52,804 bases of DNA from positions 1 to 52,804 of the forward strand of contig JAJZJN010000001.1 of the NCBI GenBank assembly GCA_021851165.1, read 5' to 3'. The notes beneath the pieces are model-generated. The model was not told the DNA's origin. It did no database searches and saw only the letters and a program-made list of their open reading frames with translations. This DNA comes from Actinomycetes bacterium. GTDB lineage: Bacteria > Actinomycetota > Acidimicrobiia > Acidimicrobiales > JAJZJN01. Below, piece by piece: positions 1 to 52,804 of the stretch (position 1 is its first letter; the number at the start of each line of letters is the position of its first letter). Both the position numbers and the translations under genes were made by a program.

Positions 1-339
1 CGACTGACCCCGGTCGACCAGCAACGTGCCCCACGTGCCTCGTCGTCCGTCACGCGCTCTACCAGCAGAGTTGCCACGGAGCTGGAGATAACGGAGGGTC
101 CGATGCAATTCGAGCCGGCGACATTCGCCGCCTACGGAATAGTCGGGCCGGGGGGCGCATATCCGCCCGATCCCTACAACCCGATCGATGCCGTCTACAG
201 CGCCGCGCGGTTGCTGTGTGAAGATGGGGGAGCTGGCGACGCCGCTGATCTCCGTGCCGCCGTCTACGACTACAACCATTCAGACGCCTACGTGCACGAT
301 GTCATCCAGCTCGCCTCGGCCATCGGCTCGATGCCCTGA
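1..339 (+). CDS. Lytic transglycosylase (SLT-domain) protein, C-terminal fragment; 5' end lies outside the window
   Basis: Frame 1 is open from base 1 to the TGA at 337-339. The translation ...TEGPMQFEPATFAAYG...YDYNHSDAYVHDV carries the GPMQF / YNHSxxY core typical of actinobacterial SLT-type transglycosylases. Confidence 0.7.
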   Translation, partial: RLTPVDQQRAPRASSSVTRSTSRVATELEITEGPMQFEPATFAAYGIVGPGGAYPPDPYNPIDAVYSAARLLCEDGGAGDAADLRAAVYDYNHSDAYVHDVIQLASAIGSMP

Positions 340-354
340 GTCAGCGTTACTTCC

Positions 355-1917
355 TCACCGCAGTGCCACCTGCCCAGGTACTATCGGTGTAGGCAGGGCA
401 CTCTCCCCCATCATCCAACGGTCGACTCCAGCGGCAGCCGAGCGGCCCTCGGCGATGGCCCATACGATGAGGCTCTGACCCCTGGCCATGTCTCCGCATG
501 CAAAGACGCCAGGCCTGCTGGTCTCCCATCCAGGCCCTACCGCGACGTTCCCTCGGGCATCGAGGTCCAAGCCCAGCTCGGCCACGAGGCCGCGCCTCTC
601 AGGCCCAAGGAATCCCATGGCCAGAAGAACCAGGTCACACGGTAGCTCGAAGTCACTGCCCGGAATCTTGTCGAAGCTCGCCCGACCATTGGTCACCTCC
701 TGGCTCACCTGGTAGCCACGCAACGCGCGCACTGCGCCAGCACCATCGTCGACCAGCTCGGATGCCGTGACTGAGTAGAGCCTCTCGCCACCTTCCTCAT
801 GGGAGGACGACGTCCTCAAGATCAAGGGCCATGTAGGCCAGGGATTGTCCGGGGAACGCCATTCGGGTGGTCGGGGCATGATCTCCAGCTGGTGAACAGA
901 CACCGCCCCCTGGCGGTGTGCTGTCCCAAGACAGTCCGAGCCGGTGTCACCACCCCCTATGATCACTACCCGCTTTCCAGCCGCGGACACGGGCGAGCGA
1001 GCGAGCGTGCCTTCACTGACGAGATTGGAGGGCTTCAGGTACTCCATCGCGAAATGGACTCCCGCCAGGTCCCTGCCAGGCACATCGAGGTCCCGCGGCA
1101 CCGTGGAGCCAATGGCCAATACCACGGCGTCGTACTGCGAGATCAGCTCCTCTGCTGTGAGCGCCTGTGACCATCGGCCTGGCTCGGGACTCACCGGGAT
1201 GGTACCGGCGGCAACTTGCCCGCCATCGGCTGGAACGGCATGATCGGTGCCTACCGGGGCACCGACCGATATCCCGCATCGAAATTCGACCCCTTCAGCC
1301 CGCAGCTGTGCCAAGCGCCTGTCAAGCACTCGCTTCTCCATTTTGAACTCCGGGATCCCGTAGCGCAGCAACCCTCCTGGACGCTCTGCTCGCTCGAACA
1401 CCACGACGCCGTGTCCCGCGCGCACCAGCTGCTGAGCACACGCCAGTCCCGACGGCCCTGAACCGACCACCGCAACCGTCCTACCCGTATGCTCCGATGG
1501 TGCAGGGAGCTGGGGCTTCACCCAACCCTCCGAGAATGCACGCTCCGCTATCTCGTACTCGATGTGCTCGATGGTGACAGGCTCCGAGTTGATTCCGAGC
1601 ACGCAGGAACCCTCACAGGGGGCTGGGCACAGCCTGCCCGTGAAGTCGGGAAAATTATTGGTAGCGTGCAGCCGCTCCGCAGCGTCATGCCAGTCTCCTC
1701 GCCAGACCAGATCGTTCCACTCGGGTATCAGGTTCCCGAGGGGGCACCCCTCATGACAGAAGGGGATCCCGCAATCCATGCAGCGAGCACCCTGAGCTCG
1801 GATCTCGTCTTCGGACAGCTCCTCGTAGACCTCACGGTAGTCCCGGACGCGTAGTGCTACCGGCCGGCGATCGGGAAGCCTCCGTTGAAACTCGAGGAAG
1901 CCGGTTACCTTGCCCAT
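355..1917 (-). CDS. gltD: Glutamate synthase (NADPH) small subunit
   Basis: Fe-S Cys cluster motifs (CMDCGIPFCHEGCPLGN, CPAPCEGSC) and two dinucleotide folds (VAVVGSGPSGLA, VVIIGGGDTGSDC). GGAAGG lies 7 nt upstream of the ATG at 1917. The gene sits 16-19 nt downstream of the gltB stop. Confidence 0.95.
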   Translation of the reverse strand: MGKVTGFLEFQRRLPDRRPVALRVRDYREVYEELSEDEIRAQGARCMDCGIPFCHEGCPLGNLIPEWNDLVWRGDWHDAAERLHATNNFPDFTGRLCPAPCEGSCVLGINSEPVTIEHIEYEIAERAFSEGWVKPQLPAPSEHTGRTVAVVGSGPSGLACAQQLVRAGHGVVVFERAERPGGLLRYGIPEFKMEKRVLDRRLAQLRAEGVEFRCGISVGAPVGTDHAVPADGGQVAAGTIPVSPEPGRWSQALTAEELISQYDAVVLAIGSTVPRDLDVPGRDLAGVHFAMEYLKPSNLVSEGTLARSPVSAAGKRVVIIGGGDTGSDCLGTAHRQGAVSVHQLEIMPRPPEWRSPDNPWPTWPLILRTSSSHEEGGERLYSVTASELVDDGAGAVRALRGYQVSQEVTNGRASFDKIPGSDFELPCDLVLLAMGFLGPERRGLVAELGLDLDARGNVAVGPGWETSRPGVFACGDMARGQSLIVWAIAEGRSAAAGVDRWMMGESALPTPIVPGQVALR

Positions 1918-1936
1918 CACACAACCTTCCCGTCAC

Positions 1937-4900
1937 TCACCCGTGTGAGACCGCCATGACGGCTTCCTCCACGGAGGTCCCTCTCTCCAGCGCCTCTGCC
2001 GTAGCCGCTAGAACCCTGCGATAGTCACGCGGCATGACCTTGACCATGTCCCCAGCAGCCGATCCCCAATTATCGATCAGCCGCGTAGCCACGGCCGATC
2101 CGGTCTCGTCGCGATGCCGCTCCAGAATGGTCTCGAGCCAGCGCAGATCCTCTTCGTCCAGCGGTTCCAGGTCAACCATGCCGAAGTTGACCTGGTCGGC
2201 AAAACGCCGGTGTGGATCATGAACATACGCGATCCCGCCGGACATGCCCGCTCCGAAGTTGCGCCCCGTAGGGCCGAGCACGACGACCCTTCCGCCGGTC
2301 ATGTACTCGCATCCATGGTCGCCCACCCCCTCCACCACGGCCACGGCGCCCGAATTGCGAACGCAGAAGCGCTCGCCCACCTGCCCACGGATCAGGACCT
2401 CGCCCGAGGTGGCCCCGTAGAGGACCACATTGCCTGCTATAACCTGCTCCTCGGCTGCAAAACGAGCTTCCTCGGGCGGACGGAGAACCACCCGGCCACC
2501 CGACAGTCCCTTTGCCAGATAATCGTTCGCGTCGCCCCACAGCCGGAGCGTCACCCCTCTTGGCACAAAAGCTCCGAAGCTCTGCCCAGCAGAGCCGGTA
2601 AATGTAAGGTCGATAGTCCCCTCGGGCAATCCCGCGCCGCCATGGCGCCGGGTGATCTCATAGCCAAGCAGGGTGCCCACGGTCCTGTCGACATTGGTTA
2701 TATCCAGCGCGAGCGCGACCTTCTCCCCGCGTTCGATCGCAGGAAGGCACGCGTCGATGAACTGCCGGTCCAGAGCCTTGTCGAGACCGTGGTCCTGAGA
2801 GCGTGTGCAGTGGCGTGCCGGCACTGGTGCCTCGGAGCCGCCGAGGAGCCCCGCGCCAGCGGCAGCCGTACCGTCGATCCCCGCACCGTTCGAAGACGGG
2901 GCAGGCTTCTCCAGCACGGCCGACAGGTCCAATCCCCTCGCCTTGAAGTGGTCCACAGCGCTGATCGAGTCGAGAAGATCCACCCGCCCCACTGCCTCCT
3001 CGATCGAGCGCAGGCCCAGGCTCGCCAGATGCTCTCGCACCTCCTCGGCTATGAACTCGAAGAAGTTCTGGACGAACTCTGGCTGTCCGGTGAACCGCTT
3101 GCGAAGCTCGGGATTCTGGGTCGCGATCCCCACCGGGCAGGTATCAAGGTGACAGACCCTCATCATCACGCAACCCGACACCACGAGCGGCGCGCTTGCG
3201 AAACCGAACTCCTCTGCTCCGAGCAAGGCTGCAACCACAACGTCGCGCCCAGTCTTCATCTGGCCGTCAACCTGGACGACGATCCGGTCGCGGAGCCCGT
3301 TTCTGACCAGGGTCTGCTGCGTCTCGGCCAGGCCGAGCTCCCATGGTATCCCTGCATGCTTGAGCGAGGTCAGTGGGCTTGCTCCGGTTCCCCCATCATG
3401 GCCCGATATGAGCACCACATCGGATTTCGCCTTCGCCACACCTGCCGCCACGGTCCCCACCCCGACCTCTGCAACCAGTTTCACATGGACTCTGGCAAGT
3501 GGGTTCGCCGACTTCAGATCGTGTATGAGCTGGGCTATGTCCTCTATGGAATAGATGTCATGATGCGGAGGGGGTGAGATGAGCCCCACGCCGGGCGTGG
3601 AGAACCGGGTCCGCGCTATCCACGGGTAGACCTTGTGGCCGGGAAGCTGGCCCCCCTCGCCAGGCTTGGCCCCCTGGGCAATCTTGATCTGGAGATCATC
3701 GGCGTTTACGAGGTACTCGCTTGTCACCCCGAAACGGCCGGAGGCCACCTGCTTCACAGCGCTGCGACGGGAATCCCCGTTCGCGTCGACCACGTACCGC
3801 TCTGGATCCTCGCCTCCCTCGCCCGTATTGGACTTGCCTCCTAGACGGTTCATGGCCACGGCCAGGGTCTCGTGTGCCTCTGCCGAGATGGACCCGTATG
3901 ACATCGCCCCTGTCGCGAAGCGCTTAACGATGGACGAGACCGGCTCGACCTCGTCCAATGCAACAGGCTCGAGTGCAAGGGGGTCGCCCGAGGCGGCGGT
4001 TCTCAAGCGCAGCAGGCCGCGGAGAGTGGCGAGCTTCTCGGACTGGTCGTCAACCAGGCGGGTGTACTCCTTGAATACGTCATAGCGCTTGGCACGTGCC
4101 GCATGCTGGAGTTTGAACACGGTGCGAGGGTTGAACAGATGATGCTCACCCTCGCGGCGCCATTGGTACTCGCCCCCGGTCTCCAACTCCCGGTGAGCAC
4201 GCTCGGTCGGGCGTCTCAGATGCGCTGCGGAATGGCGCTCGCACACTTCAGCGGCAAGAGCATCGAGGCCAGCACCGCCTATCCTGCTCGTCGTGCCGGT
4301 GAAATACTCGTCGACGACGTCGCGAGCCAGACCAACGGCCTCGAAAACCTGGGCTCCAGTATAGGAGGCAACCGTCGAGATCCCCATTTTCGACATGACC
4401 TTGACCACACCTTTGCATGCTGCCTTGATATAGCTGGCTCGGGCTTGGCGAGGGGTAACGCCGTCGAGCATGCCACTGGCTATCATGTCATCGATCGTCT
4501 CGAAGGCGAGGTAGGGATTTACCGCCGACGCCCCATAGCCGACGAGCAGCGCCATATGGTGGACCTCGCGGGCGTCCCCGCTCTCGACTACGAGCCCCAC
4601 CCGGCTGCGTGTCTTCTCGCGCACCAGGTGGTGATGCACCGCAGATGTGGCGAGCAACGACGGGATGGGCGCGAGTTCCGCGTCGGAGTTGCGATCCGAC
4701 AGGATGATCACGTTCGCACCTGCCGCTACAGCCTCGCTCACGCGCCGGCGGACCGACTCGATCGCCTCGCGCAGCGCATCCCCGCCACCGCCGACCGGGA
4801 ACAGCCCGTCGATGGCAAACGCCTTGAACCCCGGTGTCTCGCCGTGCTCGTTCACGTAGAGCAGCTTGGCAAGGTCGTCGTTGTCGATCACCGGATATGG

Positions 4901-6646
4901 CAGGACGATCTGGCGCGCAGACCCGGGAGTCGGGTCGAGCAGGTTCCCCTCTGGACCCACCTTGGACAGGCTGGCAGTTACCAGCTCTTCGCGTATCGCG
5001 TCGAGGGGGGGGTTGGTAACCTGGGCAAAGAGCTGGGTGAAGTAGTCGTACAGCAACCGAGGCTTGTCCGACAGCACAGCCAGCGCGGCATCGTTTCCCA
5101 TTGACCCGATCGGCTCCATGGCCGCCTTTGCCATCGGGGTGAGGATGATACGGAGCTCCTCGTTGGTGTAGCCGAAGAGACGCTGGTGCCTCACCACCGA
5201 AGCGTGCTGCGGAGTCAGCATCGCACGTGGAGGCAGGTCATCGAGACCGACCTGCTGCTCGTCAAGCCACTCACCATAGGGATGCTCGCCCGCCAGGGCC
5301 GACTTGATCTCGGCATCGTCCACGATGCATCCGCGCGCGGTGTCCACCAGGAACATCCTCCCGGGCTGCAGGCGACCCTTGCGGACCACCTTGGCCGGAT
5401 CGCACTGGAGAACCCCCACCTCAGACGACAGCACCATGAGGCCGTCGCTCGTGACCCAGTAGCGCACCGGGCGCAGGCCGTTACGGTCGAGCACCGCTCC
5501 TGCCAGGGTGCCGTCGGTGAACACCACCGCTGCCGGGCCATCCCAAGGCTCCATGAGCGATGCGTGATACCTGTAGAACGCCCGGCGGGCGGGATCCATC
5601 TGGGTATGGTTCTCCCATGCCTCGGGGATCATCATCAGCACAGCGTGAGGCAAAGACCGACCACCCAGATGCAGCAGCTCGAGGACCTCGTCGAACGAGG
5701 CGGAATCGCTTCCCTGCGGATCGCAGATAGGGAACAGGCGGTTCATGTCTCCCGGGATGAGGTCGCTTGCAAGCAGGGACTCGCGTGTGCGCATCCAGTT
5801 CCGGTTGCCCTTCAACGTATTGATCTCACCGTTGTGGGCCATGTAGCGATACGGATGCGCAAGCGGCCAGGAAGGGAATGTGTTGGTGGAGAAGCGCGAG
5901 TGGACCAGAGCGAGGCTGCTCACCATCCGCTCGTCGGCAAGATCTGCGTAGAAACCAGCCAACTGGTGAGCTGTCAGCATCCCCTTGTACACGATCGTCC
6001 GGGCCGACAGCGAGACCGGGTAGACGCCGTCCACCTCGTGCTCGATGCGCTTGCGTAGGCAGAAGGCGCGGCGCTCGAGGGCCATGATCTCCTGCTCGGA
6101 GGGATCCGTCGTACCTGTCCAGGCCGACTCCACCACGAACACCTGGGAGAACCCGGGCATCGAAGCGCGCGCCGAATCGCCAAGCAGCGAGTCGTCCACG
6201 TCGAGCTCGCGCCAGCCGAGGATCGCAAGGGCCTCCTCCGCTGCAATCTGCTCTATAGCCACACGCGCCTTGGCTGCGTCGTCGGCCCCCTGAGGCATGA
6301 ACATAATACCCGTCGCATAGCGGCCCAGCCCGGGCAGGTCGAAGCCGACCGTCTCGGCAAGCAGCCGATGGGGCACCTGGGTGAGCAGCCCGGCACCATC
6401 GCCGGTAGCGTCCTCCGCACCAGATGCTCCCCGATGAGCGAGATGCTCCAGAGCCGTCAGTGCTTGTCCTACCAGGAGATGGCTTCGCCTGCCCTCCAGA
6501 TCCGCTACGAGCGCTATGCCGCACGCATCGTGCTCGAAGGCCGGGTCGTACAGCCCTTGCCCGCTCGGTGCTCCAGGCGCGCTCTTGGCTGTCTGGGTGG
6601 GTATCGTCCGGTCGTAGGGGTTATCGGCGTGGGAAAGTGTCGTCAC
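1937..6646 (-). CDS. gltB: Glutamate synthase large subunit
   Basis: Ntn-amidotransferase Cys ([14 protein letters not shown]), FMN/synthase domain and C-terminal GXGXG domain are present. The ORF-track start at 6925 overlaps thiO and encodes Arg/Pro-rich junk. The GTG at 6644-6646 is preceded by GGAG with an 8-nt spacer and is preferred. The ATG at 6737-6739 is an alternative. Confidence 0.93.
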
Positions 6647-6729
6647 AGGGGTCGCTCCGTCGGTTGAAGCACGCGGATGTCGGCTCGGTAAGGCCGCCCG
6701 GGACGACGCTGGCCCTGCTGCGGTAGCCC

Positions 6730-6735
6730 TAGAAT
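6730..6735 (+). promoter_or_regulatory. Candidate -10 hexamer TAGAAT in the gltB/thiO divergent region
   Basis: TAGAAT within CCCTAGAAT, about 28 nt upstream of the thiO GTG at 6763. The same CCTAGAWT string recurs at 27702-27710 and 49406-49414. Confidence 0.3.
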
Positions 6736-6762
6736 ACATGTTGTGACAATGCCCCGGACACC

Positions 6763-8081
6763 GTGCGGTCGATGAGCGCGCGCGGCGGCGCGCCGGACAA
6801 GCCGGCCGCGGGCTATGACGTGGTCGTGATCGGCGGCGGGGCGATCGGTTTGGCCTGTGCCTGGAAGGCCGCCGCCAAGGGGCTATCGGTGGCGCTCGTC
6901 GAGCCGGAACCCGGACGGGGATCATCCTGGGCGGCTGCCGGCATGCTAGCGCCCGTGACCGAGGCGTACTTCGGCGAGGAGGCCTTGCTCGCGCTCAACC
7001 TCGCCTCCGCTCGCCGGTGGCCTTCTTTTGCCGAGGAGGTGGAGGCCGACAGTGGTGCATCGGTAGGTATGCGCACATGCGGAGCTCTCGTCGTCGCGGG
7101 CGACGACGGCGATCGCGCATGGGCCCAGAACCTCTACTCGTTCCAGCACGATCTCGGTCTCGACGTGGAGTGGCTCACCGGGAGCAGGGCTCGGAAGCTC
7201 GAGCCCAACCTCGCCCCTGGCATACGCGGCGCCCTATGGGCCCCGGGCGATCACCAGGTCCACACCCGTAGGTTCATAGAGGCCCTCATGAAAGCAGCAG
7301 TGGCCAGAGGGGTGACGACATACGATCAGTCCGCTGATTCGATTCTCACTGACGGCTCTCGGAGCAATCCGGTGGCGTACACCACGCGAACCAAGGATTC
7401 GACTGGTCGACTGGCTGAACTCGATATCCAGGAGGCAGGAAGAGTCCGGGGGGTCACCCTCACCGGAGGAGTGACGCTCGCTACGGACCGGGTGGTGCTG
7501 GCCGCTGGGACCTGGTCCGCATCCATCGGCGGACTGCCGGCAGGAGCGGTGCCTCCGGTGCGCCCGATCAAGGGGCAGATCCTGAGATTGAAGGGTGACC
7601 CCGCCAGGCCGCTCATGTCGCGCACGGTGCGTGGAATGGTGCGAGGCTCCTTCGTCTATCTAGTGCCCCGCGAGGATGGGACCGTGGTTCTGGGCGCAAC
7701 CTCAGAAGACAAGGGATTCGATACCACTGTCACCACCGGAGCCGTTTACCAGCTTCTTCGCGATTCCCAACGACTGATGCCCGCTACAAGTGAGCTCGAG
7801 CTCATAGAGGCACGCTCCGGGCTGCGACCTGCTTCGCCCGACAACGCGCCCCTGGTCGGCCCCAGCCACCTGGCGGGGCTGGTCCTTGCCACTGGGCACT
7901 ACCGCCACGGCATACTGCTCACGCCTCTGACCGCTGACGCGATATCGGCATACCTCACCGAAGGTGAGGTGCCGGGCGAGGTGGCGCCTTTCACCCCGTT
8001 GCGCTTCGAACCAGATGCAAACCGCCACGTCGACCCGATCCTGCCGGGGGCTGGCACATCCCTGCCGGGGGCTGGCCGACC

Positions 8082-8085
<4 letters not shown>
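6763..8085 (+). CDS. thiO: FAD-dependent glycine oxidase, long form (440 aa)
   Basis: N-terminal [19 protein letters not shown] fold, DAO-family body, and position directly upstream of thiS-thiG with a GTGA overlap at 8082-8085. It is longer than usual: an internal ~25-aa insertion ([28 protein letters not shown]) and a C-terminal duplicated LPGAG(T/R) tail. Confidence 0.85.
8040..8081. repeat. 21-bp tandem duplication (x2) at the thiO 3' end
   Basis: cctgccgggggctggcacatc / cctgccgggggctggccgacc, in frame, encoding [14 protein letters not shown]. Confidence 0.9.
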
Positions 8086-9105
<1,020 letters not shown>

Positions 9106-9223
9106 CGGCTAGCGACCTGCCTCGATGCTCGAGACTCGGGCACCAACGGGCCGGCAGCTGTAGGAATACAACACGTTGCCCCCCTGTTATTAATAATGAG
9201 GCGTTGAGGAGGAGGATTTGGCG

Positions 9224-9553
9224 ATGATGCAATGGGGCGCGTTCTGGCCGCTGCTGATGCTCATTCCGGTGATGATCCTGGTGGGACTTGTCTTCATGGC
9301 AACAGTGATGCGTTCCAGCGGATCAGGGCGGTCCTGCGGTCCCATGGGATGGCGTGTCATGCACGACCGGTCTACCGATAGTTTGCCCGATTCGTTCGAC
9401 GTCGCTCAGGCTCGCCCTGACCCTCTCGAGGTTCTCCGGGAACGTTACGCAACCGGCGAAATAGATCACGATGAGTTCGACAAGCGCCTGGAGGGTCTGG
9501 TCTCCTCGGAGCCTCCGGCCTCGACCCATGCTGCGGGACGCGCTCGTCATTGA
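9224..9553 (+). CDS. Small membrane protein with C-terminal SHOCT domain
   Basis: N-terminal TM helix (FWPLLMLIPVMILVGLVFMATV) and SHOCT-like LEVLRERYATGEIDHDEFDKRLEGL. GGAGGA lies 7 nt upstream of the ATG at 9224. Confidence 0.7.
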   Translation: MMQWGAFWPLLMLIPVMILVGLVFMATVMRSSGSGRSCGPMGWRVMHDRSTDSLPDSFDVAQARPDPLEVLRERYATGEIDHDEFDKRLEGLVSSEPPASTHAAGRARH

Positions 9554-9665
9554 GTATCCATGGTGAAGGTTTGCTACGCGATGTCATCGGCGATGCGCAT
9601 CGGCGAGCGCGGCGCGCCCGACACCGTGGTAAAGCCACGCTGACATCTATATAGTCGAGCCAAGC

Positions 9666-10484
9666 GTGGATCCACCGGTAGCGCTCAGCATTGCCGGTTC
9701 CGATTCCGGCGCCGGAGCCGGCATCCAAGCCGACCTGAAGACGTTCGCAGCGCTGGGCGTGTTCGGGACGTGCGCTATCACCGCGCTCACCGCCCAGAAC
9801 ACAGCCGCGGTCCTTGGAGTGGCTCGAACCGCTACGGACTTCGTGGAACTGCAGATCCAGGCGGTGCTGGCTGATTTCAGGGTAGCGGCAGTGAAGACCG
9901 GCATGCTCGCTACGACGGAGACAATTGCCATGGTCGCTCGAAAGGCAGCAGCCGGGGAACTGCCCAACCTCGTGGTGGACCCGGTGCTCGTGTCTTCCAG
10001 CGGGACTCCCCTGCTCGACTCCGCGGGGGTAAATGCCTATCGCGAGCTGCTCCTGCCCAACGCCTTCGTGGCTACACCCAATCTGTACGAGGCCGCCCTT
10101 CTCACAGGCAGGTCAGCCGGCAGCATCACGGACATGAGGACCATGCGGCAGGCGGCAGAGGACCTTGCCTCACTCGGCATCGCGACCGTCGTGGTAAAAG
10201 GCGGTCATCTAGGCGGCTCCGAGGCTCCGGACATCGTCCTGTGCCGAGGAGAGCTGGCCATCCTCGATGCGCGGCGAACGGCGACGGCCAACGATCACGG
10301 CACTGGATGCAGCCTTTCCTCTGCAATAGCAGCTCGCTTGGCATGGGGCGATGACCCGCTGGAGGCCGCTAGGAAAGCCAAATCCTACGTTACGCGTGCA
10401 ATCCGAGGCGCCAGCGGCTGGAGGCTCGGAGCCGGGCATGGCCCCCTCGACCACTTCGGCTGGAATCCCGACCAGGCGCCGTAG
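9666..10484 (+). CDS. thiD: Hydroxymethylpyrimidine/phosphomethylpyrimidine kinase
   Basis: [28 protein letters not shown] and [12 protein letters not shown] motifs of the ThiD/PdxK ribokinase fold. Confidence 0.9.
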
Positions 10485-10508
10485 CAGCTGTGAGCCTAGC
10501 ATGGGTCG

Positions 10509-11294
10509 ATGACTTCCGAGGCTGCGAGCGACCATGACCCCGCGGAGCCCCACGGGCCAAGCCAGGATGCCCCGGCCGGCAGGGGACGCACGGAACGTGC
10601 ACGCCAGGCCATTTCTGCACGAGCACATGATCGGCAGGTTGCTGCCGCCATCAAGGGTCTCGATAGGCGGGAGCGTGCGCTCGGATTGGTTGCCGCAGGA
10701 ATGGTGGCTGCCCTGTGGCTGCTGCTTACGGTCCCTACGCTTCTCAATCCCCCGAAGCACCTGAAGAAGGGGCAACTGGATGCGACCCAGATCGGCATCT
10801 ACCTGCTGGTAGGCCTGGCACTGGCGGCGCTGGTGGCTGTTGCGACCCTGCTGCGTCGCCGGGCTCTGCTCGGCTTTGCCGTATTGTTCGCCGGCGCGTC
10901 GTTCGGGGGGCTGTTCCTCCTGGCACTGCCCTTCTGGGCCTTCGGAGCATGGCTCCTCTGGAGAGCATTCATCACACAACGGGCGGCTGGTGCACCGGCA
11001 CATGCGGGTGGTGCCCCCGGCGGCATCCAGCGGAGTCCGGGCCGCGGGGGGCTTCTCGGCGGCATGTTCTCCCGTCGGAGGAACCCGGATGACACTGCCT
11101 ACCCTCACTCTGCGAGTCCTACCCGTGTCGGCGCCAAGTCGGCATCGAGACGCGAGAGGTCCACTGCCACGTCCGACCGCCAGCCGCCGACGCCGTCCAA
11201 GCGCTATACCCCTCCCAAGCCTCCCGCCAGAGCCACGCCCAAGCCTACGCCCAGACGTTCCAGGATGGGCAAGGCCGGGCAGCCGGATTCATAG
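10509..11294 (+). CDS. Hypothetical membrane protein (about 4 TM helices) with a basic Pro-rich tail
   Basis: Clear hydrophobic helices (LGLVAAGMVAALWLLLTV, IGIYLLVGLALAALVAVATLL, LLGFAVLFAGASFGGLFLLALPFWAFGAWLLW). Codon third positions are G/C-rich in this frame. The competing antisense 299-aa ORF is Arg/Pro/Gly junk. Confidence 0.55.
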   Translation: MTSEAASDHDPAEPHGPSQDAPAGRGRTERARQAISARAHDRQVAAAIKGLDRRERALGLVAAGMVAALWLLLTVPTLLNPPKHLKKGQLDATQIGIYLLVGLALAALVAVATLLRRRALLGFAVLFAGASFGGLFLLALPFWAFGAWLLWRAFITQRAAGAPAHAGGAPGGIQRSPGRGGLLGGMFSRRRNPDDTAYPHSASPTRVGAKSASRRERSTATSDRQPPTPSKRYTPPKPPARATPKPTPRRSRMGKAGQPDS

Positions 11295-11329
11295 GACCAC
11301 AAGCGAGGCTGCTTAGGACAACTGCGCTC

Positions 11330-12004
11330 TCATGGCCCCGGCAGCAGCGCCGAGCGGAGCAGGCCGAGGATCTCGGCCCGCCGGCGCACGAGGGAACGGG
11401 CTGTGGGCTCCTCGCCCAACGCCTTCAGGACATCGACCTCGGTCACCATCCCAATCACCGTCGAGTAGATCGCCAGCAGCAGCAGACGTGGCTCGTAGTG
11501 TCGCATGTGCCCTTCGTCCATTTCAGCGATGAGAAAATCCGACGCCCTGACCACCAGCGGGTCGAGGGCGCCGATGAACCTTGCAGCCGCGGGCGGGCCG
11601 AGCCTGCTCACTTCCCGTACCAGCCCCAGGAGCTCTGGCCGGCTCGCCGCAAGACGGAACACCGATCTGACGACGGCCTCCACGCGGAGCCAACCGTCGC
11701 CCGCGCCATCCAATGCTTCCTCCAGCACACCGGCCAGGTCGACCGCGGCCTGGTCGATCACTGCCTCTAGCAGCACCTCCTTTGACGGAAACCAGTACAA
11801 GATGCTCTGCTTGCGCATACCCAGTAAATCCGCAAGGGCGTCGAGCGAGGTACCGTCATAGCCTCTGGAGCCAAATGATCCCATAGCGGCGTCGAGGATG
11901 CGCGCGCGGGTATCACCCCTCCCCTTCGGATTCCCCGAAGCGAGGCCTTTAGCGTTGCTGCCACCTGTAGACGGCTGTGAACGCGGGATGGTCGACATAC
12001 TCAC
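11330..12004 (-). CDS. TetR-family transcriptional regulator
   Basis: HTH region TRARILDAAMGSFGSRGYDGTSLDALADLLGMRKQSILYWFPSKEVLLEAV. Start is the GTG at 12004 or the ATG at 11998. Divergent from the lipid cassette. Confidence 0.9.
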   Translation of the reverse strand: MSMSTIPRSQPSTGGSNAKGLASGNPKGRGDTRARILDAAMGSFGSRGYDGTSLDALADLLGMRKQSILYWFPSKEVLLEAVIDQAAVDLAGVLEEALDGAGDGWLRVEAVVRSVFRLAASRPELLGLVREVSRLGPPAAARFIGALDPLVVRASDFLIAEMDEGHMRHYEPRLLLLAIYSTVIGMVTEVDVLKALGEEPTARSLVRRRAEILGLLRSALLPGP

Positions 12005-12018
12005 CTACCATATGGTAG
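12005..12018. promoter_or_regulatory. Perfect 14-bp palindrome CTACCATATGGTAG, candidate TetR operator
   Basis: Read directly. It fills most of the 23-bp gap between the TetR start (12004) and the FAR-HAD ORF start (12028). Confidence 0.5.
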
Positions 12019-12027
12019 ACAATCGAG

Positions 12028-14595
12028 GTGCCAGGCGACACAATGCCTCCCGACCGCAGTCCCGGATCGGACACGGCTCGACCGGCGACGGAGCACCTGC
12101 TGCCGTCCGTCGCGGGTGCGCTGGCAGGAACCCGCATATTCGTTACGGGTGCCACCGGTTTCCTCGGAACTGCCCTGGTGGAACGACTGCTGCGCGCGGT
12201 ACCGGAGTGCAAGGTCGTAGTCCTCGTGCGACCGACACGGCGCGCTTCGGCCATAGAGAGGACGCGGCGCGAGATACTCCGCAACGATTGCTTCGATCGC
12301 CTCCGCATCGAGCTTGGCGAGACGTTCGATGACCACATGGCCGAACGCCTGACTGCCGTCGCGGGTGATGTCTCCACCGATGGCCTTGGCCTTGACGAGG
12401 AAGGGCTACGGATCCTCGCCTCTTGCGACACAGTCGTCCACTCTGCTGCTGCGGTGGCATTCGATGTGCCCCTGGACTCCGCTGTAGAGGTCAACCTGCT
12501 CGGTCCGTCCCGTGTGGCAGCCGCCATCGAGTCAGTGGCAGGAATGCGGCAGGCTGCCTATCCCGACGCCAGAGCAACGCATCTGATATCAGTCTCCACC
12601 GCCTACGTGGCTGGAACCCATCAGGGCGAAGCCACAGAAACCCTGGCAACCGATGCGATGAGCTCCAGGGCACGCTCTCGGACCCACACGACGGTCACCA
12701 CCGAGGTAGATATTGCAGCCGAGGTCGCCGCTGCACGGCGCTTGCGATCGCAGCTCGAAAGCTCCTCCCGTTCACCGGAGAACCTCGTCGGTTTCACCAA
12801 GGGCGCACGGCGCGAGCTGGGGTCCGCCGGTACCCACCTGCTGGCGGAGCGCGCTGAGAAGCTACGAGCCGACTGGGTTCGCTCCAAGCTGGTCGAAGCC
12901 GGAAGGGCCAGGGCACTGGCACTCGGCTGGCCCGACGCGTATGCCTTCACCAAAGCTCTCGGTGAGAGGGAGCTGATAACCAAGCACGCAGAGCGCCTTG
13001 CCAGAGCCGGTCGTGGACCGGCTGTCGACACGCTCCCCCAAGCGGGCATCCCCATCACCATCGTCCGTCCATCCATCATCGAGTCAGCCTTGGCAGAGCC
13101 GAGACCCGGATGGATTCGCGGCTTTCGCATGGCCGAGCCGATCATCATCTCGTATGCCCGTGGCCTGCTGAAGGAGTTTCCCGGCGTCCCCGAGGGAGTG
13201 GTCGACGTGATCCCGGTCGACCTCGTGGTCGCTGCGATCATCATCGCTGCTGCCGCAGGGCCCGACCCGTCGGGTCCTGCCGTCTACCACGTCGCCTCAG
13301 GGGTGAGAAATCCCCTGCTTTACGGCCAGCTGGTCGACCTGGTCCAATCCTGGTTCACGGAACACCCGTTGTACGATCCCGATGGCCAACCGATAGAGGT
13401 GCCGGCATGGTCCTTCCCCGGACGGGGACGGGTCCAGCGCCAGCTACACAGGACAGCCAAGGGTCTCGGCTTCGTAGAGCGTGTCATAGGCTCGCTCCCC
13501 GTACGCGGCCACCAGGCAGACCTTGCGTCGCGCGTCGAGGAACGCAGGGTGCTAGCCGAGCGTGCCCTCGGCTACGTAGAGCTCTATGGCGCCTACACCG
13601 AGACCGAGGCACGTTTCAGGGTGGACAGGCTCCTCGAGCTCGCGTCGAGATTGACCGCCGCCGACCGTAAGTCCTTTTGCTGCGACCCAGCAGTGGTGGA
13701 CTGGCCACACTACGTTCACCACATCCACCTTCCCTCAGTGGTCGATCACGCCCGGGTCCGCACCACCTCTGCGCGCACGGCAAGATCGACGCGCCAGGAG
13801 CGCTCTACGCGTGCGATCCTCGCAGACCAGCGGCACCTCGCGGCGTTCGATCTCGAGAACACCCTCATATCGTCGAATGTGGTCGACTCCTATGCCTGGC
13901 TCGCCAGCCGTCACCTATCGACACTCGACCGGATCCTGCTGACCGGACATCTGCTACGCGAGACGCCCGGACTTCTTGCCCTGGACAGGCGGGACCGGGG
14001 GGACTTCCTCCGAAGCTTCTACCGCCGCTACGAGGGAGCTCCTCTCGATCTCCTCCGAGCAGATGCCCGGGAGATGTTCGACCAGCTCCTATTGGTCAAG
14101 TCCTTCCCAGCGGGTATCGCCCGAGTCAGGGCACACCGCGCACTTGGCCACCGCACGGTCCTGATCACAGGCGCTCTCGACTTCGTCGTGGAGCCCCTGC
14201 GGCCACTGTTCGACGAGGTCGTCTGCGCTCGCCTCGGCGTGGAGAACGGCCGCCTCACCGGGCGGCTCGAGGAGCTCCCTCCGACCGGCGAGGCGCGCGC
14301 GCTACTCCTGGCGGCCTACGCGGACGCAGAAGGCCTCGACCTCGCCGAAGCTGTTGCCTACGCGGACTCGGCCTCGGACCTCCCCATGCTCGAGGCCGTA
14401 GGTTTTCCGGTTGCCGTCAACCCAGAAGCGAGGCTCGCGACTATCGCCAGACGCCGGGGCTGGCATATCGAGCACTGGGCAAGGTCACCTGGTGACGCCA
14501 GCCCCGTGCTTCCAATGGCTCCGCAGGACCGCGCTGCTCGTCGCTCCCCCGGATCTGGGCGCCCGCGGGCCAACGCCCCATGGGGACCGCTATGA
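12028..14595 (+). CDS. Fatty acyl-CoA reductase (NAD-binding 4 / male-sterility type) fused to a C-terminal HAD-IB hydrolase domain
   Basis: N-terminal half has IFVTGATGFLGTALVERLL and YAFTKALGE (YxxxK). C-terminal half has HAD-IB motifs FDLENTL (motif I, Glu at the Asp+2 position), ITGALDFVVEPL and YADSASDLPMLEAVGFPVAVNP. The start could instead be the ATG at 12043. Confidence 0.88.
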   Translation: MPGDTMPPDRSPGSDTARPATEHLLPSVAGALAGTRIFVTGATGFLGTALVERLLRAVPECKVVVLVRPTRRASAIERTRREILRNDCFDRLRIELGETFDDHMAERLTAVAGDVSTDGLGLDEEGLRILASCDTVVHSAAAVAFDVPLDSAVEVNLLGPSRVAAAIESVAGMRQAAYPDARATHLISVSTAYVAGTHQGEATETLATDAMSSRARSRTHTTVTTEVDIAAEVAAARRLRSQLESSSRSPENLVGFTKGARRELGSAGTHLLAERAEKLRADWVRSKLVEAGRARALALGWPDAYAFTKALGERELITKHAERLARAGRGPAVDTLPQAGIPITIVRPSIIESALAEPRPGWIRGFRMAEPIIISYARGLLKEFPGVPEGVVDVIPVDLVVAAIIIAAAAGPDPSGPAVYHVASGVRNPLLYGQLVDLVQSWFTEHPLYDPDGQPIEVPAWSFPGRGRVQRQLHRTAKGLGFVERVIGSLPVRGHQADLASRVEERRVLAERALGYVELYGAYTETEARFRVDRLLELASRLTAADRKSFCCDPAVVDWPHYVHHIHLPSVVDHARVRTTSARTARSTRQERSTRAILADQRHLAAFDLENTLISSNVVDSYAWLASRHLSTLDRILLTGHLLRETPGLLALDRRDRGDFLRSFYRRYEGAPLDLLRADAREMFDQLLLVKSFPAGIARVRAHRALGHRTVLITGALDFVVEPLRPLFDEVVCARLGVENGRLTGRLEELPPTGEARALLLAAYADAEGLDLAEAVAYADSASDLPMLEAVGFPVAVNPEARLATIARRRGWHIEHWARSPGDASPVLPMAPQDRAARRSPGSGRPRANAPWGPL

Positions 14596-15851
14596 AGGGT
14601 CTCCTGTTCGAGCGGAATCTCCCCCGTTTCGCTGCCGCACGGGTCGTATCGGCCATCGCAGGCTCTGGGCGTGGAAGCGCAGTCGGCCCGCTGCGCCTCG
14701 TCGACATGCCATCCCCGGAGCTTCCCGGGCCCGGGTGGTACCACGTCCGTCCCATCCTCGCAGGGATCTGCGGCTCGGACCTGGCTACCCTCGACGGACG
14801 GGCCTCCCGGTACTTCGAAGACTTCGTCAGCTTCCCGTTCGTCCCTGGACACGAGGTGGTGGGCCTGGTAGAGGGCGGCGACGCTGCTCTGCCCAGCGGA
14901 ACGCGTGTCGTCTTGGAGCCGGTGCTCGGCTGCATTGCGAGAGACATCCATCCTCCCTGCAATGCCTGTGCCGAGGGGCATACCGGCAATTGCGAGCGCG
15001 TCGCATTCGGGCACCTGGCTCCTGGGCTCCAGATCGGCTACTGCGCCGACACCGGAGGTGGATGGTCGAAGGGCGGGCTGGTTGCTCATGCGAGCCAACT
15101 TCACCGGGTTCCCGATTCCCTCGACGACGACAGTGCCGTCATGGTGGAGCCCACCGCTTGCGCTGTGCACGCAGCACTTCGGGCGCTCGAGCCATGGGAA
15201 AGCACCGGCGCTTCGCAAAACAGCGGTGAGGCGTCGCCACCCATGGTCGCAGTGGTCGGATCAGGGACCCTCGGTCTTACAACGATCGCGGCATTGCGCC
15301 ACTTCGGAGGTCAGGTCGTCGTATTGGCAGGCGCCAAGTACTCGCATCAGAAGGAGATGGCAATCGCGCTGGGAGCAGACGTGGCTGTCTCCCCGGGCGA
15401 GCTCGCGCGCGAGGTCAGGCGGAGAAGCCGCTCGCTCGTCGCCTCTGGGCATTCCACCAGTGGCGCCGACGTCGTGGTGGACTGCGTGGGAACTGGAGAG
15501 TCGATCAGCGAGTCGCTCGCCATGGTCCGCCCCAGAGGGCGCGTGGTCCTGGTGGGTATGCCGTCCAAGGTTGACATCGACCTTGCCTCTCTTTGGCATC
15601 GGGAGGTTGGCCTCGTAGGAGCGTACGCCTACGGCACGGAGCAGCTGTCCGGCCGTACTCGCTCGACATTCGACCTCGCGATCGAGCTGGCTGGTGCAGC
15701 AGGCATAGGGAGGCTGGTCTCGGCTCACTATCCCCTGGAACGTTTCGAGGAAGCGGTGGCCCACGCCGGGGCTGCCGGTAGGCGCGGTGCTGCGAAGATC
15801 GTCTTCGACTTGCGGGCACCGATCGTGAAAGGACCGACCAATGAGCCCTAG
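14592..15851 (+). CDS. Zinc-dependent medium-chain dehydrogenase (threonine/sorbitol dehydrogenase-like)
   Basis: GICGSD, PGHE and structural-Zn CNACAEGHTGNC motifs, plus a VAVVGSGTLG Rossmann fold. ATGA overlap with the FAR-HAD stop at 14592-14595. The ORF-track ATG at 14580 is an alternative. Confidence 0.9.
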   Translation: MKGLLFERNLPRFAAARVVSAIAGSGRGSAVGPLRLVDMPSPELPGPGWYHVRPILAGICGSDLATLDGRASRYFEDFVSFPFVPGHEVVGLVEGGDAALPSGTRVVLEPVLGCIARDIHPPCNACAEGHTGNCERVAFGHLAPGLQIGYCADTGGGWSKGGLVAHASQLHRVPDSLDDDSAVMVEPTACAVHAALRALEPWESTGASQNSGEASPPMVAVVGSGTLGLTTIAALRHFGGQVVVLAGAKYSHQKEMAIALGADVAVSPGELAREVRRRSRSLVASGHSTSGADVVVDCVGTGESISESLAMVRPRGRVVLVGMPSKVDIDLASLWHREVGLVGAYAYGTEQLSGRTRSTFDLAIELAGAAGIGRLVSAHYPLERFEEAVAHAGAAGRRGAAKIVFDLRAPIVKGPTNEP

Positions 15852-17430
15852 GCCCGGATTCGTCCTGGACGTCGACCGATCAAGCCCGCCCACGCTGTTC
15901 TGGCATGGTGAGGGATACCGCCTCGAGAAGCTTCCACCCGGCCGGAGCCGCGTCGTGTATGGCCCGGAGCCCCTCCGGTCGCTCGACGACCCTGTAACAG
16001 CCATACGCGACGCTCTGTGCAACCCTCTTGGTGAGAGCGAGCCGTTGCCGGCTCTGCTCCGCCCAGGCATGCGTCTAACGATCGCATTCGACGACGTCTC
16101 GCTGCCCCTTCCTCCTATGCGAAGCCCCGACGTGCGCCAGCTGGTGATCGAGCAGGTTCTCGACATGGCGGCCGCGGCCGGCGTCGACGATGTGGTCCTG
16201 GTGGCAGCCCTGGCGTTGCACAGGAGAATGACCGACGCGGAATTGCGCCATGCCCTCGGCAATAGGATCTTCGACGCGTTCGCCCCTCACGGCCTGCTCA
16301 CCCAGCACGATGCCGAGGACCCGTCCAACCTGGTCTACCTAGGCCGTACCGACCAGGGGGAAGATGTCGAGCTCAACCGCCGAGCAGCTACCTCGGACCT
16401 CCTCGTGTACGTGAACATCAACCTCGTCGCCATGGACGGTGGTCACAAGAGCGTCGCCACAGGTCTGGCCAGCTACCGGAGCATCCGCCATCACCACAAT
16501 GCCCGGACCATGCAGCAGAGCCGCTCGTTCATGGACCAGCACCACTCGGAGCTCCACTCGTCCAACTGGCGCATGGGCCGCCTGATCGCTTCGAATGGAG
16601 TGAAGGTGTTCCAAGTAGAGACCACCTTGAACACCGACACGTTCCCCGAGCAATTCAGGTTCCTCCAGCGCCGCGAGTGGGAGTGGACGATCAGGGACAG
16701 AGCAGCCTTCCTGGCGAGCTCAACAGCTCTCGGCCGCACTCCGGACAAGCTTCGGCGCTCGATCTTCCAGTCCATCAAGTCTCCCCATGCCATGACCTCC
16801 GTCCAGGCCGGGGAGGTGGAGGCCGTCCATGCACGCACCACCCAGAGCGTCTACGCCCAGCAGCTCGTGAGCGTGTCAGGCCAGACCGACATCCTGACAA
16901 TGGGTCTCCCTTACATCTCGCCGTACAACGTCGACTCGATCATGAACCCCATACTCGTGGCGTGTCTCGGTCTCGGCTACTTCTTCAACCTGTACCGCGG
17001 CAAGCCGCTCGTACGCGAGGGCGGGGTGGTAATAATGAGCCACCCCACGCCTTGGGCGTTCCATCCCGGACACCATCCAAGCTACATCGATTTCTTCGAG
17101 AACGTGCTCGCCGAGACCACCGATCCACTCCAGATCGGCAAGTTCGAGGAGGCGTATGCCACCGACCCGTGGTACGTGCATCTCTACCGCACAGGTCATG
17201 CCTACCATGGCGTCCATCCGTTCTATATGTGGTATTGGTGCGCGCATGCCCTCGAGCACCTCGGCGGGGTGATAGTCGTGGGAGGCGACCGGGCCGCGGT
17301 GCGCAGGCTCGGCTTCAAACCCGCCTCCACGCTCGACGATGCTCTGGAGATGGCCGAGGACGTCGTAGGTCGCAGCCCATCGATCACCCATGTGCACAAC
17401 CCACCGCTCCTCATGGCGGACGTGACATGA
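15841..17430 (+). CDS. LarA-like (lactate racemase N-terminal domain / DUF2088) protein, 529 aa
   Basis: LALHRRMTDAEL and VAMDGGHKSVATGLASYRSIRHHH resemble the LarA GxHR and SGGxK(NPN-tethering Lys)...His regions, aligned from memory. It overlaps the ADH stop by 11 nt and the next gene by ATGA. Confidence 0.75.
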   Translation: MSPRPGFVLDVDRSSPPTLFWHGEGYRLEKLPPGRSRVVYGPEPLRSLDDPVTAIRDALCNPLGESEPLPALLRPGMRLTIAFDDVSLPLPPMRSPDVRQLVIEQVLDMAAAAGVDDVVLVAALALHRRMTDAELRHALGNRIFDAFAPHGLLTQHDAEDPSNLVYLGRTDQGEDVELNRRAATSDLLVYVNINLVAMDGGHKSVATGLASYRSIRHHHNARTMQQSRSFMDQHHSELHSSNWRMGRLIASNGVKVFQVETTLNTDTFPEQFRFLQRREWEWTIRDRAAFLASSTALGRTPDKLRRSIFQSIKSPHAMTSVQAGEVEAVHARTTQSVYAQQLVSVSGQTDILTMGLPYISPYNVDSIMNPILVACLGLGYFFNLYRGKPLVREGGVVIMSHPTPWAFHPGHHPSYIDFFENVLAETTDPLQIGKFEEAYATDPWYVHLYRTGHAYHGVHPFYMWYWCAHALEHLGGVIVVGGDRAAVRRLGFKPASTLDDALEMAEDVVGRSPSITHVHNPPLLMADVT

Positions 17431-18440
17431 GCACTCGAAGCGGGGTTCCCGACGGCATTGGCCGCCTCGCCAATGTGACGGGCCTTCACCCAAGCGAGCT
17501 GGCAGGACGCCTGGGCCGTATCTTTGCCCGAGACTTTCCATGGTCGGCGCCTGCATGGCCGGTGGGCCTCGAGCGCCCTGCCCCCGACCGGCGGCTCGGA
17601 GTGGACTACGACACCTCATGGGCACGCGCCTACCCAGCACGCCTCGCAAGAGCGGTGATGACCGACAACCTGACCAGGCCGCTCATGCATGCTCTAGCCA
17701 CACCCACAGTGCGCGGCGAAGAGGTGCTCGATCAATGTGTATCGCCCACGATATTCGTGGCAAACCACTCCAGCCATATCGACACCGGCTTGCTCGTCTC
17801 CATCCTGCCTGCCCGCCTGCGACACCGGACAGTGGTAGCCGCTGCAGCCGACCACTTCTTCGACAGGCGCTGGAAGGCTCATCTCTGGGCATTCGCCCTC
17901 GGGGCTGTTCCCATAGAGCGCCACCGCGTGAACCGGAGATCTGCCGCACTCGCCACAGACCTCGTGGACGACGGATGGAACCTCATCATCTTCCCCGAGG
18001 GGGGCCGGACTCGAGATGGGTGGCTACAGCCTTTCCGGGGTGGTGCTGCATATGTGGCTGCCCACACCGGCAGGCCTGTCGTGCCAGCCTATATTTCCGG
18101 CACGCGCGAGATACTGGCCAAGGGGTCGAGCCGCTTGCGGCGCAATCCAGTGACCGTGACCTTCGGCCGTCCGCTGTGGGTGGAACCCGGCGAGGGTTCA
18201 CGACACTTCGAGCGCCGGATCGAAGAGGCTGTCGCCTCGCTGGCAGACGAGGCGGCTTCAGACTTCTTCTCGGCGAGAAGGCGCGCTTACAGCGCAAAGA
18301 CTCCGAGCCAGCGCGGGCCGGATGCCTCTCCATGGAGGCGGGCCTGGGCCCTCGCACCACGGGTGCCGGCCCAGCCAGGTGGAAACAACCATGCCTATCC
18401 GCCAGGCATGCCACACACGAATCTCAACACGCCCCGCTGA
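17427..18440 (+). CDS. PlsC-family (lysophospholipid / glycerol-phosphate) acyltransferase
   Basis: HX4D motif NHSSHID and the FPEGGRT block. The ATG at 17427 overlaps the LarA-like TGA (ATGA). The upstream part of the 587-aa track ORF (16677-17426) is an out-of-frame read-through of the LarA-like gene. Confidence 0.85.
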   Translation: MSTRSGVPDGIGRLANVTGLHPSELAGRLGRIFARDFPWSAPAWPVGLERPAPDRRLGVDYDTSWARAYPARLARAVMTDNLTRPLMHALATPTVRGEEVLDQCVSPTIFVANHSSHIDTGLLVSILPARLRHRTVVAAAADHFFDRRWKAHLWAFALGAVPIERHRVNRRSAALATDLVDDGWNLIIFPEGGRTRDGWLQPFRGGAAYVAAHTGRPVVPAYISGTREILAKGSSRLRRNPVTVTFGRPLWVEPGEGSRHFERRIEEAVASLADEAASDFFSARRRAYSAKTPSQRGPDASPWRRAWALAPRVPAQPGGNNHAYPPGMPHTNLNTPR

Positions 18441-18479
18441 TCCTCCCACCAGCTCCGCTCGTGGACATCCTGGGCGGTG

Positions 18480-20840
18480 TCACCGGCGCCAGCCAAGACG
18501 AGACATCAGCCGGGTCCGGCGGGCAAGCACGGCAGCGAAGCGCTCGGACCGCAACGCTGTCTCCTCACTGTCGCGCAGTGGGGGAAGGGCATCGCCTGTC
18601 GCCATCTGGAGAAGAGCATCGGCAAGTGAGGGATTACGTGCCAGTACCGGGCCGTGCAGATAGGTTCCTATCACCTTGCCCACCCAAGCTCCGTCGGCCG
18701 GCACACCTCGGCCCTCGATCGGAGCCGGTCGATCCAGGCCACGCCCCACACCAGGACGAGGCGCTCGGGACTGCAGTGACGTTCCGTTGCCCACGCCGAC
18801 CAGCACACGGCCGAGTGGCTCTACGCCCGCTCCAAGCGTGGTCACCCCGGCATGATTCTCGAAACCGGTCATCCGCTCGATCAGCGAGCTATGCCACAGC
18901 TCCGTTGCCGTCGAGCCCACCATGGTGTGCGCCACTCCTGATAAGCCGATTCCAGCCTGCTCACCAGCAGTGGCGCTCCATTCCGAGCGCCAGGGGTCGG
19001 AGACCACCTCGCCGACGGCCCTCCGACCTCCTCCCCTGACCGTCGTCACATCCACGATGCCCAAGCCGGAGCGCACCTGGCCGCCGAGACCAGGAAAGGA
19101 GGTGCCAATGATCTGGAATCCCGCGCACACGGCCAGCAGCACCGCGCCCCGTGAATGAGCCCGAGCAAGAGAGCCTTCGGCTGCAAGGATCTCAGTCGCC
19201 TCGACCTGTGGAGCGTCCTCGCCTCCACCGATGCAGTAGATGTCGCCGGTTTCGGGCAGAGGGTCGGTCGAGAAGGCTTCCACCATCTCCACGGCATATC
19301 CCCTCCTGCGGGCCCTCTCGGCGAGCACGAGCGCATTCCCGCCGTCTCCATAGGTGCCGAGAAGATCCGGATGCACCACCACCACCCGCAGAGCGGACCC
19401 GACAGGTCCCGAGCGCGTTGCTGCCGGCATGACACGCACGTCCGTCAGTCCATCTGCGCTCGTCCCCCGAGGCGGAAATGGCCGAGCAATCCCCATCACC
19501 CCTGTAGCTCCCATCACCCCTTTCGCTCCGGTGAGGAAGCCCGGCTGACCGGATCGGTGTCGGTGCACCCTCGAGAGCTTCTGCCGGAGATCTTGGAATG
19601 CGGTGTAGTTACCGATGTACTCCACCTGCGACGTCCCGAGCCACGTTGCCGCCGTTCCAAGCGCTTCGAGCTGCTCCGGCACGACTACGTGCTCCACAGC
19701 GCCGTATAGCAGGCGCACACCCAGGTCACGGCAGCGCTCGCCCGTCGCCACCACCTTGCGCCCGCGGAGCTGCTCGAAGGGAACGTCCCACAGCCACGAG
19801 GGATCATGCCCGTCTGCCACCCTGGCGTTTATCCCGATCACTACGGCTGGCGCATCCCCTTCGATCATGTCGAGCAGCTCGGTCCAACCAGCCGGGTTCT
19901 TGGCCAGGAGCATCCTCACCGCAGCCGATCCATAGGGCACGACCGCGTACCTGCCCTCGACCTCGGCCACAGGTGCCATCGCATCCAAGGCCGACCGGAG
20001 ATCGATGCCGAGCGCTGCCGCGCCTACCGCTGCCATGGATGCATTCGCCCGGTTGAACCGCCCTGGTATTCCAAGCACTATCGGCAACCGCTCGCCGGCC
20101 CTCGTCAACAGGTCCGACCCGTCTACCTCGAAATTCGGCTCTGGACGCGCGAAGCCACAGTCGCACGCCCAGCCCTTCCCGTCGAATGAGCCCCTCCCGT
20201 CGAATGAAACCCTCCCCCCACACGCCGGGCAGCCCGCCGCGTCCATCCTCCACAGCTCACCGGCAGCTACCCATACGACATTGGCGCTACCGGCAGCTGC
20301 CCATACCACGAGCGGATCGTCGGCGTTGGCGACCACCACAGCACCCGCTGCACGCGCCAGCGCCTCTCGCCAGCGCGTGGCCAGCATCCGAACCTCGCTG
20401 ACGCGATCGAGCTGATCCCTTGACAGGTTGAGCAGCACGATTACCTTCGGTGCCGTCGCAGTCATGACCAGGCCCAGATACGCCTCGTCCACCTCGAGGA
20501 CGGCCGGGGCACCCAGTGGAGCCTCGGCTAGCGCCGAGACCAGGCCCTGAGGCAGGTTGGCCCCTGATCCGGAAGTTGCAACGACCCCTCCGGGCGCCAA
20601 GCGCGCTACAGCCGCTGCAAAGAGCCTCGTCGTGGTGGTCTTGCCATTTGTCCCGCTCACGAGAGCCACCTGGCGGCCTCGGGCCAGCTCGGTGAGGAGG
20701 GATGGATCCAAAGCAAGACCAACATGCCCCCCTATGACGGATCCGCCCCCGAGGCCAAGCCGCCGTGAGGCTGCGCCAACAGCCCTGGTGGCCGCGGCAG
20801 CCACGGATGCCCTCTTCGCGTGTGTGCGGGGGGGGCTCAC
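18480..20840 (-). CDS. murT: MurT-GatD fusion: lipid II isoglutaminyl synthase ligase subunit fused to the glutamine amidotransferase subunit
   Basis: aa 1-425 are a Mur-ligase fold (VSGTNGKTTTT), a Cys4 ribbon (CPACGG...CDCG) and a DUF1727-like end. A linker of about 55 aa follows. aa 483-786 are CobB/CobQ-type GATase (LLAVCAGFQIIG nucleophile Cys, YLHGPVLARNP His). The frame is continuous with no stop. Confidence 0.9.
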   Translation of the reverse strand: MSPPRTHAKRASVAAAATRAVGAASRRLGLGGGSVIGGHVGLALDPSLLTELARGRQVALVSGTNGKTTTTRLFAAAVARLAPGGVVATSGSGANLPQGLVSALAEAPLGAPAVLEVDEAYLGLVMTATAPKVIVLLNLSRDQLDRVSEVRMLATRWREALARAAGAVVVANADDPLVVWAAAGSANVVWVAAGELWRMDAAGCPACGGRVSFDGRGSFDGKGWACDCGFARPEPNFEVDGSDLLTRAGERLPIVLGIPGRFNRANASMAAVGAAALGIDLRSALDAMAPVAEVEGRYAVVPYGSAAVRMLLAKNPAGWTELLDMIEGDAPAVVIGINARVADGHDPSWLWDVPFEQLRGRKVVATGERCRDLGVRLLYGAVEHVVVPEQLEALGTAATWLGTSQVEYIGNYTAFQDLRQKLSRVHRHRSGQPGFLTGAKGVMGATGVMGIARPFPPRGTSADGLTDVRVMPAATRSGPVGSALRVVVVHPDLLGTYGDGGNALVLAERARRRGYAVEMVEAFSTDPLPETGDIYCIGGGEDAPQVEATEILAAEGSLARAHSRGAVLLAVCAGFQIIGTSFPGLGGQVRSGLGIVDVTTVRGGGRRAVGEVVSDPWRSEWSATAGEQAGIGLSGVAHTMVGSTATELWHSSLIERMTGFENHAGVTTLGAGVEPLGRVLVGVGNGTSLQSRAPRPGVGRGLDRPAPIEGRGVPADGAWVGKVIGTYLHGPVLARNPSLADALLQMATGDALPPLRDSEETALRSERFAAVLARRTRLMSRLGWRR
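19492..19527. repeat. 18-bp tandem duplication (x2) in the MurT-GatD linker
   Basis: cccatcacccctgtagct / cccatcacccctttcgct, encoding (minus strand) GVMGAT-GVMGIA. Confidence 0.85.
20173..20208. repeat. 18-bp tandem duplication (x2) inside the MurT zinc-ribbon loop
   Basis: cccttcccgtcgaatgag / cccctcccgtcgaatgaa, encoding SFDGRG-SFDGKG between the CPAC and CDC pairs. Confidence 0.85.
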
Positions 20841-22351
20841 GACCCCGGCCGGTGACCAGGCGGGTAGGTACGGGCCAGATCCTCGGCAGAAGGGTCTCGG
20901 AGAGCCTCGGCGGGCACCAGCCGCTCGATCGCATCGAGCAGGCGCCGGGTCGCCGCCCGTGGATCGCTGCTGCCACCAGGGAGAGCCATCGGCATGCCTA
21001 CCCGCACCACGACCTCCGGAGGATGTGTGATGTTACATACTGCAGGCACCCGCGCCGAGCGAGGCCACACCTTCTCGGTGCCCCAGATGCCGATCGGCAC
21101 GACCGGGGCCCCCGACATCGCCGCCAGCCGCGCAGCCCCGGTGCGCCCCTTCAGCCTCGGGTCGAAGAACTCCTCTCCCCGCGGGATGGTGCCCTGTGGC
21201 AGGATCACGACGACCTCGCCGGCGCCGAGAGCCCTGGCAGCCTCGCGCAGCGGCCTGTCCGAGCCACTTCCACGATCAACCGGTATCCCACCGAGAGCCC
21301 GCGCTATAGGGCCGATAATCACGGCATCCAGCATCTCCCTCTTGGCAAGGAAGCGAACCGGCCGCCCGATACGAGCTGCAAGCACGCCGAGCGCCGCAAC
21401 GTCGAAATAGCTCCGATGGTTCGCTGCAAGGATCACCGCGCCGGTAGCAGGTATGTTCTTCTCCCCTGTCACGTTGAAGCGTGCGTAGGGGAAAGCTGCC
21501 GGACGCACCAGCGGCCGCAGCAGGTGGTATGGCTCCAAGCCGGCCACGGTCGGCACGCCCTCCGGATGGTTCCAGTGCTCGACCGGCCAGCGCCGCAGGG
21601 CCGCAAACACCCTCAGGCGCGGATCCGGGTTGACTGCATGGGGGAACCCAACCGCGTTCATGAGCGGCAGGTCGAACACGCTGTCGGAGTAAGCATGGCT
21701 ACGAGCAAGGTCGATCCCCTCTGCCCCGCAGAAGCTACGCACCGCCCTCAGCTTGCCGGACGACCAGACGAAGTCGCCTTCTATGCCCCCCGTCAGCACA
21801 CCATCACTGCGTGCGTATCTCGTTGCCACGAGATCGTCGAAACCGAGCAGCTCCACAAGAGGCCAGATGAGATCAGCCGGGGTCGTGGTGGCGAGCACCA
21901 GCCTTGCTCCCTCTGCCCGGTGCTCTTCGAGCACGCCCATCGCGTAGGGCTGGATCATCCGAGCCAGGACAGGCGCTGCACGCTCACCAGCCCTGCGGAA
22001 CGCGTCCAGAGGCCAGCCCCTGGTGAAGCTCGCGGCCAGCCTCACCAGGGCCATGAACGGCAAGGTCTCGCCCAGCCGGTCGTAGGCGGCATAGGCGAGC
22101 CTGTCACCCGGCATCCTCATGCGCGAGCTCATGAGCCCCTCTGCCACCATGGCTTCGGACAACACCGGTCCGCTCGCTCCCGTGAGGAGGGTCCGGTCGA
22201 GATCTACGAATACGGCTCTCGTAGTGTCCACGCACCGCACGTTACCGGATGGCCGAGCCGCCCCCGGCGGCTGTGGACCCGGAGGCAACCAGGCCCCGGA
22301 CGCGACGAAGGGACCGGAGGGGGGGTATCCGGTCCCTTCGCACCGACTCAC
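20837..22351 (-). CDS. HAD-IB hydrolase / PlsC acyltransferase bifunctional protein (M. tuberculosis Rv2483c-type architecture)
   Basis: N-terminal half has FVDLDRTLL (canonical DxDxT) and YSDSVFDLPLMNAVGFPHAVNP. C-terminal half has NHRSYFD (HX4D) and the ILPQGTIPRG block. Its TGA overlaps the murT-gatD GTG (GTGA at 20837-20840). The N-terminal ~40 aa are low complexity, so the true start may be downstream (about 22231-22240). Confidence 0.88.
   Translation of the reverse strand: MSRCEGTGYPPSGPFVASGAWLPPGPQPPGAARPSGNVRCVDTTRAVFVDLDRTLLTGASGPVLSEAMVAEGLMSSRMRMPGDRLAYAAYDRLGETLPFMALVRLAASFTRGWPLDAFRRAGERAAPVLARMIQPYAMGVLEEHRAEGARLVLATTTPADLIWPLVELLGFDDLVATRYARSDGVLTGGIEGDFVWSSGKLRAVRSFCGAEGIDLARSHAYSDSVFDLPLMNAVGFPHAVNPDPRLRVFAALRRWPVEHWNHPEGVPTVAGLEPYHLLRPLVRPAAFPYARFNVTGEKNIPATGAVILAANHRSYFDVAALGVLAARIGRPVRFLAKREMLDAVIIGPIARALGGIPVDRGSGSDRPLREAARALGAGEVVVILPQGTIPRGEEFFDPRLKGRTGAARLAAMSGAPVVPIGIWGTEKVWPRSARVPAVCNITHPPEVVVRVGMPMALPGGSSDPRAATRRLLDAIERLVPAEALRDPSAEDLARTYPPGHRPGS
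22310..22336. promoter_or_regulatory. Perfect 9-bp inverted repeat GGGACCGGA-N9-TCCGGTCCC
   Basis: Read directly. It lies 15-41 nt inside the longest-ORF 5' end of the HAD-PlsC gene, next to the AT-rich LysR divergent region. It could be an operator or 5' stem-loop if the true start is downstream. Confidence 0.35.
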
Positions 22352-22463
22352 CAGGAAGAGGAGGGGGGGTTCCGTGCTCCCTGTGGTCTGATGTATCTAT
22401 TGTGCACGGATGAACGTGGATCAGTCAAACAGGTATTACAGATATGTACTATCATTATAAACG

Positions 22464-23435
22464 ATGGAGCTGCGACATCTCCAGGCCCTGGTGGGCGTAG
22501 CCGAGAACGGCTCGTTTTCCGCTGCCGCAGACGCCATCGGGACCGTCCAGTCGAACATCTCGGCTCATGTGGCGCGCCTCGAAGCCGAGCTGAAGGTCAA
22601 GCTGGTCGACCGCGGATCAGGTCACCTGACCCCTGAAGGCGAGGTAGTGGTAGCACGTGCCTACAGAGTGTTCGCAGAGCTTGACTCGCTCGGAGCCGAC
22701 CTGGGTGCATTGCGTGCCGAAGTGTCCGGAACAGTTAGGATCGGCATGATCGGCACCACGGCCCGCTGGCTCGTGCCACGCCTACTTGCCGCGGCTCTGG
22801 CCCTTCACCCGAAGCTCAGGGTAGTGGTCTCCGAGGGCACTACAACTGGGCTCGAGCCTCTCCTTGGTGCGGGGAGGCTAGACGCCGCAATCGTGACCCT
22901 ACCCGTGGCAGGGCGTGAACTCAACTTCGAGCCGCTGTTCGACGAGGAGATCGTCCTCGTCGTTCCGGAGCGCAACGATCCCACACTTGGCATGAGCCGG
23001 GTAGGCTTGCCATTCCTGGCGGGCCTGGACCTTATCCTTCCCGCTCCTGGCACTCCCTTTCGCGCCGAGATCGACTCTGCAGTCAAGCCTTCCGGTGTGC
23101 GCCTGCACCCGCTAGCCGAGCTGGACGGGGTCAGACTGATAGCGTCGCTTGCCTTCGAGGGCTACGGCCCCGCTCTCCTGCCCGCTACAGCAGTGCCTGG
23201 CCACCTGCGACCCCGCTTCCGCCTCGTGGCGGTAGACGGGCTCCCACGCCGTCAGGTGGGTCTGGTGGTACGCAGCCGAGGTCTCCCGTCAGCCGCAACC
23301 CGTGCGGCGCTCACGACGCTACGCGATGTTCTTTCCGATAGCACCAAGCTCCCCGAGGGCATCCATCCCCCGACCGTTCCGAGCTCCGACCGGATGGACG
23401 GCTCGGTACGCGCCATCGGCGCCCCGAACGGCTGA
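22464..23435 (+). CDS. LysR-family transcriptional regulator
   Basis: MELRHLQALVGVAENGSFSAAADAIGTVQSNISAHVARLEAELKVKLVDR HTH plus a periplasmic-binding-like effector domain. It is preceded by an unusually AT-rich stretch (22381-22463) containing TACA-N4-TGTA at 22437-22448. Confidence 0.9.
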   Translation: MELRHLQALVGVAENGSFSAAADAIGTVQSNISAHVARLEAELKVKLVDRGSGHLTPEGEVVVARAYRVFAELDSLGADLGALRAEVSGTVRIGMIGTTARWLVPRLLAAALALHPKLRVVVSEGTTTGLEPLLGAGRLDAAIVTLPVAGRELNFEPLFDEEIVLVVPERNDPTLGMSRVGLPFLAGLDLILPAPGTPFRAEIDSAVKPSGVRLHPLAELDGVRLIASLAFEGYGPALLPATAVPGHLRPRFRLVAVDGLPRRQVGLVVRSRGLPSAATRAALTTLRDVLSDSTKLPEGIHPPTVPSSDRMDGSVRAIGAPNG

Positions 23436-23480
23436 AGCATGAAGCAGCAGGCTGCGGAGCCCTACGACCGCCTCAAGACC

Positions 23481-23654
23481 TCATGCGTCAACTATGTGGG
23501 ACCGTATTGCGGCTTCGAGATCACTTGTCAGCTCGCCTATATCGTGCTCTTCCCTCCCGTGGTCGGAGACACGCTCTAGAAGCTCCTCTTCGCTGCATGC
23601 CTCGAAGACATGCCGGCAGCCCGGTATGACATCACCACAGCAGAACTGCTTCAC
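23481..23654 (-). CDS. DUF1059-family small metal-binding protein (57 aa)
   Basis: VKQFCCGDVIPGCRHVFEACSEEELLERVSDHGREEHD matches the DUF1059 pattern (K.F.C.D.. GC.. F...seeEl....eHa). The GTG at 23654 has GAGG 8 nt upstream. The upstream part of the 114-aa track ORF overlaps the EAL gene end and looks non-coding. Confidence 0.65.
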   Translation of the reverse strand: MKQFCCGDVIPGCRHVFEACSEEELLERVSDHGREEHDIGELTSDLEAAIRSHIVDA

Positions 23655-23673
23655 GCCCACCGCCTCGATCGGA

Positions 23674-24852
23674 TCATCCAGCCGGGCAATCCCTACCCAC
23701 TCCGACCTGCCGCGCCGTCCGGGCGAGGCCCACCATGGCCTCCACCAGTCGTTCGACTCGTATGTACCCGGCGACCGCGCCCGCTGCGTCGACGCACAAC
23801 AGCGGCTCCCAGCGGTCATCGCCACTACGAGCCAGCGCCCTCTCCGCCACGTCGCATACAGCCTCGGTCGCCTTCACACGCATGGGCTTGGCCGTTCCAT
23901 GCGCAGGTGCTGGTTCCCATGGGAGATCCTCCACGAGTGGGGCGATGGTCCCTGCCCCGGAAGCAATCGCCTTCGCCCTGGAACGGACCCGCTCCTTTGC
24001 CGCAGGGTCGACCCCGGGCGGGTTGGCCGAGGGCCTCGCAAGGAGGTATCCCTGGGCAAGTGGCACGCCGATCCGCACCAGTGCATCTAGCTCCCCGTTG
24101 CGCTCGACACCCTCGGCAAGCAGCCAGGCATCGAGCCTACCCGAGACCGCACCCAGCATCTCGAGCAGCGCCAGCTTCACCTCGTCGTGGTCTATGTCGC
24201 TCACGAGACTGCGGTCCGCCTTGACGAAGTCCGGCTTGATAAGGCTCAGCCACTGCAGGCCGGCATATCCGGTACCGGCGTCGTCAACCGCGATTAGGCC
24301 ACCTTTGTCACGCAGAGAATCGAGCTGGAGGCCGAGCGCCGCGTAGTCAGGGATCACACTGTGCTCGGTAAGCTCGATCACCACGCCCTCGAGCGAGCCC
24401 GCGCCCAGAAGAGCTTCGCTCACCTCATCGGACCCGATGAGCCCTGGTGTCACGTTCAGTGCCAGGAATGCCCCGCGTGGCAGCTCGCCCCGGCGCGCGA
24501 GGGCGTTATGGATCGCCTGGGCTTCGAGCTGCGGACCGAACCCCAGGTGGCCTGCTGCCGCGAACCACACATCCGGTGTCGCGTCGGGCGGGCCGGAGAA
24601 ACGAGCGAGCGCCTCGAAGCCGACCGCCTCACCCGTGCGCAGATCCACCACAGGCTGGAGGTGCAGCGCTGGTCCACCCGTAGCCACGACACGCTGCAGG
24701 GCATCCTCCCACTGACCTATGGAGGCTGGACCACCTGACACATCCGGGACCTCTCCAAGCACATCGTGTATGACGTGGGGCTGATCACCATCCACCACCC
24801 CGGACCAGCGGAGCCCGCCTCGCCTGTCGTAACTCGCCTCTGGCGTGTCCAA
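23674..24852 (-). CDS. EAL-domain c-di-GMP phosphodiesterase with a C-terminal CBS-like region
   Basis: All EAL signature positions are visible: GFEALAR, LALNVTP, ELTE, AVDDAGTG, VKADRS, LAEGVE, AQGY. No GGDEF or sensor domain is present. The TTG start at 24852 is uncertain. Confidence 0.85.
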   Translation of the reverse strand: MDTPEASYDRRGGLRWSGVVDGDQPHVIHDVLGEVPDVSGGPASIGQWEDALQRVVATGGPALHLQPVVDLRTGEAVGFEALARFSGPPDATPDVWFAAAGHLGFGPQLEAQAIHNALARRGELPRGAFLALNVTPGLIGSDEVSEALLGAGSLEGVVIELTEHSVIPDYAALGLQLDSLRDKGGLIAVDDAGTGYAGLQWLSLIKPDFVKADRSLVSDIDHDEVKLALLEMLGAVSGRLDAWLLAEGVERNGELDALVRIGVPLAQGYLLARPSANPPGVDPAAKERVRSRAKAIASGAGTIAPLVEDLPWEPAPAHGTAKPMRVKATEAVCDVAERALARSGDDRWEPLLCVDAAGAVAGYIRVERLVEAMVGLARTARQVGVGRDCPAG

Positions 24853-25003
24853 TGGCTCACCCTTTCCCGAGCACCCCAGCCCATCACTCGTATCGGCGCG
24901 ACCTCACCCATCGCTTTAGCCCGCAATGGACAATCGCCACCCAACTGCTTAACTGCCCAGCTCACGACCACGACGCATCTGTGGGCCGCTGCCCGGCTCG
25001 GCA

Positions 25004-25051
25004 CGATCGCCGTAGCCCGATCGCCGTAGCCCGATCGCCGTAGCCCGATCG
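25004..25051. repeat. Non-coding 14-bp tandem repeat CGATCGCCGTAGCC x3.4
   Basis: Units at 25004-25017, 25018-25031 and 25032-25045, plus a partial cgatcg. It lies in the 254-bp spacer between the GNAT stop and the EAL start. Confidence 0.9.
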
Positions 25052-25106
25052 GTTGCCTCCCGCCGCATAGGCACCACGCTGGTGCGACAGCCGAGCCAGC
25101 GCGCCC

Positions 25107-25757
25107 TCATTGCGAGGGCGGCCGCGCCTCGCGCCACATGAGCCAGAGCGTGGGTCCTTCACGGGGAAGATGCAGCTCGCTCATCACCTCGAATCCGTGC
25201 CTGCGGTAAAACGGCACGTTGCGCTCCTTCGATGATTCCAGGTAGGCGGGCATTCCCTCCTCGTCACAGCGCGACAGCACCCTGCGCAGGAGTGCAGAGC
25301 CCACTCCCTGACCCTGCCGTTGTGGCTCCGTGCCCAGAGTGGCGAGGTACCAGTGCTCCTCCGACGGACGGAGGGCTTCCATCCTCGCGATCATGCTCAC
25401 GGCCCTCAACATGCGCCGTCCGGCTAGGTAAGGCAGGACCGGCAACATCTGCACCAGATCCCTCGGTGTTGGGCGCGCTTTAGACGGAGGTGCCCACAAC
25501 GCCGCACCGGCAAGGTCCTCGGTTGTCCACACTTCGCCCGCCGGAAGGTACCCGTGGGCAAGCTGGATACCGAAGAACCTCCTCAATGCCCGCTCCCGCG
25601 TACGGGAGTGGGTGAACAGGTACACAGCCACCGGGTCATCCTCGAACGCTCGCGCCAGCACCGAGGCCAGCGGACGAGCATCTTCAAGACCCGCTCGCCG
25701 AACCTGAATCGGGGCAGGAGGCCGCCGGCTCGCCGGCGGCATCGCTCGTTGCATCAC
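25107..25757 (-). CDS. GNAT-family N-acetyltransferase
   Basis: WYLATLGTEPQRQGQGVGSALLRRVL (acetyl-CoA Q/RxxGxG/A motif) and PAYLESSKERNVPFYRRHGFEV. Its start overlaps the stop of the upstream fused TA gene (GTGA at 25754-25757). Confidence 0.85.
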   Translation of the reverse strand: MMQRAMPPASRRPPAPIQVRRAGLEDARPLASVLARAFEDDPVAVYLFTHSRTRERALRRFFGIQLAHGYLPAGEVWTTEDLAGAALWAPPSKARPTPRDLVQMLPVLPYLAGRRMLRAVSMIARMEALRPSEEHWYLATLGTEPQRQGQGVGSALLRRVLSRCDEEGMPAYLESSKERNVPFYRRHGFEVMSELHLPREGPTLWLMWREARPPSQ

Positions 25758-26350
25758 CGCTGGAGATGGAGGAAGTCGCCGCGCATGATCTCGACCATGC
25801 GGACCGCCCGCTGCAGGGCATCCAACCTATAGACGAGCCTCTTGCCACCGAAGTGCGCCACGTAGAGCCGCTCGAGATCGCCGGCCAGCTCGACGCCGGC
25901 GCCGGCGGGATCATCGAGAAAGCGACCCGTGATGTATCGCGTGATCTCGGCACGCTCTGCCGGAGTGGCACGGCTGGCCAGCGCGTCACGACACCCGCTC
26001 GACACCATGAGCCTCCATCGCTGCGGGTGCGGCAGAGTGTCAGGGAGGACGCCAACTTCATCAGCCAGGTCCCTGCCCCAGACGAAGCCCCCCGTGTGGA
26101 TCGCGAGATCGCCTGCCCTGATGCGCTCCGTGGCTGCCGGATCGCTCAGGATCTCGATTGTCTCGTCCATGCCGTCCAGGCTGCGCTCGGTCAGGAGAAC
26201 CACAGCGATACCGTCGACATCGGCCCCTACCCGCTTCTCACTGTGGACCACTCGGCGCGCCACTTCGACGAAGGGAAGCTGGGTCTCTGCTGGCGCCAGT
26301 ATGCGATCGGTCACTCTGGCGATGGTAGCCGTGAGCGGCTCGACAGCCAA
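25754..26350 (-). CDS. Single-chain Phd/YefM-like antitoxin fused to a RelE/ParE-like toxin domain
   Basis: aa ~25-95 (VEVARRV...IAVVLLTERSLDGMDETIEILSDPAATERIRAGD) resemble the YefM/Phd pattern. aa ~111-195 (RWRLMVSSGCRDALAS...ITRYITGRFLDDP..GVELAGDLERLYVAHFGGKRLVYRLDALQRAVRMVEIMR) resemble the RelE/ParE pattern. There is no stop between the two parts. The TTG start is uncertain. Confidence 0.65.
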   Translation of the reverse strand: MAVEPLTATIARVTDRILAPAETQLPFVEVARRVVHSEKRVGADVDGIAVVLLTERSLDGMDETIEILSDPAATERIRAGDLAIHTGGFVWGRDLADEVGVLPDTLPHPQRWRLMVSSGCRDALASRATPAERAEITRYITGRFLDDPAGAGVELAGDLERLYVAHFGGKRLVYRLDALQRAVRMVEIMRGDFLHLQR

Positions 26351-26401
26351 TGTGGGCTTCGCTCAGAAGTTCTATCCTCTCGGTCGAGGCTTGGTCGCGG
26401 C

Positions 26402-27082
26402 TCAGTTGAGCGTAGGGTCCGGTGGGTAGTTGGCCAGCATCGACAGTTCGCCGCCCTGCCTGCGGAGCACGTCGGACCACAATGACCCCGGATCCTCACA
26501 GAAGATGTCCGCGGGGATTGCCCCGAGCACGATCCATCCCCCCGCTTCGAGCTCCCCCTCGAGCTGGCCCGGGCCCCAGCCGGCATATCCTGCAAAGAGC
26601 CTTGCCCCGTCAATGGCGACGTCCTGGCTGCCGGGGGGCAGTGACAGGTCGACCGTATCGGCACCAAGCGCAGCCCGCCATCCACCGGCAGCTGGCCCTT
26701 CCCCTCCTCGAGCCGCTCCTCGGGCTGGGCCGGCAGCCAGGCGCCCGATGCCTATCATCGCGTTCGGCGCGACGGGTCCGCCCGAGAACACCAGCGCCGG
26801 CGGCGTCCTTCTTGCCTCGGATGCCCAGCTGCCTATGATCTCCGCAACTTCCACCTCCGTCGGGCGGTTCAAGATGACACCCAGAGCACCCTCCGGGCCG
26901 TGGTCCAAGACGAGAAGGACAGTCCTGTCGAAGTTGGGATCGACGAGAGCCGGCGCTGCAACCAACAGGTCACCAGCAAGCGATCTGCCATCCCCGTCGG
27001 GCTCCTCTCCCCATGCCGGAGCTATGTCACCTGTCGATCCTGCCATCCACCGATCATGGCGCGAACCCGGGCTATCGGTCAC
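26402..27082 (-). CDS. YqgE/AlgH-family (UPF0301, DUF179) protein
   Basis: GDLLVAAPALVDPNFDRTVLLVLDHGPEGALGVILNRP ... FAGYAGWGPGQLEGELEAGGW is the family signature. The start overlaps the upstream gene stop by 4 nt. Confidence 0.85.
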   Translation of the reverse strand: MTDSPGSRHDRWMAGSTGDIAPAWGEEPDGDGRSLAGDLLVAAPALVDPNFDRTVLLVLDHGPEGALGVILNRPTEVEVAEIIGSWASEARRTPPALVFSGGPVAPNAMIGIGRLAAGPARGAARGGEGPAAGGWRAALGADTVDLSLPPGSQDVAIDGARLFAGYAGWGPGQLEGELEAGGWIVLGAIPADIFCEDPGSLWSDVLRRQGGELSMLANYPPDPTLN

Positions 27083-27699
27083 AACGGCTCCCCCGCAGGC
27101 CCCCCGGCCTCATCGCCACCCGCAGGCCCCCCGGCCTCATCGCCACCCGCAGGCCCCCCGGCCGCGGCATCCCCGCGGGGTCCCCCGCCCGTAGGGTCAG
27201 GACTAGAGAACAGCAGTGGAGCATCCCTCAAGTGCCTGGGTGGCTCCGTCCCGGTGGTGCCCCCGACAAACGCAGCCACTGTTCTACGCATAACGCCGCG
27301 AGCCATCCACACCAGGAATGCCGCCATGGGCAGGTTGCCGAACACCGCCGTTACGATCGTTACCACCTCGCCGCGCGTTCCGAAGGACGTGTTGACATCG
27401 AACCACGCATCGCAGACGAGCATGGTCGCCGCCACTATGGCGGAGCCTGCCAGGATCTGACGCTTGGTCCACACCGCCCAGGCGTTGAACGCGAGCACAG
27501 CCATCAGGGCCGCATCGAAGCCCACCCATGCAACGTTCCAGTTGTGACTCCTGAAATGGCCCGGTAGCGTCACCGCGAGGTAACCAGTCCATGGCACCAT
27601 GCCTATGACCACGACGAATACACCCAGGGCCACCCACCTGCTCATCCGGGTCAGATCCTCATCATTGGCGTGGACGCCGGTCTCCTTCGCCGAATCCAT
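27079..27699 (-). CDS. Hypothetical 4-TM membrane protein with a Gly/Pro/Ala repeat tail
   Basis: Four hydrophobic helices, and a C-terminal AGGPAGGDE repeat encoded by the 27-bp repeat. The ATG at 27697-27699 is only 17 bp from the divergent ATPase ATG. Confidence 0.6.
   Translation of the reverse strand: MDSAKETGVHANDEDLTRMSRWVALGVFVVVIGMVPWTGYLAVTLPGHFRSHNWNVAWVGFDAALMAVLAFNAWAVWTKRQILAGSAIVAATMLVCDAWFDVNTSFGTRGEVVTIVTAVFGNLPMAAFLVWMARGVMRRTVAAFVGGTTGTEPPRHLRDAPLLFSSPDPTGGGPRGDAAAGGPAGGDEAGGPAGGDEAGGPAGEPL
27094..27163. repeat. 27-bp tandem repeat x2.6 (in frame, tail of the membrane protein)
   Basis: cgcaggccccccggcctcatcgccacc at 27094-27120 and 27121-27147, with a partial third copy to 27163. 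Confidence 0.9.
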
Positions 27700-27716
27700 G
27701 GGCCTAGATTAGGCTC
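27700..27716. promoter_or_regulatory. 17-bp divergent intergenic region with back-to-back -10-like hexamers (TAGATT plus strand, TAATCT minus strand) inside the GCCTA-N3-TAGGC inverted repeat
   Basis: Each hexamer ends exactly 6 nt before the A of its own ATG (27717 on plus, 27699 on minus). This is the geometry expected for leaderless transcripts. Confidence 0.4.
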
Positions 27717-30209
27717 ATGGATCCAGTTGCCGATGGCGTCTCGGCACCCCTAAGCGACTCTGAAGATACCCGAGCCACCACGATCGAGGGGCTCACTACT
27801 GCCCAGGCGCGCGAGCGCCTCGCACACGACGGGCCCAATTCCATTCCGGAGAAGCACCCGAACCAGATGCTTCTCCTGGCATCGAAGTTCTGGGGTCCCA
27901 TTCCGTGGCTGCTCGAGGCGGCAATCGTGATGGAACTGGTCCTCGGCAACACGGCTGCCGCTGTGGTCATCGCCATACTCGTCATCCTCGATGCCGGCCT
28001 CGCTTTCAACGAGGAGGGCGGCGCCCAGAATGCGCTCGCCCTGCTGCGTCAGCGCCTCACCGTGGAAGCGCGAGTGCTGCGTGACGGCACCTGGTCGGTG
28101 CTCCCGGCAGCCGAACTGGTGAGAGGCGACGTGATACACATGCGCCAGGGCGACTTGATCCCCGCGGACGTGACCCTGGTGGACGGCACCTGTTCGGTCG
28201 ACCAATCGGCGCTCACCGGTGAGTCGGCCGCTATCAAGCTTGCCCCCGGTAGCCAGGGATATTCGGGATCGATAGTCGTGCGTGGCGAAGCCAGTGGCAC
28301 GGTCACCGCCACTGGTATCTCGACCTTCTTCGGGCGTACCGCCGAACTCGTCAGCACGGCCCATGCCCCTGGGCACTTGGAGCGCCTCATCTTCGGATTC
28401 GTCCGGGACCTGTTGGTAGTCGATGCAGCCCTAGTGGTCATGGTCCTGGCAGATGGCGCCGCCCGCGGGATGTCGTGGGGATCGTTGTTGCCCTTTGCCG
28501 TGATCCTGGTAGTGGCTGCAGTACCTATAGCCCTTCCCACCACGTTCACCTTGGCAAGCGCCCTGGGTTCCAAGGAACTGGCCCGCCGTGGGGTGCTAGT
28601 GACCCGGCTCGCGGCGATCGAGGAGGCCGCGAGTGTCGAGGTCCTCTGCACGGACAAGACGGGCACCATCACAGAGAACCGCCTTGCCGTATCCGACCTC
28701 CATGCCTACCCCCCCTTCGACGACAGCCAGCTCCTAGCTGTCGCGGCCGCGGCGAGCGACGCCGCTACGCAGGATCCCCTCGACATCGCAGTCATCACGG
28801 CTGCTGGCGCTGGGAGCGACACCACTCTCGGCACCCGGGTGAGCTTCGTGCCGTTCGATCCGGCCACGAAGCGCTGCGAAGCCCGTTTCGACACGCCAGA
28901 AGGCCCCGTGGTCGTGACGAAGGGCGCACCCCAGGTCATCGCCGCTCTTGCCGGCGTGGACCCGGATCGGATTGCCGACGACATCGACACCCTGGCATCC
29001 ACAGGTGCCCGAGTGCTTGGCGTAGCACGTGGAGCCGATCCGTCGTCGCTGACCCTGATGGGGCTCGTCGGCCTCGCTGATCCACCACGCGCCGACTCGG
29101 CAATGCTCATAGCGCACCTCAAGTCTCTGGGCGTCCGGGTGGCGATGGTAACCGGCGACAGTCTCGCTACTGCCAAGGCCATAGCCGCCAAGGTCGGCCT
29201 GGGCGACCGCGCCTGCAAGTCCGATGTCCTGCGCGCCGCCACAGGCGATCCCACCCCGGATGCGGCTACCTCGGAAGCTGCTGCAGACGCCCCGGGCCGC
29301 AACCCGGATCTACCCGGCGACCAGCCACCGCATAGAGACGCCGGCGGATCTACAGGGATGGAGGGCCTGCTATGCGACGTCTACGCAGAGGTCCTCCCCG
29401 AGGACAAGCTGAGGCTGGTCGAGAAGCTGCAGAACAGCGGCATAGCGGTGGCGATGACCGGGGATGGCGTGAACGATGCCCCTGCCCTGCGCAAGGCGGA
29501 GGTAGGAGTAGCCGTTGCCAGCGCGACAGACGTGGCCAAGGCAGCGGCAAGCATGGTGCTCACCGACCCTGGCCTGGACAATCTCGTAGCCGGCATCGAG
29601 GTGAGCCGCCGCATCCACGAGCGCCTGCTCACCTACACCCTGAACAAGATCGTGAAGACACTTCAGGTCTCGCTCTTCCTGAGCATCGGGCTGCTCGTCA
29701 CGGGGAAGTTCGTCACCACTCCGGTGCTCGTGGTGCTGCTGCTGCTAGCCAACAACTTCGCCACGATGTCTCTGGCCACCGATCGCGTCTCAACGCCCCC
29801 GCGCCCCGAACGCTGGTCGGTAAGGGCACTCATGATCGCATCTCTGGGGCTCTCGATACCCCTGGTACTTTTCTCGTTCGGGATCTGGTATGCAGGGTCG
29901 CTCGGTCTCGGACTTGGCACCGGTGCTCTGCAGACACTCACTTTCGTGTGGCTGGTCACCTCTGCGCAGGCAACCATCTACTCAGTACGCGAGCGCCGCC
30001 ACTTCTGGAGCTCCAGGCCGAGCGGGTGGCTGGCTGCAAGCTCGGCGCTCGACATACTCGTCGTCGCGATCCTCGCGTGGAGAGGCTGGCTCATGGTTGC
30101 CATCGGCCCGCTGGCGCTGGGAATCGGGATAGGGAGCGCGGTCGCCTTCCTCCTGGTAGCCGATGCGCTCAAGACGTTCCTGTTCAGGATTGCCCAGCTG
30201 CAGAGCTGA
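27717..30209 (+). CDS. P3A-type (plasma-membrane H+-ATPase-like) P-type ATPase
   Basis: N-terminus GLTTAQARERLAHDGPNSIPEKHPNQMLLLASKFWGPIPWLLEAAIVM and DQSALTGES...GISTFFGRTAELV closely mirror plant/fungal H+-ATPases. CTDKTGTITEN, MVTGD and MTGDGVNDAPALRKAEVGVAV are present. A ~50-aa Pro/Ala-rich insertion precedes the hinge. Confidence 0.9.
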   Translation: MDPVADGVSAPLSDSEDTRATTIEGLTTAQARERLAHDGPNSIPEKHPNQMLLLASKFWGPIPWLLEAAIVMELVLGNTAAAVVIAILVILDAGLAFNEEGGAQNALALLRQRLTVEARVLRDGTWSVLPAAELVRGDVIHMRQGDLIPADVTLVDGTCSVDQSALTGESAAIKLAPGSQGYSGSIVVRGEASGTVTATGISTFFGRTAELVSTAHAPGHLERLIFGFVRDLLVVDAALVVMVLADGAARGMSWGSLLPFAVILVVAAVPIALPTTFTLASALGSKELARRGVLVTRLAAIEEAASVEVLCTDKTGTITENRLAVSDLHAYPPFDDSQLLAVAAAASDAATQDPLDIAVITAAGAGSDTTLGTRVSFVPFDPATKRCEARFDTPEGPVVVTKGAPQVIAALAGVDPDRIADDIDTLASTGARVLGVARGADPSSLTLMGLVGLADPPRADSAMLIAHLKSLGVRVAMVTGDSLATAKAIAAKVGLGDRACKSDVLRAATGDPTPDAATSEAAADAPGRNPDLPGDQPPHRDAGGSTGMEGLLCDVYAEVLPEDKLRLVEKLQNSGIAVAMTGDGVNDAPALRKAEVGVAVASATDVAKAAASMVLTDPGLDNLVAGIEVSRRIHERLLTYTLNKIVKTLQVSLFLSIGLLVTGKFVTTPVLVVLLLLANNFATMSLATDRVSTPPRPERWSVRALMIASLGLSIPLVLFSFGIWYAGSLGLGLGTGALQTLTFVWLVTSAQATIYSVRERRHFWSSRPSGWLAASSALDILVVAILAWRGWLMVAIGPLALGIGIGSAVAFLLVADALKTFLFRIAQLQS

Positions 30210-30690
30210 GCTCGCGCACCACCACCACCGGGCAGTGTGCATGGGACGCGCACTGCTGGCTGACCGAACCGAGCAATAAGCCCTTGAAACCGCCACGGCC
30301 ACGTGACCCGACGACTAGCAGGCCTGCATCCTTCGACAGCTCGACCAACACCGATGCAGCACTGCCCTCGAGAGCCGTGGTGTACACCTCCGTACCAGGT
30401 GCGGCAGCCCTCGCTTCGGCAGCGGCCTGGTCGACAAGGCTCCGAGCCTGCTCCGCGAGCTCTATGGCCGGGTCCGGCGATACGGGGGGCATCTCGCCCC
30501 AGTCGTACTCCGGGAGGTACCAGGTGCTCACCACCTCCAGATCGACACCGCGATAGCGCACCTCGTCTATGGCCCAGGCCAGCGCAAGGGCGGCTTGTGG
30601 GGATCCGTCGATCCCCACTACCACTCGCTGGCGCGAACCATGAGCCGCGGTGGACGATCCTCCCTCGTCCTGCGGGGACGGCGCCGACAT
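30184..30690 (-). CDS. Universal stress protein (UspA family)
   Basis: VVVGIDGSPQAALALAWA and LLVVGSRGRGGFKGLLLGSVSQQCASHAHCPVVVV (ATP-binding G-2x-G-9x-G-S/T motif). AAGGAGG lies 6 nt upstream of the ATG at 30688-30690. Confidence 0.9.
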   Translation of the reverse strand: MSAPSPQDEGGSSTAAHGSRQRVVVGIDGSPQAALALAWAIDEVRYRGVDLEVVSTWYLPEYDWGEMPPVSPDPAIELAEQARSLVDQAAAEARAAAPGTEVYTTALEGSAASVLVELSKDAGLLVVGSRGRGGFKGLLLGSVSQQCASHAHCPVVVVRELSSAAGQS

Positions 30691-30807
30691 ATGCATCCTC
30701 CTTGGTGGGTTACTTCGATCATGATTCCACACTGCGAGGACCCGGTGGGACCCGTGGCATCACCAGCGGGCTCCTGCAGGGCGCCGGCGGTCCTCCTCTC
30801 TCAAGCC

Positions 30808-33800
30808 CTACAGGCCAGGCGCACGCTCGCGCTCTACCAGCTCGCTCGGGGACAGGCGCTCTATGACATAGGCCCCGATGCGCGGCAGTGCGACTGTAGC
30901 CACAGTCGCAGCTGCCGACGCTCCACCGGCCATGGCCCATCCAACGGGCCCAAGGGGGGTGCAGCCAAAGAACTGGCTCACGATCGGGGTCTGAACCACC
31001 CCTACGAGGACGAGACCCGACGCGACGGTCGAGCCGAGCACCAAGGGGCTGCGGTACCCCACGACTGCCGTCTGGCCCAGTTGAGTTCCCACCAGGGCAG
31101 CCAGTGCGACAGTGCTGGCCCGGCGCTGCCTGCCGGTCAGCCTCGCCATCAACCACGCACTGGTGGCTCCTCCGGCCGTGGCCACTGCCCGAAGGGCCAC
31201 CTGACGCCCGAGGGCAGTCCCGAGCGATGCGTCGGGACCTTCGTGAATGAGCGACTCTGCGTCGCGTCCCGCGGGGGGCTGGAGCGCGATCGTGATGGCA
31301 GGAAGCATGTCGGTCAGCAGGTTCACGAGGAGGAACTGCCGGGGGCCGAGGGCAGCGGTGCCCGATATCACCGCTGTGGCCACACTGAAGCCGACCTCGC
31401 CGAGATTGCCACCGACGAGGATCGCGAGTGCGTCGCGCACCGAAGCCCACATGGCTCTGCCTTCTACTATGGCATCGACGATCGTCTCTATGCGATCGTC
31501 AGTCACCACGAGGTCCGCTGCCTCCCTAGCCGCAGGGGAGCCCCTACCGCCAAGGGCGATTCCGGCGTTTGCCAGCCTGATTGCCGCTGCGTCGTTGGCG
31601 CCGTCCCCCGTCATGGCAACGACCCTCCCTGCGCTCTGCAGGGATGCGACGATCCGAACCTTGTGAGCGGGGGTGACCCTCGCGAACACCGAGACACCGT
31701 GGATCGCCTCGTCGAGCTCCTCGGCGCTCATCGCATCGAGCTCCAGGCCGGTCAAGATCCGCCTGGAACCGAAGATCCCGAGCTCGCTTGCCACCGCCGC
31801 CGCTGTGCTCGGATGATCTCCGGTTATCATGACCACATCGACGCCGGCCCGACGGATCTCCGCCACCGCAGCGGCCGCCGTCGGCCGAACGTGGTCCGCC
31901 ATTCCGAGGAAGCCGAGCAGCTCAAGATCGGACACCCTCTGCTCGCCGAGCTCGCCGCCCCCGGAGGCGCCTCTCTGGGCCACCGCGAGCACGCGCAGGC
32001 CCCTGCTGGCCATCCGCTCGACCTCGGCGTCCAATCTCCTCCGAACCCTCGCTGTGATAGGCACGGTTCCGTCGGGCGACGCCCATGTGGCGCAGCGCGG
32101 CAAGATAACTTCGGGTGCCCCCTTCGCTGCTATGACCGTGCGGGCCCCGGCCCTTCCCACCACTGCATGAAATCCTCTGCTCGGCTCGAAGGCCAGCTCG
32201 TCGATGAGCTCCCAGCTCTCCTCATCCAGGCCAGCCCCGATACCAGCCTGGATCGCTCCTTGCACTACAGCCCTGTCGGTGGCGTGCGGCAGGATCTCCT
32301 CGCCATCAGCCACCGGGCTTGCCCGCAGAGCTGCAGCGAGCACCTGCCGTCCCGCAGGGGCGGGTGCCTCGATCGGGTAATCCGTTGAGCCGTCGGAAAC
32401 TCGTATCAACGCGATCTCACCGGCTGTGAGAGTGCCGGTCTTGTCGAAGCACAGAACGTCGACACGACCCAGAGCCTCGATCGTATGGGGGTTCCTCACC
32501 AACGCTCCGCGCTCGGACAACCGGCGTGCCGCAGCAAGCTGCGCAGCACTGGCAAGCAGCGGAAGCCCTTCTGGAACCGCCGCCACCATCAGGCTCACGC
32601 CCGAGCCGACCGCACGACGAAGAGGAACACCGCGCAACAGGCCAAGTCCGGTGACTACGGCGCCACTGGCCACCGTCGCCGGCACCGTGAGGGTGCTCAA
32701 ACGGGCGAGGCGTGCTTCGACGCCGCTGCGAGGTGCCTCGGGCGCCTCGGCCAGCCCGCGCCTGGACTCCGTGGCGTCCCCGGTAGCAACAACCACGCCA
32801 AGAGCGCTCCCGGCAACCACGGTCGTCCCCTCGTAGAGCATGCACGACCGATCGGCCACGGCCATGCCCGGAGTGGCCATCGCGTGCTTGAGCACCGGCA
32901 GTGACTCGCCAGTGAGCGCCGACTCGTCGACCTCGCACGAGGATGCCTCGAGGATACGGCAGTCAGCGGGAACCTGATCCCCACTACCCAACTCAACCAC
33001 GTCCCCACGCACCAGCCCATCGTGGCCGATCTCTACGGTCTTACCAGAACGGAGAACTCCCACAGATCCTGCGCTTGCCGTCGCCAGCCGAGCTATCGAC
33101 ACCTCGGCACGCATACGCTGAACCGCGCCTATCGCAGCGTTCGCCCCCGCGACACCGGCCACCAGCACCGCATCCGTCACCGAGCCCACGGCAGCCGAGA
33201 GGCCGGCGCCGACCCCGAGCAGTGGGGTGAGAGGATTCGACAGCTCTTCGACCAGGGCCCTCGCTGCCTTCGCTGCCAGGGGCCGCGGAGGCAACCGGGG
33301 CGTCTCGCGGCGGCGAGCCTCGGCAGTGTCGAGGCCGTCCCGGGAGCTCCTGAGGGCCGCGATGACCGCCTCTGGGCTCATGGCGTGCCAAGGCGGTGGA
33401 GTATCCGGTATCGGCACCCGCCGCCGCGCCACGATGGAAGCCGAGTAAACCGAGCTCGCCTGAGCAGCCAATGCGGCAACGTTGACCGGCAGAGCAGCCC
33501 GCCTTCCTGCTGTGCTCGGAAGCCCAACCAGGGCCCATACCCCGCCGATACCCGATCCTGCCAGGGACAGCATCGCCGCTCGGCGACTGACTTGACGGGC
33601 GGCCCTGGCCGCCTCTACGACGAGGAAGGCGGGCTCCAGGTCCTTCCCGGCAAGCAGATGCGCGCCCCAGGGGGGATCGTGGGCAAGGCCGGTGAGGCCG
33701 AAGCCGCAGTCTGCCGCTCGCAGTGCCCCCCGTGCCTCGCCGCCGGAAACGAGCAGAACCACATGCCCGGCAGATTGCAGCGATCGCACCGACTGCCTCA

Positions 33801-35364
33801 GGCGCCTGCCCGCCGCCACCACTCCCTTCGCCCCCAACTGCTCCCCGACCGCTCCGCGGGTACCGGCAACGAGCAGATCGAACCCGGCGCGCCTGATGCT
33901 GTCCCCCAGTGCCGTCGCAAGGGGCACCAGCTCGGCCTCCAGAGCAGCCAAGCCGACAAGGCGCTTGGAGGTCGCCAAGCCAAGCACGCCCGAGCCCCGG
34001 CGTGCCAGCGTCCGAACCCTCCCAAGGGTGCCACGCGGCATCTCGATGCCCATGGCCTCCAGATCTCCCAGGGGAGCCAGCATCCATCTTCCGCTGCGAA
34101 CCTTGCCCATGGGCTTGTCCGCATCGAACATCGAGTCGAGGCGGCTGGCCACCTCCAGTGGATCCCCACCCCCGATGGCCTCGAAGTGCCCTAGCCGTCT
34201 CCGCCCCGTCGTCAGCACCGCTGCGTCGAGCACGACGGTGTCGACCCTGTCGAGCCTGAGCAGCGCAGTGCGATCCATCACAAGCACGCCACGCCCCGAC
34301 AACGCTCTACCCAGTTCGGCTGAAAAGGCTTCCCTCCCGAGACGCGCTGCCTTGGGCACGCCGGCCACGAATGCGTTACCCGCCTTGCGCGGGCTGCGGG
34401 TCGCGGCAAGCGCCACGCCGAAGGCACCGAAGGTCGCCAATGACGCCCTGTCGGTGTAGCGCTCCACAGGGCCTGGCGGCAAGCTCGCCGGGCGGGGCTC
34501 CCGGCTGATCGGATCAATCGATCCGGTGTGACGCCCGCACAGCTCGGGCTCACGCTTGGACCAGAGGACCTGGTACGACCGTAGCTCGCCTATCCGGTTG
34601 GCTCTATGGGCCATGTCGACTGCCAGGCCCAGAGGTCCCTGTGAAAGGGCCTGTGTCAACGCGTTTGCAAGACCAAGGCCCAGATCGGTCGCGGCATGGC
34701 CGATGTGGGCATCGAGCAACCGCCGTACCCTTGGTTCGCTCTCAGCCAACGCCACCAGGGACGCTATCTCGCTCGGGAGCGGTGTCGCCCCAAGGATCTG
34801 ACCGAACACGCTCACACCGAGACCGGCTACGTCTGCCCCCAACGCGATCGCATTGCGCCGCAACGGCTCGATGTCCCCCGGGTGCTCCGGCCGGTCGTGG
34901 GAGAAACGCTCCTGATGAAGCCCATGGGCCTCCTCGACGCCCTCGACGACCTCCACCAGGTCATCGAGATCCGCGCTACCTGGATCAAAGGCGACCACCA
35001 CCCGGCCTGTGACCGCGTTCACCTCCGCCCACTGAACGCCTTCGACTCTCGACAGGGCGCCTTCAACATGCCTCGTGAACGCGTCAAGCCCCTGCCTGCG
35101 CGCTGCGCGCACCTCTATATGGGCACGGCCATTGCCAACCCATGACCGGCGGTGCCGCCGGCCACTGAAGATCCCGTCGAGCAACCTGGCGAGCTCCGTG
35201 TATCCCGGAATACCGGTCACCATGAACTGCTGGGGGCGCAACCAGCTGCCAGCGGGATCACCCTCCGGCAGTTTGCCCGCTCGCCGCCTTGGCGTCACGA
35301 CGGCCTGTCCGATGACGGGCGACCACCACACCGGCACCGATGAGGGCAGCTGCAGGAAGCTCAA
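30808..35364 (-). CDS. Giant (1518 aa) cation P-type ATPase, CtpH/CtpI-like: degenerate P1B-like N-terminal module plus an intact P2-like pump
   Basis: The C-terminal ~860 aa carry TGES (ALTGESLPV), CFDKTGTLTAGE, AKGAPE, MITGD and MTGDGANDAAAIRLANAGIALG. The N-terminal ~650 aa carry an HMA-like fold without CxxC and mutated copies of the P-domain motifs (see findings). Third-position G/C is high right up to the TTG at 35364. Confidence 0.9.
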   Translation of the reverse strand: MSFLQLPSSVPVWWSPVIGQAVVTPRRRAGKLPEGDPAGSWLRPQQFMVTGIPGYTELARLLDGIFSGRRHRRSWVGNGRAHIEVRAARRQGLDAFTRHVEGALSRVEGVQWAEVNAVTGRVVVAFDPGSADLDDLVEVVEGVEEAHGLHQERFSHDRPEHPGDIEPLRRNAIALGADVAGLGVSVFGQILGATPLPSEIASLVALAESEPRVRRLLDAHIGHAATDLGLGLANALTQALSQGPLGLAVDMAHRANRIGELRSYQVLWSKREPELCGRHTGSIDPISREPRPASLPPGPVERYTDRASLATFGAFGVALAATRSPRKAGNAFVAGVPKAARLGREAFSAELGRALSGRGVLVMDRTALLRLDRVDTVVLDAAVLTTGRRRLGHFEAIGGGDPLEVASRLDSMFDADKPMGKVRSGRWMLAPLGDLEAMGIEMPRGTLGRVRTLARRGSGVLGLATSKRLVGLAALEAELVPLATALGDSIRRAGFDLLVAGTRGAVGEQLGAKGVVAAGRRLRQSVRSLQSAGHVVLLVSGGEARGALRAADCGFGLTGLAHDPPWGAHLLAGKDLEPAFLVVEAARAARQVSRRAAMLSLAGSGIGGVWALVGLPSTAGRRAALPVNVAALAAQASSVYSASIVARRRVPIPDTPPPWHAMSPEAVIAALRSSRDGLDTAEARRRETPRLPPRPLAAKAARALVEELSNPLTPLLGVGAGLSAAVGSVTDAVLVAGVAGANAAIGAVQRMRAEVSIARLATASAGSVGVLRSGKTVEIGHDGLVRGDVVELGSGDQVPADCRILEASSCEVDESALTGESLPVLKHAMATPGMAVADRSCMLYEGTTVVAGSALGVVVATGDATESRRGLAEAPEAPRSGVEARLARLSTLTVPATVASGAVVTGLGLLRGVPLRRAVGSGVSLMVAAVPEGLPLLASAAQLAAARRLSERGALVRNPHTIEALGRVDVLCFDKTGTLTAGEIALIRVSDGSTDYPIEAPAPAGRQVLAAALRASPVADGEEILPHATDRAVVQGAIQAGIGAGLDEESWELIDELAFEPSRGFHAVVGRAGARTVIAAKGAPEVILPRCATWASPDGTVPITARVRRRLDAEVERMASRGLRVLAVAQRGASGGGELGEQRVSDLELLGFLGMADHVRPTAAAAVAEIRRAGVDVVMITGDHPSTAAAVASELGIFGSRRILTGLELDAMSAEELDEAIHGVSVFARVTPAHKVRIVASLQSAGRVVAMTGDGANDAAAIRLANAGIALGGRGSPAAREAADLVVTDDRIETIVDAIVEGRAMWASVRDALAILVGGNLGEVGFSVATAVISGTAALGPRQFLLVNLLTDMLPAITIALQPPAGRDAESLIHEGPDASLGTALGRQVALRAVATAGGATSAWLMARLTGRQRRASTVALAALVGTQLGQTAVVGYRSPLVLGSTVASGLVLVGVVQTPIVSQFFGCTPLGPVGWAMAGGASAAATVATVALPRIGAYVIERLSPSELVERERAPGL

Positions 35365-35650
35365 CAGCGCCTGCGATCACAGTGGCCGCCAGCGCCCCCA
35401 CAAAGGCCAGACCGACAACCGGCTCGGGCACACGCGCATGGACAAGCGGCAGCACATAGCCAGAGCACTGTGATGCTGCACCGCCGCCAGGAGTTTCACC
35501 ATCACCCTTCACTGTCCTGTTAGCCACCATCTATTACGGATGCCTCCGATCATGAAGTCAGCACCCGAAGGGACTCCGCGCGCCGCATTCACACATGCTA
35601 ATGGCACGCGGCCTAGCCTGCTGCTCATGGAACCTGCACGTTCGGGGTCA

Positions 35651-35722
35651 GGGACTGGCCCAGAGCGCGGGACTGGCCCAGAGCCCGGGACTGGCCCAGA
35701 GCCCGGGACTGGCCCAGAGCCC
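35651..35722. repeat. 18-bp tandem repeat GGGACTGGCCCAGAGC(G/C)C x4
   Basis: Units at 35651, 35669, 35687 and 35705. Each contains the palindrome CTGG-C-CCAG. They are probably intergenic (see chrA start) but would read (GTGPEP)n in the long ORF. Confidence 0.9.
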
Positions 35723-36961
35723 GTGGCTCTGTCGACAATCGCTCTCGCGTTCGGTCAGATAGGGCTCACGGCGTACGGGATGGCCGTAATGGCCAAGCTC
35801 AAGTCGACCGTGCTCGGACGGCGCTGGCTGACAGCCGAGCAGATGAACGAGGGACTGGCCTTGGTCCAGATCTACCCGGGACCGATCATGATCGATTTCA
35901 CCGCGTACGTCGGCTACCGCCTGCGAGGCGTCCGCGGAGCTATAGCCGCCACCCTGGGCTTTGTCACTCCGTCCTTCATCCTCATGGTGGCGCTGAGCGC
36001 CCTGTACTTTGCCGGGGCGAGCCTCGGGTGGGTGCGCGAGATGGTTCTGGGCCTCGACGCAATCGTGGTCGGCGTGGTCATGCACGTCACGCTGGACTTC
36101 GCGAAGCAGTACCTTGCGAGCACGTCGGCGGCAGCAGTGGCGATCCTGGCGTTCACTGCTGACATCTACGGTGTGAGCCCCGTGCTTGTCATCGTCGGCG
36201 CGCTCATGGCCGGGGCATTGTGGATGGCCCCGCGGGCACCAGCCGTCGATCCCACCCGCTCTCCGAGCCGTTCCGATCCCACCCGCTCTCCGAGCCGTTC
36301 CGATCCCACCGGCTCCCCGAGCCGAGCGCCAGGGCAGGCAGGGCAGGCACGACGGTGGCTCGCCATAGGCGCCCTCACCTCAGTGGTGATAGCCACAGCC
36401 ATCGTGTTGGTCCTCGCCGAGCCGCGGCGGTTGGCAACGATGGGGACCGGTCTTCTCGAGATCGGCGCTGTCGCATTCGGCAACGGGCTTACCATACTGC
36501 CACTCATAACGAACCTGGCCGTCGTCTCCCATCACTGGCTCACCCCAGGCGAGCTGAGCGCGGGGATCGCATTCGGCCAGGTGACACCAGGTCCCTTCCT
36601 CATAACGGCAGCCTTCATCGGCTACAAGCTCGCTGGCATTCCCGGAGCCGCTCTGGCCACCTTTGCGATCTTCTCGCCCTCGTTCGCCATGACGCTCGGC
36701 TTTACGGAGGTATCCGGTCCCCTCCAGAGATGGCGGCCCGTGCGCGGGGCGCTCGCCGGTGTGATGGCCGCGTTCGTCGGGCTCCTCAGCGCGATCATTC
36801 TCCAGCTCGGGCATCCCGTCATAGCCAGCCGTGCATCGACGGCTCTAGCAGGTGCAGCCCTGGTAGCAGCCCGAGCCTTCAAGCTCGACATGATCTGGGT
36901 GTTCGCGGGAGGTCTGGCCATCTGGGCTGCCGCATGGCAGCTGGGACTTCTCGGCCATTAG
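35723..36961 (+). CDS. chrA: Chromate ion transporter (two CHR domains)
   Basis: The two CHR halves are FGQIGLTAYGMAVMAKL...WLTAEQMNEGLALVQIYPGPIM and EIGAVAFGNGLTILPLI...WLTPGELSAGIAFGQVTPGPFL. The GTG at 35723 is preferred because third-position G/C between 35540 and 35650 is only about half, versus strongly G/C after 35723. The ORF-track start at 35540 is an alternative. Confidence 0.85.
   Translation: MALSTIALAFGQIGLTAYGMAVMAKLKSTVLGRRWLTAEQMNEGLALVQIYPGPIMIDFTAYVGYRLRGVRGAIAATLGFVTPSFILMVALSALYFAGASLGWVREMVLGLDAIVVGVVMHVTLDFAKQYLASTSAAAVAILAFTADIYGVSPVLVIVGALMAGALWMAPRAPAVDPTRSPSRSDPTRSPSRSDPTGSPSRAPGQAGQARRWLAIGALTSVVIATAIVLVLAEPRRLATMGTGLLEIGAVAFGNGLTILPLITNLAVVSHHWLTPGELSAGIAFGQVTPGPFLITAAFIGYKLAGIPGAALATFAIFSPSFAMTLGFTEVSGPLQRWRPVRGALAGVMAAFVGLLSAIILQLGHPVIASRASTALAGAALVAARAFKLDMIWVFAGGLAIWAAAWQLGLLGH
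36248..36324. repeat. 27-bp tandem repeat x2.9 in the chrA inter-domain linker
   Basis: gatcccacccgctctccgagccgttcc at 36248-36274 and 36275-36301, with a diverged third copy to 36324. It encodes DPTRSPSRS x3. Confidence 0.9.
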
Positions 36962-37007
36962 CCGGATCCAACATCCATCGACCTCACGCGCGTGCGATGC
37001 TTGGCCC

Positions 37008-37469
37008 ATGTGGCTGGACCATGCCGGATCGGAGATCCTCGAACGTCCCGAGTGCCTGCGCCTACTGGCCCTCGGCGCCAAACACCAGTTGGTGGGCCGG
37101 GTAGGTTTCGTCGTGCCCCATCCCGACGGATCCACCCACGCTCCGATCATCCTGCCGGTCAACTTCGCCCAGGTCGAGGGAGAGCTCGTGGTGCGCTCGG
37201 GTGAAGGCCTGAAGAGCAGCGCCACGGACGGTGCCCTGGTGGCATTCGAGGTCGACAGCGCGGATCACGTCGAGCAGGTTGCATGGAGCGTCCTGGTCCG
37301 CGGGCTCGGGACAGTGTGGCATCCGGACCGGATGGCTCCCGAGGACCTCGGACGCCTGCCTCATCCACTCGTCCCTAGAGCAGGTGACCGCCTACTTCAC
37401 ATCCGCGCCGACCTCGTGACCGGCCGCCGCTTCGCGCTCCATGGCGCGGCAACGGAGCCAGAGCACTAG
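37008..37469 (+). CDS. Pyridoxamine 5'-phosphate oxidase-family (Pyridox_ox_2 type) flavin/deazaflavin-binding protein
   Basis: ECLRLLALGAKHQLVGRVGFV...PIILPVNFAQVEGELVVRSGEGLK...VAFEVD...WSVLVRG follows the family pattern. It is a paralogue of 43203-43670. Confidence 0.8.
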   Translation: MWLDHAGSEILERPECLRLLALGAKHQLVGRVGFVVPHPDGSTHAPIILPVNFAQVEGELVVRSGEGLKSSATDGALVAFEVDSADHVEQVAWSVLVRGLGTVWHPDRMAPEDLGRLPHPLVPRAGDRLLHIRADLVTGRRFALHGAATEPEH

Positions 37470-37470
37470 G

Positions 37471-39597
37471 GTGGGCGAACCGACTGACGCCGGCTCGATG
37501 CCCGATTCCACCGCTGCTACGACGCGCGCGGACGGGTCGTCGTCACCATGGGTAATCGTGGTATCAGACGGGCCGCGATCAAGACGCAGGGTCGAGGAGA
37601 GTTGGCTATGCCTTGCGGACGGCCACTTCGGCACGCGCGGCAGCCTTGAGGAGGACGGCCCCGATGCTGCTCCTGCCGTCGTGGCCGCATCGGTCTACGA
37701 GCGCCATGCCGACGGGACGATATCTCTTCTCCAAGGGCCGGGGTGGACAACGCTACCCTTACCAGCCGGATCACCCAGCGGCAGCCGGGAGCTCGACATG
37801 AGCACCGGTATCCTCTCCAGAACGCTCCCGTACGGTAGCGCGGGCTGGCTGAGAACGATCCGTCTCTCAAGCCTCGCGCGCCCTGGCACGATGATCCTGT
37901 TGGCAGACCTGCCCCCAGGCTATGAGCCCACCGGCGAGGTCGAAGTGCATGCCTGCGCCTCGACCCTCGGCGGAGGGATAGCCCTCGCGATCTCCGACTA
38001 TGTCGAGGCGCTACCACCAGGGCTGCTGCCACCCATGCCAGGCGCCCCTGCGTCTTCCCAGCAGTGCTCCCGCCAGTCCGTCGTGCGCATCGCGTGCTAC
38101 GACGCTGCCTCATCACGCAGGCCCTCTGTCACTCGGGCCCGTCGCCGCCTTGCGGCCGCACGGGCGCTCGGCCCGTATGCCCTCGTGGCGGAGCATACGA
38201 CAGCCTGGGCGTCGCGTTGGGAGGACGCGAACGTCGAGATAACCGGAGACGAAGAGCTCTCGCGAGCTGTTCGGTTCTCCCTGTTCCACCTCATGGCATC
38301 TGTCGCCAGCCGGGGCGAGGCACCAGTCGGTGCCCGCGGCCTGAGTGGGCTCGCCTATGCAGGCCATGTGTTTTGGGATGCCGACGTGTTCGTGCTGCCG
38401 TTCCTCGCTGCCACGCATCCGCCCTCTGCACGCGCGATGCTCGAGTACCGCATCAGGCGCCTACCTCAGGCGCGGGATGCCGCCATCGGCAGTGGCCGTC
38501 GAGGGGCACGCTTCCCATGGGAGTCCGCGCACGACGGGACGGACGTGACGCCGCGGTCGGGAATCGACGAGCACGGGACGGTAGTTCCGATATTGACCGG
38601 GGATCTCGAGGAGCACATCGTCGCCGACGTCGCATGGGCAGCCTGGCAGCTTGCATCATGGTCGGGATCCTGGCGGTTCCTCGACGGTCCGGGCGGCCCT
38701 CTCGTGGTCGACACGGCGCGCTACTGGGCAAGCAGGGCTCGCCTCGATGCCGACGGCCGTGCCCACATAGACCATGTGATCGGGCCCGACGAGTACCACG
38801 AGGGTGTGGATGACGATGCCTTTACCAATCTGATGGCGGCATGGAATCTCCGCCGAGGAGCCGAGCTGCTGGAGCGCACCGGGGGCTCAGCCGAGCATGC
38901 CGAGGCTGCCCGCTTCAAAGAGCTCGCCGGGGCGATGGTGGACGGCTACAGTCAGGACAGCGGGATCTACGAGCAGTTCACCGGCTACGCCAAGCTCGAG
39001 GCCATCATGGCCACCGACCTGGGGACGCCACCTGTAGCTGCCGACTTGGTCCTCGGACGCGAGCGGCTGGAGCAATCCCAGATCATCAAGCAGGCCGACG
39101 TGCTCATGGCGCACCACATGATCCCTGCAAGCATGAGAGCTGGCTCGCTCGCGGCCAACCTCGATTACTACCTTCCTCGCACTGCGCATGGCAGCTCGCT
39201 GTCGCCATCGGTTCATTCGAGCCTCCTGGCCAGATGCGGGCGCCTTGACGAAGCCGTCTCGCTGCTGCAGCTCGCGTGCGACATCGACCTCACAGACCTG
39301 ACAGGCAGTACCGCCGGTGGCCTCCACATGGCCAACATGGGCGGGATATGGCAGGCATTGGTCATCGGCTTCGCCGGTATCCAGCCCGAGCGACCCGACG
39401 AGAACACACTTCGGATCGATCCTCACATCCCGGAGCAGTGGGGGGAGCTCAGGATGCGCATTCGCTGGCACAACCGCCGGCTGTCGCTGCGGTGCTCCGC
39501 GGATTCCCTATACGTCGGATGCGACCGGGCAGTACCGGTCCAAGTGGCCGGTCGCCATCGTATTGTCGTCCAGCCTCCAGGAAGGTGGTTCAGATGA
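37471..39597 (+). CDS. Glycoside hydrolase family 65 protein (maltose/trehalose/kojibiose phosphorylase-like)
   Basis: VRFSLFHLMAS...GLSGLAYAGHVFWDADVFVLPFL...MLEYRIRRLPQARDAA...GARFPWES and HIVADVAWA...IGPDEYHEGVDDDAFTN are GH65 catalytic-domain signatures. The start is uncertain: GTG at 37471 just after the upstream TAG, or 37441 / 37498. Confidence 0.85.
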   Translation: MGEPTDAGSMPDSTAATTRADGSSSPWVIVVSDGPRSRRRVEESWLCLADGHFGTRGSLEEDGPDAAPAVVAASVYERHADGTISLLQGPGWTTLPLPAGSPSGSRELDMSTGILSRTLPYGSAGWLRTIRLSSLARPGTMILLADLPPGYEPTGEVEVHACASTLGGGIALAISDYVEALPPGLLPPMPGAPASSQQCSRQSVVRIACYDAASSRRPSVTRARRRLAAARALGPYALVAEHTTAWASRWEDANVEITGDEELSRAVRFSLFHLMASVASRGEAPVGARGLSGLAYAGHVFWDADVFVLPFLAATHPPSARAMLEYRIRRLPQARDAAIGSGRRGARFPWESAHDGTDVTPRSGIDEHGTVVPILTGDLEEHIVADVAWAAWQLASWSGSWRFLDGPGGPLVVDTARYWASRARLDADGRAHIDHVIGPDEYHEGVDDDAFTNLMAAWNLRRGAELLERTGGSAEHAEAARFKELAGAMVDGYSQDSGIYEQFTGYAKLEAIMATDLGTPPVAADLVLGRERLEQSQIIKQADVLMAHHMIPASMRAGSLAANLDYYLPRTAHGSSLSPSVHSSLLARCGRLDEAVSLLQLACDIDLTDLTGSTAGGLHMANMGGIWQALVIGFAGIQPERPDENTLRIDPHIPEQWGELRMRIRWHNRRLSLRCSADSLYVGCDRAVPVQVAGRHRIVVQPPGRWFR

Positions 39598-40355
39598 GTG
39601 ATGCCCCCGCCGACCGGGATCGGAACGGACCGGACGATCACACAACCCCCGAGAGCGAGAACAGCGCTCAGCTACCGGCAGGTGACCTGACAGTTGCCTC
39701 GTGGGGCAACGCCAGCCTGACCCGGTGGCAACCGGCCATCGATGCCGTCGCACAGATGCTGGGCTTGAACCCCGTTACCGGTCCATGCTTCGACGCACCA
39801 ACGGGGTCCAGGAACGGCGAGGGTGACACCATGCTAGGCCTTGCCGCGTCGCTTCCAGGCCCGGTGCTCGTTCTTCCCCCCCGGGGAGCGGGCAACGCTA
39901 GCGCGGTCCAGGGATCTACACAGGCCACGCCCGGCAGCACGCTATCCCGGGTGCTCGTGCCCGTCGACGGCACAGAGCCGGTCATAGAACGCGTCCGGCA
40001 TTTCCTAGGTCACCTGGGCAAGTCCCTTGAGGGAGTCGTGCTCCTGCACGTCTTGTCGGAGTCCACCCGGCCACGGTTGTGGGAGGGGGCCGGGTACAAC
40101 GCCGAGGCATGGCTGGAAGAGCTGAGCCGCCGGCATGGCGTGGGAGTCGGATCCATAGAGGTGCGCACCGGGGAACCTGCTGACGTCATCGAGGAGCGGT
40201 CACATGATGCCGACCTCATTGCCTTGGCATGGCAGGGCGACATCACCTCAGGCAAAGCAGCCTTGGCAAGGGCCCTGATCGAGCGGGTCGACGTGCCGGT
40301 CCTGCTCCTGCCCTTCGCCCCTATCGGCGAGTCCGGCACGCTGCCTGGCAGCTGA
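39594..40355 (+). CDS. Hypothetical protein with a degenerate C-terminal USP-like domain
   Basis: ATGA overlap with the GH65 stop (39594-39597). The C-terminal RVLVPVDGTEP...VVLLHV...DLIALAWQGDITSGKAALARALIERVDVPVLLLP has the USP topology but lacks the Gly-rich ATP motif. The N-terminal ~120 aa are unassigned. Confidence 0.6.
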   Translation: MSDAPADRDRNGPDDHTTPESENSAQLPAGDLTVASWGNASLTRWQPAIDAVAQMLGLNPVTGPCFDAPTGSRNGEGDTMLGLAASLPGPVLVLPPRGAGNASAVQGSTQATPGSTLSRVLVPVDGTEPVIERVRHFLGHLGKSLEGVVLLHVLSESTRPRLWEGAGYNAEAWLEELSRRHGVGVGSIEVRTGEPADVIEERSHDADLIALAWQGDITSGKAALARALIERVDVPVLLLPFAPIGESGTLPGS

Positions 40356-40371
40356 GCCGGCTCAGGCCCGC

Positions 40372-40896
40372 TCAATCCTCCTCGCCGTGGACCACCACTA
40401 CCGGGCAGTGCGCGTGGTGGACGCACTGAGAGCTCACCGAACCGAGCAGAAGACCGACGAACCCGCCCCTGCCGCGGCTTCCGACCACGAGCATCTCGGC
40501 ACCCTTGGAACGCTCGATAAGCACTGGCGCCGCCGGCCCTTCGACCACCGTCTCGGTAATGGTGAGGCCTGAGCCTTCCACCTCCGACAGAGCATCGGCG
40601 AGCTCGGCCTTCACGTCTGTCTCCATCTGGACTGCCGCGTCGCCTATTCCTTCCCCGGCTGGAAGCATCGCGAAGTCGACAGGAACCTGCCAGGCAGCCA
40701 CCGCATCCAACGACGCGTGCCGGTAGCCCGCCTCCTCCACTGCCCAGGCGAGCGCCTGCCTCGATGTAGGCGAGCCATCGACGCCGACCACGATCCTTCC
40801 ACCTCCGCGGAGCGCCGCGCCTGGCTCCTCGCTCCGCCCGCCTGCTGGCTCAGGGGCCGCTGAACCTGCCTCGTTGCCATAGCTGCCATCCACCAT
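40372..40896 (-). CDS. Universal stress protein (UspA family)
   Basis: IVVGVDGSPTSRQALAWA and MLVVGSRGRGGFVGLLLGSVSSQCVHHAHCPVVVV. It is a paralogue of 30184-30690. GAGGGAG lies 8 nt upstream of the ATG at 40894-40896. Confidence 0.9.
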   Translation of the reverse strand: MVDGSYGNEAGSAAPEPAGGRSEEPGAALRGGGRIVVGVDGSPTSRQALAWAVEEAGYRHASLDAVAAWQVPVDFAMLPAGEGIGDAAVQMETDVKAELADALSEVEGSGLTITETVVEGPAAPVLIERSKGAEMLVVGSRGRGGFVGLLLGSVSSQCVHHAHCPVVVVHGEED

Positions 40897-41132
40897 GAAC
40901 GCATCTCCCTCGGTCGCCAATGAATACAGGATGCCAGGTTCGCGCGGAAGCTGTTGGCCGTGCCGGTTGTCGAAAATGGAGCGGTGGCACCACGGGCTTC
41001 TTGCACACGCCGGCCCGGCGGGCTACTAGCGTGGGTAGGTATGGATAACTGCGACACGCCGGCAGCCAGCTGGGCGACCAGGAGCCCGGTGCGCGTCGCT
41101 CGCGGCGTTGATCATCCGGCGGTGGCTCCTCG

Positions 41133-43193
41133 GTGACCAGGCAGGCCCTTCCGCCTCCCGATGGAGCCAAGCCACAGGGCACTGCGCCGCCACCCCCGCC
41201 CGGGTGGCGCCATTGGCTACTCCCGATCGCCTTCGGTATCACCCTCCTGTTATGGATAGTGCTGCCGACATTGCACACCACCCCGCCGGTCAACCTCACC
41301 TATTCGCAGTTCCTCCACGATGTCTCCGCGCACGAGGTGCGCAGCGTCACCATCGCGTCAAACGGCACCGCTACGGGCAAGCTCGCCAAGGGGCGCTCCT
41401 ACACCACCGTCATCCCAGTCGAGTTGGCCAGATCCTCCCTCCTCACGGAGCTCCAGGCGGCGAAGGTGTCAATAGACGCCAGCGTGGCAGGGCCGTCGTT
41501 CGGTTCCGAGGTGATCACCTGGCTGATCCTTCTGGGTCCGTTCGTGATAATCATCTGGTTCTGGGTCCGCCTGTCCCGACAAGGGGGCGGCGGCGCTCTC
41601 GGCGGGGCTCTGAGCGTCGGGCGATCGAAGGCCAAGGTGTTCGATGCCGAGAGGCCCTCCACGACCTTCGCAGACGTGGCTGGATACGAGGGAGCAAAGG
41701 CAGAGATAGCCGAGGTGGTCGACTTCCTTCGCAACCCGGAGCGCTACAGGCGCGCCGGGGCAGTGGCGCCGCGCGGAGTGCTGATGGTCGGACCCCCCGG
41801 CACCGGCAAGACCCTGCTGGCCCGCGCAGTGGCAGGCGAGGCGGCGGTGCCGTTCTTCTCGGTTGCGGGATCCAGCTTCGTCGAGATGTACGTCGGCGTG
41901 GGAGCAGCGCGCGTCCGCGATCTGTTCACCGAAGCGGCAAAGCGGGCTCCGGCCATAGTGTTCGTCGACGAGGTCGATGCCATAGGTCAGCGGCGCTCGG
42001 GCCAAGGGGCCATGGTATCCAACGACGAGCGCGAGCAGACGCTGAACCAGCTGCTATCGGAGATGGACGGGTTCGACCCAGCCGAGGGCATCGTCGTCCT
42101 GGCAGCTACGAACCGCCCGGAGATCCTCGACCCCGCCCTGCTGCGCCCCGGTCGCTTCGATCGCCAGGTGATCATCCCACTGCCCACGCTAGGTGAGCGC
42201 CGAGCCATACTGGCAGTTCATTGCAAGGGAAAGACTCTTGGCCCCGACGTGGACCTGGACGTGGTCGCACGGGGAACCCCGGGCTTCTCAGGGGCAGATC
42301 TGGCCAACCTCGCCAACGAGGCAGCGATAGTCGCCGTTCGAAACAACAGGCATATCCTCGCCGCATCCGACTTCGACCAGGCACGCGACCGCATCCTCCT
42401 CGGCAGGCGCGAGGGCTCGAACGTGCTGCTTCCCGAGGAGAAGCACGCTGTCGCCATACACGAGTCAGGACACGCCATCGTGGCTGCATTGTGCCCTAAC
42501 GCAGATCCTGTGGCGAAGGTCACGATCCTGCCTGCCGGCCAGGCGCTCGGCGTGACCGAGCAGCTCCCGCTGGTCGAGCGGCACTTGTACTCCGAGGACT
42601 ACCTGAACGACTCGCTTGCGGTACGACTCGGCGGGCGCGCCGCGGAGCTAGTAGAGCTTGGCCAGGGTTCTACCGGCGCGGCAAACGATCTTGCCCAGGC
42701 GACCGACCTGGCCACGAAGATGGTACGAGAGTTCGGTCTATCCAAGGCGCTAGGTCCCGTCGGCTACCCGAGCGGCGGGTCGGTTTTCCTGGGGGGCGGT
42801 GGGTCCGAGTTCTCGAGTCGGCCTTTTGCGGAAACCACCCAGGCAACCATCGACGCCGAAGTGTCCCGGCTGGTCAAGGATGCCGAGGACCGTGCGGTCA
42901 GCCTGCTGAAAGCCCATAGGAGCGCGCTTGGCAAGCTGGTCAAGCTCCTCCTCGAGCAGGAGACCGTGGATGGCTCTGCCGTCTATCATCTGGTCGGCAC
43001 GAAGCCGTCCGGCTCCCCCCAGCCACCTCGCACCGTGGCGCCGGGATCGTCCCGCGTGCCGGCAAACACCCACGCCGCCAGCGCCAGCCGTGCCTCGAGC
43101 ACTTCCAACCAAGAACCGAGCGCCCAATCGGCACCCCATGCACCCCATGCACCCCATGCACCCCATGTGGAAGACTCCCAAGTTACAGACTGA
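41133..43193 (+). CDS. ftsH: ATP-dependent zinc metalloprotease FtsH
   Basis: Two N-terminal TM helices, AAA+ Walker [19 protein letters not shown], Walker [10 protein letters not shown], an SRH region, and the HEXXH motif HESGHAIVA. The C-terminal tail contains (HAP)4. Confidence 0.95.
43131..43166. repeat. 9-bp tandem repeat gcaccccat x4 (FtsH C-terminal tail)
   Basis: Units at 43131, 43140, 43149 and 43158. It encodes [12 protein letters not shown]. Confidence 0.9.
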
Positions 43194-43202
43194 GGTCCGC
43201 TC

Positions 43203-43670
43203 ATGAGCTTCGCCCACTTAGCCACAATCGAGGAGATGTCCGAGGAGGACTGCCGTTCCCACCTCGCCGCCGGCAGGCTCGGCCGTCTGGCCGTCCAGGC
43301 GGGCGACCATCCCGAGATATTCCCCGTGTCATACGTCTTCGACGGGACGAGCATCATATTCCGCACCGAGCCCGGCACCAAGCTCTCGGCTGCTTCTATG
43401 GCGAAGGTGGCCTTCGAGATAGACGAGGTCGACAGGACGGCCGGCACGGGTTGGAGCGTCATGGCCAAGGGAACGGCCTTCGACGTGACGGACTCCATCG
43501 ACCCGGCATCGCAGGCCGCGAGGACTACCCCGATCGACTCCCCTGTCGCAGCCGACGACGCTCATTGGGTGAGGATTTCTCGCCTCGTTCTGTCGGGTCG
43601 TCACCTGGAACTGCTTACCCCAGCAGGAAGCGAGTCCCCCTCCGAGCCTGGCTCGACTCCTGCTGGCTGA
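43203..43670 (+). CDS. Pyridoxamine 5'-phosphate oxidase-family protein (paralogue of 37008-37469)
   Basis: EDCRSHLAAGRLGRLAV...PEIFPVSYVFDGTSIIFRTEPGTKL...VAFEIDEVD...GWSVMAKG follows the same family pattern. It starts 9 nt after the ftsH stop. Confidence 0.8.
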   Translation: MSFAHLATIEEMSEEDCRSHLAAGRLGRLAVQAGDHPEIFPVSYVFDGTSIIFRTEPGTKLSAASMAKVAFEIDEVDRTAGTGWSVMAKGTAFDVTDSIDPASQAARTTPIDSPVAADDAHWVRISRLVLSGRHLELLTPAGSESPSEPGSTPAG

Positions 43671-43740
43671 CCACAGACCGGCCGATCGACGACCTAGGGT
43701 TACCAATGACTCGAGTCGCCTGCCGGTAATTGCGTCTCAT

Positions 43741-43786
43741 CCACTACGTTCGAGTGGGCCAGTTCGAGTGGGCCACTACGTTCGAG
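43741..43786. promoter_or_regulatory. Nested direct repeats upstream of xfp: CCACTACGTTCGAG (x2, 32 bp apart) flanking tandem GTTCGAGTGGGCCA (x2)
   Basis: CCACTACGTTCGAG at 43741-43754 and 43773-43786. GTTCGAGTGGGCCA at 43748-43761 and 43762-43775. The element lies 52-97 nt upstream of the xfp ATG. Confidence 0.4.
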
Positions 43787-43837
43787 ACGGTAGCTGGCTT
43801 GTAGCAGGCCAGTGCGTTGGAACCGAGAGGAGCTGCC

Positions 43838-46225
43838 ATGACATCAGCCACCGATCCGCCGAGCTCGTCGGGGAACGGCCCCTTGGATGCAGAGGAGCTG
43901 GCGTCTCTCGATCTGTGGTGGCGAGCCGCCAACTACCTCTCCGCCGGGCAGATCTTCCTGGTTGACAATGCGCTTCTCACAGAGAAGCTCCTACCCGACC
44001 ACATCAAGCCCAGGCTGCTTGGCCACTGGGGCACCACTCCTGGGCTGAACCTCCTTTACGCGCATGCCAGCCGTCTCGTCGCCAAGCGCGACCTCGACGC
44101 GATGTTCGTCACGGGACCCGGGCACGGGGGCCCGGCTCTGGTGGCAAGCACCTACATCGAGGGCAGCTATACCGAGCGCTATCCGAGCATTGGCGTCGAC
44201 GCCGACGGCCTTCACAGGCTGTTCCGCCAGTTCTCGTTCCCCGGTGGGATCCCGAGCCACGTCGCGCCGGAGACCCCAGGCTCGATCAACGAAGGGGGCG
44301 AGCTCGGCTATTCCCTGCTGCACGCCTATGGTGCCGCATTCGATAATCCCGATCTGGTCGTCTTCTGCGTAGTCGGCGACGGCGAGGCCGAGACCGGTCC
44401 CCTCGCCACCAGCTGGCAGTCGAACAAGGTCCTAGACCCTGCCCGTGACGGGGCCGTTCTCCCGATCTTGCACCTTAACGGCTACAAGATCGCAGCACCC
44501 ACCCTCCTTGCACGCATCCCCCCCGGCGAGCTGGATGAATTCTTGCGCGGGTGCGGCTACGACCCCCTGGTAGTGGAGGGCAACGAGCCGGAGCCGGTCC
44601 ACCAGCAGCTGGCTGCCGCCCTCGAATCCGCCCTCGACCGGATCTTCCAGATCCAGCACAACGCCCGCACGCGCGGTGTCGGCTCACGTCCTGCATGGCC
44701 GATGGTCGTCTTGCGCACACCCAAGGGGTGGACCGGTCCGAAGGTGGTCGATGGTGAGCCGGTGGAGGGAACCTTCCGGGCCCACCAGGTTCCGCTGCCC
44801 CTGGCGCGAACCGACCCCGTCCAGCTCGGCCAGCTCGAAGACTGGATGCGAAGCTACAAGCCCGAAGAGCTCTTCGACGCGCGAGGCGCTCTGCGGCCCG
44901 AAGCTCGTGCCCTGGCTCCGAAGGGAGACCGGCGGATGGGGGCCAACCCCCATACCAACGGCGGCAAGCTCCTTCGCGAGCTGACACTCCCCGATCTGGA
45001 TGCCTACGGCGTGCAAGTCGACTCCGCGGGAAAGCCCGAGGTGGAACCAACGCGGATCCTGGGCACCTGGCTTCGTGACGTGATGTCGGCCAACCCCGAC
45101 AACTTCCGGGTGTTCGGGCCCGACGAGACCGCCTCGAACAGGCTGACAGCCCTGTTCGAGGTGACCGACCGCACCTGGATGGCCGAGCGGGTCGCAGCCG
45201 ACGACCATCTCGCCCCCGACGGGCGCGTCATGGAGGTTCTCTCCGAGCACTGCTGCGAAGGCTGGCTCGAGGGCTACCTGCTGAGTGGTCGCCACGGTCT
45301 GTTCAACTGCTACGAGGCCTTCATCCACATCGTGGACTCGATGTTCAACCAGCATGCCAAGTGGCTGAAGGTCTGCCACGAGATCCCCTGGCGGGAGCCC
45401 ATAGCTTCACTCAACTACCTCCTCAGCTCCCACGTCTGGCGTCAGGACCACAACGGCTTCTCCCATCAGGATCCGGGATTCATAGACCATGTCGTCAACA
45501 AGAAGGCCTCAGTCGTGCGCGTCTACCTACCGCCAGACGCGAACTGCCTCCTCGCCGTAGGCCGGCACTGCCTCGCAAGCCGCAACCGGGTGAACGTGAT
45601 AGTGGCAGGCAAGCAGCCGAACCCGACCTGGCTTACGCTCGACGAGGCCATTGCACACTGCGAGCGTGGCGCCGGCATCTGGGAGTTCGCGAGCACGGAC
45701 AACGGTGGAGATCCCGACGTCGTACTCGCGTGCGCCGGTGACGTCCCCACGCTCGAGACGTTGGCCGCTGCCGAGATACTGCGCAACAGCCTTCCCGAGC
45801 TTCGCGTGAGAGTCGTGAACGTCGTCGACCTGATGCGCCTGGAGCCTCCGACTGAGCATCCACACGGCCTGCCGGACCCCGCGTTCGACGACCTGTTCAC
45901 CACCGACAAGCCTGTCCTGTTCGCCTACCATGGCTACCCCTGGCTCATTCACCGGCTCACCTACCGCCGCACGAATCACGACAACATCCATGTGCGCGGG
46001 TACAAGGAGGAGGGCACGACCACCACGCCGTTCGACATGGTCATGCTGAACGACCTCGACCGGTTTCACCTCGTGATGGACGTGATCGATCGAGTCCCAG
46101 GCCTTGGCCAACGTGCTGCCGCACTCCGCCAGGAGGTCACAGACCTGCGGACGGAAGCCCGTGCCTACACCCGCGAGTTCGGTGACGACATTCCCGCGGT
46201 GAGGGACTGGACATGGACGGGATAG
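43838..46225 (+). CDS. xfp: Xylulose-5-phosphate/fructose-6-phosphate phosphoketolase
   Basis: [18 protein letters not shown]...L....[16 protein letters not shown] and the EGGELGYSL signature. GAGAGGAG lies 5-6 nt upstream of the ATG at 43838. Confidence 0.95.
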
Positions 46226-46279
46226 CTCGCGACGCAGTAGTAACCGCCAAGCACGTGTGGTCGCCTGGCTCCGACGCGG

Positions 46280-47425
46280 ATGGCTGAACCGGCAAGTGAA
46301 CCGAGGCCTGCCGAGGGTTCGGGACCGATCCTCGCCGTGAACGTAGGATCGAGCAGCCTGAAACTCTCCCTCGTCGACAGTGGCTATAGCACCTTGGCCA
46401 TGCGTGAGATCGACACTTCAGCCACCCGTGGCAGCATTCATGCCCGCGATCTCGCATCCCACCTGAGCGAGCTCGGCCCATTTGCGGCAAGCAGCCACCG
46501 CATTGTCCACGGCGGCGAGCGCTTCACCTCACCCGTCATCGTCGACCAACAGGTAATGAGCGACCTCGAGGACTTGGTGGACCTGGCCCCCCTGCACCAA
46601 CGCCGAGCGCTGGACGTGCTCGCCGCACTCATATCTGCCGTGCCAAATATACCGGCGATCGCGTGCTTCGACACTGCTTTCCATGCCACCATGCCTCCAG
46701 GCGCATCGACCTATGCTCTCCCTGCTGCCTGGCGGGTGGGTCTCGGCGTCAGGCGCTACGGCTTTCATGGCTTGTCCTATGCCTACGCGACCATGCGTAG
46801 CTCGGAGATGCTGGGGCACTCGCCCGCGGACCTCCGCCTGGTCATAGCGCACCTCGGCTCCGGTGCGTCGCTTGCAGCAGTTGCAGGAGGGCAGTCGGTG
46901 GACACCACCATGGGTTTCACGCCGCTGGAGGGGCTCGTCATGGCCACGCGTCCAGGCAACGTCGACCCAGGAGCCTTGACATGGCTCCTACGCAACGGGG
47001 TCAGCCCTGCCGACCTGGAGCATGGCCTCGATCACGAATGTGGACTGGCCGGCTTGACCGGCAGCCCGGACATGCGGGGCGTGCTCGCGGCATCCGCCTC
47101 CGGCGACCTCGATGCCCGCTTGGGGATCGAGGTCTACATGCACCGGCTCCGGGCGCTGGCAGCGTCCATGGTAGCGGCCATGGGAGGGCTGGATGCGCTT
47201 GTCCTCACCGGCGGGGTGGGCGAGAGAAGCCCTTACGTGCGCGAGCACCTGGCCCGCGGCCTCAGGTTTCTCGGCGTGGAAATCGATCCTGCCTTGAACC
47301 GTGACGCAACCTCCGGGGACTTCGTGGTGAGTCCTGCCGATGCCGCAGTCGCTGTCGTGGTTGTCGCTGCACGCGAGGACATCGAGCTCGCCCGGGGAGC
47401 GTACGAGCTGATCGCGCCAGGGTGA
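46280..47425 (+). CDS. ackA: Acetate kinase
   Basis: ILAVNVGSSSLKLSLV, HRIVHGGERF, LAPLHQRRAL, CFDTAFHATMP, RRYGFHGLSY and AHLGSGASL signatures. It lies directly downstream of xfp. Confidence 0.93.
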   Translation: MAEPASEPRPAEGSGPILAVNVGSSSLKLSLVDSGYSTLAMREIDTSATRGSIHARDLASHLSELGPFAASSHRIVHGGERFTSPVIVDQQVMSDLEDLVDLAPLHQRRALDVLAALISAVPNIPAIACFDTAFHATMPPGASTYALPAAWRVGLGVRRYGFHGLSYAYATMRSSEMLGHSPADLRLVIAHLGSGASLAAVAGGQSVDTTMGFTPLEGLVMATRPGNVDPGALTWLLRNGVSPADLEHGLDHECGLAGLTGSPDMRGVLAASASGDLDARLGIEVYMHRLRALAASMVAAMGGLDALVLTGGVGERSPYVREHLARGLRFLGVEIDPALNRDATSGDFVVSPADAAVAVVVVAAREDIELARGAYELIAPG

Positions 47426-47453
47426 CCGCTGGGCCGGCGCTAGCCTCAGGGCC

Positions 47454-49364
47454 ATGACCAGCTCCTCCCCAACCCTGCAGCCGCCCTCGAGTCAAAGGGT
47501 GCCCAGCAGCGCTGGCAGGGCGATGATCCGGGTGGAAAACATCAGGAAGTCCTTCGGAGACGTGGTAGCGCTCGACGGCGTGGACCTCGAGGTACCACGC
47601 GGCACCGTGCTCGGCCTCCTCGGTCCAAACGGGGCGGGCAAGACAACCCTCGTCAGGATCCTCACCACCCTGCTCACCCCCGACAGCGGGCATGCCGAGG
47701 TCGCTGGCTACGACGTTGTGGCGGACGCCAGACGCCTTCGAGCGGCAATCGGGCTGGCGGGCCAGCAGGTCGCCCTTGACGACCATCTAACCGGCAGGGA
47801 GAACCTGCAGATGGTGGCCAATCTGTACCACCTCGGGCGCAGGGAGGCTGCCCGGCGAGCAGACGAGCTGCTGACCCGCTTCGACTTGGACTGGGCCGAG
47901 GGCAGGACGGCCAAGGCCTACTCCGGAGGGATGCGACGCAGGCTGGACTTGGCTGCGAGCCTGGTAGGCGAGCCCCAGGTGCTCTTCCTCGACGAACCGA
48001 CAACTGGCCTCGACCCGAAGAGCCGAAATGACCTCTGGGAGGTGATAGAAGGTCTCGTAGCCGAGGGCACCACCCTGCTGCTGACCACCCAGTACCTGGA
48101 GGAAGCCGACCGTCTCGCAGATGCGATCGCCGTGGTCGACACCGGCCGTATCGTGGCCTACGGCACGGCGGACGAGCTGAAGGCGCAGATCGGTAACGAG
48201 ATGCTGGAGGTAACGCTCTCCGAGCGCTCCGAGTTAGGCGCGGCTCGTGCTGTGCTGGCCACCATAGGTGCCGGTGACCCGAAGGTGGACGAGCAGTCCA
48301 TGCGCATCGGCGTGGCTCTGAGAGGTGGCACGTCCAATCTGGTCGACGCCTTGAGACAGCTCGACCAAGCCGGTGTCCAGGTGGCAGACATGGCAGTCCA
48401 CCAGCCAACTCTCGACGATGTGTTCCTCACCTTGACGGAGGGCGCCGGGGCACCAGCCTCCGCTCAGCCGGCTGCACCTGCACCTGCACCTGCACCTGCA
48501 CCTGCACCTGCACCTGCACCTGCACCAGGCCAGGCAGTATCACTCGTTGCACCGAGTGCACCCCCGGCACCCGGACATACCGATCACCACCCTGGGCGCT
48601 CGCTAGACGATGCCATCTCCGACTTCCTTGTGATCGGCAAGCGCAATCTCCTGCGCTATATCCGCCTTCCGAACCTGCTCGTGGCCTCGACGATCCAGCC
48701 AGTGATGTTCGTCCTGCTGTTCACCTACGTGTTCGGGGGTGTGATGAAGCTGGACCTTCACGGGACATACGTGGATTACCTGATGCCTGGCATATTCACT
48801 CAGGCAGTGCTCTTCGGCTCGACCCAGACAGGTATCGGCTTGGCGCAGGATCTCACGACTGGGATGTTCGACCGCTTCCGCTCGCTGCCGATGGCCCGAT
48901 CTGCAGTTCTAGGCGGACGAACCCTAGCCGACGGAGCGCGGAACCTCATGGTGGTCCTGCTCATGACCGCCATCGGCGCTCTGCTCGGCTTCCGCTTCCA
49001 CGCCGGCGTACCTGCCGCTATCGCGGGACTGGCGCTCGTAGTCGCATTCGGCCTCTCCTTCTCGTGGATGTCGGCCGTGATAGGCCTGCTGGCCGGCGAT
49101 GTCGAATCGGCCCAGGCCGCTAGTTTCATCTGGATCCTTCCGCTCACCTTCGCGAGCTCGGCCTTCGTACCGGTGGCTACCATGCCCGGATGGCTCCAGG
49201 CGTTTGCCAAGGCAGATCCGGTGTCGCACACTGCCGATGCCCTGCGGAACCTGTTCTCCGGTGGACCGGTGGCCACCCAGCTGTGGGAGAGCATCGCATG
49301 GCTGGTCGGCATTCTCGTCGTATCCGTCCCTATAGCCGTGCGGCTGTATCGCCGGGCTACTTGA
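47454..49364 (+). CDS. Fused ABC exporter: DrrA-type ATPase domain plus an ABC-2 (DrrB-type) permease domain
   Basis: Nucleotide-binding domain (NBD): GLLGPNGAGKTTLVRIL, YSGGMRRRLDLAASL and LFLDEPTTGLDP. A Pro/Ala linker containing (AP)9 follows. The transmembrane domain (TMD) is a 6-helix ABC-2 permease (IGKRNLLRYIRLPNLLVASTIQPVMFVLLFTYVFGG...). Confidence 0.9.
   Translation: MTSSSPTLQPPSSQRVPSSAGRAMIRVENIRKSFGDVVALDGVDLEVPRGTVLGLLGPNGAGKTTLVRILTTLLTPDSGHAEVAGYDVVADARRLRAAIGLAGQQVALDDHLTGRENLQMVANLYHLGRREAARRADELLTRFDLDWAEGRTAKAYSGGMRRRLDLAASLVGEPQVLFLDEPTTGLDPKSRNDLWEVIEGLVAEGTTLLLTTQYLEEADRLADAIAVVDTGRIVAYGTADELKAQIGNEMLEVTLSERSELGAARAVLATIGAGDPKVDEQSMRIGVALRGGTSNLVDALRQLDQAGVQVADMAVHQPTLDDVFLTLTEGAGAPASAQPAAPAPAPAPAPAPAPAPAPGQAVSLVAPSAPPAPGHTDHHPGRSLDDAISDFLVIGKRNLLRYIRLPNLLVASTIQPVMFVLLFTYVFGGVMKLDLHGTYVDYLMPGIFTQAVLFGSTQTGIGLAQDLTTGMFDRFRSLPMARSAVLGGRTLADGARNLMVVLLMTAIGALLGFRFHAGVPAAIAGLALVVAFGLSFSWMSAVIGLLAGDVESAQAASFIWILPLTFASSAFVPVATMPGWLQAFAKADPVSHTADALRNLFSGGPVATQLWESIAWLVGILVVSVPIAVRLYRRAT
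48474..48527. repeat. Hexanucleotide repeat gcacct x8 (+1 imperfect), encoding (AP)9
   Basis: Read directly. It lies in frame in the NBD-TMD linker. Confidence 0.95.
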
Positions 49365-49408
49365 CGCGCCGCTACGCCTGTCTTGGCCTGCAGTGGCGGC
49401 TCCCTTCC

Positions 49409-49414
49409 TAGAAT
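49409..49414 (+). promoter_or_regulatory. Candidate -10 hexamer TAGAAT
   Basis: TCCTAGAAT, 89 nt upstream of the ATG at 49503. It shares CCTAGAWT with the two other candidate -10 elements in the window. Confidence 0.3.
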
Positions 49415-49452
49415 GCGACGAGCCTCGGGCCGCCATCGGCATAACCAAGCTT

Positions 49453-49466
49453 GGGACTTTCGTCCC
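49453..49466. promoter_or_regulatory. DosR/DevR-box-like palindrome GGGACTTTCGTCCC
   Basis: GGGAC-N4-GTCCC, to be compared with the published M. tuberculosis Dos box TTSGGGACTWWAGTCCCSAA. It ends 37 nt upstream of the ATG at 49503. Confidence 0.4.
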
Positions 49467-49502
49467 TATCACACCGCCTACCCGAGGGAGAAGGCTGTTA
49501 CC

Positions 49503-50282
49503 ATGAAGTTCTTGATGTCGGAAGGCCAACCATCCCCGGCTTCACACTTCGAGGTGAACTGGCAGAACGCAGCGGGTTCCCGACCCGAGGGCCACTTCGG
49601 GACGGTGAGGCCTGCTCTCTCGGGTCCCGAGGTTGGCCAATGGCTGCGAATGCTACTTGCGGACGTATGGTCCGATAGCGCCAACTTGAGCGGCTCGCCT
49701 GACTGCGACATCGCCTTCAAAGCACGCGCAGCAGATGGATGGAGCGGTATCGAGCACCTCACGGCGGCAGAGCAGGTCCTGGTTGCCAACGGCAACCGCC
49801 TCGAGCTTCTCGTGGACTCCAGAGGTGGCCCACCGCCATTCTTACCGGAGCCCAACTTGATCGAGCCGCCGCAGGTCCCTGCCGAGCTCACCACGGCTTC
49901 GGTGCTGGTACACCTCGCCCAGGCCGTAGAGCGCTTCGCTCGGGTCGTCGAAGTCCTGAGACCCCGCGATGGCGATATCACGTGGTTGAACGAGGCGGGA
50001 GAGCTCACTCTCTACGACCTCGTCTCGGTCACCACGGGCTCCGTCGAGAGGCATCTAAGCGCCTTCAGGAGCATCACGTACTCCTGCTACCCGACTACCG
50101 GTCGGCTCTGCTCCTCCTACCAGCCAGACGATCGCAGGCTGGCAAGCACCGGATTGGCCCGGCACTACAGCACCGATCGCAGCAGGGATCTAGTCGAGCG
50201 GATCACGGCACCGTGGAGCGACATCGGATCGGGTGGGCGCAGGAACCGGACGCGTCGCAGGTCATACATGATGCTCGCGTAG
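49503..50282 (+). CDS. Hypothetical protein (259 aa), no domain recognised
   Basis: GAGGGAGAAGG lies upstream of the ATG at 49503. Third codon positions are mostly G/C throughout. It is followed after 25 nt by the HDAC gene. The antisense 176-aa ORF is rejected as a GC artefact. Confidence 0.55.
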   Translation: MKFLMSEGQPSPASHFEVNWQNAAGSRPEGHFGTVRPALSGPEVGQWLRMLLADVWSDSANLSGSPDCDIAFKARAADGWSGIEHLTAAEQVLVANGNRLELLVDSRGGPPPFLPEPNLIEPPQVPAELTTASVLVHLAQAVERFARVVEVLRPRDGDITWLNEAGELTLYDLVSVTTGSVERHLSAFRSITYSCYPTTGRLCSSYQPDDRRLASTGLARHYSTDRSRDLVERITAPWSDIGSGGRRNRTRRRSYMMLA

Positions 50283-50307
50283 GCCTGGTAGGCATACGAT
50301 AGGCGCA

Positions 50308-51324
50308 GTGCTCGTAGTCACCTCCACACTCGGCGCCGATGAACATGACACCGGGGCCGACCACCCCGAACGACCTGAGCGGCTTGGTGCTGCACTTGCC
50401 GGGATCGACGAAGCAGGCCTTCAGGACGCGTGCTTGACCCTGGAGCCACGCCGGGCTTCCTACGAGGAGCTTGCGCTGGTTCACTCGCATGATTACCTGC
50501 TTTACCTGAGAACCGTCTGTGAGGCTGGCGGCGGCTACCTGGATGCCGACACACCCGTGTCCCGGGGATCGTGGGACACCGCCCTGCTTGCCGCAGGCTC
50601 AGGACTGGCTGCCATAGACTCCCTCGACAGCGGATCGGGAACTATGGCCTTCGTGGCCGTCCGTCCCCCAGGCCACCACGCGCTCGGAGACACTGCGATG
50701 GGATTCTGCCTCCTGAACAACATCTCGATCGCTGCACGCGCTCTGGCAGAACGCGGCGAGAGGGTCGCTATAGTCGACTACGACGTCCACCACGGGAATG
50801 GCACCCAGGCCATCTTCTGGAATGATCCCAGGGTGCTTTATACCTCTATCCATCAGTGGCCGCTGTTCCCCGGCACGGGACGCCTGGAGGACACGGGGGG
50901 ACCGGACGCCCCCGGCACCACACTGAACATCCCGCTGCCACCAGGGACTACCGGGGAAATCGTCCTGCGTGCTCTCGACGAGGTGATAGTGCCTGCCGTG
51001 GAGCACTTCGCGCCCACCTGGCTCCTCGTCTCGGCGGGTTTCGATGGTCATCGGGCCGACCCGCTTGCCGACTGGCGGCTGAGTGCTGGCGACTTCGCGG
51101 ACATAGCCTCGCGCGTGACCGGACTCTCGCCGGCACCCGGAAGGCTCCTTATGTTCCTCGAAGGCGGATATGACCTTGACGCGCTGTGCCGCTCGGTCGG
51201 CTCTACGCTCGCTGTGCTCGCCGGAGTGCGCTACAGGCCCGAGCCAGCTACTAGCGGTGGCCCCGGATCAAGCGCTGTGGACGCAGCGAGGAATGCCATG
51301 GCAGCGAGTGGAGTCGCCGGATGA
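50308..51324 (+). CDS. Zn-dependent histone-deacetylase-family (AcuC/HDAC class II-like) deacetylase
   Basis: HPERPERL, VRPPGHHA, DYDVHHGNGTQ, SAGFDGHRADPL and LEGGYDL signatures. Confidence 0.9.
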   Translation: MLVVTSTLGADEHDTGADHPERPERLGAALAGIDEAGLQDACLTLEPRRASYEELALVHSHDYLLYLRTVCEAGGGYLDADTPVSRGSWDTALLAAGSGLAAIDSLDSGSGTMAFVAVRPPGHHALGDTAMGFCLLNNISIAARALAERGERVAIVDYDVHHGNGTQAIFWNDPRVLYTSIHQWPLFPGTGRLEDTGGPDAPGTTLNIPLPPGTTGEIVLRALDEVIVPAVEHFAPTWLLVSAGFDGHRADPLADWRLSAGDFADIASRVTGLSPAPGRLLMFLEGGYDLDALCRSVGSTLAVLAGVRYRPEPATSGGPGSSAVDAARNAMAASGVAG

Positions 51325-52804
51325 GCCAGACATCGAGCCCGGAGTTGCTCCCGGCGGGCGCATACCCTGCCGCGATGGAGGCGGACGTCCTGTTGTCCGA
51401 CGGCACCACAGCTCATCTGCGACCGATACGCCCGGAAGACGCTCCAAGCCTCATAGCATTCCATGCCAGGCTCTCGGCCCAGAGCATCTACCGCCGCTTC
51501 TTCTCAGCGCATCCGCGTCTGAGCAGCTCGGAGGTGGAGCACTTCACGCAGGTGGACTACGTGGACCGCCTGGCGCTGGTCGCCGAAGTCGGCAACCGTC
51601 TCGTTGCCGTCGCCCGTTACGATCGCCTCGGCGGACGACCAGAGGCCGAGGTCGCTTTCGTCGTGAGTGACGACTACCAGGGACGTGGCCTCGGTAGCCT
51701 GCTCCTCGAGCATCTTGCTGCCGCTGGAGCAGAACGCGGGATCATGTCGTTCACGGCACAGACCCTGGTCGACAACGCCCCCATGCGTGACGTGTTCTCC
51801 TCTGCCGGCTTCGCCGAGCAGACGCACCTGGACCACGACGTCGTCGAAGTCCGTCTCGACATCACCCCGACAGAGGAATCAGTGGCTGCTGCCGAGCAGC
51901 GGGACCTCCGGGCTGCCGCTGCATCAATCGCCCGTCTCCTCCGGCCCAGCGCGGTCGCTGTCGTGGGAGCGGGACGCGAGCCCGGGGGCATTGGACACGA
52001 GATATTCGCGAACCTGCTGGCATCGGGTTTCACCGGCGTGCTGTACCCGGTCAACCACTCCGCTCATGGTGTCGCTGGCGTTCGCTCCTACAGCTCGGTG
52101 ATGGATGTGCCCGACCCCGTCGATCTCGCCGTCATCTCAGTCCCCGCATCCGACGTGCCTGCTGTCATAGATGACTGCGGCCGTAAGGGCGTCACGTCGG
52201 TAGTGGTCGTCTCTGCCGGCTTCGCAGAGACCGGAGCGGAGGGCGCTACCGCCGAGCACGGAATAGCCCATCTGGCGCACCGCCTGGGGATGCGCCTGGT
52301 CGGACCAAACTGCCTCGGGGTCGCGAACCTATCCCCTTCCATAGCGCTCAACGCCACTTTTGCCCCAACCCTTCCCCCGTTCGGCACGGTAGGACTTGCA
52401 TCCCAGTCCGGCGGGATCGGTATTGCCATCTTCGAGCAGGCGGCAGTGAGAGGCCTGGGGTTGTCGAGCTTCGTATCGCTCGGCAACAAGGCCGACGTCA
52501 GCGGCAACGACCTGCTCGCCTACTGGAAGGACGATCCGTCGACCCAGGTGATCCTGCTCTACCTGGAGTCGTTCGGTAACCCGCGACGGTTCATCCGCCT
52601 GGCTCGGGCCATAGGCCGGCGCAAGCCGATCGTCGTCGTGCGAGGCGGCAGGAGCCCCGCCGGCGTCCGTGGTGCAGGATCACACACAGGAGCCCTCGCC
52701 AGCCCTGAGCTGGTGGTCGAGGCAGCACTGAGCCAGGCAGGGGTAATTCGCGCCGACTCGCTCGGTGAGATGCTCGACCTGGCCGAGGTTCTCGCCAGCC
52801 AACC
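51321..52804 (+). CDS. Pat-type protein acetyltransferase: N-terminal GNAT domain plus NDP-forming acyl-CoA synthetase-like domain; 3' end lies outside the window
   Basis: My own translation from the ATG at 51321 (ATGA overlap with the HDAC stop): MSQTSSPELL...HLRPIRPEDAPSLIAFHARLS...VVSDDYQGRGLGSLLLEHL (GNAT), then PSAVAVVGAGREPGGIGHEIFANLL...VSAGFAETG...LVGPNCLGV...SQSGGIG...GNKADVSGNDLL (CoA-binding / succinyl-CoA-synthetase-like). The frame is open to base 52804. It is absent from the ORF track because no stop is reached. Confidence 0.85.
   Translation, partial: MSQTSSPELLPAGAYPAAMEADVLLSDGTTAHLRPIRPEDAPSLIAFHARLSAQSIYRRFFSAHPRLSSSEVEHFTQVDYVDRLALVAEVGNRLVAVARYDRLGGRPEAEVAFVVSDDYQGRGLGSLLLEHLAAAGAERGIMSFTAQTLVDNAPMRDVFSSAGFAEQTHLDHDVVEVRLDITPTEESVAAAEQRDLRAAAASIARLLRPSAVAVVGAGREPGGIGHEIFANLLASGFTGVLYPVNHSAHGVAGVRSYSSVMDVPDPVDLAVISVPASDVPAVIDDCGRKGVTSVVVVSAGFAETGAEGATAEHGIAHLAHRLGMRLVGPNCLGVANLSPSIALNATFAPTLPPFGTVGLASQSGGIGIAIFEQAAVRGLGLSSFVSLGNKADVSGNDLLAYWKDDPSTQVILLYLESFGNPRRFIRLARAIGRRKPIVVVRGGRSPAGVRGAGSHTGALASPELVVEAALSQAGVIRADSLGEMLDLAEVLASQ

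Follow-up and report, generated by a model that had tools for sequence, protein, structure and literature searches.

The ether-lipid operon elbABCDE of Myxococcus xanthus (Lorenzen 2014; reviewed in PMC9131029 and PMC13012113) comprises MXAN_1531 (elbA) to MXAN_1527 (elbE). The elbD gene is needed for both alkyl and vinyl ether lipids; detection of an i15:0 aldehyde succeeded in the wild type and failed in elbD mutants, and fatty alcohols were not detected (PMC9131029). ElbC (MXAN_1529) is the "unknown function" gene of the operon, with no individual mutation so far (PMC9131029), and its product has been classed as group 15 of the LarA homologues (LarAHs). No paper linking ElbC to LarA was found in the literature that we searched. 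An elb cluster has also been proposed as the ether-lipid route of Acidobacteria subdivision 4.

In Rubrobacter, a locus encoding a FAR-HAD fusion, a Zn-ADH and a LarAH has reportedly been proposed, by Sinninghe Damste et al. in 2023, as a 1-O-alkyl glycerol phosphate operon. Passages in papers citing Sinninghe Damste 2023 describe Rubrobacter membranes as rich in 1-O-alkylglycerols and give approximately 46% of ether-linked core lipids for the Rubrobacterales. Other described systems are the eukaryotic or MXAN_1676-type route (FAR, GNPAT, AGPS and an acyl/alkyl-DHAP reductase) and the anaerobic plasmalogen synthase PlsA/PlsR and glycerol ester reductase Ger (PMC13159169).

Organization and conservation of the cassette

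The cassette lies in a window of 52.8 kb (the whole stretch of DNA that was analysed) and consists of four genes transcribed divergently from a TetR-family gene (Table 1). The chain of start/stop overlaps and the 23-bp divergent gap with a perfect palindrome, both read in the preliminary description, were found as described. The FAR-HAD stop and the ADH start share an ATGA (14592-14595), as do the LarAH stop and the PlsC start (17427-17430), while the ADH stop TAG (15849-15851) is overlapped by the LarAH ATG at 15841, with an overlap of 11 nt and a Shine-Dalgarno-like GAAAGGA run 5' of this ATG. The 23 bp are counted from the TetR ORF to the FAR-HAD GTG at 12028; since TetR starts at GTG 12004 or ATG 11998 and FAR-HAD at GTG 12028 or ATG 12043, the intergenic distance is 23 to 44 bp.

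Table 1. Features of the cassette and of its divergent regulator, with Pfam profile matches and motifs read in the translations
Feature	Position	Strand	Pfam match (E value)	Remarks
TetR-family repressor gene	11330..12004	-	TetR_N (3.3e-12)	Divergent from the cassette
Palindrome CTACCATATGGTAG	12005..12018	.		Candidate operator; perfect, 14 bp, within the TetR/FAR-HAD gap
FAR-HAD fusion	12028..14595	+	NAD_binding_4 (3.7e-52), Sterile (weak, under the Pfam cut-off), HAD (1.8e-27)	VTGATGFLG and YAFTK (reductase)
FAR part	~12142-13725			NAD_binding_4 aa 39-404, Sterile aa 512-566
HAD-IB phosphatase domain	~13840-14394			aa 605-789
Zn-dependent medium-chain dehydrogenase (Zn-ADH), polyol / ketose-reductase type	14592..15851	+	ADH_N (1.7e-13), ADH_zinc_N (2.8e-18)	GICGSD and PGHE
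LarA homologue (LarAH)	15841..17430	+	Lar_N (1.2e-39)	Group 14, NF052592; ElbC orthologous family; GGHK
PlsC/AGPAT-type acyltransferase	17427..18440	+	Acyltransferase (4.7e-21)	HSSHID and FPEGGR
Acyltransferase domain	~17706-18098			aa 94-224

Profile and PDB sequence searches agree on the domain assignments previously made for all of the cassette proteins, and every motif then quoted was read in the translations at its place. The best PDB match of FAR-HAD is the fatty acyl-CoA reductase 7eoz (3.3e-54), and its HAD part matches 3fvv and SerB. HAD motif I reads DLENT in the window protein versus DxDGT in other lineages, the general acid/base residue in Acidimicrobiales being Glu in place of Asp; motif IV, DSxSD, is conserved. 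The nearest PDB entries to the Zn-ADH are ketose reductase 1e3j, sorbitol dehydrogenase, L-idonate 5-dehydrogenase and threonine dehydrogenase, and no NCBIfam equivalog reached its cut-off for this protein.

The co-conservation of the four genes, on which the preliminary description had staked its reading, holds across classes and phyla: FAR-HAD, Zn-ADH, LarAH and PlsC occur together in approximately 180 loci of Acidimicrobiia, Actinomycetes, Rubrobacter, Dormibacterota and Chloroflexota. Considering the loci with sufficient flank, FAR and HAD were each found 5' of LarAH in 178/179 Terrabacteria-type loci and ADH in 176/179, and PlsC was found 3' of LarAH in 189 of 204. PlsC follows LarAH directly in every locus of three actinobacterial sets (71/71, 34/34 and 32/32) and in 52/67 loci of a mixed set. 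No further gene family is common to the lineages from approximately -9 to +8 kb around the LarAH gene centre. ADH is missing in four of the five Propionibacteriales loci, where LarAH has lost catalytic residues; likewise, the Zn-dehydrogenase COG is not listed for group 16 in Table S1 of Desguin 2020.

The LarA homologue and its counterpart in the elb operon

In an NCBIfam profile search, the window LarAH scored 880 bits for NF052592 (cut-off, 740 bits), a family that is the counterpart of groups 14-16 in Desguin 2020; its relatives from Rubrobacter, Anaeromyxobacter and Corallococcus scored 861, 839 and 836, respectively. PDB sequence matches span both LarA domains, and the top 19 Foldseek matches all belong to the LarA family; the AF2 model is a moderate one (pLDDT 67.5) with an ill-defined C-terminal domain. 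The relationship to LarA thus stands both on proper alignment and on fold.

The protein retains the equivalents of D72, H108, K184 and H200, the last three of which are kept in 272 of 278 LarAH loci from several phyla; the binding residues for the nickel-pincer cofactor (NPN) are retained. The carboxylate ligands R75 and K298 and the second catalytic His are absent; there is no H174 equivalent, and Asn residues rather than His are found near this position. Because the second catalytic His and the carboxylate-binding residues are missing, the racemisation of a 2-hydroxyacid is unlikely, and stereo-inversion at a 2-hydroxy centre, which had been suggested as a role, loses ground. When loaded with NPN, LarAH14, the orthologue from Frankia, showed no activity in any of the seven 2-hydroxyacid reactions assayed, a result that is neither for nor against the chemistry proposed below. 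LarA_Sp and LarA_Bw (PDB 9q2u, 9q3k and 9q3j; PMC12611868) share with the window protein the two-domain LarA fold, a single catalytic His, a length of approximately 500-530 residues, and the conserved Asp, catalytic His, NPN-tethering Lys and Ni-binding His. However, they belong to group 17, are approximately 20% identical to it, have Lys at the Arg75 position, which is hydrophobic in the window LarAH, and are set among glycolysis or sugar genes rather than lipid genes.

The window LarAH and ElbC belong to one equivalog family, NF052592, and ElbC counterparts in related myxobacteria are 47-50% identical to the window protein. The Anaeromyxobacter locus encodes Epimerase, HAD, Lar_N, NAD_binding_4+Sterile+AMP-binding+PP-binding+Acyltransferase and Epimerase, which is the order of elbA to elbE, and a Pyrinomonadaceae (Acidobacteriota) MAG shows this same arrangement. 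Compared with the order in Myxococcota and Acidobacteriota, i.e., HAD (ElbB), LarAH (ElbC) and FAR-ACS-ACP-AGPAT (ElbD), the window cluster is of a split, reduced elb type, with the Zn-ADH in the place of ElbE. Besides the LarA-family protein, both systems have a HAD-IB phosphatase (ElbB), a FAR with a C-terminal Sterile domain and an AGPAT domain (both inside ElbD), and one extra NAD(P) oxidoreductase, and AGPS is in neither. They differ in that the window FAR is joined to HAD, whereas that of ElbD is joined to ACS-ACP-AGPAT; the window acyltransferase is a separate gene; adenylation and carrier-protein domains are absent from the cassette; its extra oxidoreductase belongs to the Zn-dependent MDR enzymes, in contrast to ElbE/ElbA, which are of the SDR type; and a divergent TetR would regulate it.

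The preliminary description cited ElbD but overlooked the LarA homologue ElbC (MXAN_1529) and the HAD protein ElbB of the same operon. It also missed that Desguin 2020 (Table S1) had already tabulated the neighbourhood of this LarA group. With ElbC and ElbB in the elb operon and this neighbourhood on record, the cassette represents a variation on an operon already described rather than a new pathway.

In the ether-rich Rubrobacter, the locus likewise carries the FAR-HAD fusion and the Zn-ADH, together with a LarAH of group 14 that shares 57% identity with that of the window. This locus differs in having MarR and MOSC genes between ADH and LarAH, an AidB-like acyl-CoA dehydrogenase rather than PlsC next to LarAH, and neither TetR nor the operator.

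Proposed pathway and alternative readings

Most probably, the cassette represents the elb ether-lipid pathway in compact form. We consider it probable that it encodes a TetR-repressed, AGPS-independent 1-O-alkyl-glycerolipid pathway, as a split and reduced counterpart of elbB to elbE. The earlier alkyl-glycerolipid reading is strengthened by the position of the LarA subfamily next to HAD and FAR...AGPAT in the elb operon and next to FAR-HAD and Zn-ADH in ether-lipid-rich Rubrobacter. The predicted logic is that of the eukaryotic or MXAN_1676-type route (fatty acyl reductase, HX4D acyltransferase, ketone reductase and phosphatase), except that the LarAH would fill the vacancy of the AGPS flavoenzyme, which was found neither in the window nor in the conserved neighbourhood. 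PlsA/PlsR and Ger, also proposed for sn-1 ether-linked bacterial glycerolipids, are unrelated enzymes, those of the plsA type coming from anaerobic bacteria, and none was found within the window. A match to the one gene of the elb pathway without an assignment makes the LarAH a testable candidate for the ether-forming step.

Based on the retained residues, we propose that the LarAH transiently oxidises glycerol C2 and thereby forms the ether bond without AGPS. The FAR domain would turn a long-chain acyl-CoA into a fatty aldehyde or alcohol. The nickel-pincer nucleotide of LarAH, tethered by the conserved Lys and coordinated by the conserved His, would then abstract a hydride at the hydroxyl-bearing C2 of an intermediate derived from glycerol-3-phosphate (G3P), and this hidden oxidation would activate C1 for formation of the ether bond. 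In one variant, a fatty aldehyde/G3P hemiacetal would be dehydrated and the hydride passed to the former aldehyde carbon, giving 1-alkyl-DHAP; in the other, an AGPS-like acyl-for-alkyl exchange would take place on transiently oxidised 1-acyl-G3P, with return of the hydride to C2. The ketose-reductase-like Zn-ADH, with ElbE as its myxobacterial equivalent, is the proposed reductase of the alkyl-DHAP C2 ketone, yielding 1-alkyl-G3P. The PlsC-type enzyme would acylate sn-2, and the HAD-IB domain would dephosphorylate the product, leaving an alkyl(acyl)glycerol to be stored or to receive a head group.

A fatty-alcohol or wax-ester module, in which the PlsC-type enzyme would esterify the FAR alcohol and the dehydrogenase and LarAH would be accessory or unrelated, is improbable. 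It would fit the closeness of the FAR with its C-terminal Sterile domain to 7eoz, an alcohol-forming reductase, and the weak similarity of TetR to acyl-CoA-sensing regulators such as FasR (NCBIfam profile search). Nevertheless, WS/DGAT was not found in the window, and such a module would explain neither the locking of HAD, ADH and LarAH to FAR in 176-178/179 loci of several phyla nor the place of the LarA family inside a genetically validated ether-lipid operon.

Within an ether-lipid pathway, the LarAH might instead, as in the stereo-inversion idea of the preliminary description, be a true epimerase of the G3P to G1P type, with C2 of either glycerol phosphate or its 1-alkyl form as the inverted centre, given that every characterised LarA enzyme inverts a C2-OH centre and that the stereochemistry of the Rubrobacter ether lipids is reported as not established. 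This is unlikely: inversion requires acid/base groups on the two faces, a His174 equivalent is lacking in groups 14 and 15, the window protein has Asn around that position, and the self-contained four-gene unit would then have no candidate for the ether-forming step.

There is also a small chance that the LarAH carries no cofactor and serves as a lipid-binding or scaffolding subunit, with the ether bond formed by another protein, e.g., by the FAR or the ADH from a hemiacetal. Some lineages hold a catalytically degenerate LarAH in an unchanged gene context, so a non-catalytic role exists at least there; such group-16-type copies, without H108, K184 and H200 equivalents, remain between FAR-HAD and PlsC. 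In addition, larB, larC and larE were not found within the window, and the COGs that Desguin 2020 lists for groups 14-16 do not include them. However, the conservation of the three residues across phyla argues for selection on cofactor chemistry, and the degenerate group-16 copy of Frankia alni, FRAAL3757, may be a derived paralogue, since a MAG labelled Frankia alni has an intact cassette with a LarAH 62% identical to the window protein.

Another lipid product, either long-chain 1,2-diol lipids (FAR acting on 2-hydroxyacyl-CoA, a 1,2-hydride shift by LarAH from hydroxy-aldehyde to hydroxy-ketone, and ketone reduction by ADH) or a lipid whose polyol or sugar-acid head group ADH and LarAH would remodel, is very improbable. 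In its favour, Desguin 2020 raised the idea that single-His LarAHs might pass a hydride to an adjacent site, the ADH is a polyol-dehydrogenase-type enzyme and the single-His group-17 enzymes appear carbohydrate-linked. Against it, co-conservation from approximately -9 to +8 kb around LarAH extends to no 2-hydroxylase, sugar kinase, transporter or glycosyltransferase, and the genetics of the homologous Myxococcus operon link it to alkyl ether glycerolipids (PMC9131029).

The divergent TetR and its candidate operator

In the proposed alkyl-glycerolipid pathway, TetR bound to CTACCATATGGTAG would silence both divergent promoters until a lipid ligand arrives. The mirror-image TATGGT hexamers of the palindrome seem to resemble -10 boxes for both genes, and a promoter-like TAGACA-17-CACAAT sequence overlaps its right arm. 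For the pattern CTACCANNTGGTAG, shuffles predict 0.04 occurrences per window. A TetR orthologue with 54-76% identity is in the same divergent position in 45/80 Acidimicrobiales loci, and the core TACCANNTGGTA (TACCA-NN-TGGTA) was found in 48/80 related loci, each time just 5' of the FAR gene.

Organization of the cassette and its control region

The cassette comprises four plus-strand genes, encoding a fatty acyl-CoA reductase (FAR) fused to a HAD-IB hydrolase, a Zn-dependent dehydrogenase (Zn-ADH), a LarA homologue (LarAH) and a PlsC-type acyltransferase, and it is divergent from a TetR gene. The preliminary description had reported that the genes are chained by start/stop overlaps, and each of these was found: ATGA at 14592-14595, the ATG at 15841 over the stop codon TAG at 15849-15851, and ATGA at 17427-17430. 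The peptide motifs that it quoted were all recovered in the translations, and the perfect palindrome that it described lies in the 23-bp gap between two GTG starts. The assigned starts may be off by a few codons. The G+C content is about 65% across the window, with a composition unbroken at the cassette.

Coordinates of the features in the window
Feature	Position	Strand	Matches or sequence
ORF	10209-11108	-	No Pfam match
ORF	10509-11294	+	No Pfam match
One-mismatch copy of the operator pattern	10799-10812		CTACCTGCTGGTAG
TetR-family regulator	11330-12004	-	Pfam TetR_N
Perfect palindrome	12005-12018		CTACCATATGGTAG
FAR fused to HAD-IB hydrolase	12028-14595	+	NAD_binding_4, weak Sterile match, HAD
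Zn-dependent medium-chain dehydrogenase	14592 (or 14580)-15851	+	ADH_N, ADH_zinc_N
LarA homologue	15841-17430	+	Lar_N (1.2e-39); NF052592
PlsC/AGPAT-type acyltransferase	17427-18440	+	Acyltransferase (4.7e-21)
786-aa ORF	18480-20840	-	Mur_ligase_M, MurT_C, GatD-like CobB/CobQ glutamine amidotransferase domain
HAD-IB and PlsC-type acyltransferase fusion, 504 aa	20837-22351	-
LysR	22464-23435	+
Second P-type ATPase	27717-30209
P-type ATPase, 1518 aa	30808-35364	-
Phosphoketolase gene, acetate kinase gene directly after	43817-47425	+	XFP

The top PDB match of FAR-HAD was the fatty acyl-CoA reductase 7eoz (3.3e-54), and its HAD part passed TIGR01490. Both the nucleophilic Asp of HAD and its motif IV are conserved, and the residue at D+2 is Glu in Acidimicrobiales and Asp elsewhere. 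The solved structures closest to Zn-ADH were ketose reductase, sorbitol dehydrogenase, L-idonate 5-dehydrogenase and threonine dehydrogenase, and no NCBIfam equivalog matched it at its cut-off.

Among the 80 closest loci, a TetR orthologue occupies the same divergent position in 45, and the predicted operator core TACCANNTGGTA is present in 48, sometimes in two copies, each just upstream of the FAR gene. The full palindrome pattern is expected by chance only 0.04 times per window. The cassette thus combines a TetR gene, a divergent target operon and a palindromic putative operator that is conserved in orthologous loci. In other lineages, a TetR gene is located downstream of PlsC (L105, L106, L109, L111 and L121), or MarR takes the place of TetR (Rubrobacter).

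Within the palindrome, two TATGGT hexamers in mirror image match the -10 pattern TANNNT of actinobacteria for both divergent genes, and they may be the -10 boxes of both. A consensus promoter scan returned only TAGACA-17-CACAAT, which overlaps the right arm of the palindrome; since its -10 element overlaps the ATG at 12043, this consensus promoter is not the whole story. As an alternative, we propose that transcription could be leaderless, starting from the putative TATGGT boxes within the palindrome. About 1.2 kb away from the predicted operator, within the two overlapping ORFs, the pattern recurs with one mismatch; this copy could be a chance occurrence or a second TetR site.

Outside the cassette, the window encodes unrelated housekeeping functions (GOGAT, ThiG, ThiD, LysR, EAL proteins, P-type ATPases and FtsH). 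The 786-aa ORF unites MurT and GatD, which are normally separate subunits of lipid II isoglutaminyl synthase. The 1518-aa P-type ATPase is unusually long: its ATPase core starts at about residue 766, after a long N-terminal extension with one weak HMA match, and it is flanked by a universal stress protein and the second P-type ATPase. Near the phosphoketolase and acetate kinase genes are an FtsH gene and two Pyridox_ox_2/Usp gene pairs.

Conservation of the four-gene unit

A LarAH homologue search returned only relatives of at least 80% identity, with no taxonomic breadth; a representative search and three scans were therefore added. Altogether, four scans of one-genome-per-species contigs, three of them seeded with distant members, gave 316 loci, a count that includes some duplicates because some contigs were retrieved by more than one scan. 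The co-conservation of the four genes beyond the window, on which the preliminary description had made its reading depend, was borne out by the FAR, HAD, ADH and PlsC counts in all four locus sets.

Cassette genes around LarAH in loci with sufficient flanking DNA (counts include some duplicates)
Locus set	FAR upstream	HAD upstream	ADH upstream	PlsC directly downstream
Acidimicrobiales	63/63	63/63	63/63	71/71
Actinomycetes class	30/30	30/30	30/30	34/34
Second Acidimicrobiia set	31/31	31/31	29/31	32/32
Rubrobacter/Dormibacterota/Chloroflexota/Solirubrobacteraceae	54/55	54/55	54/55	52/67

The Actinomycetes-class set comprises Nocardioides, Kribbella, Actinopolymorpha, Frankia, Mycobacteriales MAGs and Actinocatenispora. 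Among the loci of the last set that miss PlsC are those of Rubrobacter, none of which has an adjacent copy. When the neighbourhood ORFs of 62 diverse loci were clustered by all-vs-all BLAST, no further family was common to the lineages, so that the four-gene unit appears self-contained. The thiamine genes upstream in the window do not share the conservation of the cassette, and the synteny of the downstream MurT-GatD, HAD-acyltransferase and LysR genes is limited to Acidimicrobiales. A protein-mode search of the plasmid collection gave no match.

HAD-IB and AGPAT domains are paired in two different fusions within this one window. The second of these, the 504-aa protein divergent from LysR, has an architecture presumably similar to that of M. 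tuberculosis Rv2483c. This gene, usually with LysR, follows the cassette at a distance of a few kb in about half of the Acidimicrobiales loci; we rejected it as a cassette member because its synteny is confined to Acidimicrobiales and none of the Actinomycetes-class loci that were checked (L087-L123) has it near the cassette. Additionally, five loci (L299, L316, L279, L311 and L002) carry Dormibacterota-like or Acidimicrobiales-like cassettes under the unlikely labels Nitrosotalea, Micrarchaeaceae, Verrucomicrobiia, Eisenbacteria and Acidobacteriota, those labelled Nitrosotalea and Micrarchaeaceae being Dormibacterota-like contigs; mis-binning is the probable cause.

The LarA homologue and its identity with the ElbC family

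LarAH matched NF052592 ("LarAH14/15/16 family") with 879.8 bits against a cut-off of 740, over model positions 1-519 of 520. The same model was passed by the proteins at the ElbC position in Anaeromyxobacter (839) and Corallococcus (836), and by a Rubrobacter protein (861). Against PDB sequences, LarAH covered both domains of the single-histidine LarAH 9q2u (6.7e-38) and likewise both domains of 9q3j. Its AlphaFold (AF2) model has a pLDDT of 67.5 with a weak C-terminal domain; in a Foldseek search with this model, the top 19 PDB matches were all of the LarA family (TM up to 0.68). The LarA-like assignment made from motifs therefore stands, given the Lar_N domain, the two-domain fold over the full length and the NF052592 score above cut-off.

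In the numbering of Desguin et al. 2020 (PMC7583248), LarAH belongs to group 14. Dataset S2 of that paper lists in this group Ilumatobacter YM304_22240, Frankia Franean1_4168 (LarAH14), Kribbella Kfla_3040 and Rubrobacter Rxyl_2107, whose N-termini are almost identical to that of the window protein. According to its Table S1, the neighbours of group 14 are AGPAT, HAD, Zn-dehydrogenase and thioester-reductase COGs, those of group 15 are COG0451, HAD and long-chain acyl-CoA synthetase, and those of group 16 are AGPAT and HAD; all three groups were labelled "unknown function" in 2020 (PMC7583248).

LarA binds its nickel-pincer nucleotide (NPN) covalently through Lys184, and His200 is a Ni ligand. 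LarAH keeps the equivalents of Asp72, His108, Lys184 and His200 (FDD, LALHRR, GGHK and RHHH at the aligned positions), and those of H108, K184 and H200 are retained in 272 of 278 related loci. That the cofactor residues are kept almost universally speaks against LarAH being a non-catalytic scaffold, a reading favoured by the existence of a degenerate clade and by the lack of nearby lar genes: larB, larC and larE were not found within the 52.8-kb window, and they are absent from the COGs tied to groups 14-16 (Desguin 2020). The degenerate clade is a derived one of Propionibacteriales MAGs (loci L081-L086), in which the catalytic His, the Lys that tethers NPN and the His that binds Ni are all gone; its protein P0138 scored 534 bits with NF052592, under the cut-off of 740, and is still placed between FAR-HAD and PlsC. 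This clade matches group 16 of Desguin 2020, and Zn-ADH is missing in four of its five judged loci, which agrees with a group 16 context that lacks COG1063 (PMC7583248). The joint loss is the only comparative hint, weakened by the small sample, that the dehydrogenase acts on the product of a LarAH redox step.

The preliminary description had suggested stereo-inversion at a 2-hydroxy centre, i.e., that LarAH is a true C2 epimerase. This idea conflicts with the missing second histidine: of the residues for 2-hydroxyacid racemisation, LarAH lacks the equivalent of the second catalytic His174, near which it aligns with Asn residues and no His, and other residues stand in place of the carboxylate ligands Arg75 and Lys298. 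The group 14 rows of Dataset S2 show a gap at H174, Leu/Ile at R75 and Asn at K298 (PMC7583248), and groups 14 and 15 have been reported without a His174 equivalent (PMC12611868). The Frankia orthologue showed none of seven 2-hydroxyacid racemase/epimerase activities.

[quoted passage not shown] Based on Pfam, the gene order of the Anaeromyxobacter oryzae locus is Epimerase, HAD, Lar_N, a multidomain protein (NAD_binding_4, Sterile, AMP-binding, PP-binding and Acyltransferase) and Epimerase, and in locus L239, FAR and AGPAT are the first and last domains of a single 1597-aa ElbD-like protein. The A. oryzae order is that of the Myxococcus xanthus elbA to elbE operon (PMC9131029, PMC13012113). 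Since elbA is MXAN_1531 and elbE is MXAN_1527 (PMC13012113), elbC is MXAN_1529, which Dataset S2 lists in LarAH group 15 (PMC7583248). ElbC and LarAH groups 14-16 are thus one and the same family. ElbC has been described as a protein of unknown function (PMC9131029) and drawn as such since 2014 (PMC9131029, PMC13012113), and our full-text literature search found no paper pairing ElbC/ElbD with lactate racemase, DUF2088 or the nickel-pincer cofactor.

Both elb and the window have an ElbC-family LarAH by a HAD-IB, which in the window is encoded about 1.4 kb upstream, and both have a FAR (NAD_binding_4 and Sterile) and an AGPAT, which are separate proteins in the window. Unlike elb, the whole window has neither the AMP-binding and PP-binding domains of ElbD nor an SDR-type (Epimerase) ElbE, and a Zn-dependent MDR dehydrogenase is present instead of the latter. 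The Rubrobacter taiwanensis locus L256 (5074-13257) has FAR-HAD, Zn-ADH and LarAH as in the window, but it differs in the MarR and MOSC-domain genes between Zn-ADH and LarAH and in an AidB-like acyl-CoA dehydrogenase at the PlsC position. A Rubrobacter operon reportedly described by Sinninghe Damste in 2023 is probably the same kind of system as elb. This kind of system is therefore already known from the elb cluster, and probably from the Rubrobacter operon, and the neighbourhood of the LarA groups was tabulated in 2020. New with respect to the searched literature are the placement of ElbC in the LarA superfamily and the widespread Terrabacteria form with four genes under TetR control.

A proposed role in ether-lipid synthesis

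The cassette is probably an ether-lipid pathway. In M. xanthus, alkyl and vinyl ether lipids require elbD (PMC9131029), and a passage citing Sinninghe Damste 2023 puts about 46% of the core lipids of Rubrobacterales as ether-linked. No alkyl-DHAP synthase (AGPS; FAD-linked oxidase family) was found in the scanned window genes or among the families conserved around LarAH. A wax-ester or fatty-alcohol module, the simpler reading, would leave unexplained the locked HAD, ADH and LarAH genes and the elb homology; WS/DGAT was not found in the window. A 1,2-diol or head-group pathway is disfavoured because its supporting neighbours are missing.

Within the ether-lipid pathway, we tentatively consider LarAH as the ether-forming catalyst. 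One acid/base residue, a site for a hydride-carrying cofactor and no carboxylate pocket would, from the alignments, fit a "hidden redox" enzyme better than a racemase. In the most far-reaching and rather doubtful reading, LarAH (ElbC family, groups 14/15) might itself be the long-sought AGPS-independent ether-bond enzyme of aerobic bacteria, in which NPN borrows a hydride from glycerol C2 and glycerol phosphate is joined redox-neutrally with a fatty aldehyde or alcohol. In the mechanism that we propose, LarAH would oxidise the C2-OH of a glycerol-3-phosphate (G3P)-derived intermediate, activating C1 for ether formation. In a first variant, the hemiacetal of the FAR-derived fatty aldehyde and G3P would be dehydrated, and the NPN hydride would pass to the former aldehyde carbon to give 1-alkyl-DHAP, which would then be reduced by the ketose-reductase-like ADH (ElbE in myxobacteria). 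This variant fits the co-loss of ADH and the detection in M. xanthus of the aldehyde and not of alcohols (PMC9131029). In a second variant, an AGPS-like acyl-to-alkyl exchange would take place on a transiently oxidised 1-acyl-G3P, with return of the hydride to the same face. The last steps would be sn-2 acylation by PlsC and then phosphate removal by the HAD-IB domain.

The shared family joins two puzzles in one gene family, that of ElbC (since 2014) and that of LarAH groups 14-16 (since 2020). In the Terrabacteria-type cassette, the pathway is at its most reduced: it consists of four genes, lacks adenylation and carrier domains, and has no further co-conserved gene. This minimal content makes the cassette a tractable construct for heterologous reconstitution. 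If the proposal is true, LarAH would be the first NPN enzyme other than a racemase/epimerase and the first with a lipid substrate, and it would have reached AGPS chemistry a second time by convergence. Its confirmation would extend nickel-pincer chemistry past 2-hydroxyacid racemisation and imply that ether-lipid synthesis in these bacteria is nickel-dependent. Ether lipids would then be predicted in many soil Actinomycetota, Dormibacterota and Chloroflexota, which bears on the sources of environmental alkylglycerol biomarkers.

A naming collision between PMC11770544 and PMC7583248 could mislead annotation transfer. In the 2024 JBC paper, "LarAH15" refers to a gluconate 2-epimerase from Phytophthora in the GntE branch (PMC11770544), whereas group 15 in the 2020 paper corresponds to the ElbC clade of myxobacteria (PMC7583248). 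Because the two are not the same, we rejected the gluconate-epimerase link as an argument for sugar-acid chemistry. The "15" in the NCBIfam name LarAH14/15/16 presumably denotes the myxobacterial ElbC clade.

Follow-up and report, generated by a model that had tools for sequence, protein, structure and literature searches.

Chromosomal toxin-antitoxin (TA) genes are usually mobile, patchily distributed and of disputed function. A locus of an Actinomycetes bacterium from the order Acidimicrobiales (assembly GCA_021851165.1, contig JAJZJN010000001.1) raises the question of what such a module becomes once antitoxin and toxin are carried on a single chain: a toxin held in check, a regulator, or the remnant of a decayed TA pair. 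In the window, i.e. the whole stretch of 52,804 nucleotides that was analyzed, a first-pass annotation had described a gene combining a YefM/Phd-type antitoxin with a RelE/ParE-type toxin, translationally coupled to a GNAT acetyltransferase gene. Here, we examine the integrity of this fusion, its ancestry and distribution, the state of its toxin site, and its relation to the neighboring genes.

Reading frame and domain layout

The uninterrupted 198-aa frame reported in the first-pass annotation was recovered as an ORF on the reverse strand (25754..26350, counted from a TTG at 26350), and the antitoxin-like and toxin-like stretches quoted from it are both present. The true start is probably the GTG at 26314, which gives a protein of 186 aa; this codon is favored because a TACCAT box lies 7 nt upstream of it and because all orthologs begin there. 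The GC content by codon position (0.73/0.47/0.77) indicates a coding-like frame in both halves of the fusion. By homology, the N-terminal domain is predicted to mediate dimerization and DNA binding; the antitoxin helices that follow it contain the motif DETIEILSDP and lead into a short linker, whose mapped position agrees with the junction placed earlier at 26020-26053 (Table 1). Linker length ranges from about 10 to 45 residues across the fusion family. The window fusion has no in-frame start codon (ATG, GTG or TTG) within its linker; hence, the toxin half is not translatable on its own. Canonical type II TA systems consist of two separate polypeptides, a labile antitoxin and a stable toxin, whereas this locus has a single ORF whose fused state is conserved.

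Table 1. Positions of the features discussed in the text; residue numbers follow the 198-aa frame.
Feature	Position	Strand	Basis
-10-like box TACCAT, 7 nt upstream of GTG 26314	26322..26327	-	TANNNT survey
Single-chain RelB(Phd/YefM)-RelE CDS including stop (start probable)	25754..26314	-	ORF, start choice, homology of both halves
Phd/YefM-type N-terminal domain, residues 13-52	26195..26314	-	profile matches, AF2
Antitoxin helices alpha2-alpha4, residues 53-99, RelB toxin-wrapping part	26054..26194	-	homology, AF2, conservation
Linker GVLPDTLPHPQR, 12 residues, 100-111 (G100-R111)	26018..26053	-	ORF, pLDDT 68 for residues 101-110
RelE-like (BECR/RNase T1-like) domain, residues 112-198	25757..26017	-	Foldseek, profile, residue table
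GTGA overlap of fusion stop with GNAT start	25754..25757	-	same 4-nt overlap in relatives
Puromycin-N-acetyltransferase-like GNAT, 216 aa, second cistron	25107..25757	-	Pfam Acetyltransf_1/7, 7k09_A
algH (DUF179), upstream neighbor	26402..27082	-	Pfam, locus comparison

Homology and predicted fold of the two halves

Searches of Pfam, NCBIfam and PADLOC with the single fusion sequence gave no significant match; in Pfam, PF02604 was not matched even at E 10, and the C-half searched alone reached ParE_toxin at E 0.16 only. A phmmer search of the PDB with the same sequence returned only two matches, and these are both chains of one complex in the correct order: RelB1 (9g12_C) over fusion residues 48-94 with an E-value of 0.006, and RelE1 (9g12_A) over residues 129-191 with an E-value of 0.0025. 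When a profile of the family is used, the values reach 1e-20 for RelE1, 3e-18 for RelB1 (aligned over its residues 1-83) and ~2e-16 for Rv2866/Rv2865. Further matches of the family profile include E. coli YefM (7e-7) and numerous PF02604 proteins, the relatives P0017 and P0009 have precomputed PF02604 matches, and a profile of the C-half matches 364 PF05016 RelE proteins.

The AF2 model of the fusion (pLDDT 85.4, pTM 0.80) agrees with these assignments. Its secondary structure corresponds to the Phd/YefM fold – an N-terminal beta/alpha part followed by toxin-binding helices – and the N-terminal domain has the lowest confidence of the model (pLDDT 50-80). In Foldseek comparisons, the toxin half aligns to RelE1 (9g12_A) and RelE2 (3g5o_B) with a TM-score of 0.89, and the antitoxin half to 9g12_C (0.70), 6l8e_A (0.67) and 3cto_A (0.62). 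For a chain of two domains, a pTM of 0.80 implies that their relative placement is predicted with confidence, and on this value the antitoxin helices are predicted to dock on the RelE domain in cis. By fold and profile, the fusion belongs to the RelE/ParE superfamily (BECR fold; PF05016), and each half has its homolog in one chain of Mycobacterium tuberculosis RelBE1 and RelBE2. With both RelBE1 chains matched by phmmer, profile and Foldseek, the initial description as a true single-chain Phd/YefM(RelB)-RelE protein is confirmed.

Distribution and synteny of the fusion family

A word-indexed homolog search with the fusion found the same-species copy only, a metagenome scan with the window protein gave no close relative, and a degenerate DNA pattern scan of metagenomes yielded mostly a sister subfamily. 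Related loci were gathered with the GNAT gene as an anchor, which is better conserved than the fusion. The species is represented by a second, independently assembled metagenome (L001, 99.67% nucleotide identity), which contains the same intact fusion. Beyond the species, about 13 diverged clusters of 184-217 aa match both halves and share the fused layout. Six lineages, in which the fusion retains 32-54% identity, keep it without frameshifts in one syntenic locus, and the order algH-[fusion]-GNAT-LysR-HAD/acyltransferase-MurT is maintained over this range. The carriers are uncultured soil Acidimicrobiales, and the fusion-bearing loci form the basal grade of one clade. Other fusion subfamilies are conserved in unrelated genomic contexts. 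The first-pass annotation had proposed to look among relatives for the same fusion versus a split pair; it is the fused state that is conserved, and it characterizes a distinct family. A close split relBE pair was not found: fused members score 100-131 bits, canonical RelE proteins no more than 66 bits.

A tblastn search of plasmids and phages gave no match to the fusion, PADLOC none to the fusion, the GNAT or AlgH, and the neighbors are housekeeping genes with conserved synteny rather than members of a defence island. The algH gene adjoins the GNAT gene in fusion-less relatives, with a short gap or tandem repeats between them, and this adjacency marks the insertion site of the fusion. Insertion of the fusion has separated algH from a GNAT gene that is older and conserved in its own right, and inheritance of the fusion has probably been vertical. 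One ortholog, P0006, has neither the GNAT nor the C-terminal tail with the equivalents of RelE1 R85 and Y89, and yet persists.

Several candidates were set aside during the analysis. P0010, at first taken for a standalone toxin, belongs to a full fusion at L014 whose gene call was truncated; P0007, which starts mid-antitoxin on a 789-bp contig, and P0015, with just the toxin half in its 96 aa, appear to be fragments of the same kind. P0024 is a spurious match to an Ig-repeat protein, and a weak RelE-like ORF at 40279-40569 (E 0.32, no Pfam match) was dropped. No RNA gene was found in the window by Rfam and tRNA scans. P0023 is an isolated fusion without toxin beta1-alpha1 and resembles a recent decay.

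The existence of such isolated, decay-like fusions elsewhere is what could be said for an artefact or pseudogene, i.e. an ordinary bicistronic relBE merged by faulty sequencing or assembly or by recent loss of the stop codon. We give this explanation next to no credence: assemblies from ENA, JGI, NCBI and Logan independently show the fusion, no frameshift occurs across 32-54% identity, the codon-position GC is coding-like in both halves, and purifying selection is detectable.

Selective constraint

The fusion ORF is intact in every lineage. For the GNAT-linked clade, dN/dS rests on the pair L005 versus L014 only, because synonymous sites are saturated in most other pairs; the ratio is 0.26 overall, 0.35 for the N-half and 0.20 for the C-half. 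In the sister subfamily it is 0.09-0.21 in both halves, even though the residue equivalent to RelE1 R65 is Leu. Both halves are under purifying selection. This result, together with the family-wide fused state, overturns the alternative initially offered for the locus, namely a TA pair that decayed after loss of its stop codon. Constraint is unevenly distributed along the chain: conservation is lowest in the N-terminal domain (mean pairwise identity 27%) and highest in the toxin core (53%), and within the RelE-like domain W112, E154, R171, R175 and R184 are invariant in 10 clade sequences. As a whole, the fusion diverges faster than its neighbors (32-54% versus 50-68% identity).

The RelE active site

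Mutagenesis of RelE1 has shown that R60, R65, R85 and Y89 are essential for toxicity, and in the crystal structure R65 forms a salt bridge with RelB1 E50 (PMC12620021). The counterparts in the window fusion are H166 (R60), R171 (R65), R190 (R85, with the register shifted by one) and H195 (Y89). We compared 10 clade members with 33 canonical RelE sequences, in which the four positions are 91-100% conserved. In the clade, the R60 position is R in just two members and the R85 position in seven, while the Y89 position is occupied by H (5), Y (2) or F (3). The first-pass annotation had suggested a check of the catalytic residues; a single one out of these four, the R65 equivalent R171, is invariant, and the catalytic set of a RelE-type ribonuclease as defined for M. 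tuberculosis RelE1 is incomplete here. The interface pair E50-R65 is kept as E63-R171, with E63 as the conserved counterpart of RelB1 E50. Since the R65-type Arg also salt-bridges this glutamate, the interface role suffices to explain the conservation of R171.

The C-terminal tail retains the recurring pattern [HMLQ]-R-x4-[HYF]-L-x-R, and with R171, R190, H166 and H195 a remodelled, still active RNase site is possible. A conditional, cis-autoinhibited RNase toxin built on R171, R190 and H166/H195 could then serve in stress response or phage defence; we regard it as possible, though on balance unlikely. Consistent with it are the invariant R171, the recurring tail motif, with His or Tyr as the Y89 counterpart in 7/10 members, the toxin core as the most conserved region and the faster divergence relative to the neighbors, and fused TA modules are known in defence (PMC9712102; PMC11980606). 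Equally tentative is the accompanying release step, in which a trigger would bind the antitoxin helices or a protease would cut the linker or the N-half; the linkers are variable and Pro/Ala/Gly-rich and could thus be protease-accessible. Several findings argue against a releasable toxin: the essential R60 is not conserved, F stands at the Y89 position in three members, the sister subfamily is under strong purifying selection without the R65 equivalent, P0006 has lost the whole tail, and the gene, which has no PADLOC, phage or plasmid matches, keeps a stable place among syntenic housekeeping genes. Moreover, newly made fusion molecules would presumably be unable to buffer a freed toxin, as their antitoxin part is already occupied in cis.

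Operon organization and the GNAT gene

All loci compared (7/7) have a TANNNT box 6-8 nt ahead of the family-aligned start (background 0.0022 per position). The TACCAT box of the window is therefore a predicted leaderless-type promoter of the fusion-GNAT operon, and the fusion is probably the first, leaderless cistron of a two-gene operon. A generic promoter and terminator scan gave nothing relevant and no terminator between the two genes. The upstream regions of the seven loci gave no consistent operator palindrome; only L002 and L014 have convincing inverted repeats at their promoters, and the window promoter has no inverted repeat with arms of 6 or more.

The overlap with the GNAT gene noted at first reading stands: the TGA that ends the fusion (25754-25756) and the GTG that opens the GNAT gene (25755-25757) overlap, an ATG one codon downstream (TGATG) being an alternative start. 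Such 4-nt overlaps (GTGA, ATGA or TTGA) recur in L002, L005, L006, L009 and L014 and are conserved in 6/6 diverged lineages, which suggests coupling by termination and reinitiation. One could suppose that the fusion is a functionless passenger whose ORF is kept open for the operon promoter and start, with the GNAT depending on its translation. The conserved coupling and leaderless-type start fit this, as does a GNAT (53-66% identity) far better conserved than the fusion. We nevertheless consider it quite improbable, given the amino-acid-level constraint (dN/dS 0.26) and the invariant residues in both halves, the P0006 lineages that retain the fusion without any GNAT, and the other subfamilies conserved in unrelated contexts.

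The GNAT itself aligns over its full length (residues 19-210) with 7k09_A at E 6.7e-28, and its best matches are PAC and housekeeping-type GNATs. Puromycin is an aminoacyl-tRNA mimic, and the closest characterized relative of the GNAT acetylates puromycin. Homologs of the gene are present in 216 species. For 78 out of 80 fetched loci, no fusion accompanies it, and no RelB/RelE-like ORF is found nearby in the fusion-less loci even at E below 10; in several fusion-less loci inspected, L041, L043, L049, L025 and L028 among them, the GNAT has a -10-like box of its own before the start. Hence, the GNAT is not a TA partner. It is an ancestral gene of this locus, older there than the fusion, and takes part in the coupling as a passenger; its candidacy as a TacT/AtaT-type toxin was rejected on distribution. 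The same data bear on a three-part TA system in which the GNAT, dependent on the fusion, would serve either as an additional toxin of the TacT/AtaT type or as a modifier. The conserved translational coupling and the puromycin-acetylating relative speak for such an arrangement; the GNAT standing alone beside algH in those 78 species, its own -10-like box in several of them, the absence of a DUF1778/RHH partner and the affinity to PAC and housekeeping-type GNATs make it very improbable.

Improbable as well, if somewhat less so, is a functional link of the GNAT to a cis-autoinhibited RNase rebuilt around His (H166/H195 with R171/R190) and acting as a stress or phage sensor of the core genome. If it were true, the GNAT might acetylate an aminoacyl-nucleoside or tRNA-like target or the sensor itself, and the two genes would represent a new translation-control module.

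Comparison with known systems

The closest characterized relatives are RelBE1 (Rv1247c/Rv1246c, PDB 9G12) and RelBE2 (Rv2865/Rv2866, PDB 3G5O), which likewise pair a Phd/YefM-type RelB with an RNase T1-like RelE, but as two genes and two polypeptides, whereas the window fusion is one chain; moreover, R60, R85 and Y89, needed for RelE1 toxicity, are not conserved in the fusion clade. Fused antitoxin-toxin "mono-gene" modules of the RelE/ParE superfamily were catalogued by Gerdes 2025 (PMC11980606), an example being a YefM-YoeB fusion of Mycobacterium shinjukuense (BBX74620.1), and are predicted there to dimerize via YefM and to autoregulate. The modules share with the window fusion an N-terminal Phd/YefM domain, an unstructured linker and a C-terminal BECR toxin within ~180-200 aa, and with antitoxin and BECR domains in one polypeptide the fusion falls under the definition of a fused mono-gene module given in that catalogue. 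The toxin of the M. shinjukuense module is a YoeB, in contrast to the RelE1/2-like (PF05016-type) half described here. Further differences from the catalogued modules are the orthologous fixation of the window fusion in a syntenic chromosomal locus, its coupling to a GNAT and the erosion of its catalytic residues. Among the entries of Table S2 of the catalogue that a keyword search matched, no member of the window fusion family occurs; the one from Acidimicrobiaceae is a 239-aa Acidithrix protein.

The first-pass annotation had likened the fusion to CapRel(SJ46) and EzeT. The part of this comparison that stands is the union of a toxin and a neutralizing domain in one polypeptide; the part that lacks support is the cis-inhibited toxin or phage sensor as proposed, with one of four RelE1 residues invariant and a housekeeping location. 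The toxin families are unrelated, CapRel being a toxSAS pyrophosphokinase and EzeT a zeta kinase, and the domain order of CapRel is opposite; a RelE-like toxin preceded by an N-terminal antitoxin does not make a CapRel-like phage sensor. CapRel occurs in mobile or defence contexts with a demonstrated phage trigger, whereas the window locus has no PADLOC, phage or plasmid matches; it neither matches a defence system of PADLOC-DB nor lies in a defence island.

The overlap of a GNAT gene with the stop codon of a preceding antitoxin-containing gene is shared with the TacT, AtaT and KacT systems. Their antitoxins are of the RHH/DUF1778 type, whereas the upstream protein here is not and the GNAT is PAC-like, and the dependence of the GNAT on an adjacent cognate antitoxin, which characterizes TacAT, AtaRT and KacAT, is not seen at this locus. 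The full-length similarity to puromycin N-acetyltransferase (PDB 7K09) notwithstanding, the window GNAT is a conserved chromosomal gene of Acidimicrobiales and is not located in an antibiotic gene cluster.

A domesticated RelBE?

Taken as a whole, we favor, with a probability of roughly 45%, the model that the fusion is a domesticated, self-masked RelBE, vertically inherited and regulating its own fusion-GNAT operon. According to this model, antitoxin helices alpha2-alpha4 would keep the RelE-like domain permanently masked by docking on it, either within their own chain or across the dimer. The active site of this domain would be eroded, so that growth arrest is most likely lost, and the protein would act as a regulator: a dimer of the Phd/YefM N-domain would bind the operon promoter, and the tethered RelE domain would take the co-repressor role held by the free toxin in RelBE and YefM-YoeB, for which toxins are established as transcriptional co-repressors (PMC2812701, PMC1802561). 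GNAT synthesis would follow translation of the fusion via termination-reinitiation at the overlap. Points that sit uneasily with a regulator are the low identity of the N-domain (27%), the lack of a consistent operator palindrome in the seven loci and the toxin core as the most conserved region (53%); divergence faster than that of the neighbors also fits an arms race.

The fusion is well supported and modestly novel, such fusions having already been catalogued. Uncultured hosts and the 2025 catalogue of fused RelE/ParE modules limit its practical value. Its biological meaning lies in its history: a RelBE pair became a single chain within a housekeeping locus, occupied the first position of an operon, and was inherited long enough to diverge to ~35% identity, during which the nuclease site eroded while the fold and the antitoxin-toxin interface were kept. 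If the regulatory reading is true, this would be a clean natural case of a selfish module domesticated into a host regulator, with the fusion-less sister species as a built-in comparison.

Reading frame and translational coupling

The fusion gene and the GNAT gene that follows it occupy the minus strand of the window (see table). The uninterrupted frame described in the first-pass annotation is present, the junction proposed there coincides with the linker between the two halves, and the GTGA in which the fusion stop overlaps the GNAT start is confirmed. Moreover, a 4-nt overlap recurs in 6/6 lineages (GTGA in three, ATGA in two, TTGA in one). GC content by codon position (0.73/0.47/0.77) is consistent with a coding frame in both halves. 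The same ORF is intact in L001, an ENA assembly made independently for this species (99.67% nucleotide identity over 19.5 kb), with two synonymous and two non-synonymous differences; an artefact is a much less likely explanation of the fused frame. ERZ27237466, a metagenome contig in ENA, is the only close match to the window. The window GNAT finds its best match among 185,579 species genomes at only 67% identity, though both search peptides occur in the window; the species has no representative in this set, and probably neither has its genus.

Features of the fusion locus and of compared loci (residues numbered from the TTG start)
Feature	Sequence	Position	Strand	Remark
Fusion ORF	window	25754..26350	-	uninterrupted, 198 aa from TTG
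GNAT ORF	window	25107..25757	-	216 aa, directly after fusion ORF
Linker G100-R111	window	26018..26053	-	between antitoxin and toxin halves
-10-like box TACCAT	window	26322-26327	-	7 nt, then GTG 26314
14-nt tandem repeat CGATCGCCGTAGCC	window	25004-25051		perfect, 3.4 copies; spacer between GNAT stop and EAL-domain gene
206-aa membrane-protein ORF	window	27079-27699	-	just before and overlapping algH start
27-nt tandem repeat	window	27092-27163		perfect, 2.7 copies; 3' end of membrane-protein ORF, encodes GGPAGGDEA units; just before algH start
algH 3'-end copies	L017	~4880-4990		algH-GNAT spacer
algH 3'-end copies	L024	~4985-5040		algH-GNAT spacer
TACNAT box and GTG start of GNAT	L049	~4955-4975		fusion-less locus
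Sister-subfamily fusion	L102	8028-8636		
Sister-subfamily fusion	L103	2400-3041		

Homology and fold of the two halves

The complete fusion sequence has no significant match in Pfam, NCBIfam or PADLOC. Among all PDB sequences, phmmer matched exactly two, both chains of M. tuberculosis RelBE1 (9G12), with RelB1 aligned to residues 48-94 and RelE1 to residues 129-191, i.e. antitoxin then toxin. A profile of the fusion family matches many PF02604 antitoxins and, in the PDB, RelE1 (1e-20), RelB1 (3e-18), Rv2866 and Rv2865 (~2e-16 each) and E. coli YefM (7e-7). The AlphaFold2 model has a pLDDT of 85.4 and a pTM of 0.80; Foldseek relates the C-half to RelE1 and RelE2 (TM 0.89, rmsd 1.0-2.2 Å) and the N-half to RelB1 (TM 0.70). 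Profile and fold thus bear out the earlier assignment of an antitoxin and a toxin half, but Pfam does not: the C-half alone reaches ParE_toxin at only E 0.16.

A family of fused proteins

HMMER, run exhaustively against 1.84 billion cluster representatives, yielded 25 matches, about 13 of which (184-217 aa) align over both halves at 27-40% identity; P0024, an Ig-repeat protein, was discarded as spurious. With a C-half profile, 364 canonical PF05016 RelE toxins (84-96 aa) all score at most 66 bits, the fused members 100-131 bits. To judge from these scores, the fusions are therefore a deep, separate lineage. On whether relatives are fused or split, the answer is fused (about 13 clusters), with no close split relBE pair. 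No relatives were found on plasmids or phages. Other subfamilies occupy other sites: P0011 is surrounded by small hypothetical genes and a TnpB fragment, and P0009 and P0017 are standalone. P0023 (138 aa), P0017 and P0019 stand apart as more canonical RelB-RelE fusions in which GKxL, SARRG and HRxDAY are retained; hence relBE pairs seem to have fused more than once. P0023 is without toxin beta1-alpha1 and appears to have decayed recently.

Proposed gain and loss at the GNAT locus

The order shared within the GNAT-linked clade is algH(DUF179)-[fusion]-GNAT-LysR(-)-HAD/acyltransferase-MurT/GatD, with extra genes between algH and the fusion in some lineages. This locus holds the orthologues P0002, P0003, P0004, P0005 and the L014 protein, which together with the window protein share 32-54% identity; the puromycin-N-acetyltransferase-like GNAT (7k09, E 7e-28) is more similar among lineages (53-66%). 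A GNAT-anchored search identified 216 species-level genomes, nearly all Acidimicrobiales or Acidimicrobiaceae MAGs. Among the loci fetched (80 of 216 species), just two, L013 and L014, contain the fusion; in the remaining 78, no ORF resembling RelB or RelE was found even at E<10, and a three-part system based on the GNAT is much less likely. Where fusion-less loci have algH, it adjoins GNAT with a short gap or tandem repeats between. In a crude neighbour-joining tree from GNAT, LysR and HAD/acyltransferase, the fusion-bearing loci form the basal grade of one clade, a topology compatible with a single old gain and a single loss. P0006 (L010/L011) is kept beside LysR-MurT, and there GNAT was lost.

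In the fusion-less loci L017 and L024, the short spacer is taken up by the 3' end of algH repeated in tandem, with units like CAGTCGATTGAACGGCA and GAGCGCCNCCCGAT. These copies mark the algH-GNAT spacer, the exact fusion site in the window's clade, as recombinationally active. Further repeats lie to either side of the fusion and GNAT genes in the window (see table). A 143-aa ORF without a Pfam match is called across the GNAT/EAL-gene spacer in L001, and the 206-aa membrane protein likewise has no Pfam match.

Start codon and promoter

In 7/7 loci, the family-aligned in-frame start is preceded by a TANNNT box at a distance of 6-8 nt (background 0.0022 per position; 2-8 candidate starts per locus). 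Following the actinobacterial -10/leaderless pattern, the fusion protein is therefore probably 186 aa long and translated from a leaderless mRNA. In several of the 23 loci examined that lack the fusion (e.g. L041, L043, L049, L025, L028), GNAT has its own box of this type, TACNAT, 6-7 nt before a GTG start; that of L049, GGTACCATCGCCGAGTG, is almost the same as the box-plus-spacer sequence preceding the window fusion, GGCTACCATCGCCAGAGTG. This suggests that the fusion occupied the first, promoter-proximal place of a pre-existing leaderless GNAT gene. No operator common to the fusion loci was found. Candidate operators are a perfect 6-bp inverted repeat in L014 (TATGTG-N9-CACATA), which brackets the -10 box ~20 nt before the start of the fusion, and two overlapping 10-bp inverted repeats in L002 (-53 to -20) that abut the -10 box; comparable repeats were found neither in the window nor in the remaining loci.

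Nuclease site and selection

Alanine substitutions in RelE1 showed that R60, R65, R85, Y89 and also R17 are required for toxicity, while K47, R50, S58 and R61 are dispensable (PMC12620021). We set the positions R60, R65, R85 and Y89 in 10 GNAT-linked clade members against those in 33 canonical RelE relatives. R60 (Arg in 30/33 canonical proteins) corresponds to H,H,R,R,T,V,A,S,W,L in the clade and to H166 in the window; R65 is Arg in 33/33 and 10/10 (R171); R85 is Arg in 33/33 and, with the register shifted by one, in 7/10 (R190); Y89 is Tyr in 33/33, but His in five, Tyr in two and Phe in three clade members (H195). Hence, of the RelE/ParE catalytic residues to which the first-pass annotation had pointed, the R65 equivalent is invariant and those of R60, R85 and Y89 vary. 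W112, E154 and R184 are invariant residues peculiar to the clade; in P0006 the entire C-terminal tail is absent.

In the RelBE1 crystal, R65 forms a salt bridge with RelB1 E50 (PMC12620021), whose counterpart E63 is retained in every sequence with R171; the antitoxin-toxin interface alone can therefore account for the invariance of R171. The sister subfamily, ~200-aa single-chain RelBE fusions from peat metagenomes, is flanked by rph-rdgB(Ham1) on one side and a convergent DUF885 gene on the other in seven of nine pattern-scan loci (L098-L100, L102-L104, L106), and these seven have Leu at the R65 and Tyr at the E50 position. Across the subfamily the pair is mostly replaced, with Tyr or Arg on the antitoxin side and Leu on the toxin side; P0012 and P0016 keep the Glu and have Thr or Ser instead of Arg. 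Even with Leu in place of the catalytic Arg, both halves of closer pairs in this subfamily evolve at dN/dS 0.09-0.21.

For the GNAT-linked orthologues, most comparisons are saturated at synonymous sites; the comparison that can be used, L005 with L014 (54% identity), gives a dN/dS of 0.26 (N-half 0.35, C-half 0.20), and a functionless passenger is much less likely. Mean pairwise identity is 0.27 in the N-domain, 0.40 in alpha2, 0.39 in alpha3-4, 0.30 in the linker, 0.53 in the toxin core and 0.33 in the C-terminal tail. The main rival reading is a conditional toxin whose active site would have been rebuilt from His and Arg. In its favour are a toxin core that has stayed conserved, a tail motif that recurs and a fusion that diverges quickly; against it stands the variable catalytic set, and we rate it as less likely than the domesticated-regulator reading below.

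A domesticated RelBE regulator?

The best-supported reading, to which we assign a probability slightly below one half (about 0.45), is a domesticated, permanently self-masked RelBE that regulates its own operon. Such a protein would keep the RelBE fold and the antitoxin-toxin interface, and would probably use the Phd/YefM domain to dimerise and to bind the promoter of its own operon. The tethered RelE domain would be a built-in co-repressor, a role established for free RelE and YoeB (PMC2812701, PMC1802561), and the fusion would set GNAT output via translational coupling. Promoter binding is a prediction, and the weak points of the domesticated-regulator reading are the least conserved N-domain and the missing shared operator.

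Fused RelE/ParE-type modules are already known: Gerdes 2025 catalogued 195 fused BECR-fold toxin-antitoxin genes, including Phd/YefM-YoeB fusions of ~150-180 aa predicted to dimerise and autoregulate (PMC11980606). The window fusion joins that kind; its architecture is the same and its toxin half is RelE1/2-like, and its family is not among the Table S2 entries of that catalogue matched by keyword. To that catalogue the present case adds orthologous fixation at a housekeeping position with conserved synteny, an operon of leaderless type whose 4-nt coupling to the older GNAT is conserved, and the documented erosion of the catalytic set.

Follow-up and report, generated by a model that had tools for sequence, protein, structure and literature searches.

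We identified, on the minus strand of a 52,804-nucleotide stretch of DNA from an Actinomycetes bacterium (GCA_021851165.1 JAJZJN010000001.1:1-52804, hereafter the window), a gene for a giant P-type ATPase that is shown to consist of two modules, a catalytically dead P1B-type N-terminal half and, behind it, an intact Ca2+-type pump (Table 1). Purifying selection acts on the dead module as strongly as on the live pump, and the module has been preserved at full length. This division of the protein had been proposed from the sequence and is borne out by the distribution of motifs in 66 full-length representatives of the family as well as by profile and fold matches. The architecture is real but already known, being that of the CtpH/CtpI family. 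As an explanation of the whole, we consider it reasonably likely that the dead module is an integral partner of the P2A-like pump, structural or allosteric in its effect.

The 1518-residue reading frame of the original prediction is present, and 1518 aa is its maximal length. The true start is probably M48, because gene callers and the closest relatives begin at the equivalent ATG, and an identical 1471-aa product is recorded in GCA_027414555.1 and ENA.

Table 1. Features of the P-type ATPase gene and its surroundings in the window (residues counted on the maximal reading frame).
Feature	Position (nt)	Strand	Residues (aa)	Remarks
Maximal ORF, giant P-type ATPase	30808..35364	-	1-1518	1518 aa
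Probable true CDS	30808-35223	-		start M48 (ATG at 35223), 1471 aa
N-terminal half, dead P1B-derived pseudo-pump module	33400..35364	-	1-655	
C-terminal half, intact P2A-like pump	30808..33399	-	656-1518	
HMA-like ferredoxin-fold domain	34924..35142	-	75-147	no CxxC, no Cys
Helices at MA/MB/M1/M2 positions	34540..34869	-	166-275	AlphaFold2 model and hydropathy
Loop replacing the A-domain	34471..34539	-	276-298	23 residues; model secondary structure
M3- and M4-like helices	34294..34470	-	299-357	
CPC-equivalent V336-P337-K338	34351-34359	-	336-338	alignment of 67 sequences, AlphaFold2 model
Pseudo-P-domain, first part	34177..34293	-	358-396	
Pseudo-N domain, reduced	33925..34176	-	397-480	
Pseudo-P-domain, second part	33637..33924	-	481-576	aligns to ATP7B 1158-1340
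M5- and M6-like hydrophobic helices	33427..33636	-	577-646	model and hydropathy
Small hydrophobic protein gene	35258..35530	-		90 aa; 35 nt upstream, same strand as pump

Judged from profiles and the structural model, the N-half is a type-I/P1B homologue, with a similarity far beyond chance. Compared with PDB entries, the family profile matched ATP7B (6e-15), HMA4 (7e-13), the P/N domains of CopA (1e-8) and KdpB (2e-7), and reached only about 0.05 on P2 pumps (SPCA1, 0.045). In NCBIfam, single N-half sequences found models for P1B pumps but none for P2 pumps. The AlphaFold2 model of the N-half (pLDDT 83.8, pTM 0.83) led to the same class of proteins in Foldseek searches, in which the top matches were all P1B or P1A (ATP7B, 1.9e-15; CopA, ~1e-13; ZntA, 4e-11) and P2 pumps followed from ~1e-8. 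A P-type ATPase fold was thus found in this half, with the overall plan of CopA, ATP7B and ZntA: an HMA fold, helices at the MA, MB and M1-M6 positions including the M4 proline, a Rossmann-fold P-domain and a small N-domain, with M6 as the last helix. Unlike these pumps, the N-half lacks the A-domain with its TGE, as well as DKTGT, GDGxND, CPC, CxxC and HP/GxG, and the hydrophobicity of M1, M2 and M4 has been lost.

The HMA-like domain is supported by Pfam HMA (26.4 bits at aa ~75-147, cutoff 24.8), by a profile match to the HMA domains of B. subtilis CopA (1p6t, 2e-11) and by beta-alpha-beta-beta-alpha elements at aa 80-146 of the AlphaFold2 model. CxxC was found neither in this domain of the window protein nor in any of the 66 relatives, in agreement with the original suggestion of a ferredoxin fold lacking CxxC. 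In the following segment, only aa 168-193 and ~190-207 are clearly hydrophobic, and P211, G222, D250, E260, W268 and E272 are conserved. The whole A-domain, which normally spans ~120 aa in P-type ATPases, is missing, and its place between two helices is taken by the short loop, which carries part of the conserved consensus motif RP.PLP.GP.E.YA.R (aa ~291-305). TGES is absent from the N-half in the window, as had been noted, and among the 66 relatives any TGES lies in the C-half.

For the metal site in the M4-like helix, the earlier assignment of the CPC position to ATRSP proved to be mis-registered, since ATRSP (aa 321-325) forms the M3-M4 turn. The equivalent of CPC is V336-P337-K338, because P337 is conserved and its 43-residue spacing to D380 mirrors that in the C-half, where the proline of PEGL, P931, also precedes D974 by 43 residues. 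No CPx/xPC metal-binding motif is present in this helix; the proline alone is retained (63/67) and is followed by a charged segment (K338, R341, R344, E345), in which K/R338 is kept in 61, G343 in 64 and R344 in 58 of the 67 aligned sequences. The module stops after the M6-like helix in the AlphaFold2 model, as P1B pumps do, with no M7-M10. Hydropathy backs five to six clearly hydrophobic helices out of the eight of the P1B fold (MA, MB, M1-M6). Since hydrophobicity is low at the M1, M2 and M4 positions, any membrane topology assigned to the dead module is tentative.

The alignment confirms both catalytic substitutions in the pseudo-P-domain: D380-AAVL (nt 34213-34227) occupies the place of DKTGT, and S540-GGEAR (aa 540-545, nt 33730-33747) that of GDGxND. 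Among 67 sequences, the phospho-Asp position is D in just 43, with E in 10, Q in four, H in three and T and P in two each; the equivalents of KTGT are variable, the columns of GDGxND vary freely, and neither the GDGxND nor the TGD Mg/phosphate-binding motif is retained in this domain. The pseudo-P-domain is the best conserved part of the N-half (45-46% identity), with L371-D372-R373 invariant and Q530, G533 and D552 conserved in its second part. Conservation is lowest in the pseudo-N domain (25% identity, occupancy 0.86), which some relatives lack. HP/GxG nucleotide-binding motifs were not found in the N-half. The proposed internal paralogy was also recovered: in an hhalign comparison of the N-half with its own C-half (aa 353-591 against aa 947-1304 of the full protein; probability 95.6%, E 1.3e-8), aa 357-391 (GRGVLVMDRTALLRLDRVDTVVLDAAVLTTGRRRL) align with the DKTGT region and aa 528-557 (SLQSAGHVVLLVSGGEARGALRAADCGFGL) with the GDGxND region.

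Because the A-domain, DKTGT, GDGxND, CPC and CxxC are all lost, the N-half is predicted to be incapable of hydrolysing ATP or pumping metal. The loss is universal: in all 66 full-length representatives, DKTGT, GDGxND and any TGES are confined to the C-half, and none of them has DKTGT in the N-half. The module is not, however, decayed in the sense first proposed. Its dN/dS equals that of the live half (0.137 vs. 0.149, from unsaturated dS), its occupancy is ~100% in all relatives, and the family-specific residues that form its signature (QPRxRR, D250, E260, W..RE, RP.PLP.GP.E.YA.R, PKAARLGRE, LRRLDRVD, LQ..G and AAD.G.G) are nearly invariant. Representative clusters at E<=1e-30 number 617, and of the 120 sequences closest to the live half nearly all are fused to the dead module.

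The C-half carries TGES (818), PEGL (931), DKTGT (974, nt 32431-32445) and GDGAND (1253), and its Ca2+-site ligands, in the E of PEGL (M4), GGNxGE (M5) and NLLTD (M6), are nearly invariant. In these motifs and in the N/E and N/T/D ligands of M5 and M6, it resembles the P2A Ca2+-ATPases (Listeria LMCA1, SPCA1/PMR1 and SERCA), and Foldseek matched it to LMCA1 (4.7e-44, 31% identity) and also to SPCA1. Unlike those pumps, the C-half almost invariably follows the dead module and misses every NCBIfam equivalog cutoff (392 bits vs. 798.3 and 348 vs. 703.4 for the PMR1-/SERCA-type models), and for the latter reason the Ca2+ assignment is a prediction. The most probable function of the live half is Ca2+ export. 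CtpH has been linked to Ca2+ (PMC9180918), and published trees (PMC10654040) place the C-half on an isolated branch.

As to the origin of the protein, a complete type-I (P1B, copper-pump-like) gene was fused ahead of a P2A-like Ca2+-type pump, and the captured module lost the actuator, the phosphorylation and Mg/phosphate motifs, the CPC site and the HMA cysteines. The resulting pseudoenzyme most probably serves as a non-catalytic "second protomer" of the live pump. Hydrophobic helices that it has retained would hold it in the membrane, and it would pack against the P2 half in one fixed orientation, from which it would lend the pump stability or exert allosteric control over the E1/E2 cycle. 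The junction of the pseudo-P-domain with M4 and the loop that replaces the A-domain would be candidate contact or signalling surfaces. The AlphaFold2 model of both modules (aa 160-1359; pLDDT 87.9, pTM 0.80, no segment below 50) indirectly suggests, through its pTM, such a fixed packing. Dead paralogues paired covalently or obligately with live ones are found in the pseudokinase-kinase tandem of JAK (JH2-JH1) and in ABC transporters with one degenerate nucleotide-binding site, and in such tandems the dead partner is under selection and acts as a regulator or structural partner. The likeness to these pairs is a functional analogy, as the fold and chemistry are unrelated and the two halves here come from P1B and P2 pumps and not from a recent duplication.

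The dead module could instead be a sensor: a ligand, whether a metal held by non-thiol groups, a nucleotide or a metabolite, would bind to the HMA-like domain, the pseudo-P/N domains or both, and its occupancy would be relayed to the pump. HMA domains are regulatory in real P1B pumps, and the HMA-like domain retained here is under constraint (dN/dS 0.09); this and the conservation of the pseudo-P-domain are consistent with a sensor. We regard this role as unlikely, given that the HMA-like domain is devoid of Cys, the phosphate/Mg ligands vary freely and the consensus contains no conserved His/Cys/Met cluster. The low conservation of the pseudo-N domain, together with its deletion in some fused forms and in all standalone forms, argues against nucleotide sensing.

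There is similarly little likelihood that, instead of acting on its own C-half, the module serves as a scaffold or for oligomerisation, gathering other proteins, such as the small one encoded upstream, or other pumps into a membrane platform, or mediating dimerisation. In favour of this, standalone dead modules, found in three lineages including Streptomyces, persist without an adjacent pump down to 45% identity with 23 of the 24 signature residues intact. The module is thus autonomous and its fusion not obligatory, and it may have a function without the pump. Mycobacterial P1B pumps assemble with PacL scaffolds (PMC13460109), and in one clade the 90-aa membrane protein is conserved just upstream of the pump gene. 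However, this protein is missing from most loci, and the very high frequency of fusion and the pTM of the two-module model point to a partner in cis. We considered the 90-aa protein as a PacL/DUF1490 member and rejected this assignment, since three homologues gave no DUF1490 match at E<=10; it belongs to no Pfam family and is possibly an accessory subunit in that clade only.

That the N-half is a functionless relic, a membrane-anchoring leader left by an old fusion and slowly decaying, is very improbable: it does, over long distances, evolve more quickly than the C-half (mean identity across relatives 36.5% vs. 51.9%), has lost every catalytic motif and contains one dispensable sub-domain, but its dN/dS matches that of the live half, none of the 66 full-length representatives is truncated in the N-half, its family-specific residues hardly vary, and the standalone forms are maintained. 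It is hardly credible that the N-half arose as a tandem copy of the P2 half within the protein and later degenerated, and is not a captured P1B pump, as the hhalign result might suggest, because the N-half profile is weaker on those family C-halves that register (median 16 bits, maximum 31; that of the window protein is not among them) than on CopA P/N (37.6 bits), KdpB (33.6) and ATP7B (58), Foldseek ranks P1B and P1A above P2, the HMA domain is present, the module ends without M7-M10 and the NCBIfam matches are confined to P1B models.

Although the original prediction knew of no description of the tandem arrangement, a 2026 review that drew on AlphaFold models has already stated in print that the N-terminal regions of CtpH/CtpI contain a degenerate P-type ATPase (PMC13460109). 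In the passage of PMC3573892 that cites Chan et al. 2010, FUPA24 proteins are described as double the usual length with functional motifs at the C-terminus only. By description, the window protein is like FUPA24 and CtpH/CtpI in its roughly twofold length, its exclusively C-terminal motifs and its degenerate N-half. Chan et al. 2010 (J Mol Microbiol Biotechnol 19:5) reportedly described FUPA24 as the product of a fusion in which a type I ATPase gene precedes a type II one, only the type II part having kept its function. FUPA24 (TCDB 3.A.3.24) includes CtpH (Rv0425c) and CtpI (Rv0107c) of Mycobacterium tuberculosis. Close relatives of the window protein are named "cation-transporting ATPase I" (ctpI) in their sources. 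Unlike the mycobacterial proteins, the window protein comes from an uncultured Acidimicrobiales bacterium, as indicated by a 99%-identical MAG protein.

The giant ATPase is encoded by a single ORF (30808-35364, minus strand, 1518 aa), in which positions 33400-35364 correspond to residues 1-655. The maximal ORF starts with TTG at 35364; M48, an ATG at 35223, is used as the start by gene callers and by the nearest relatives. The resulting 1471-aa product has an exact copy on record in a MAG assembly, and an exact-protein look-up of the product with the TTG start returned no match. Because M48 is the start in both the recorded product and the nearest relative, the real protein is probably 1471 aa long, and the residue numbers used here, counted from the maximal ORF, are +47 relative to it. 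A 99%-identical relative is labelled "MAG: Acidimicrobiales bacterium," which makes the source organism an uncultured actinobacterium rather than a Mycobacterium. A tblastn search of plasmid sequences yielded zero matches.

We found that the N-terminal half (N-half, aa 1-655) is a P-type ATPase homolog of the P1B kind. Single-sequence scans are nearly blind to this relationship, detecting only an HMA domain (26.4 bits, cutoff 24.8) and a faint P-type match (E 0.14), so that profiles are needed for this region. A profile built from the N-halves of the window protein and 21 homologs matched ATP7B (6e-15), HMA4 (7e-13), the P/N domains of Archaeoglobus fulgidus CopA (1e-8), and KdpB (2e-7), the best P2 pump being SPCA1 at just 0.045. 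Among the 22 individual N-half sequences, P1B NCBIfam models were matched (TIGR01525 in 8 of 22) and P2 models were not. The AlphaFold2 model of aa 1-655 (pLDDT 83.8, pTM 0.83) likewise had exclusively type I pumps as its best Foldseek matches, namely ATP7B (1.9e-15), CopA (~1e-13), KdpB (2e-11), and ZntA (4e-11), with P2 pumps appearing only from ~1e-8 onward. Profile and structure comparison thus agree with the P1B-type fold that the original prediction had proposed for this region, and both of its alignments between the halves are borne out by an hhalign comparison between the N-half and C-half families (95.6% probability, E 1.3e-8), which pairs N-half residues 353-591 with aa 947-1304 of the full protein. 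An origin of the N-half as an internal duplicate of the C-half is nevertheless disfavored by like-for-like profile scoring. The N-half profile registers in 28 of 67 family C-halves, with a median of 16 bits and a maximum of 31, and does not register in that of the window protein, whereas the CopA P/N domains alone reach 37.6 bits.

The N-half is a complete P1B pump minus the actuator domain and all its chemistry (table below). As predicted, the HMA fold lacks CxxC and TGES is absent from this half, and the family alignment confirms that DAAVL replaces DKTGT and SGGEAR replaces GDGxND. However, ATRSP (aa 321-325), previously taken for the CPC metal site, is the M3-M4 turn, and the CPC equivalent is V336-P337-K338. 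P337, conserved in 63 of 67 sequences, sits 43 residues before D380, just as P931 of the PEGL motif sits 43 residues before D974. Family-averaged hydropathy revealed clear membrane helices at 168-193, ~190-207, 304-323, 595-616, and 623-645, and a loss of hydrophobicity at the M1, M2, and M4 positions. This loss, together with the charged stretch after P337 (K338, R341, R344, and E345), makes the membrane topology of the dead module uncertain. The Cation_ATPase_N region of the live pump starts directly past aa 646.

Features of the giant ATPase (residues of the maximal ORF) and of its neighborhood (nucleotides of the window)
Feature	Position	Strand	Remark
HMA-like domain without Cys	aa 75-147		N-half
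Helices at MA, MB, M1, and M2 positions	aa 166-275		N-half
23-residue loop	aa 276-298		N-half; in place of the ~120-aa A-domain
M3-like and M4-like helices	aa 299-357		N-half
Pseudo-P-domain	aa 358-396 and 481-576		N-half
Pseudo-N-domain	aa 397-480		N-half; shrunken
M5-like and M6-like helices	aa 577-646		N-half
TGES	aa 818		C-half
PEGL	aa 931		C-half
DKTGT	aa 974		C-half
GDGAND	aa 1253		C-half
Second P-type ATPase	27717-30209	+	830 aa; convergent with the giant ATPase
Hydrophobic protein	35258-35530	-	90 aa; same strand as the ATPase, ending 35 nt before its start
Chromate transporter	35540-36961		
PNPOx-like	37008-37469		
GH65 phosphorylase	37441-39597		
Universal stress protein	39276-40355		
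FtsH-like protease	41133-43193		
XFP phosphoketolase	43817-46225		

The C-half (aa 656-1518) is an intact pump, in which residues 659-1489 match the Pfam families E1-E2_ATPase, Hydrolase, Cation_ATPase, and Cation_ATPase_C, and the M5 GGNxGE and M6 NLLTD ligands are almost invariant across the family. In the two-module model described below, the Foldseek neighbors of this half include Listeria LMCA1 (4.7e-44, 31% identity) and, similarly, SPCA1. The C-half scored under every NCBIfam equivalog cutoff, the best being a PMR1-type model (392 bits vs 798). CtpH has been tied to Ca2+ pumping and to induction by Ca2+ stress (PMC9180918). A Ca2+-type substrate for the C-half is a reasonable prediction rather than a result.

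An exhaustive profile search over 1.84 billion representatives recovered 617 clusters at E<=1e-30. The family is large, with at least 617 clusters at 50% identity, and is spread over Acidimicrobiia, Streptomyces, Actinomadura, Amycolatopsis, Egicoccus, one Dormibacteria MAG, and Polyangiaceae MAGs. Retention of DKTGT in the N-half of any relative had been set beforehand as the test of universal motif loss, and no such relative was found among 66 full-length representatives. Each of the 66 contains DKTGT and GDGxND exactly once, always in the C-half, where any TGES is located as well, and none has CxxC within the first 250 residues. Across 67 sequences, the phospho-Asp position of the N-half is occupied by D in 43 and otherwise by E, Q, H, T, or P, and the equivalents of KTGT and GDGxND vary freely. 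Judged by these motifs, the N-half is dead throughout the family, so that two live pumps in one protein are excluded, the catalytic motifs being confined to the C-half in 66 of 66 representatives.

Although dead, the N-half is not decayed, contrary to its earlier description. For one pair of close relatives (loci L001 and L002; Nei-Gojobori method, dS unsaturated at 0.14-0.19), dN/dS was 0.137 for the N-half vs 0.149 for the C-half. Long-range identity is 36.5% for the N-half vs 51.9% for the C-half, and N-half occupancy is still about 100%. The family signature is almost invariant, consisting of P211, G222, D250, E260, W268, E272, R291, P296, G298, P299, E301, P337, K/R338, G343, R344, E345, L371-D372-R373, Q530, G533, D552, and W566. 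The only dispensable part is the pseudo-N-domain, which is missing from all standalone forms and from some fused relatives, and is therefore dispensable even in cis. The equivalent of aa ~385-490 is absent or very divergent in the fused family proteins P0035, P0042, P0060, P0067, P0134, P0141, P0156, P0188, and P0202.

Almost all of the 120 best relatives of the live half are 1350-1510 aa long, i.e., fused; these matches comprise only MAG and environmental relatives, with no named mycobacterial CtpH or CtpI among them. Dead and live halves encoded as separate adjacent genes were considered and rejected, the apparent splits being artifacts or lesions. At L016 (6001-10471), the gene is fragmented by frameshifts in a long-read assembly; at L019 (4968-4973), an in-frame TAG falls within TM1 of the pump half; and a truncation falls right past the module junction (P0024; L015, 606-2573, in Planosporangium thailandense). 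An Nramp gene is located upstream in L019. Standalone dead modules, in contrast to these broken forms, are genuine. They comprise an ORF of 717 aa from Streptomyces sp. TP-A0356 (L010, 5422-7575), after which comes an LPMO gene on the opposite strand; P0056, with the same boundaries on three contigs (L012-L014); and P0053. These three lineages share 81% and ~45% mutual identity, keep 23 of the 24 signature residues, and consist of ~520-620 conserved residues without a pseudo-N-domain or a neighboring pump half.

Chan et al. 2010 reportedly describe FUPA24, the family of CtpH and CtpI, as the product of an N-terminal fusion of a type I ATPase gene to a type II one, of which only the type II part has stayed functional. 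FUPA24 proteins have been described as twofold longer, with functional motifs restricted to the C-terminal region (PMC3573892, citing Chan et al. 2010). The dead-module/live-pump architecture is therefore already known, and the window protein is a further member of a known family; the tandem pseudo-ATPase/ATPase of the original prediction was correct as an architecture but has already been published. Additional prior art was found in neither PMC5615198 nor bioRxiv 716472, and the literature searched held no statement on A-domain excision, the proline kept in M4, equal dN/dS values in the two halves, the family size and taxonomic spread, or the orphan dead modules. CtpH and CtpI are understood less well than any other P-type ATPase of Mycobacterium tuberculosis, and a 2023 review by Palmgren (PMC10654040) still lists them as uncharacterized and counts them with the unsolved puzzles of the superfamily. 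For their extra half, our results offer a concrete, testable hypothesis, a stripped P1B pump under selection equal to that on the live half, with P337, R344, L371-D372-R373, D250, E260, and the loop 291-305 as mutation targets.

We consider it very probable that the protein combines a dead P1B-type N-half with a live pump. The AlphaFold2 model of aa 160-1359, built from a 73-sequence alignment, has no low-confidence segment (pLDDT 87.9, pTM 0.80), which suggests that the dead module is packed against the live one in a defined way, because a freely jointed two-body protein would be expected to fall short of this pTM. The dead module would then be a built-in protomer without catalysis beside the live half, stabilizing the Ca2+-type pump or gating it allosterically. 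We regard such a pseudoenzyme partner as the best reading, at about even odds, based on the equal selection on both halves, the near-universal fusion, the conserved non-catalytic surface, and the loss of the parts serving chemistry and A-domain movement. A role as a sensor, or as a scaffold, appears rather improbable in either case. That the N-half is a functionless relic is very improbable given a P1B origin under selection at the level of the live half, a large family, and the existence of standalone forms. Extending the pseudoenzyme-partner reading, dead P1B modules might tentatively be set apart as "pseudo-pumps," a distinct class that has a conserved function in its own right as non-catalytic partners of P2-type pumps, mostly in cis and sometimes in trans or independently, and whose family-specific LDR, PKAARLGRE, and RP.PLP.GP.E.YA.R surface would serve for interaction or allostery in place of the lost catalytic parts. 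If so, the cis form would be represented by CtpH/CtpI-like fusions across Actinomycetota and the trans or independent form by orphan ~620-aa proteins of Streptomyces-like lineages, and this would be the first described pseudoenzyme regulator inside the P-type ATPase superfamily.

Homologs of the 90-aa hydrophobic protein, with the common core G[YF]V.P..H.R..EP...LP.AALIGA.VVVARH, are encoded upstream of the giant ATPase at L001, L002, L005, and L019, and are absent at Amycolatopsis, Streptomyces, and other loci; the protein may be a small subunit specific to one clade. It matches no Pfam family, and its identification with PacL/DUF1490, a scaffold of mycobacterial P1B pumps, was rejected. At some Acidimicrobiales loci, the small membrane protein gene is separated from the ATPase by extra small conserved ORFs (L004, 5623-5871; L005, 5650-5853; L019, 2556-2783 and 1766-2065), with sequences such as ME(I/V)(F/I)(L/V)ERLLLEL...LR(L/I)V.WLR.R. 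L019 also carries an ORF of ~82 aa, and none of these ORFs is present in the window. The 830-aa ATPase exceeds the NCBIfam equivalog cutoff for P3A plasma-membrane H+-ATPases (649.7 bits vs 615.5), which are uncommon among bacteria. The genes at 35540-46225 give the neighborhood a flavor of stress or dormancy. GH65 and PNPOx-family genes also flank the truncated homolog in P. thailandense.
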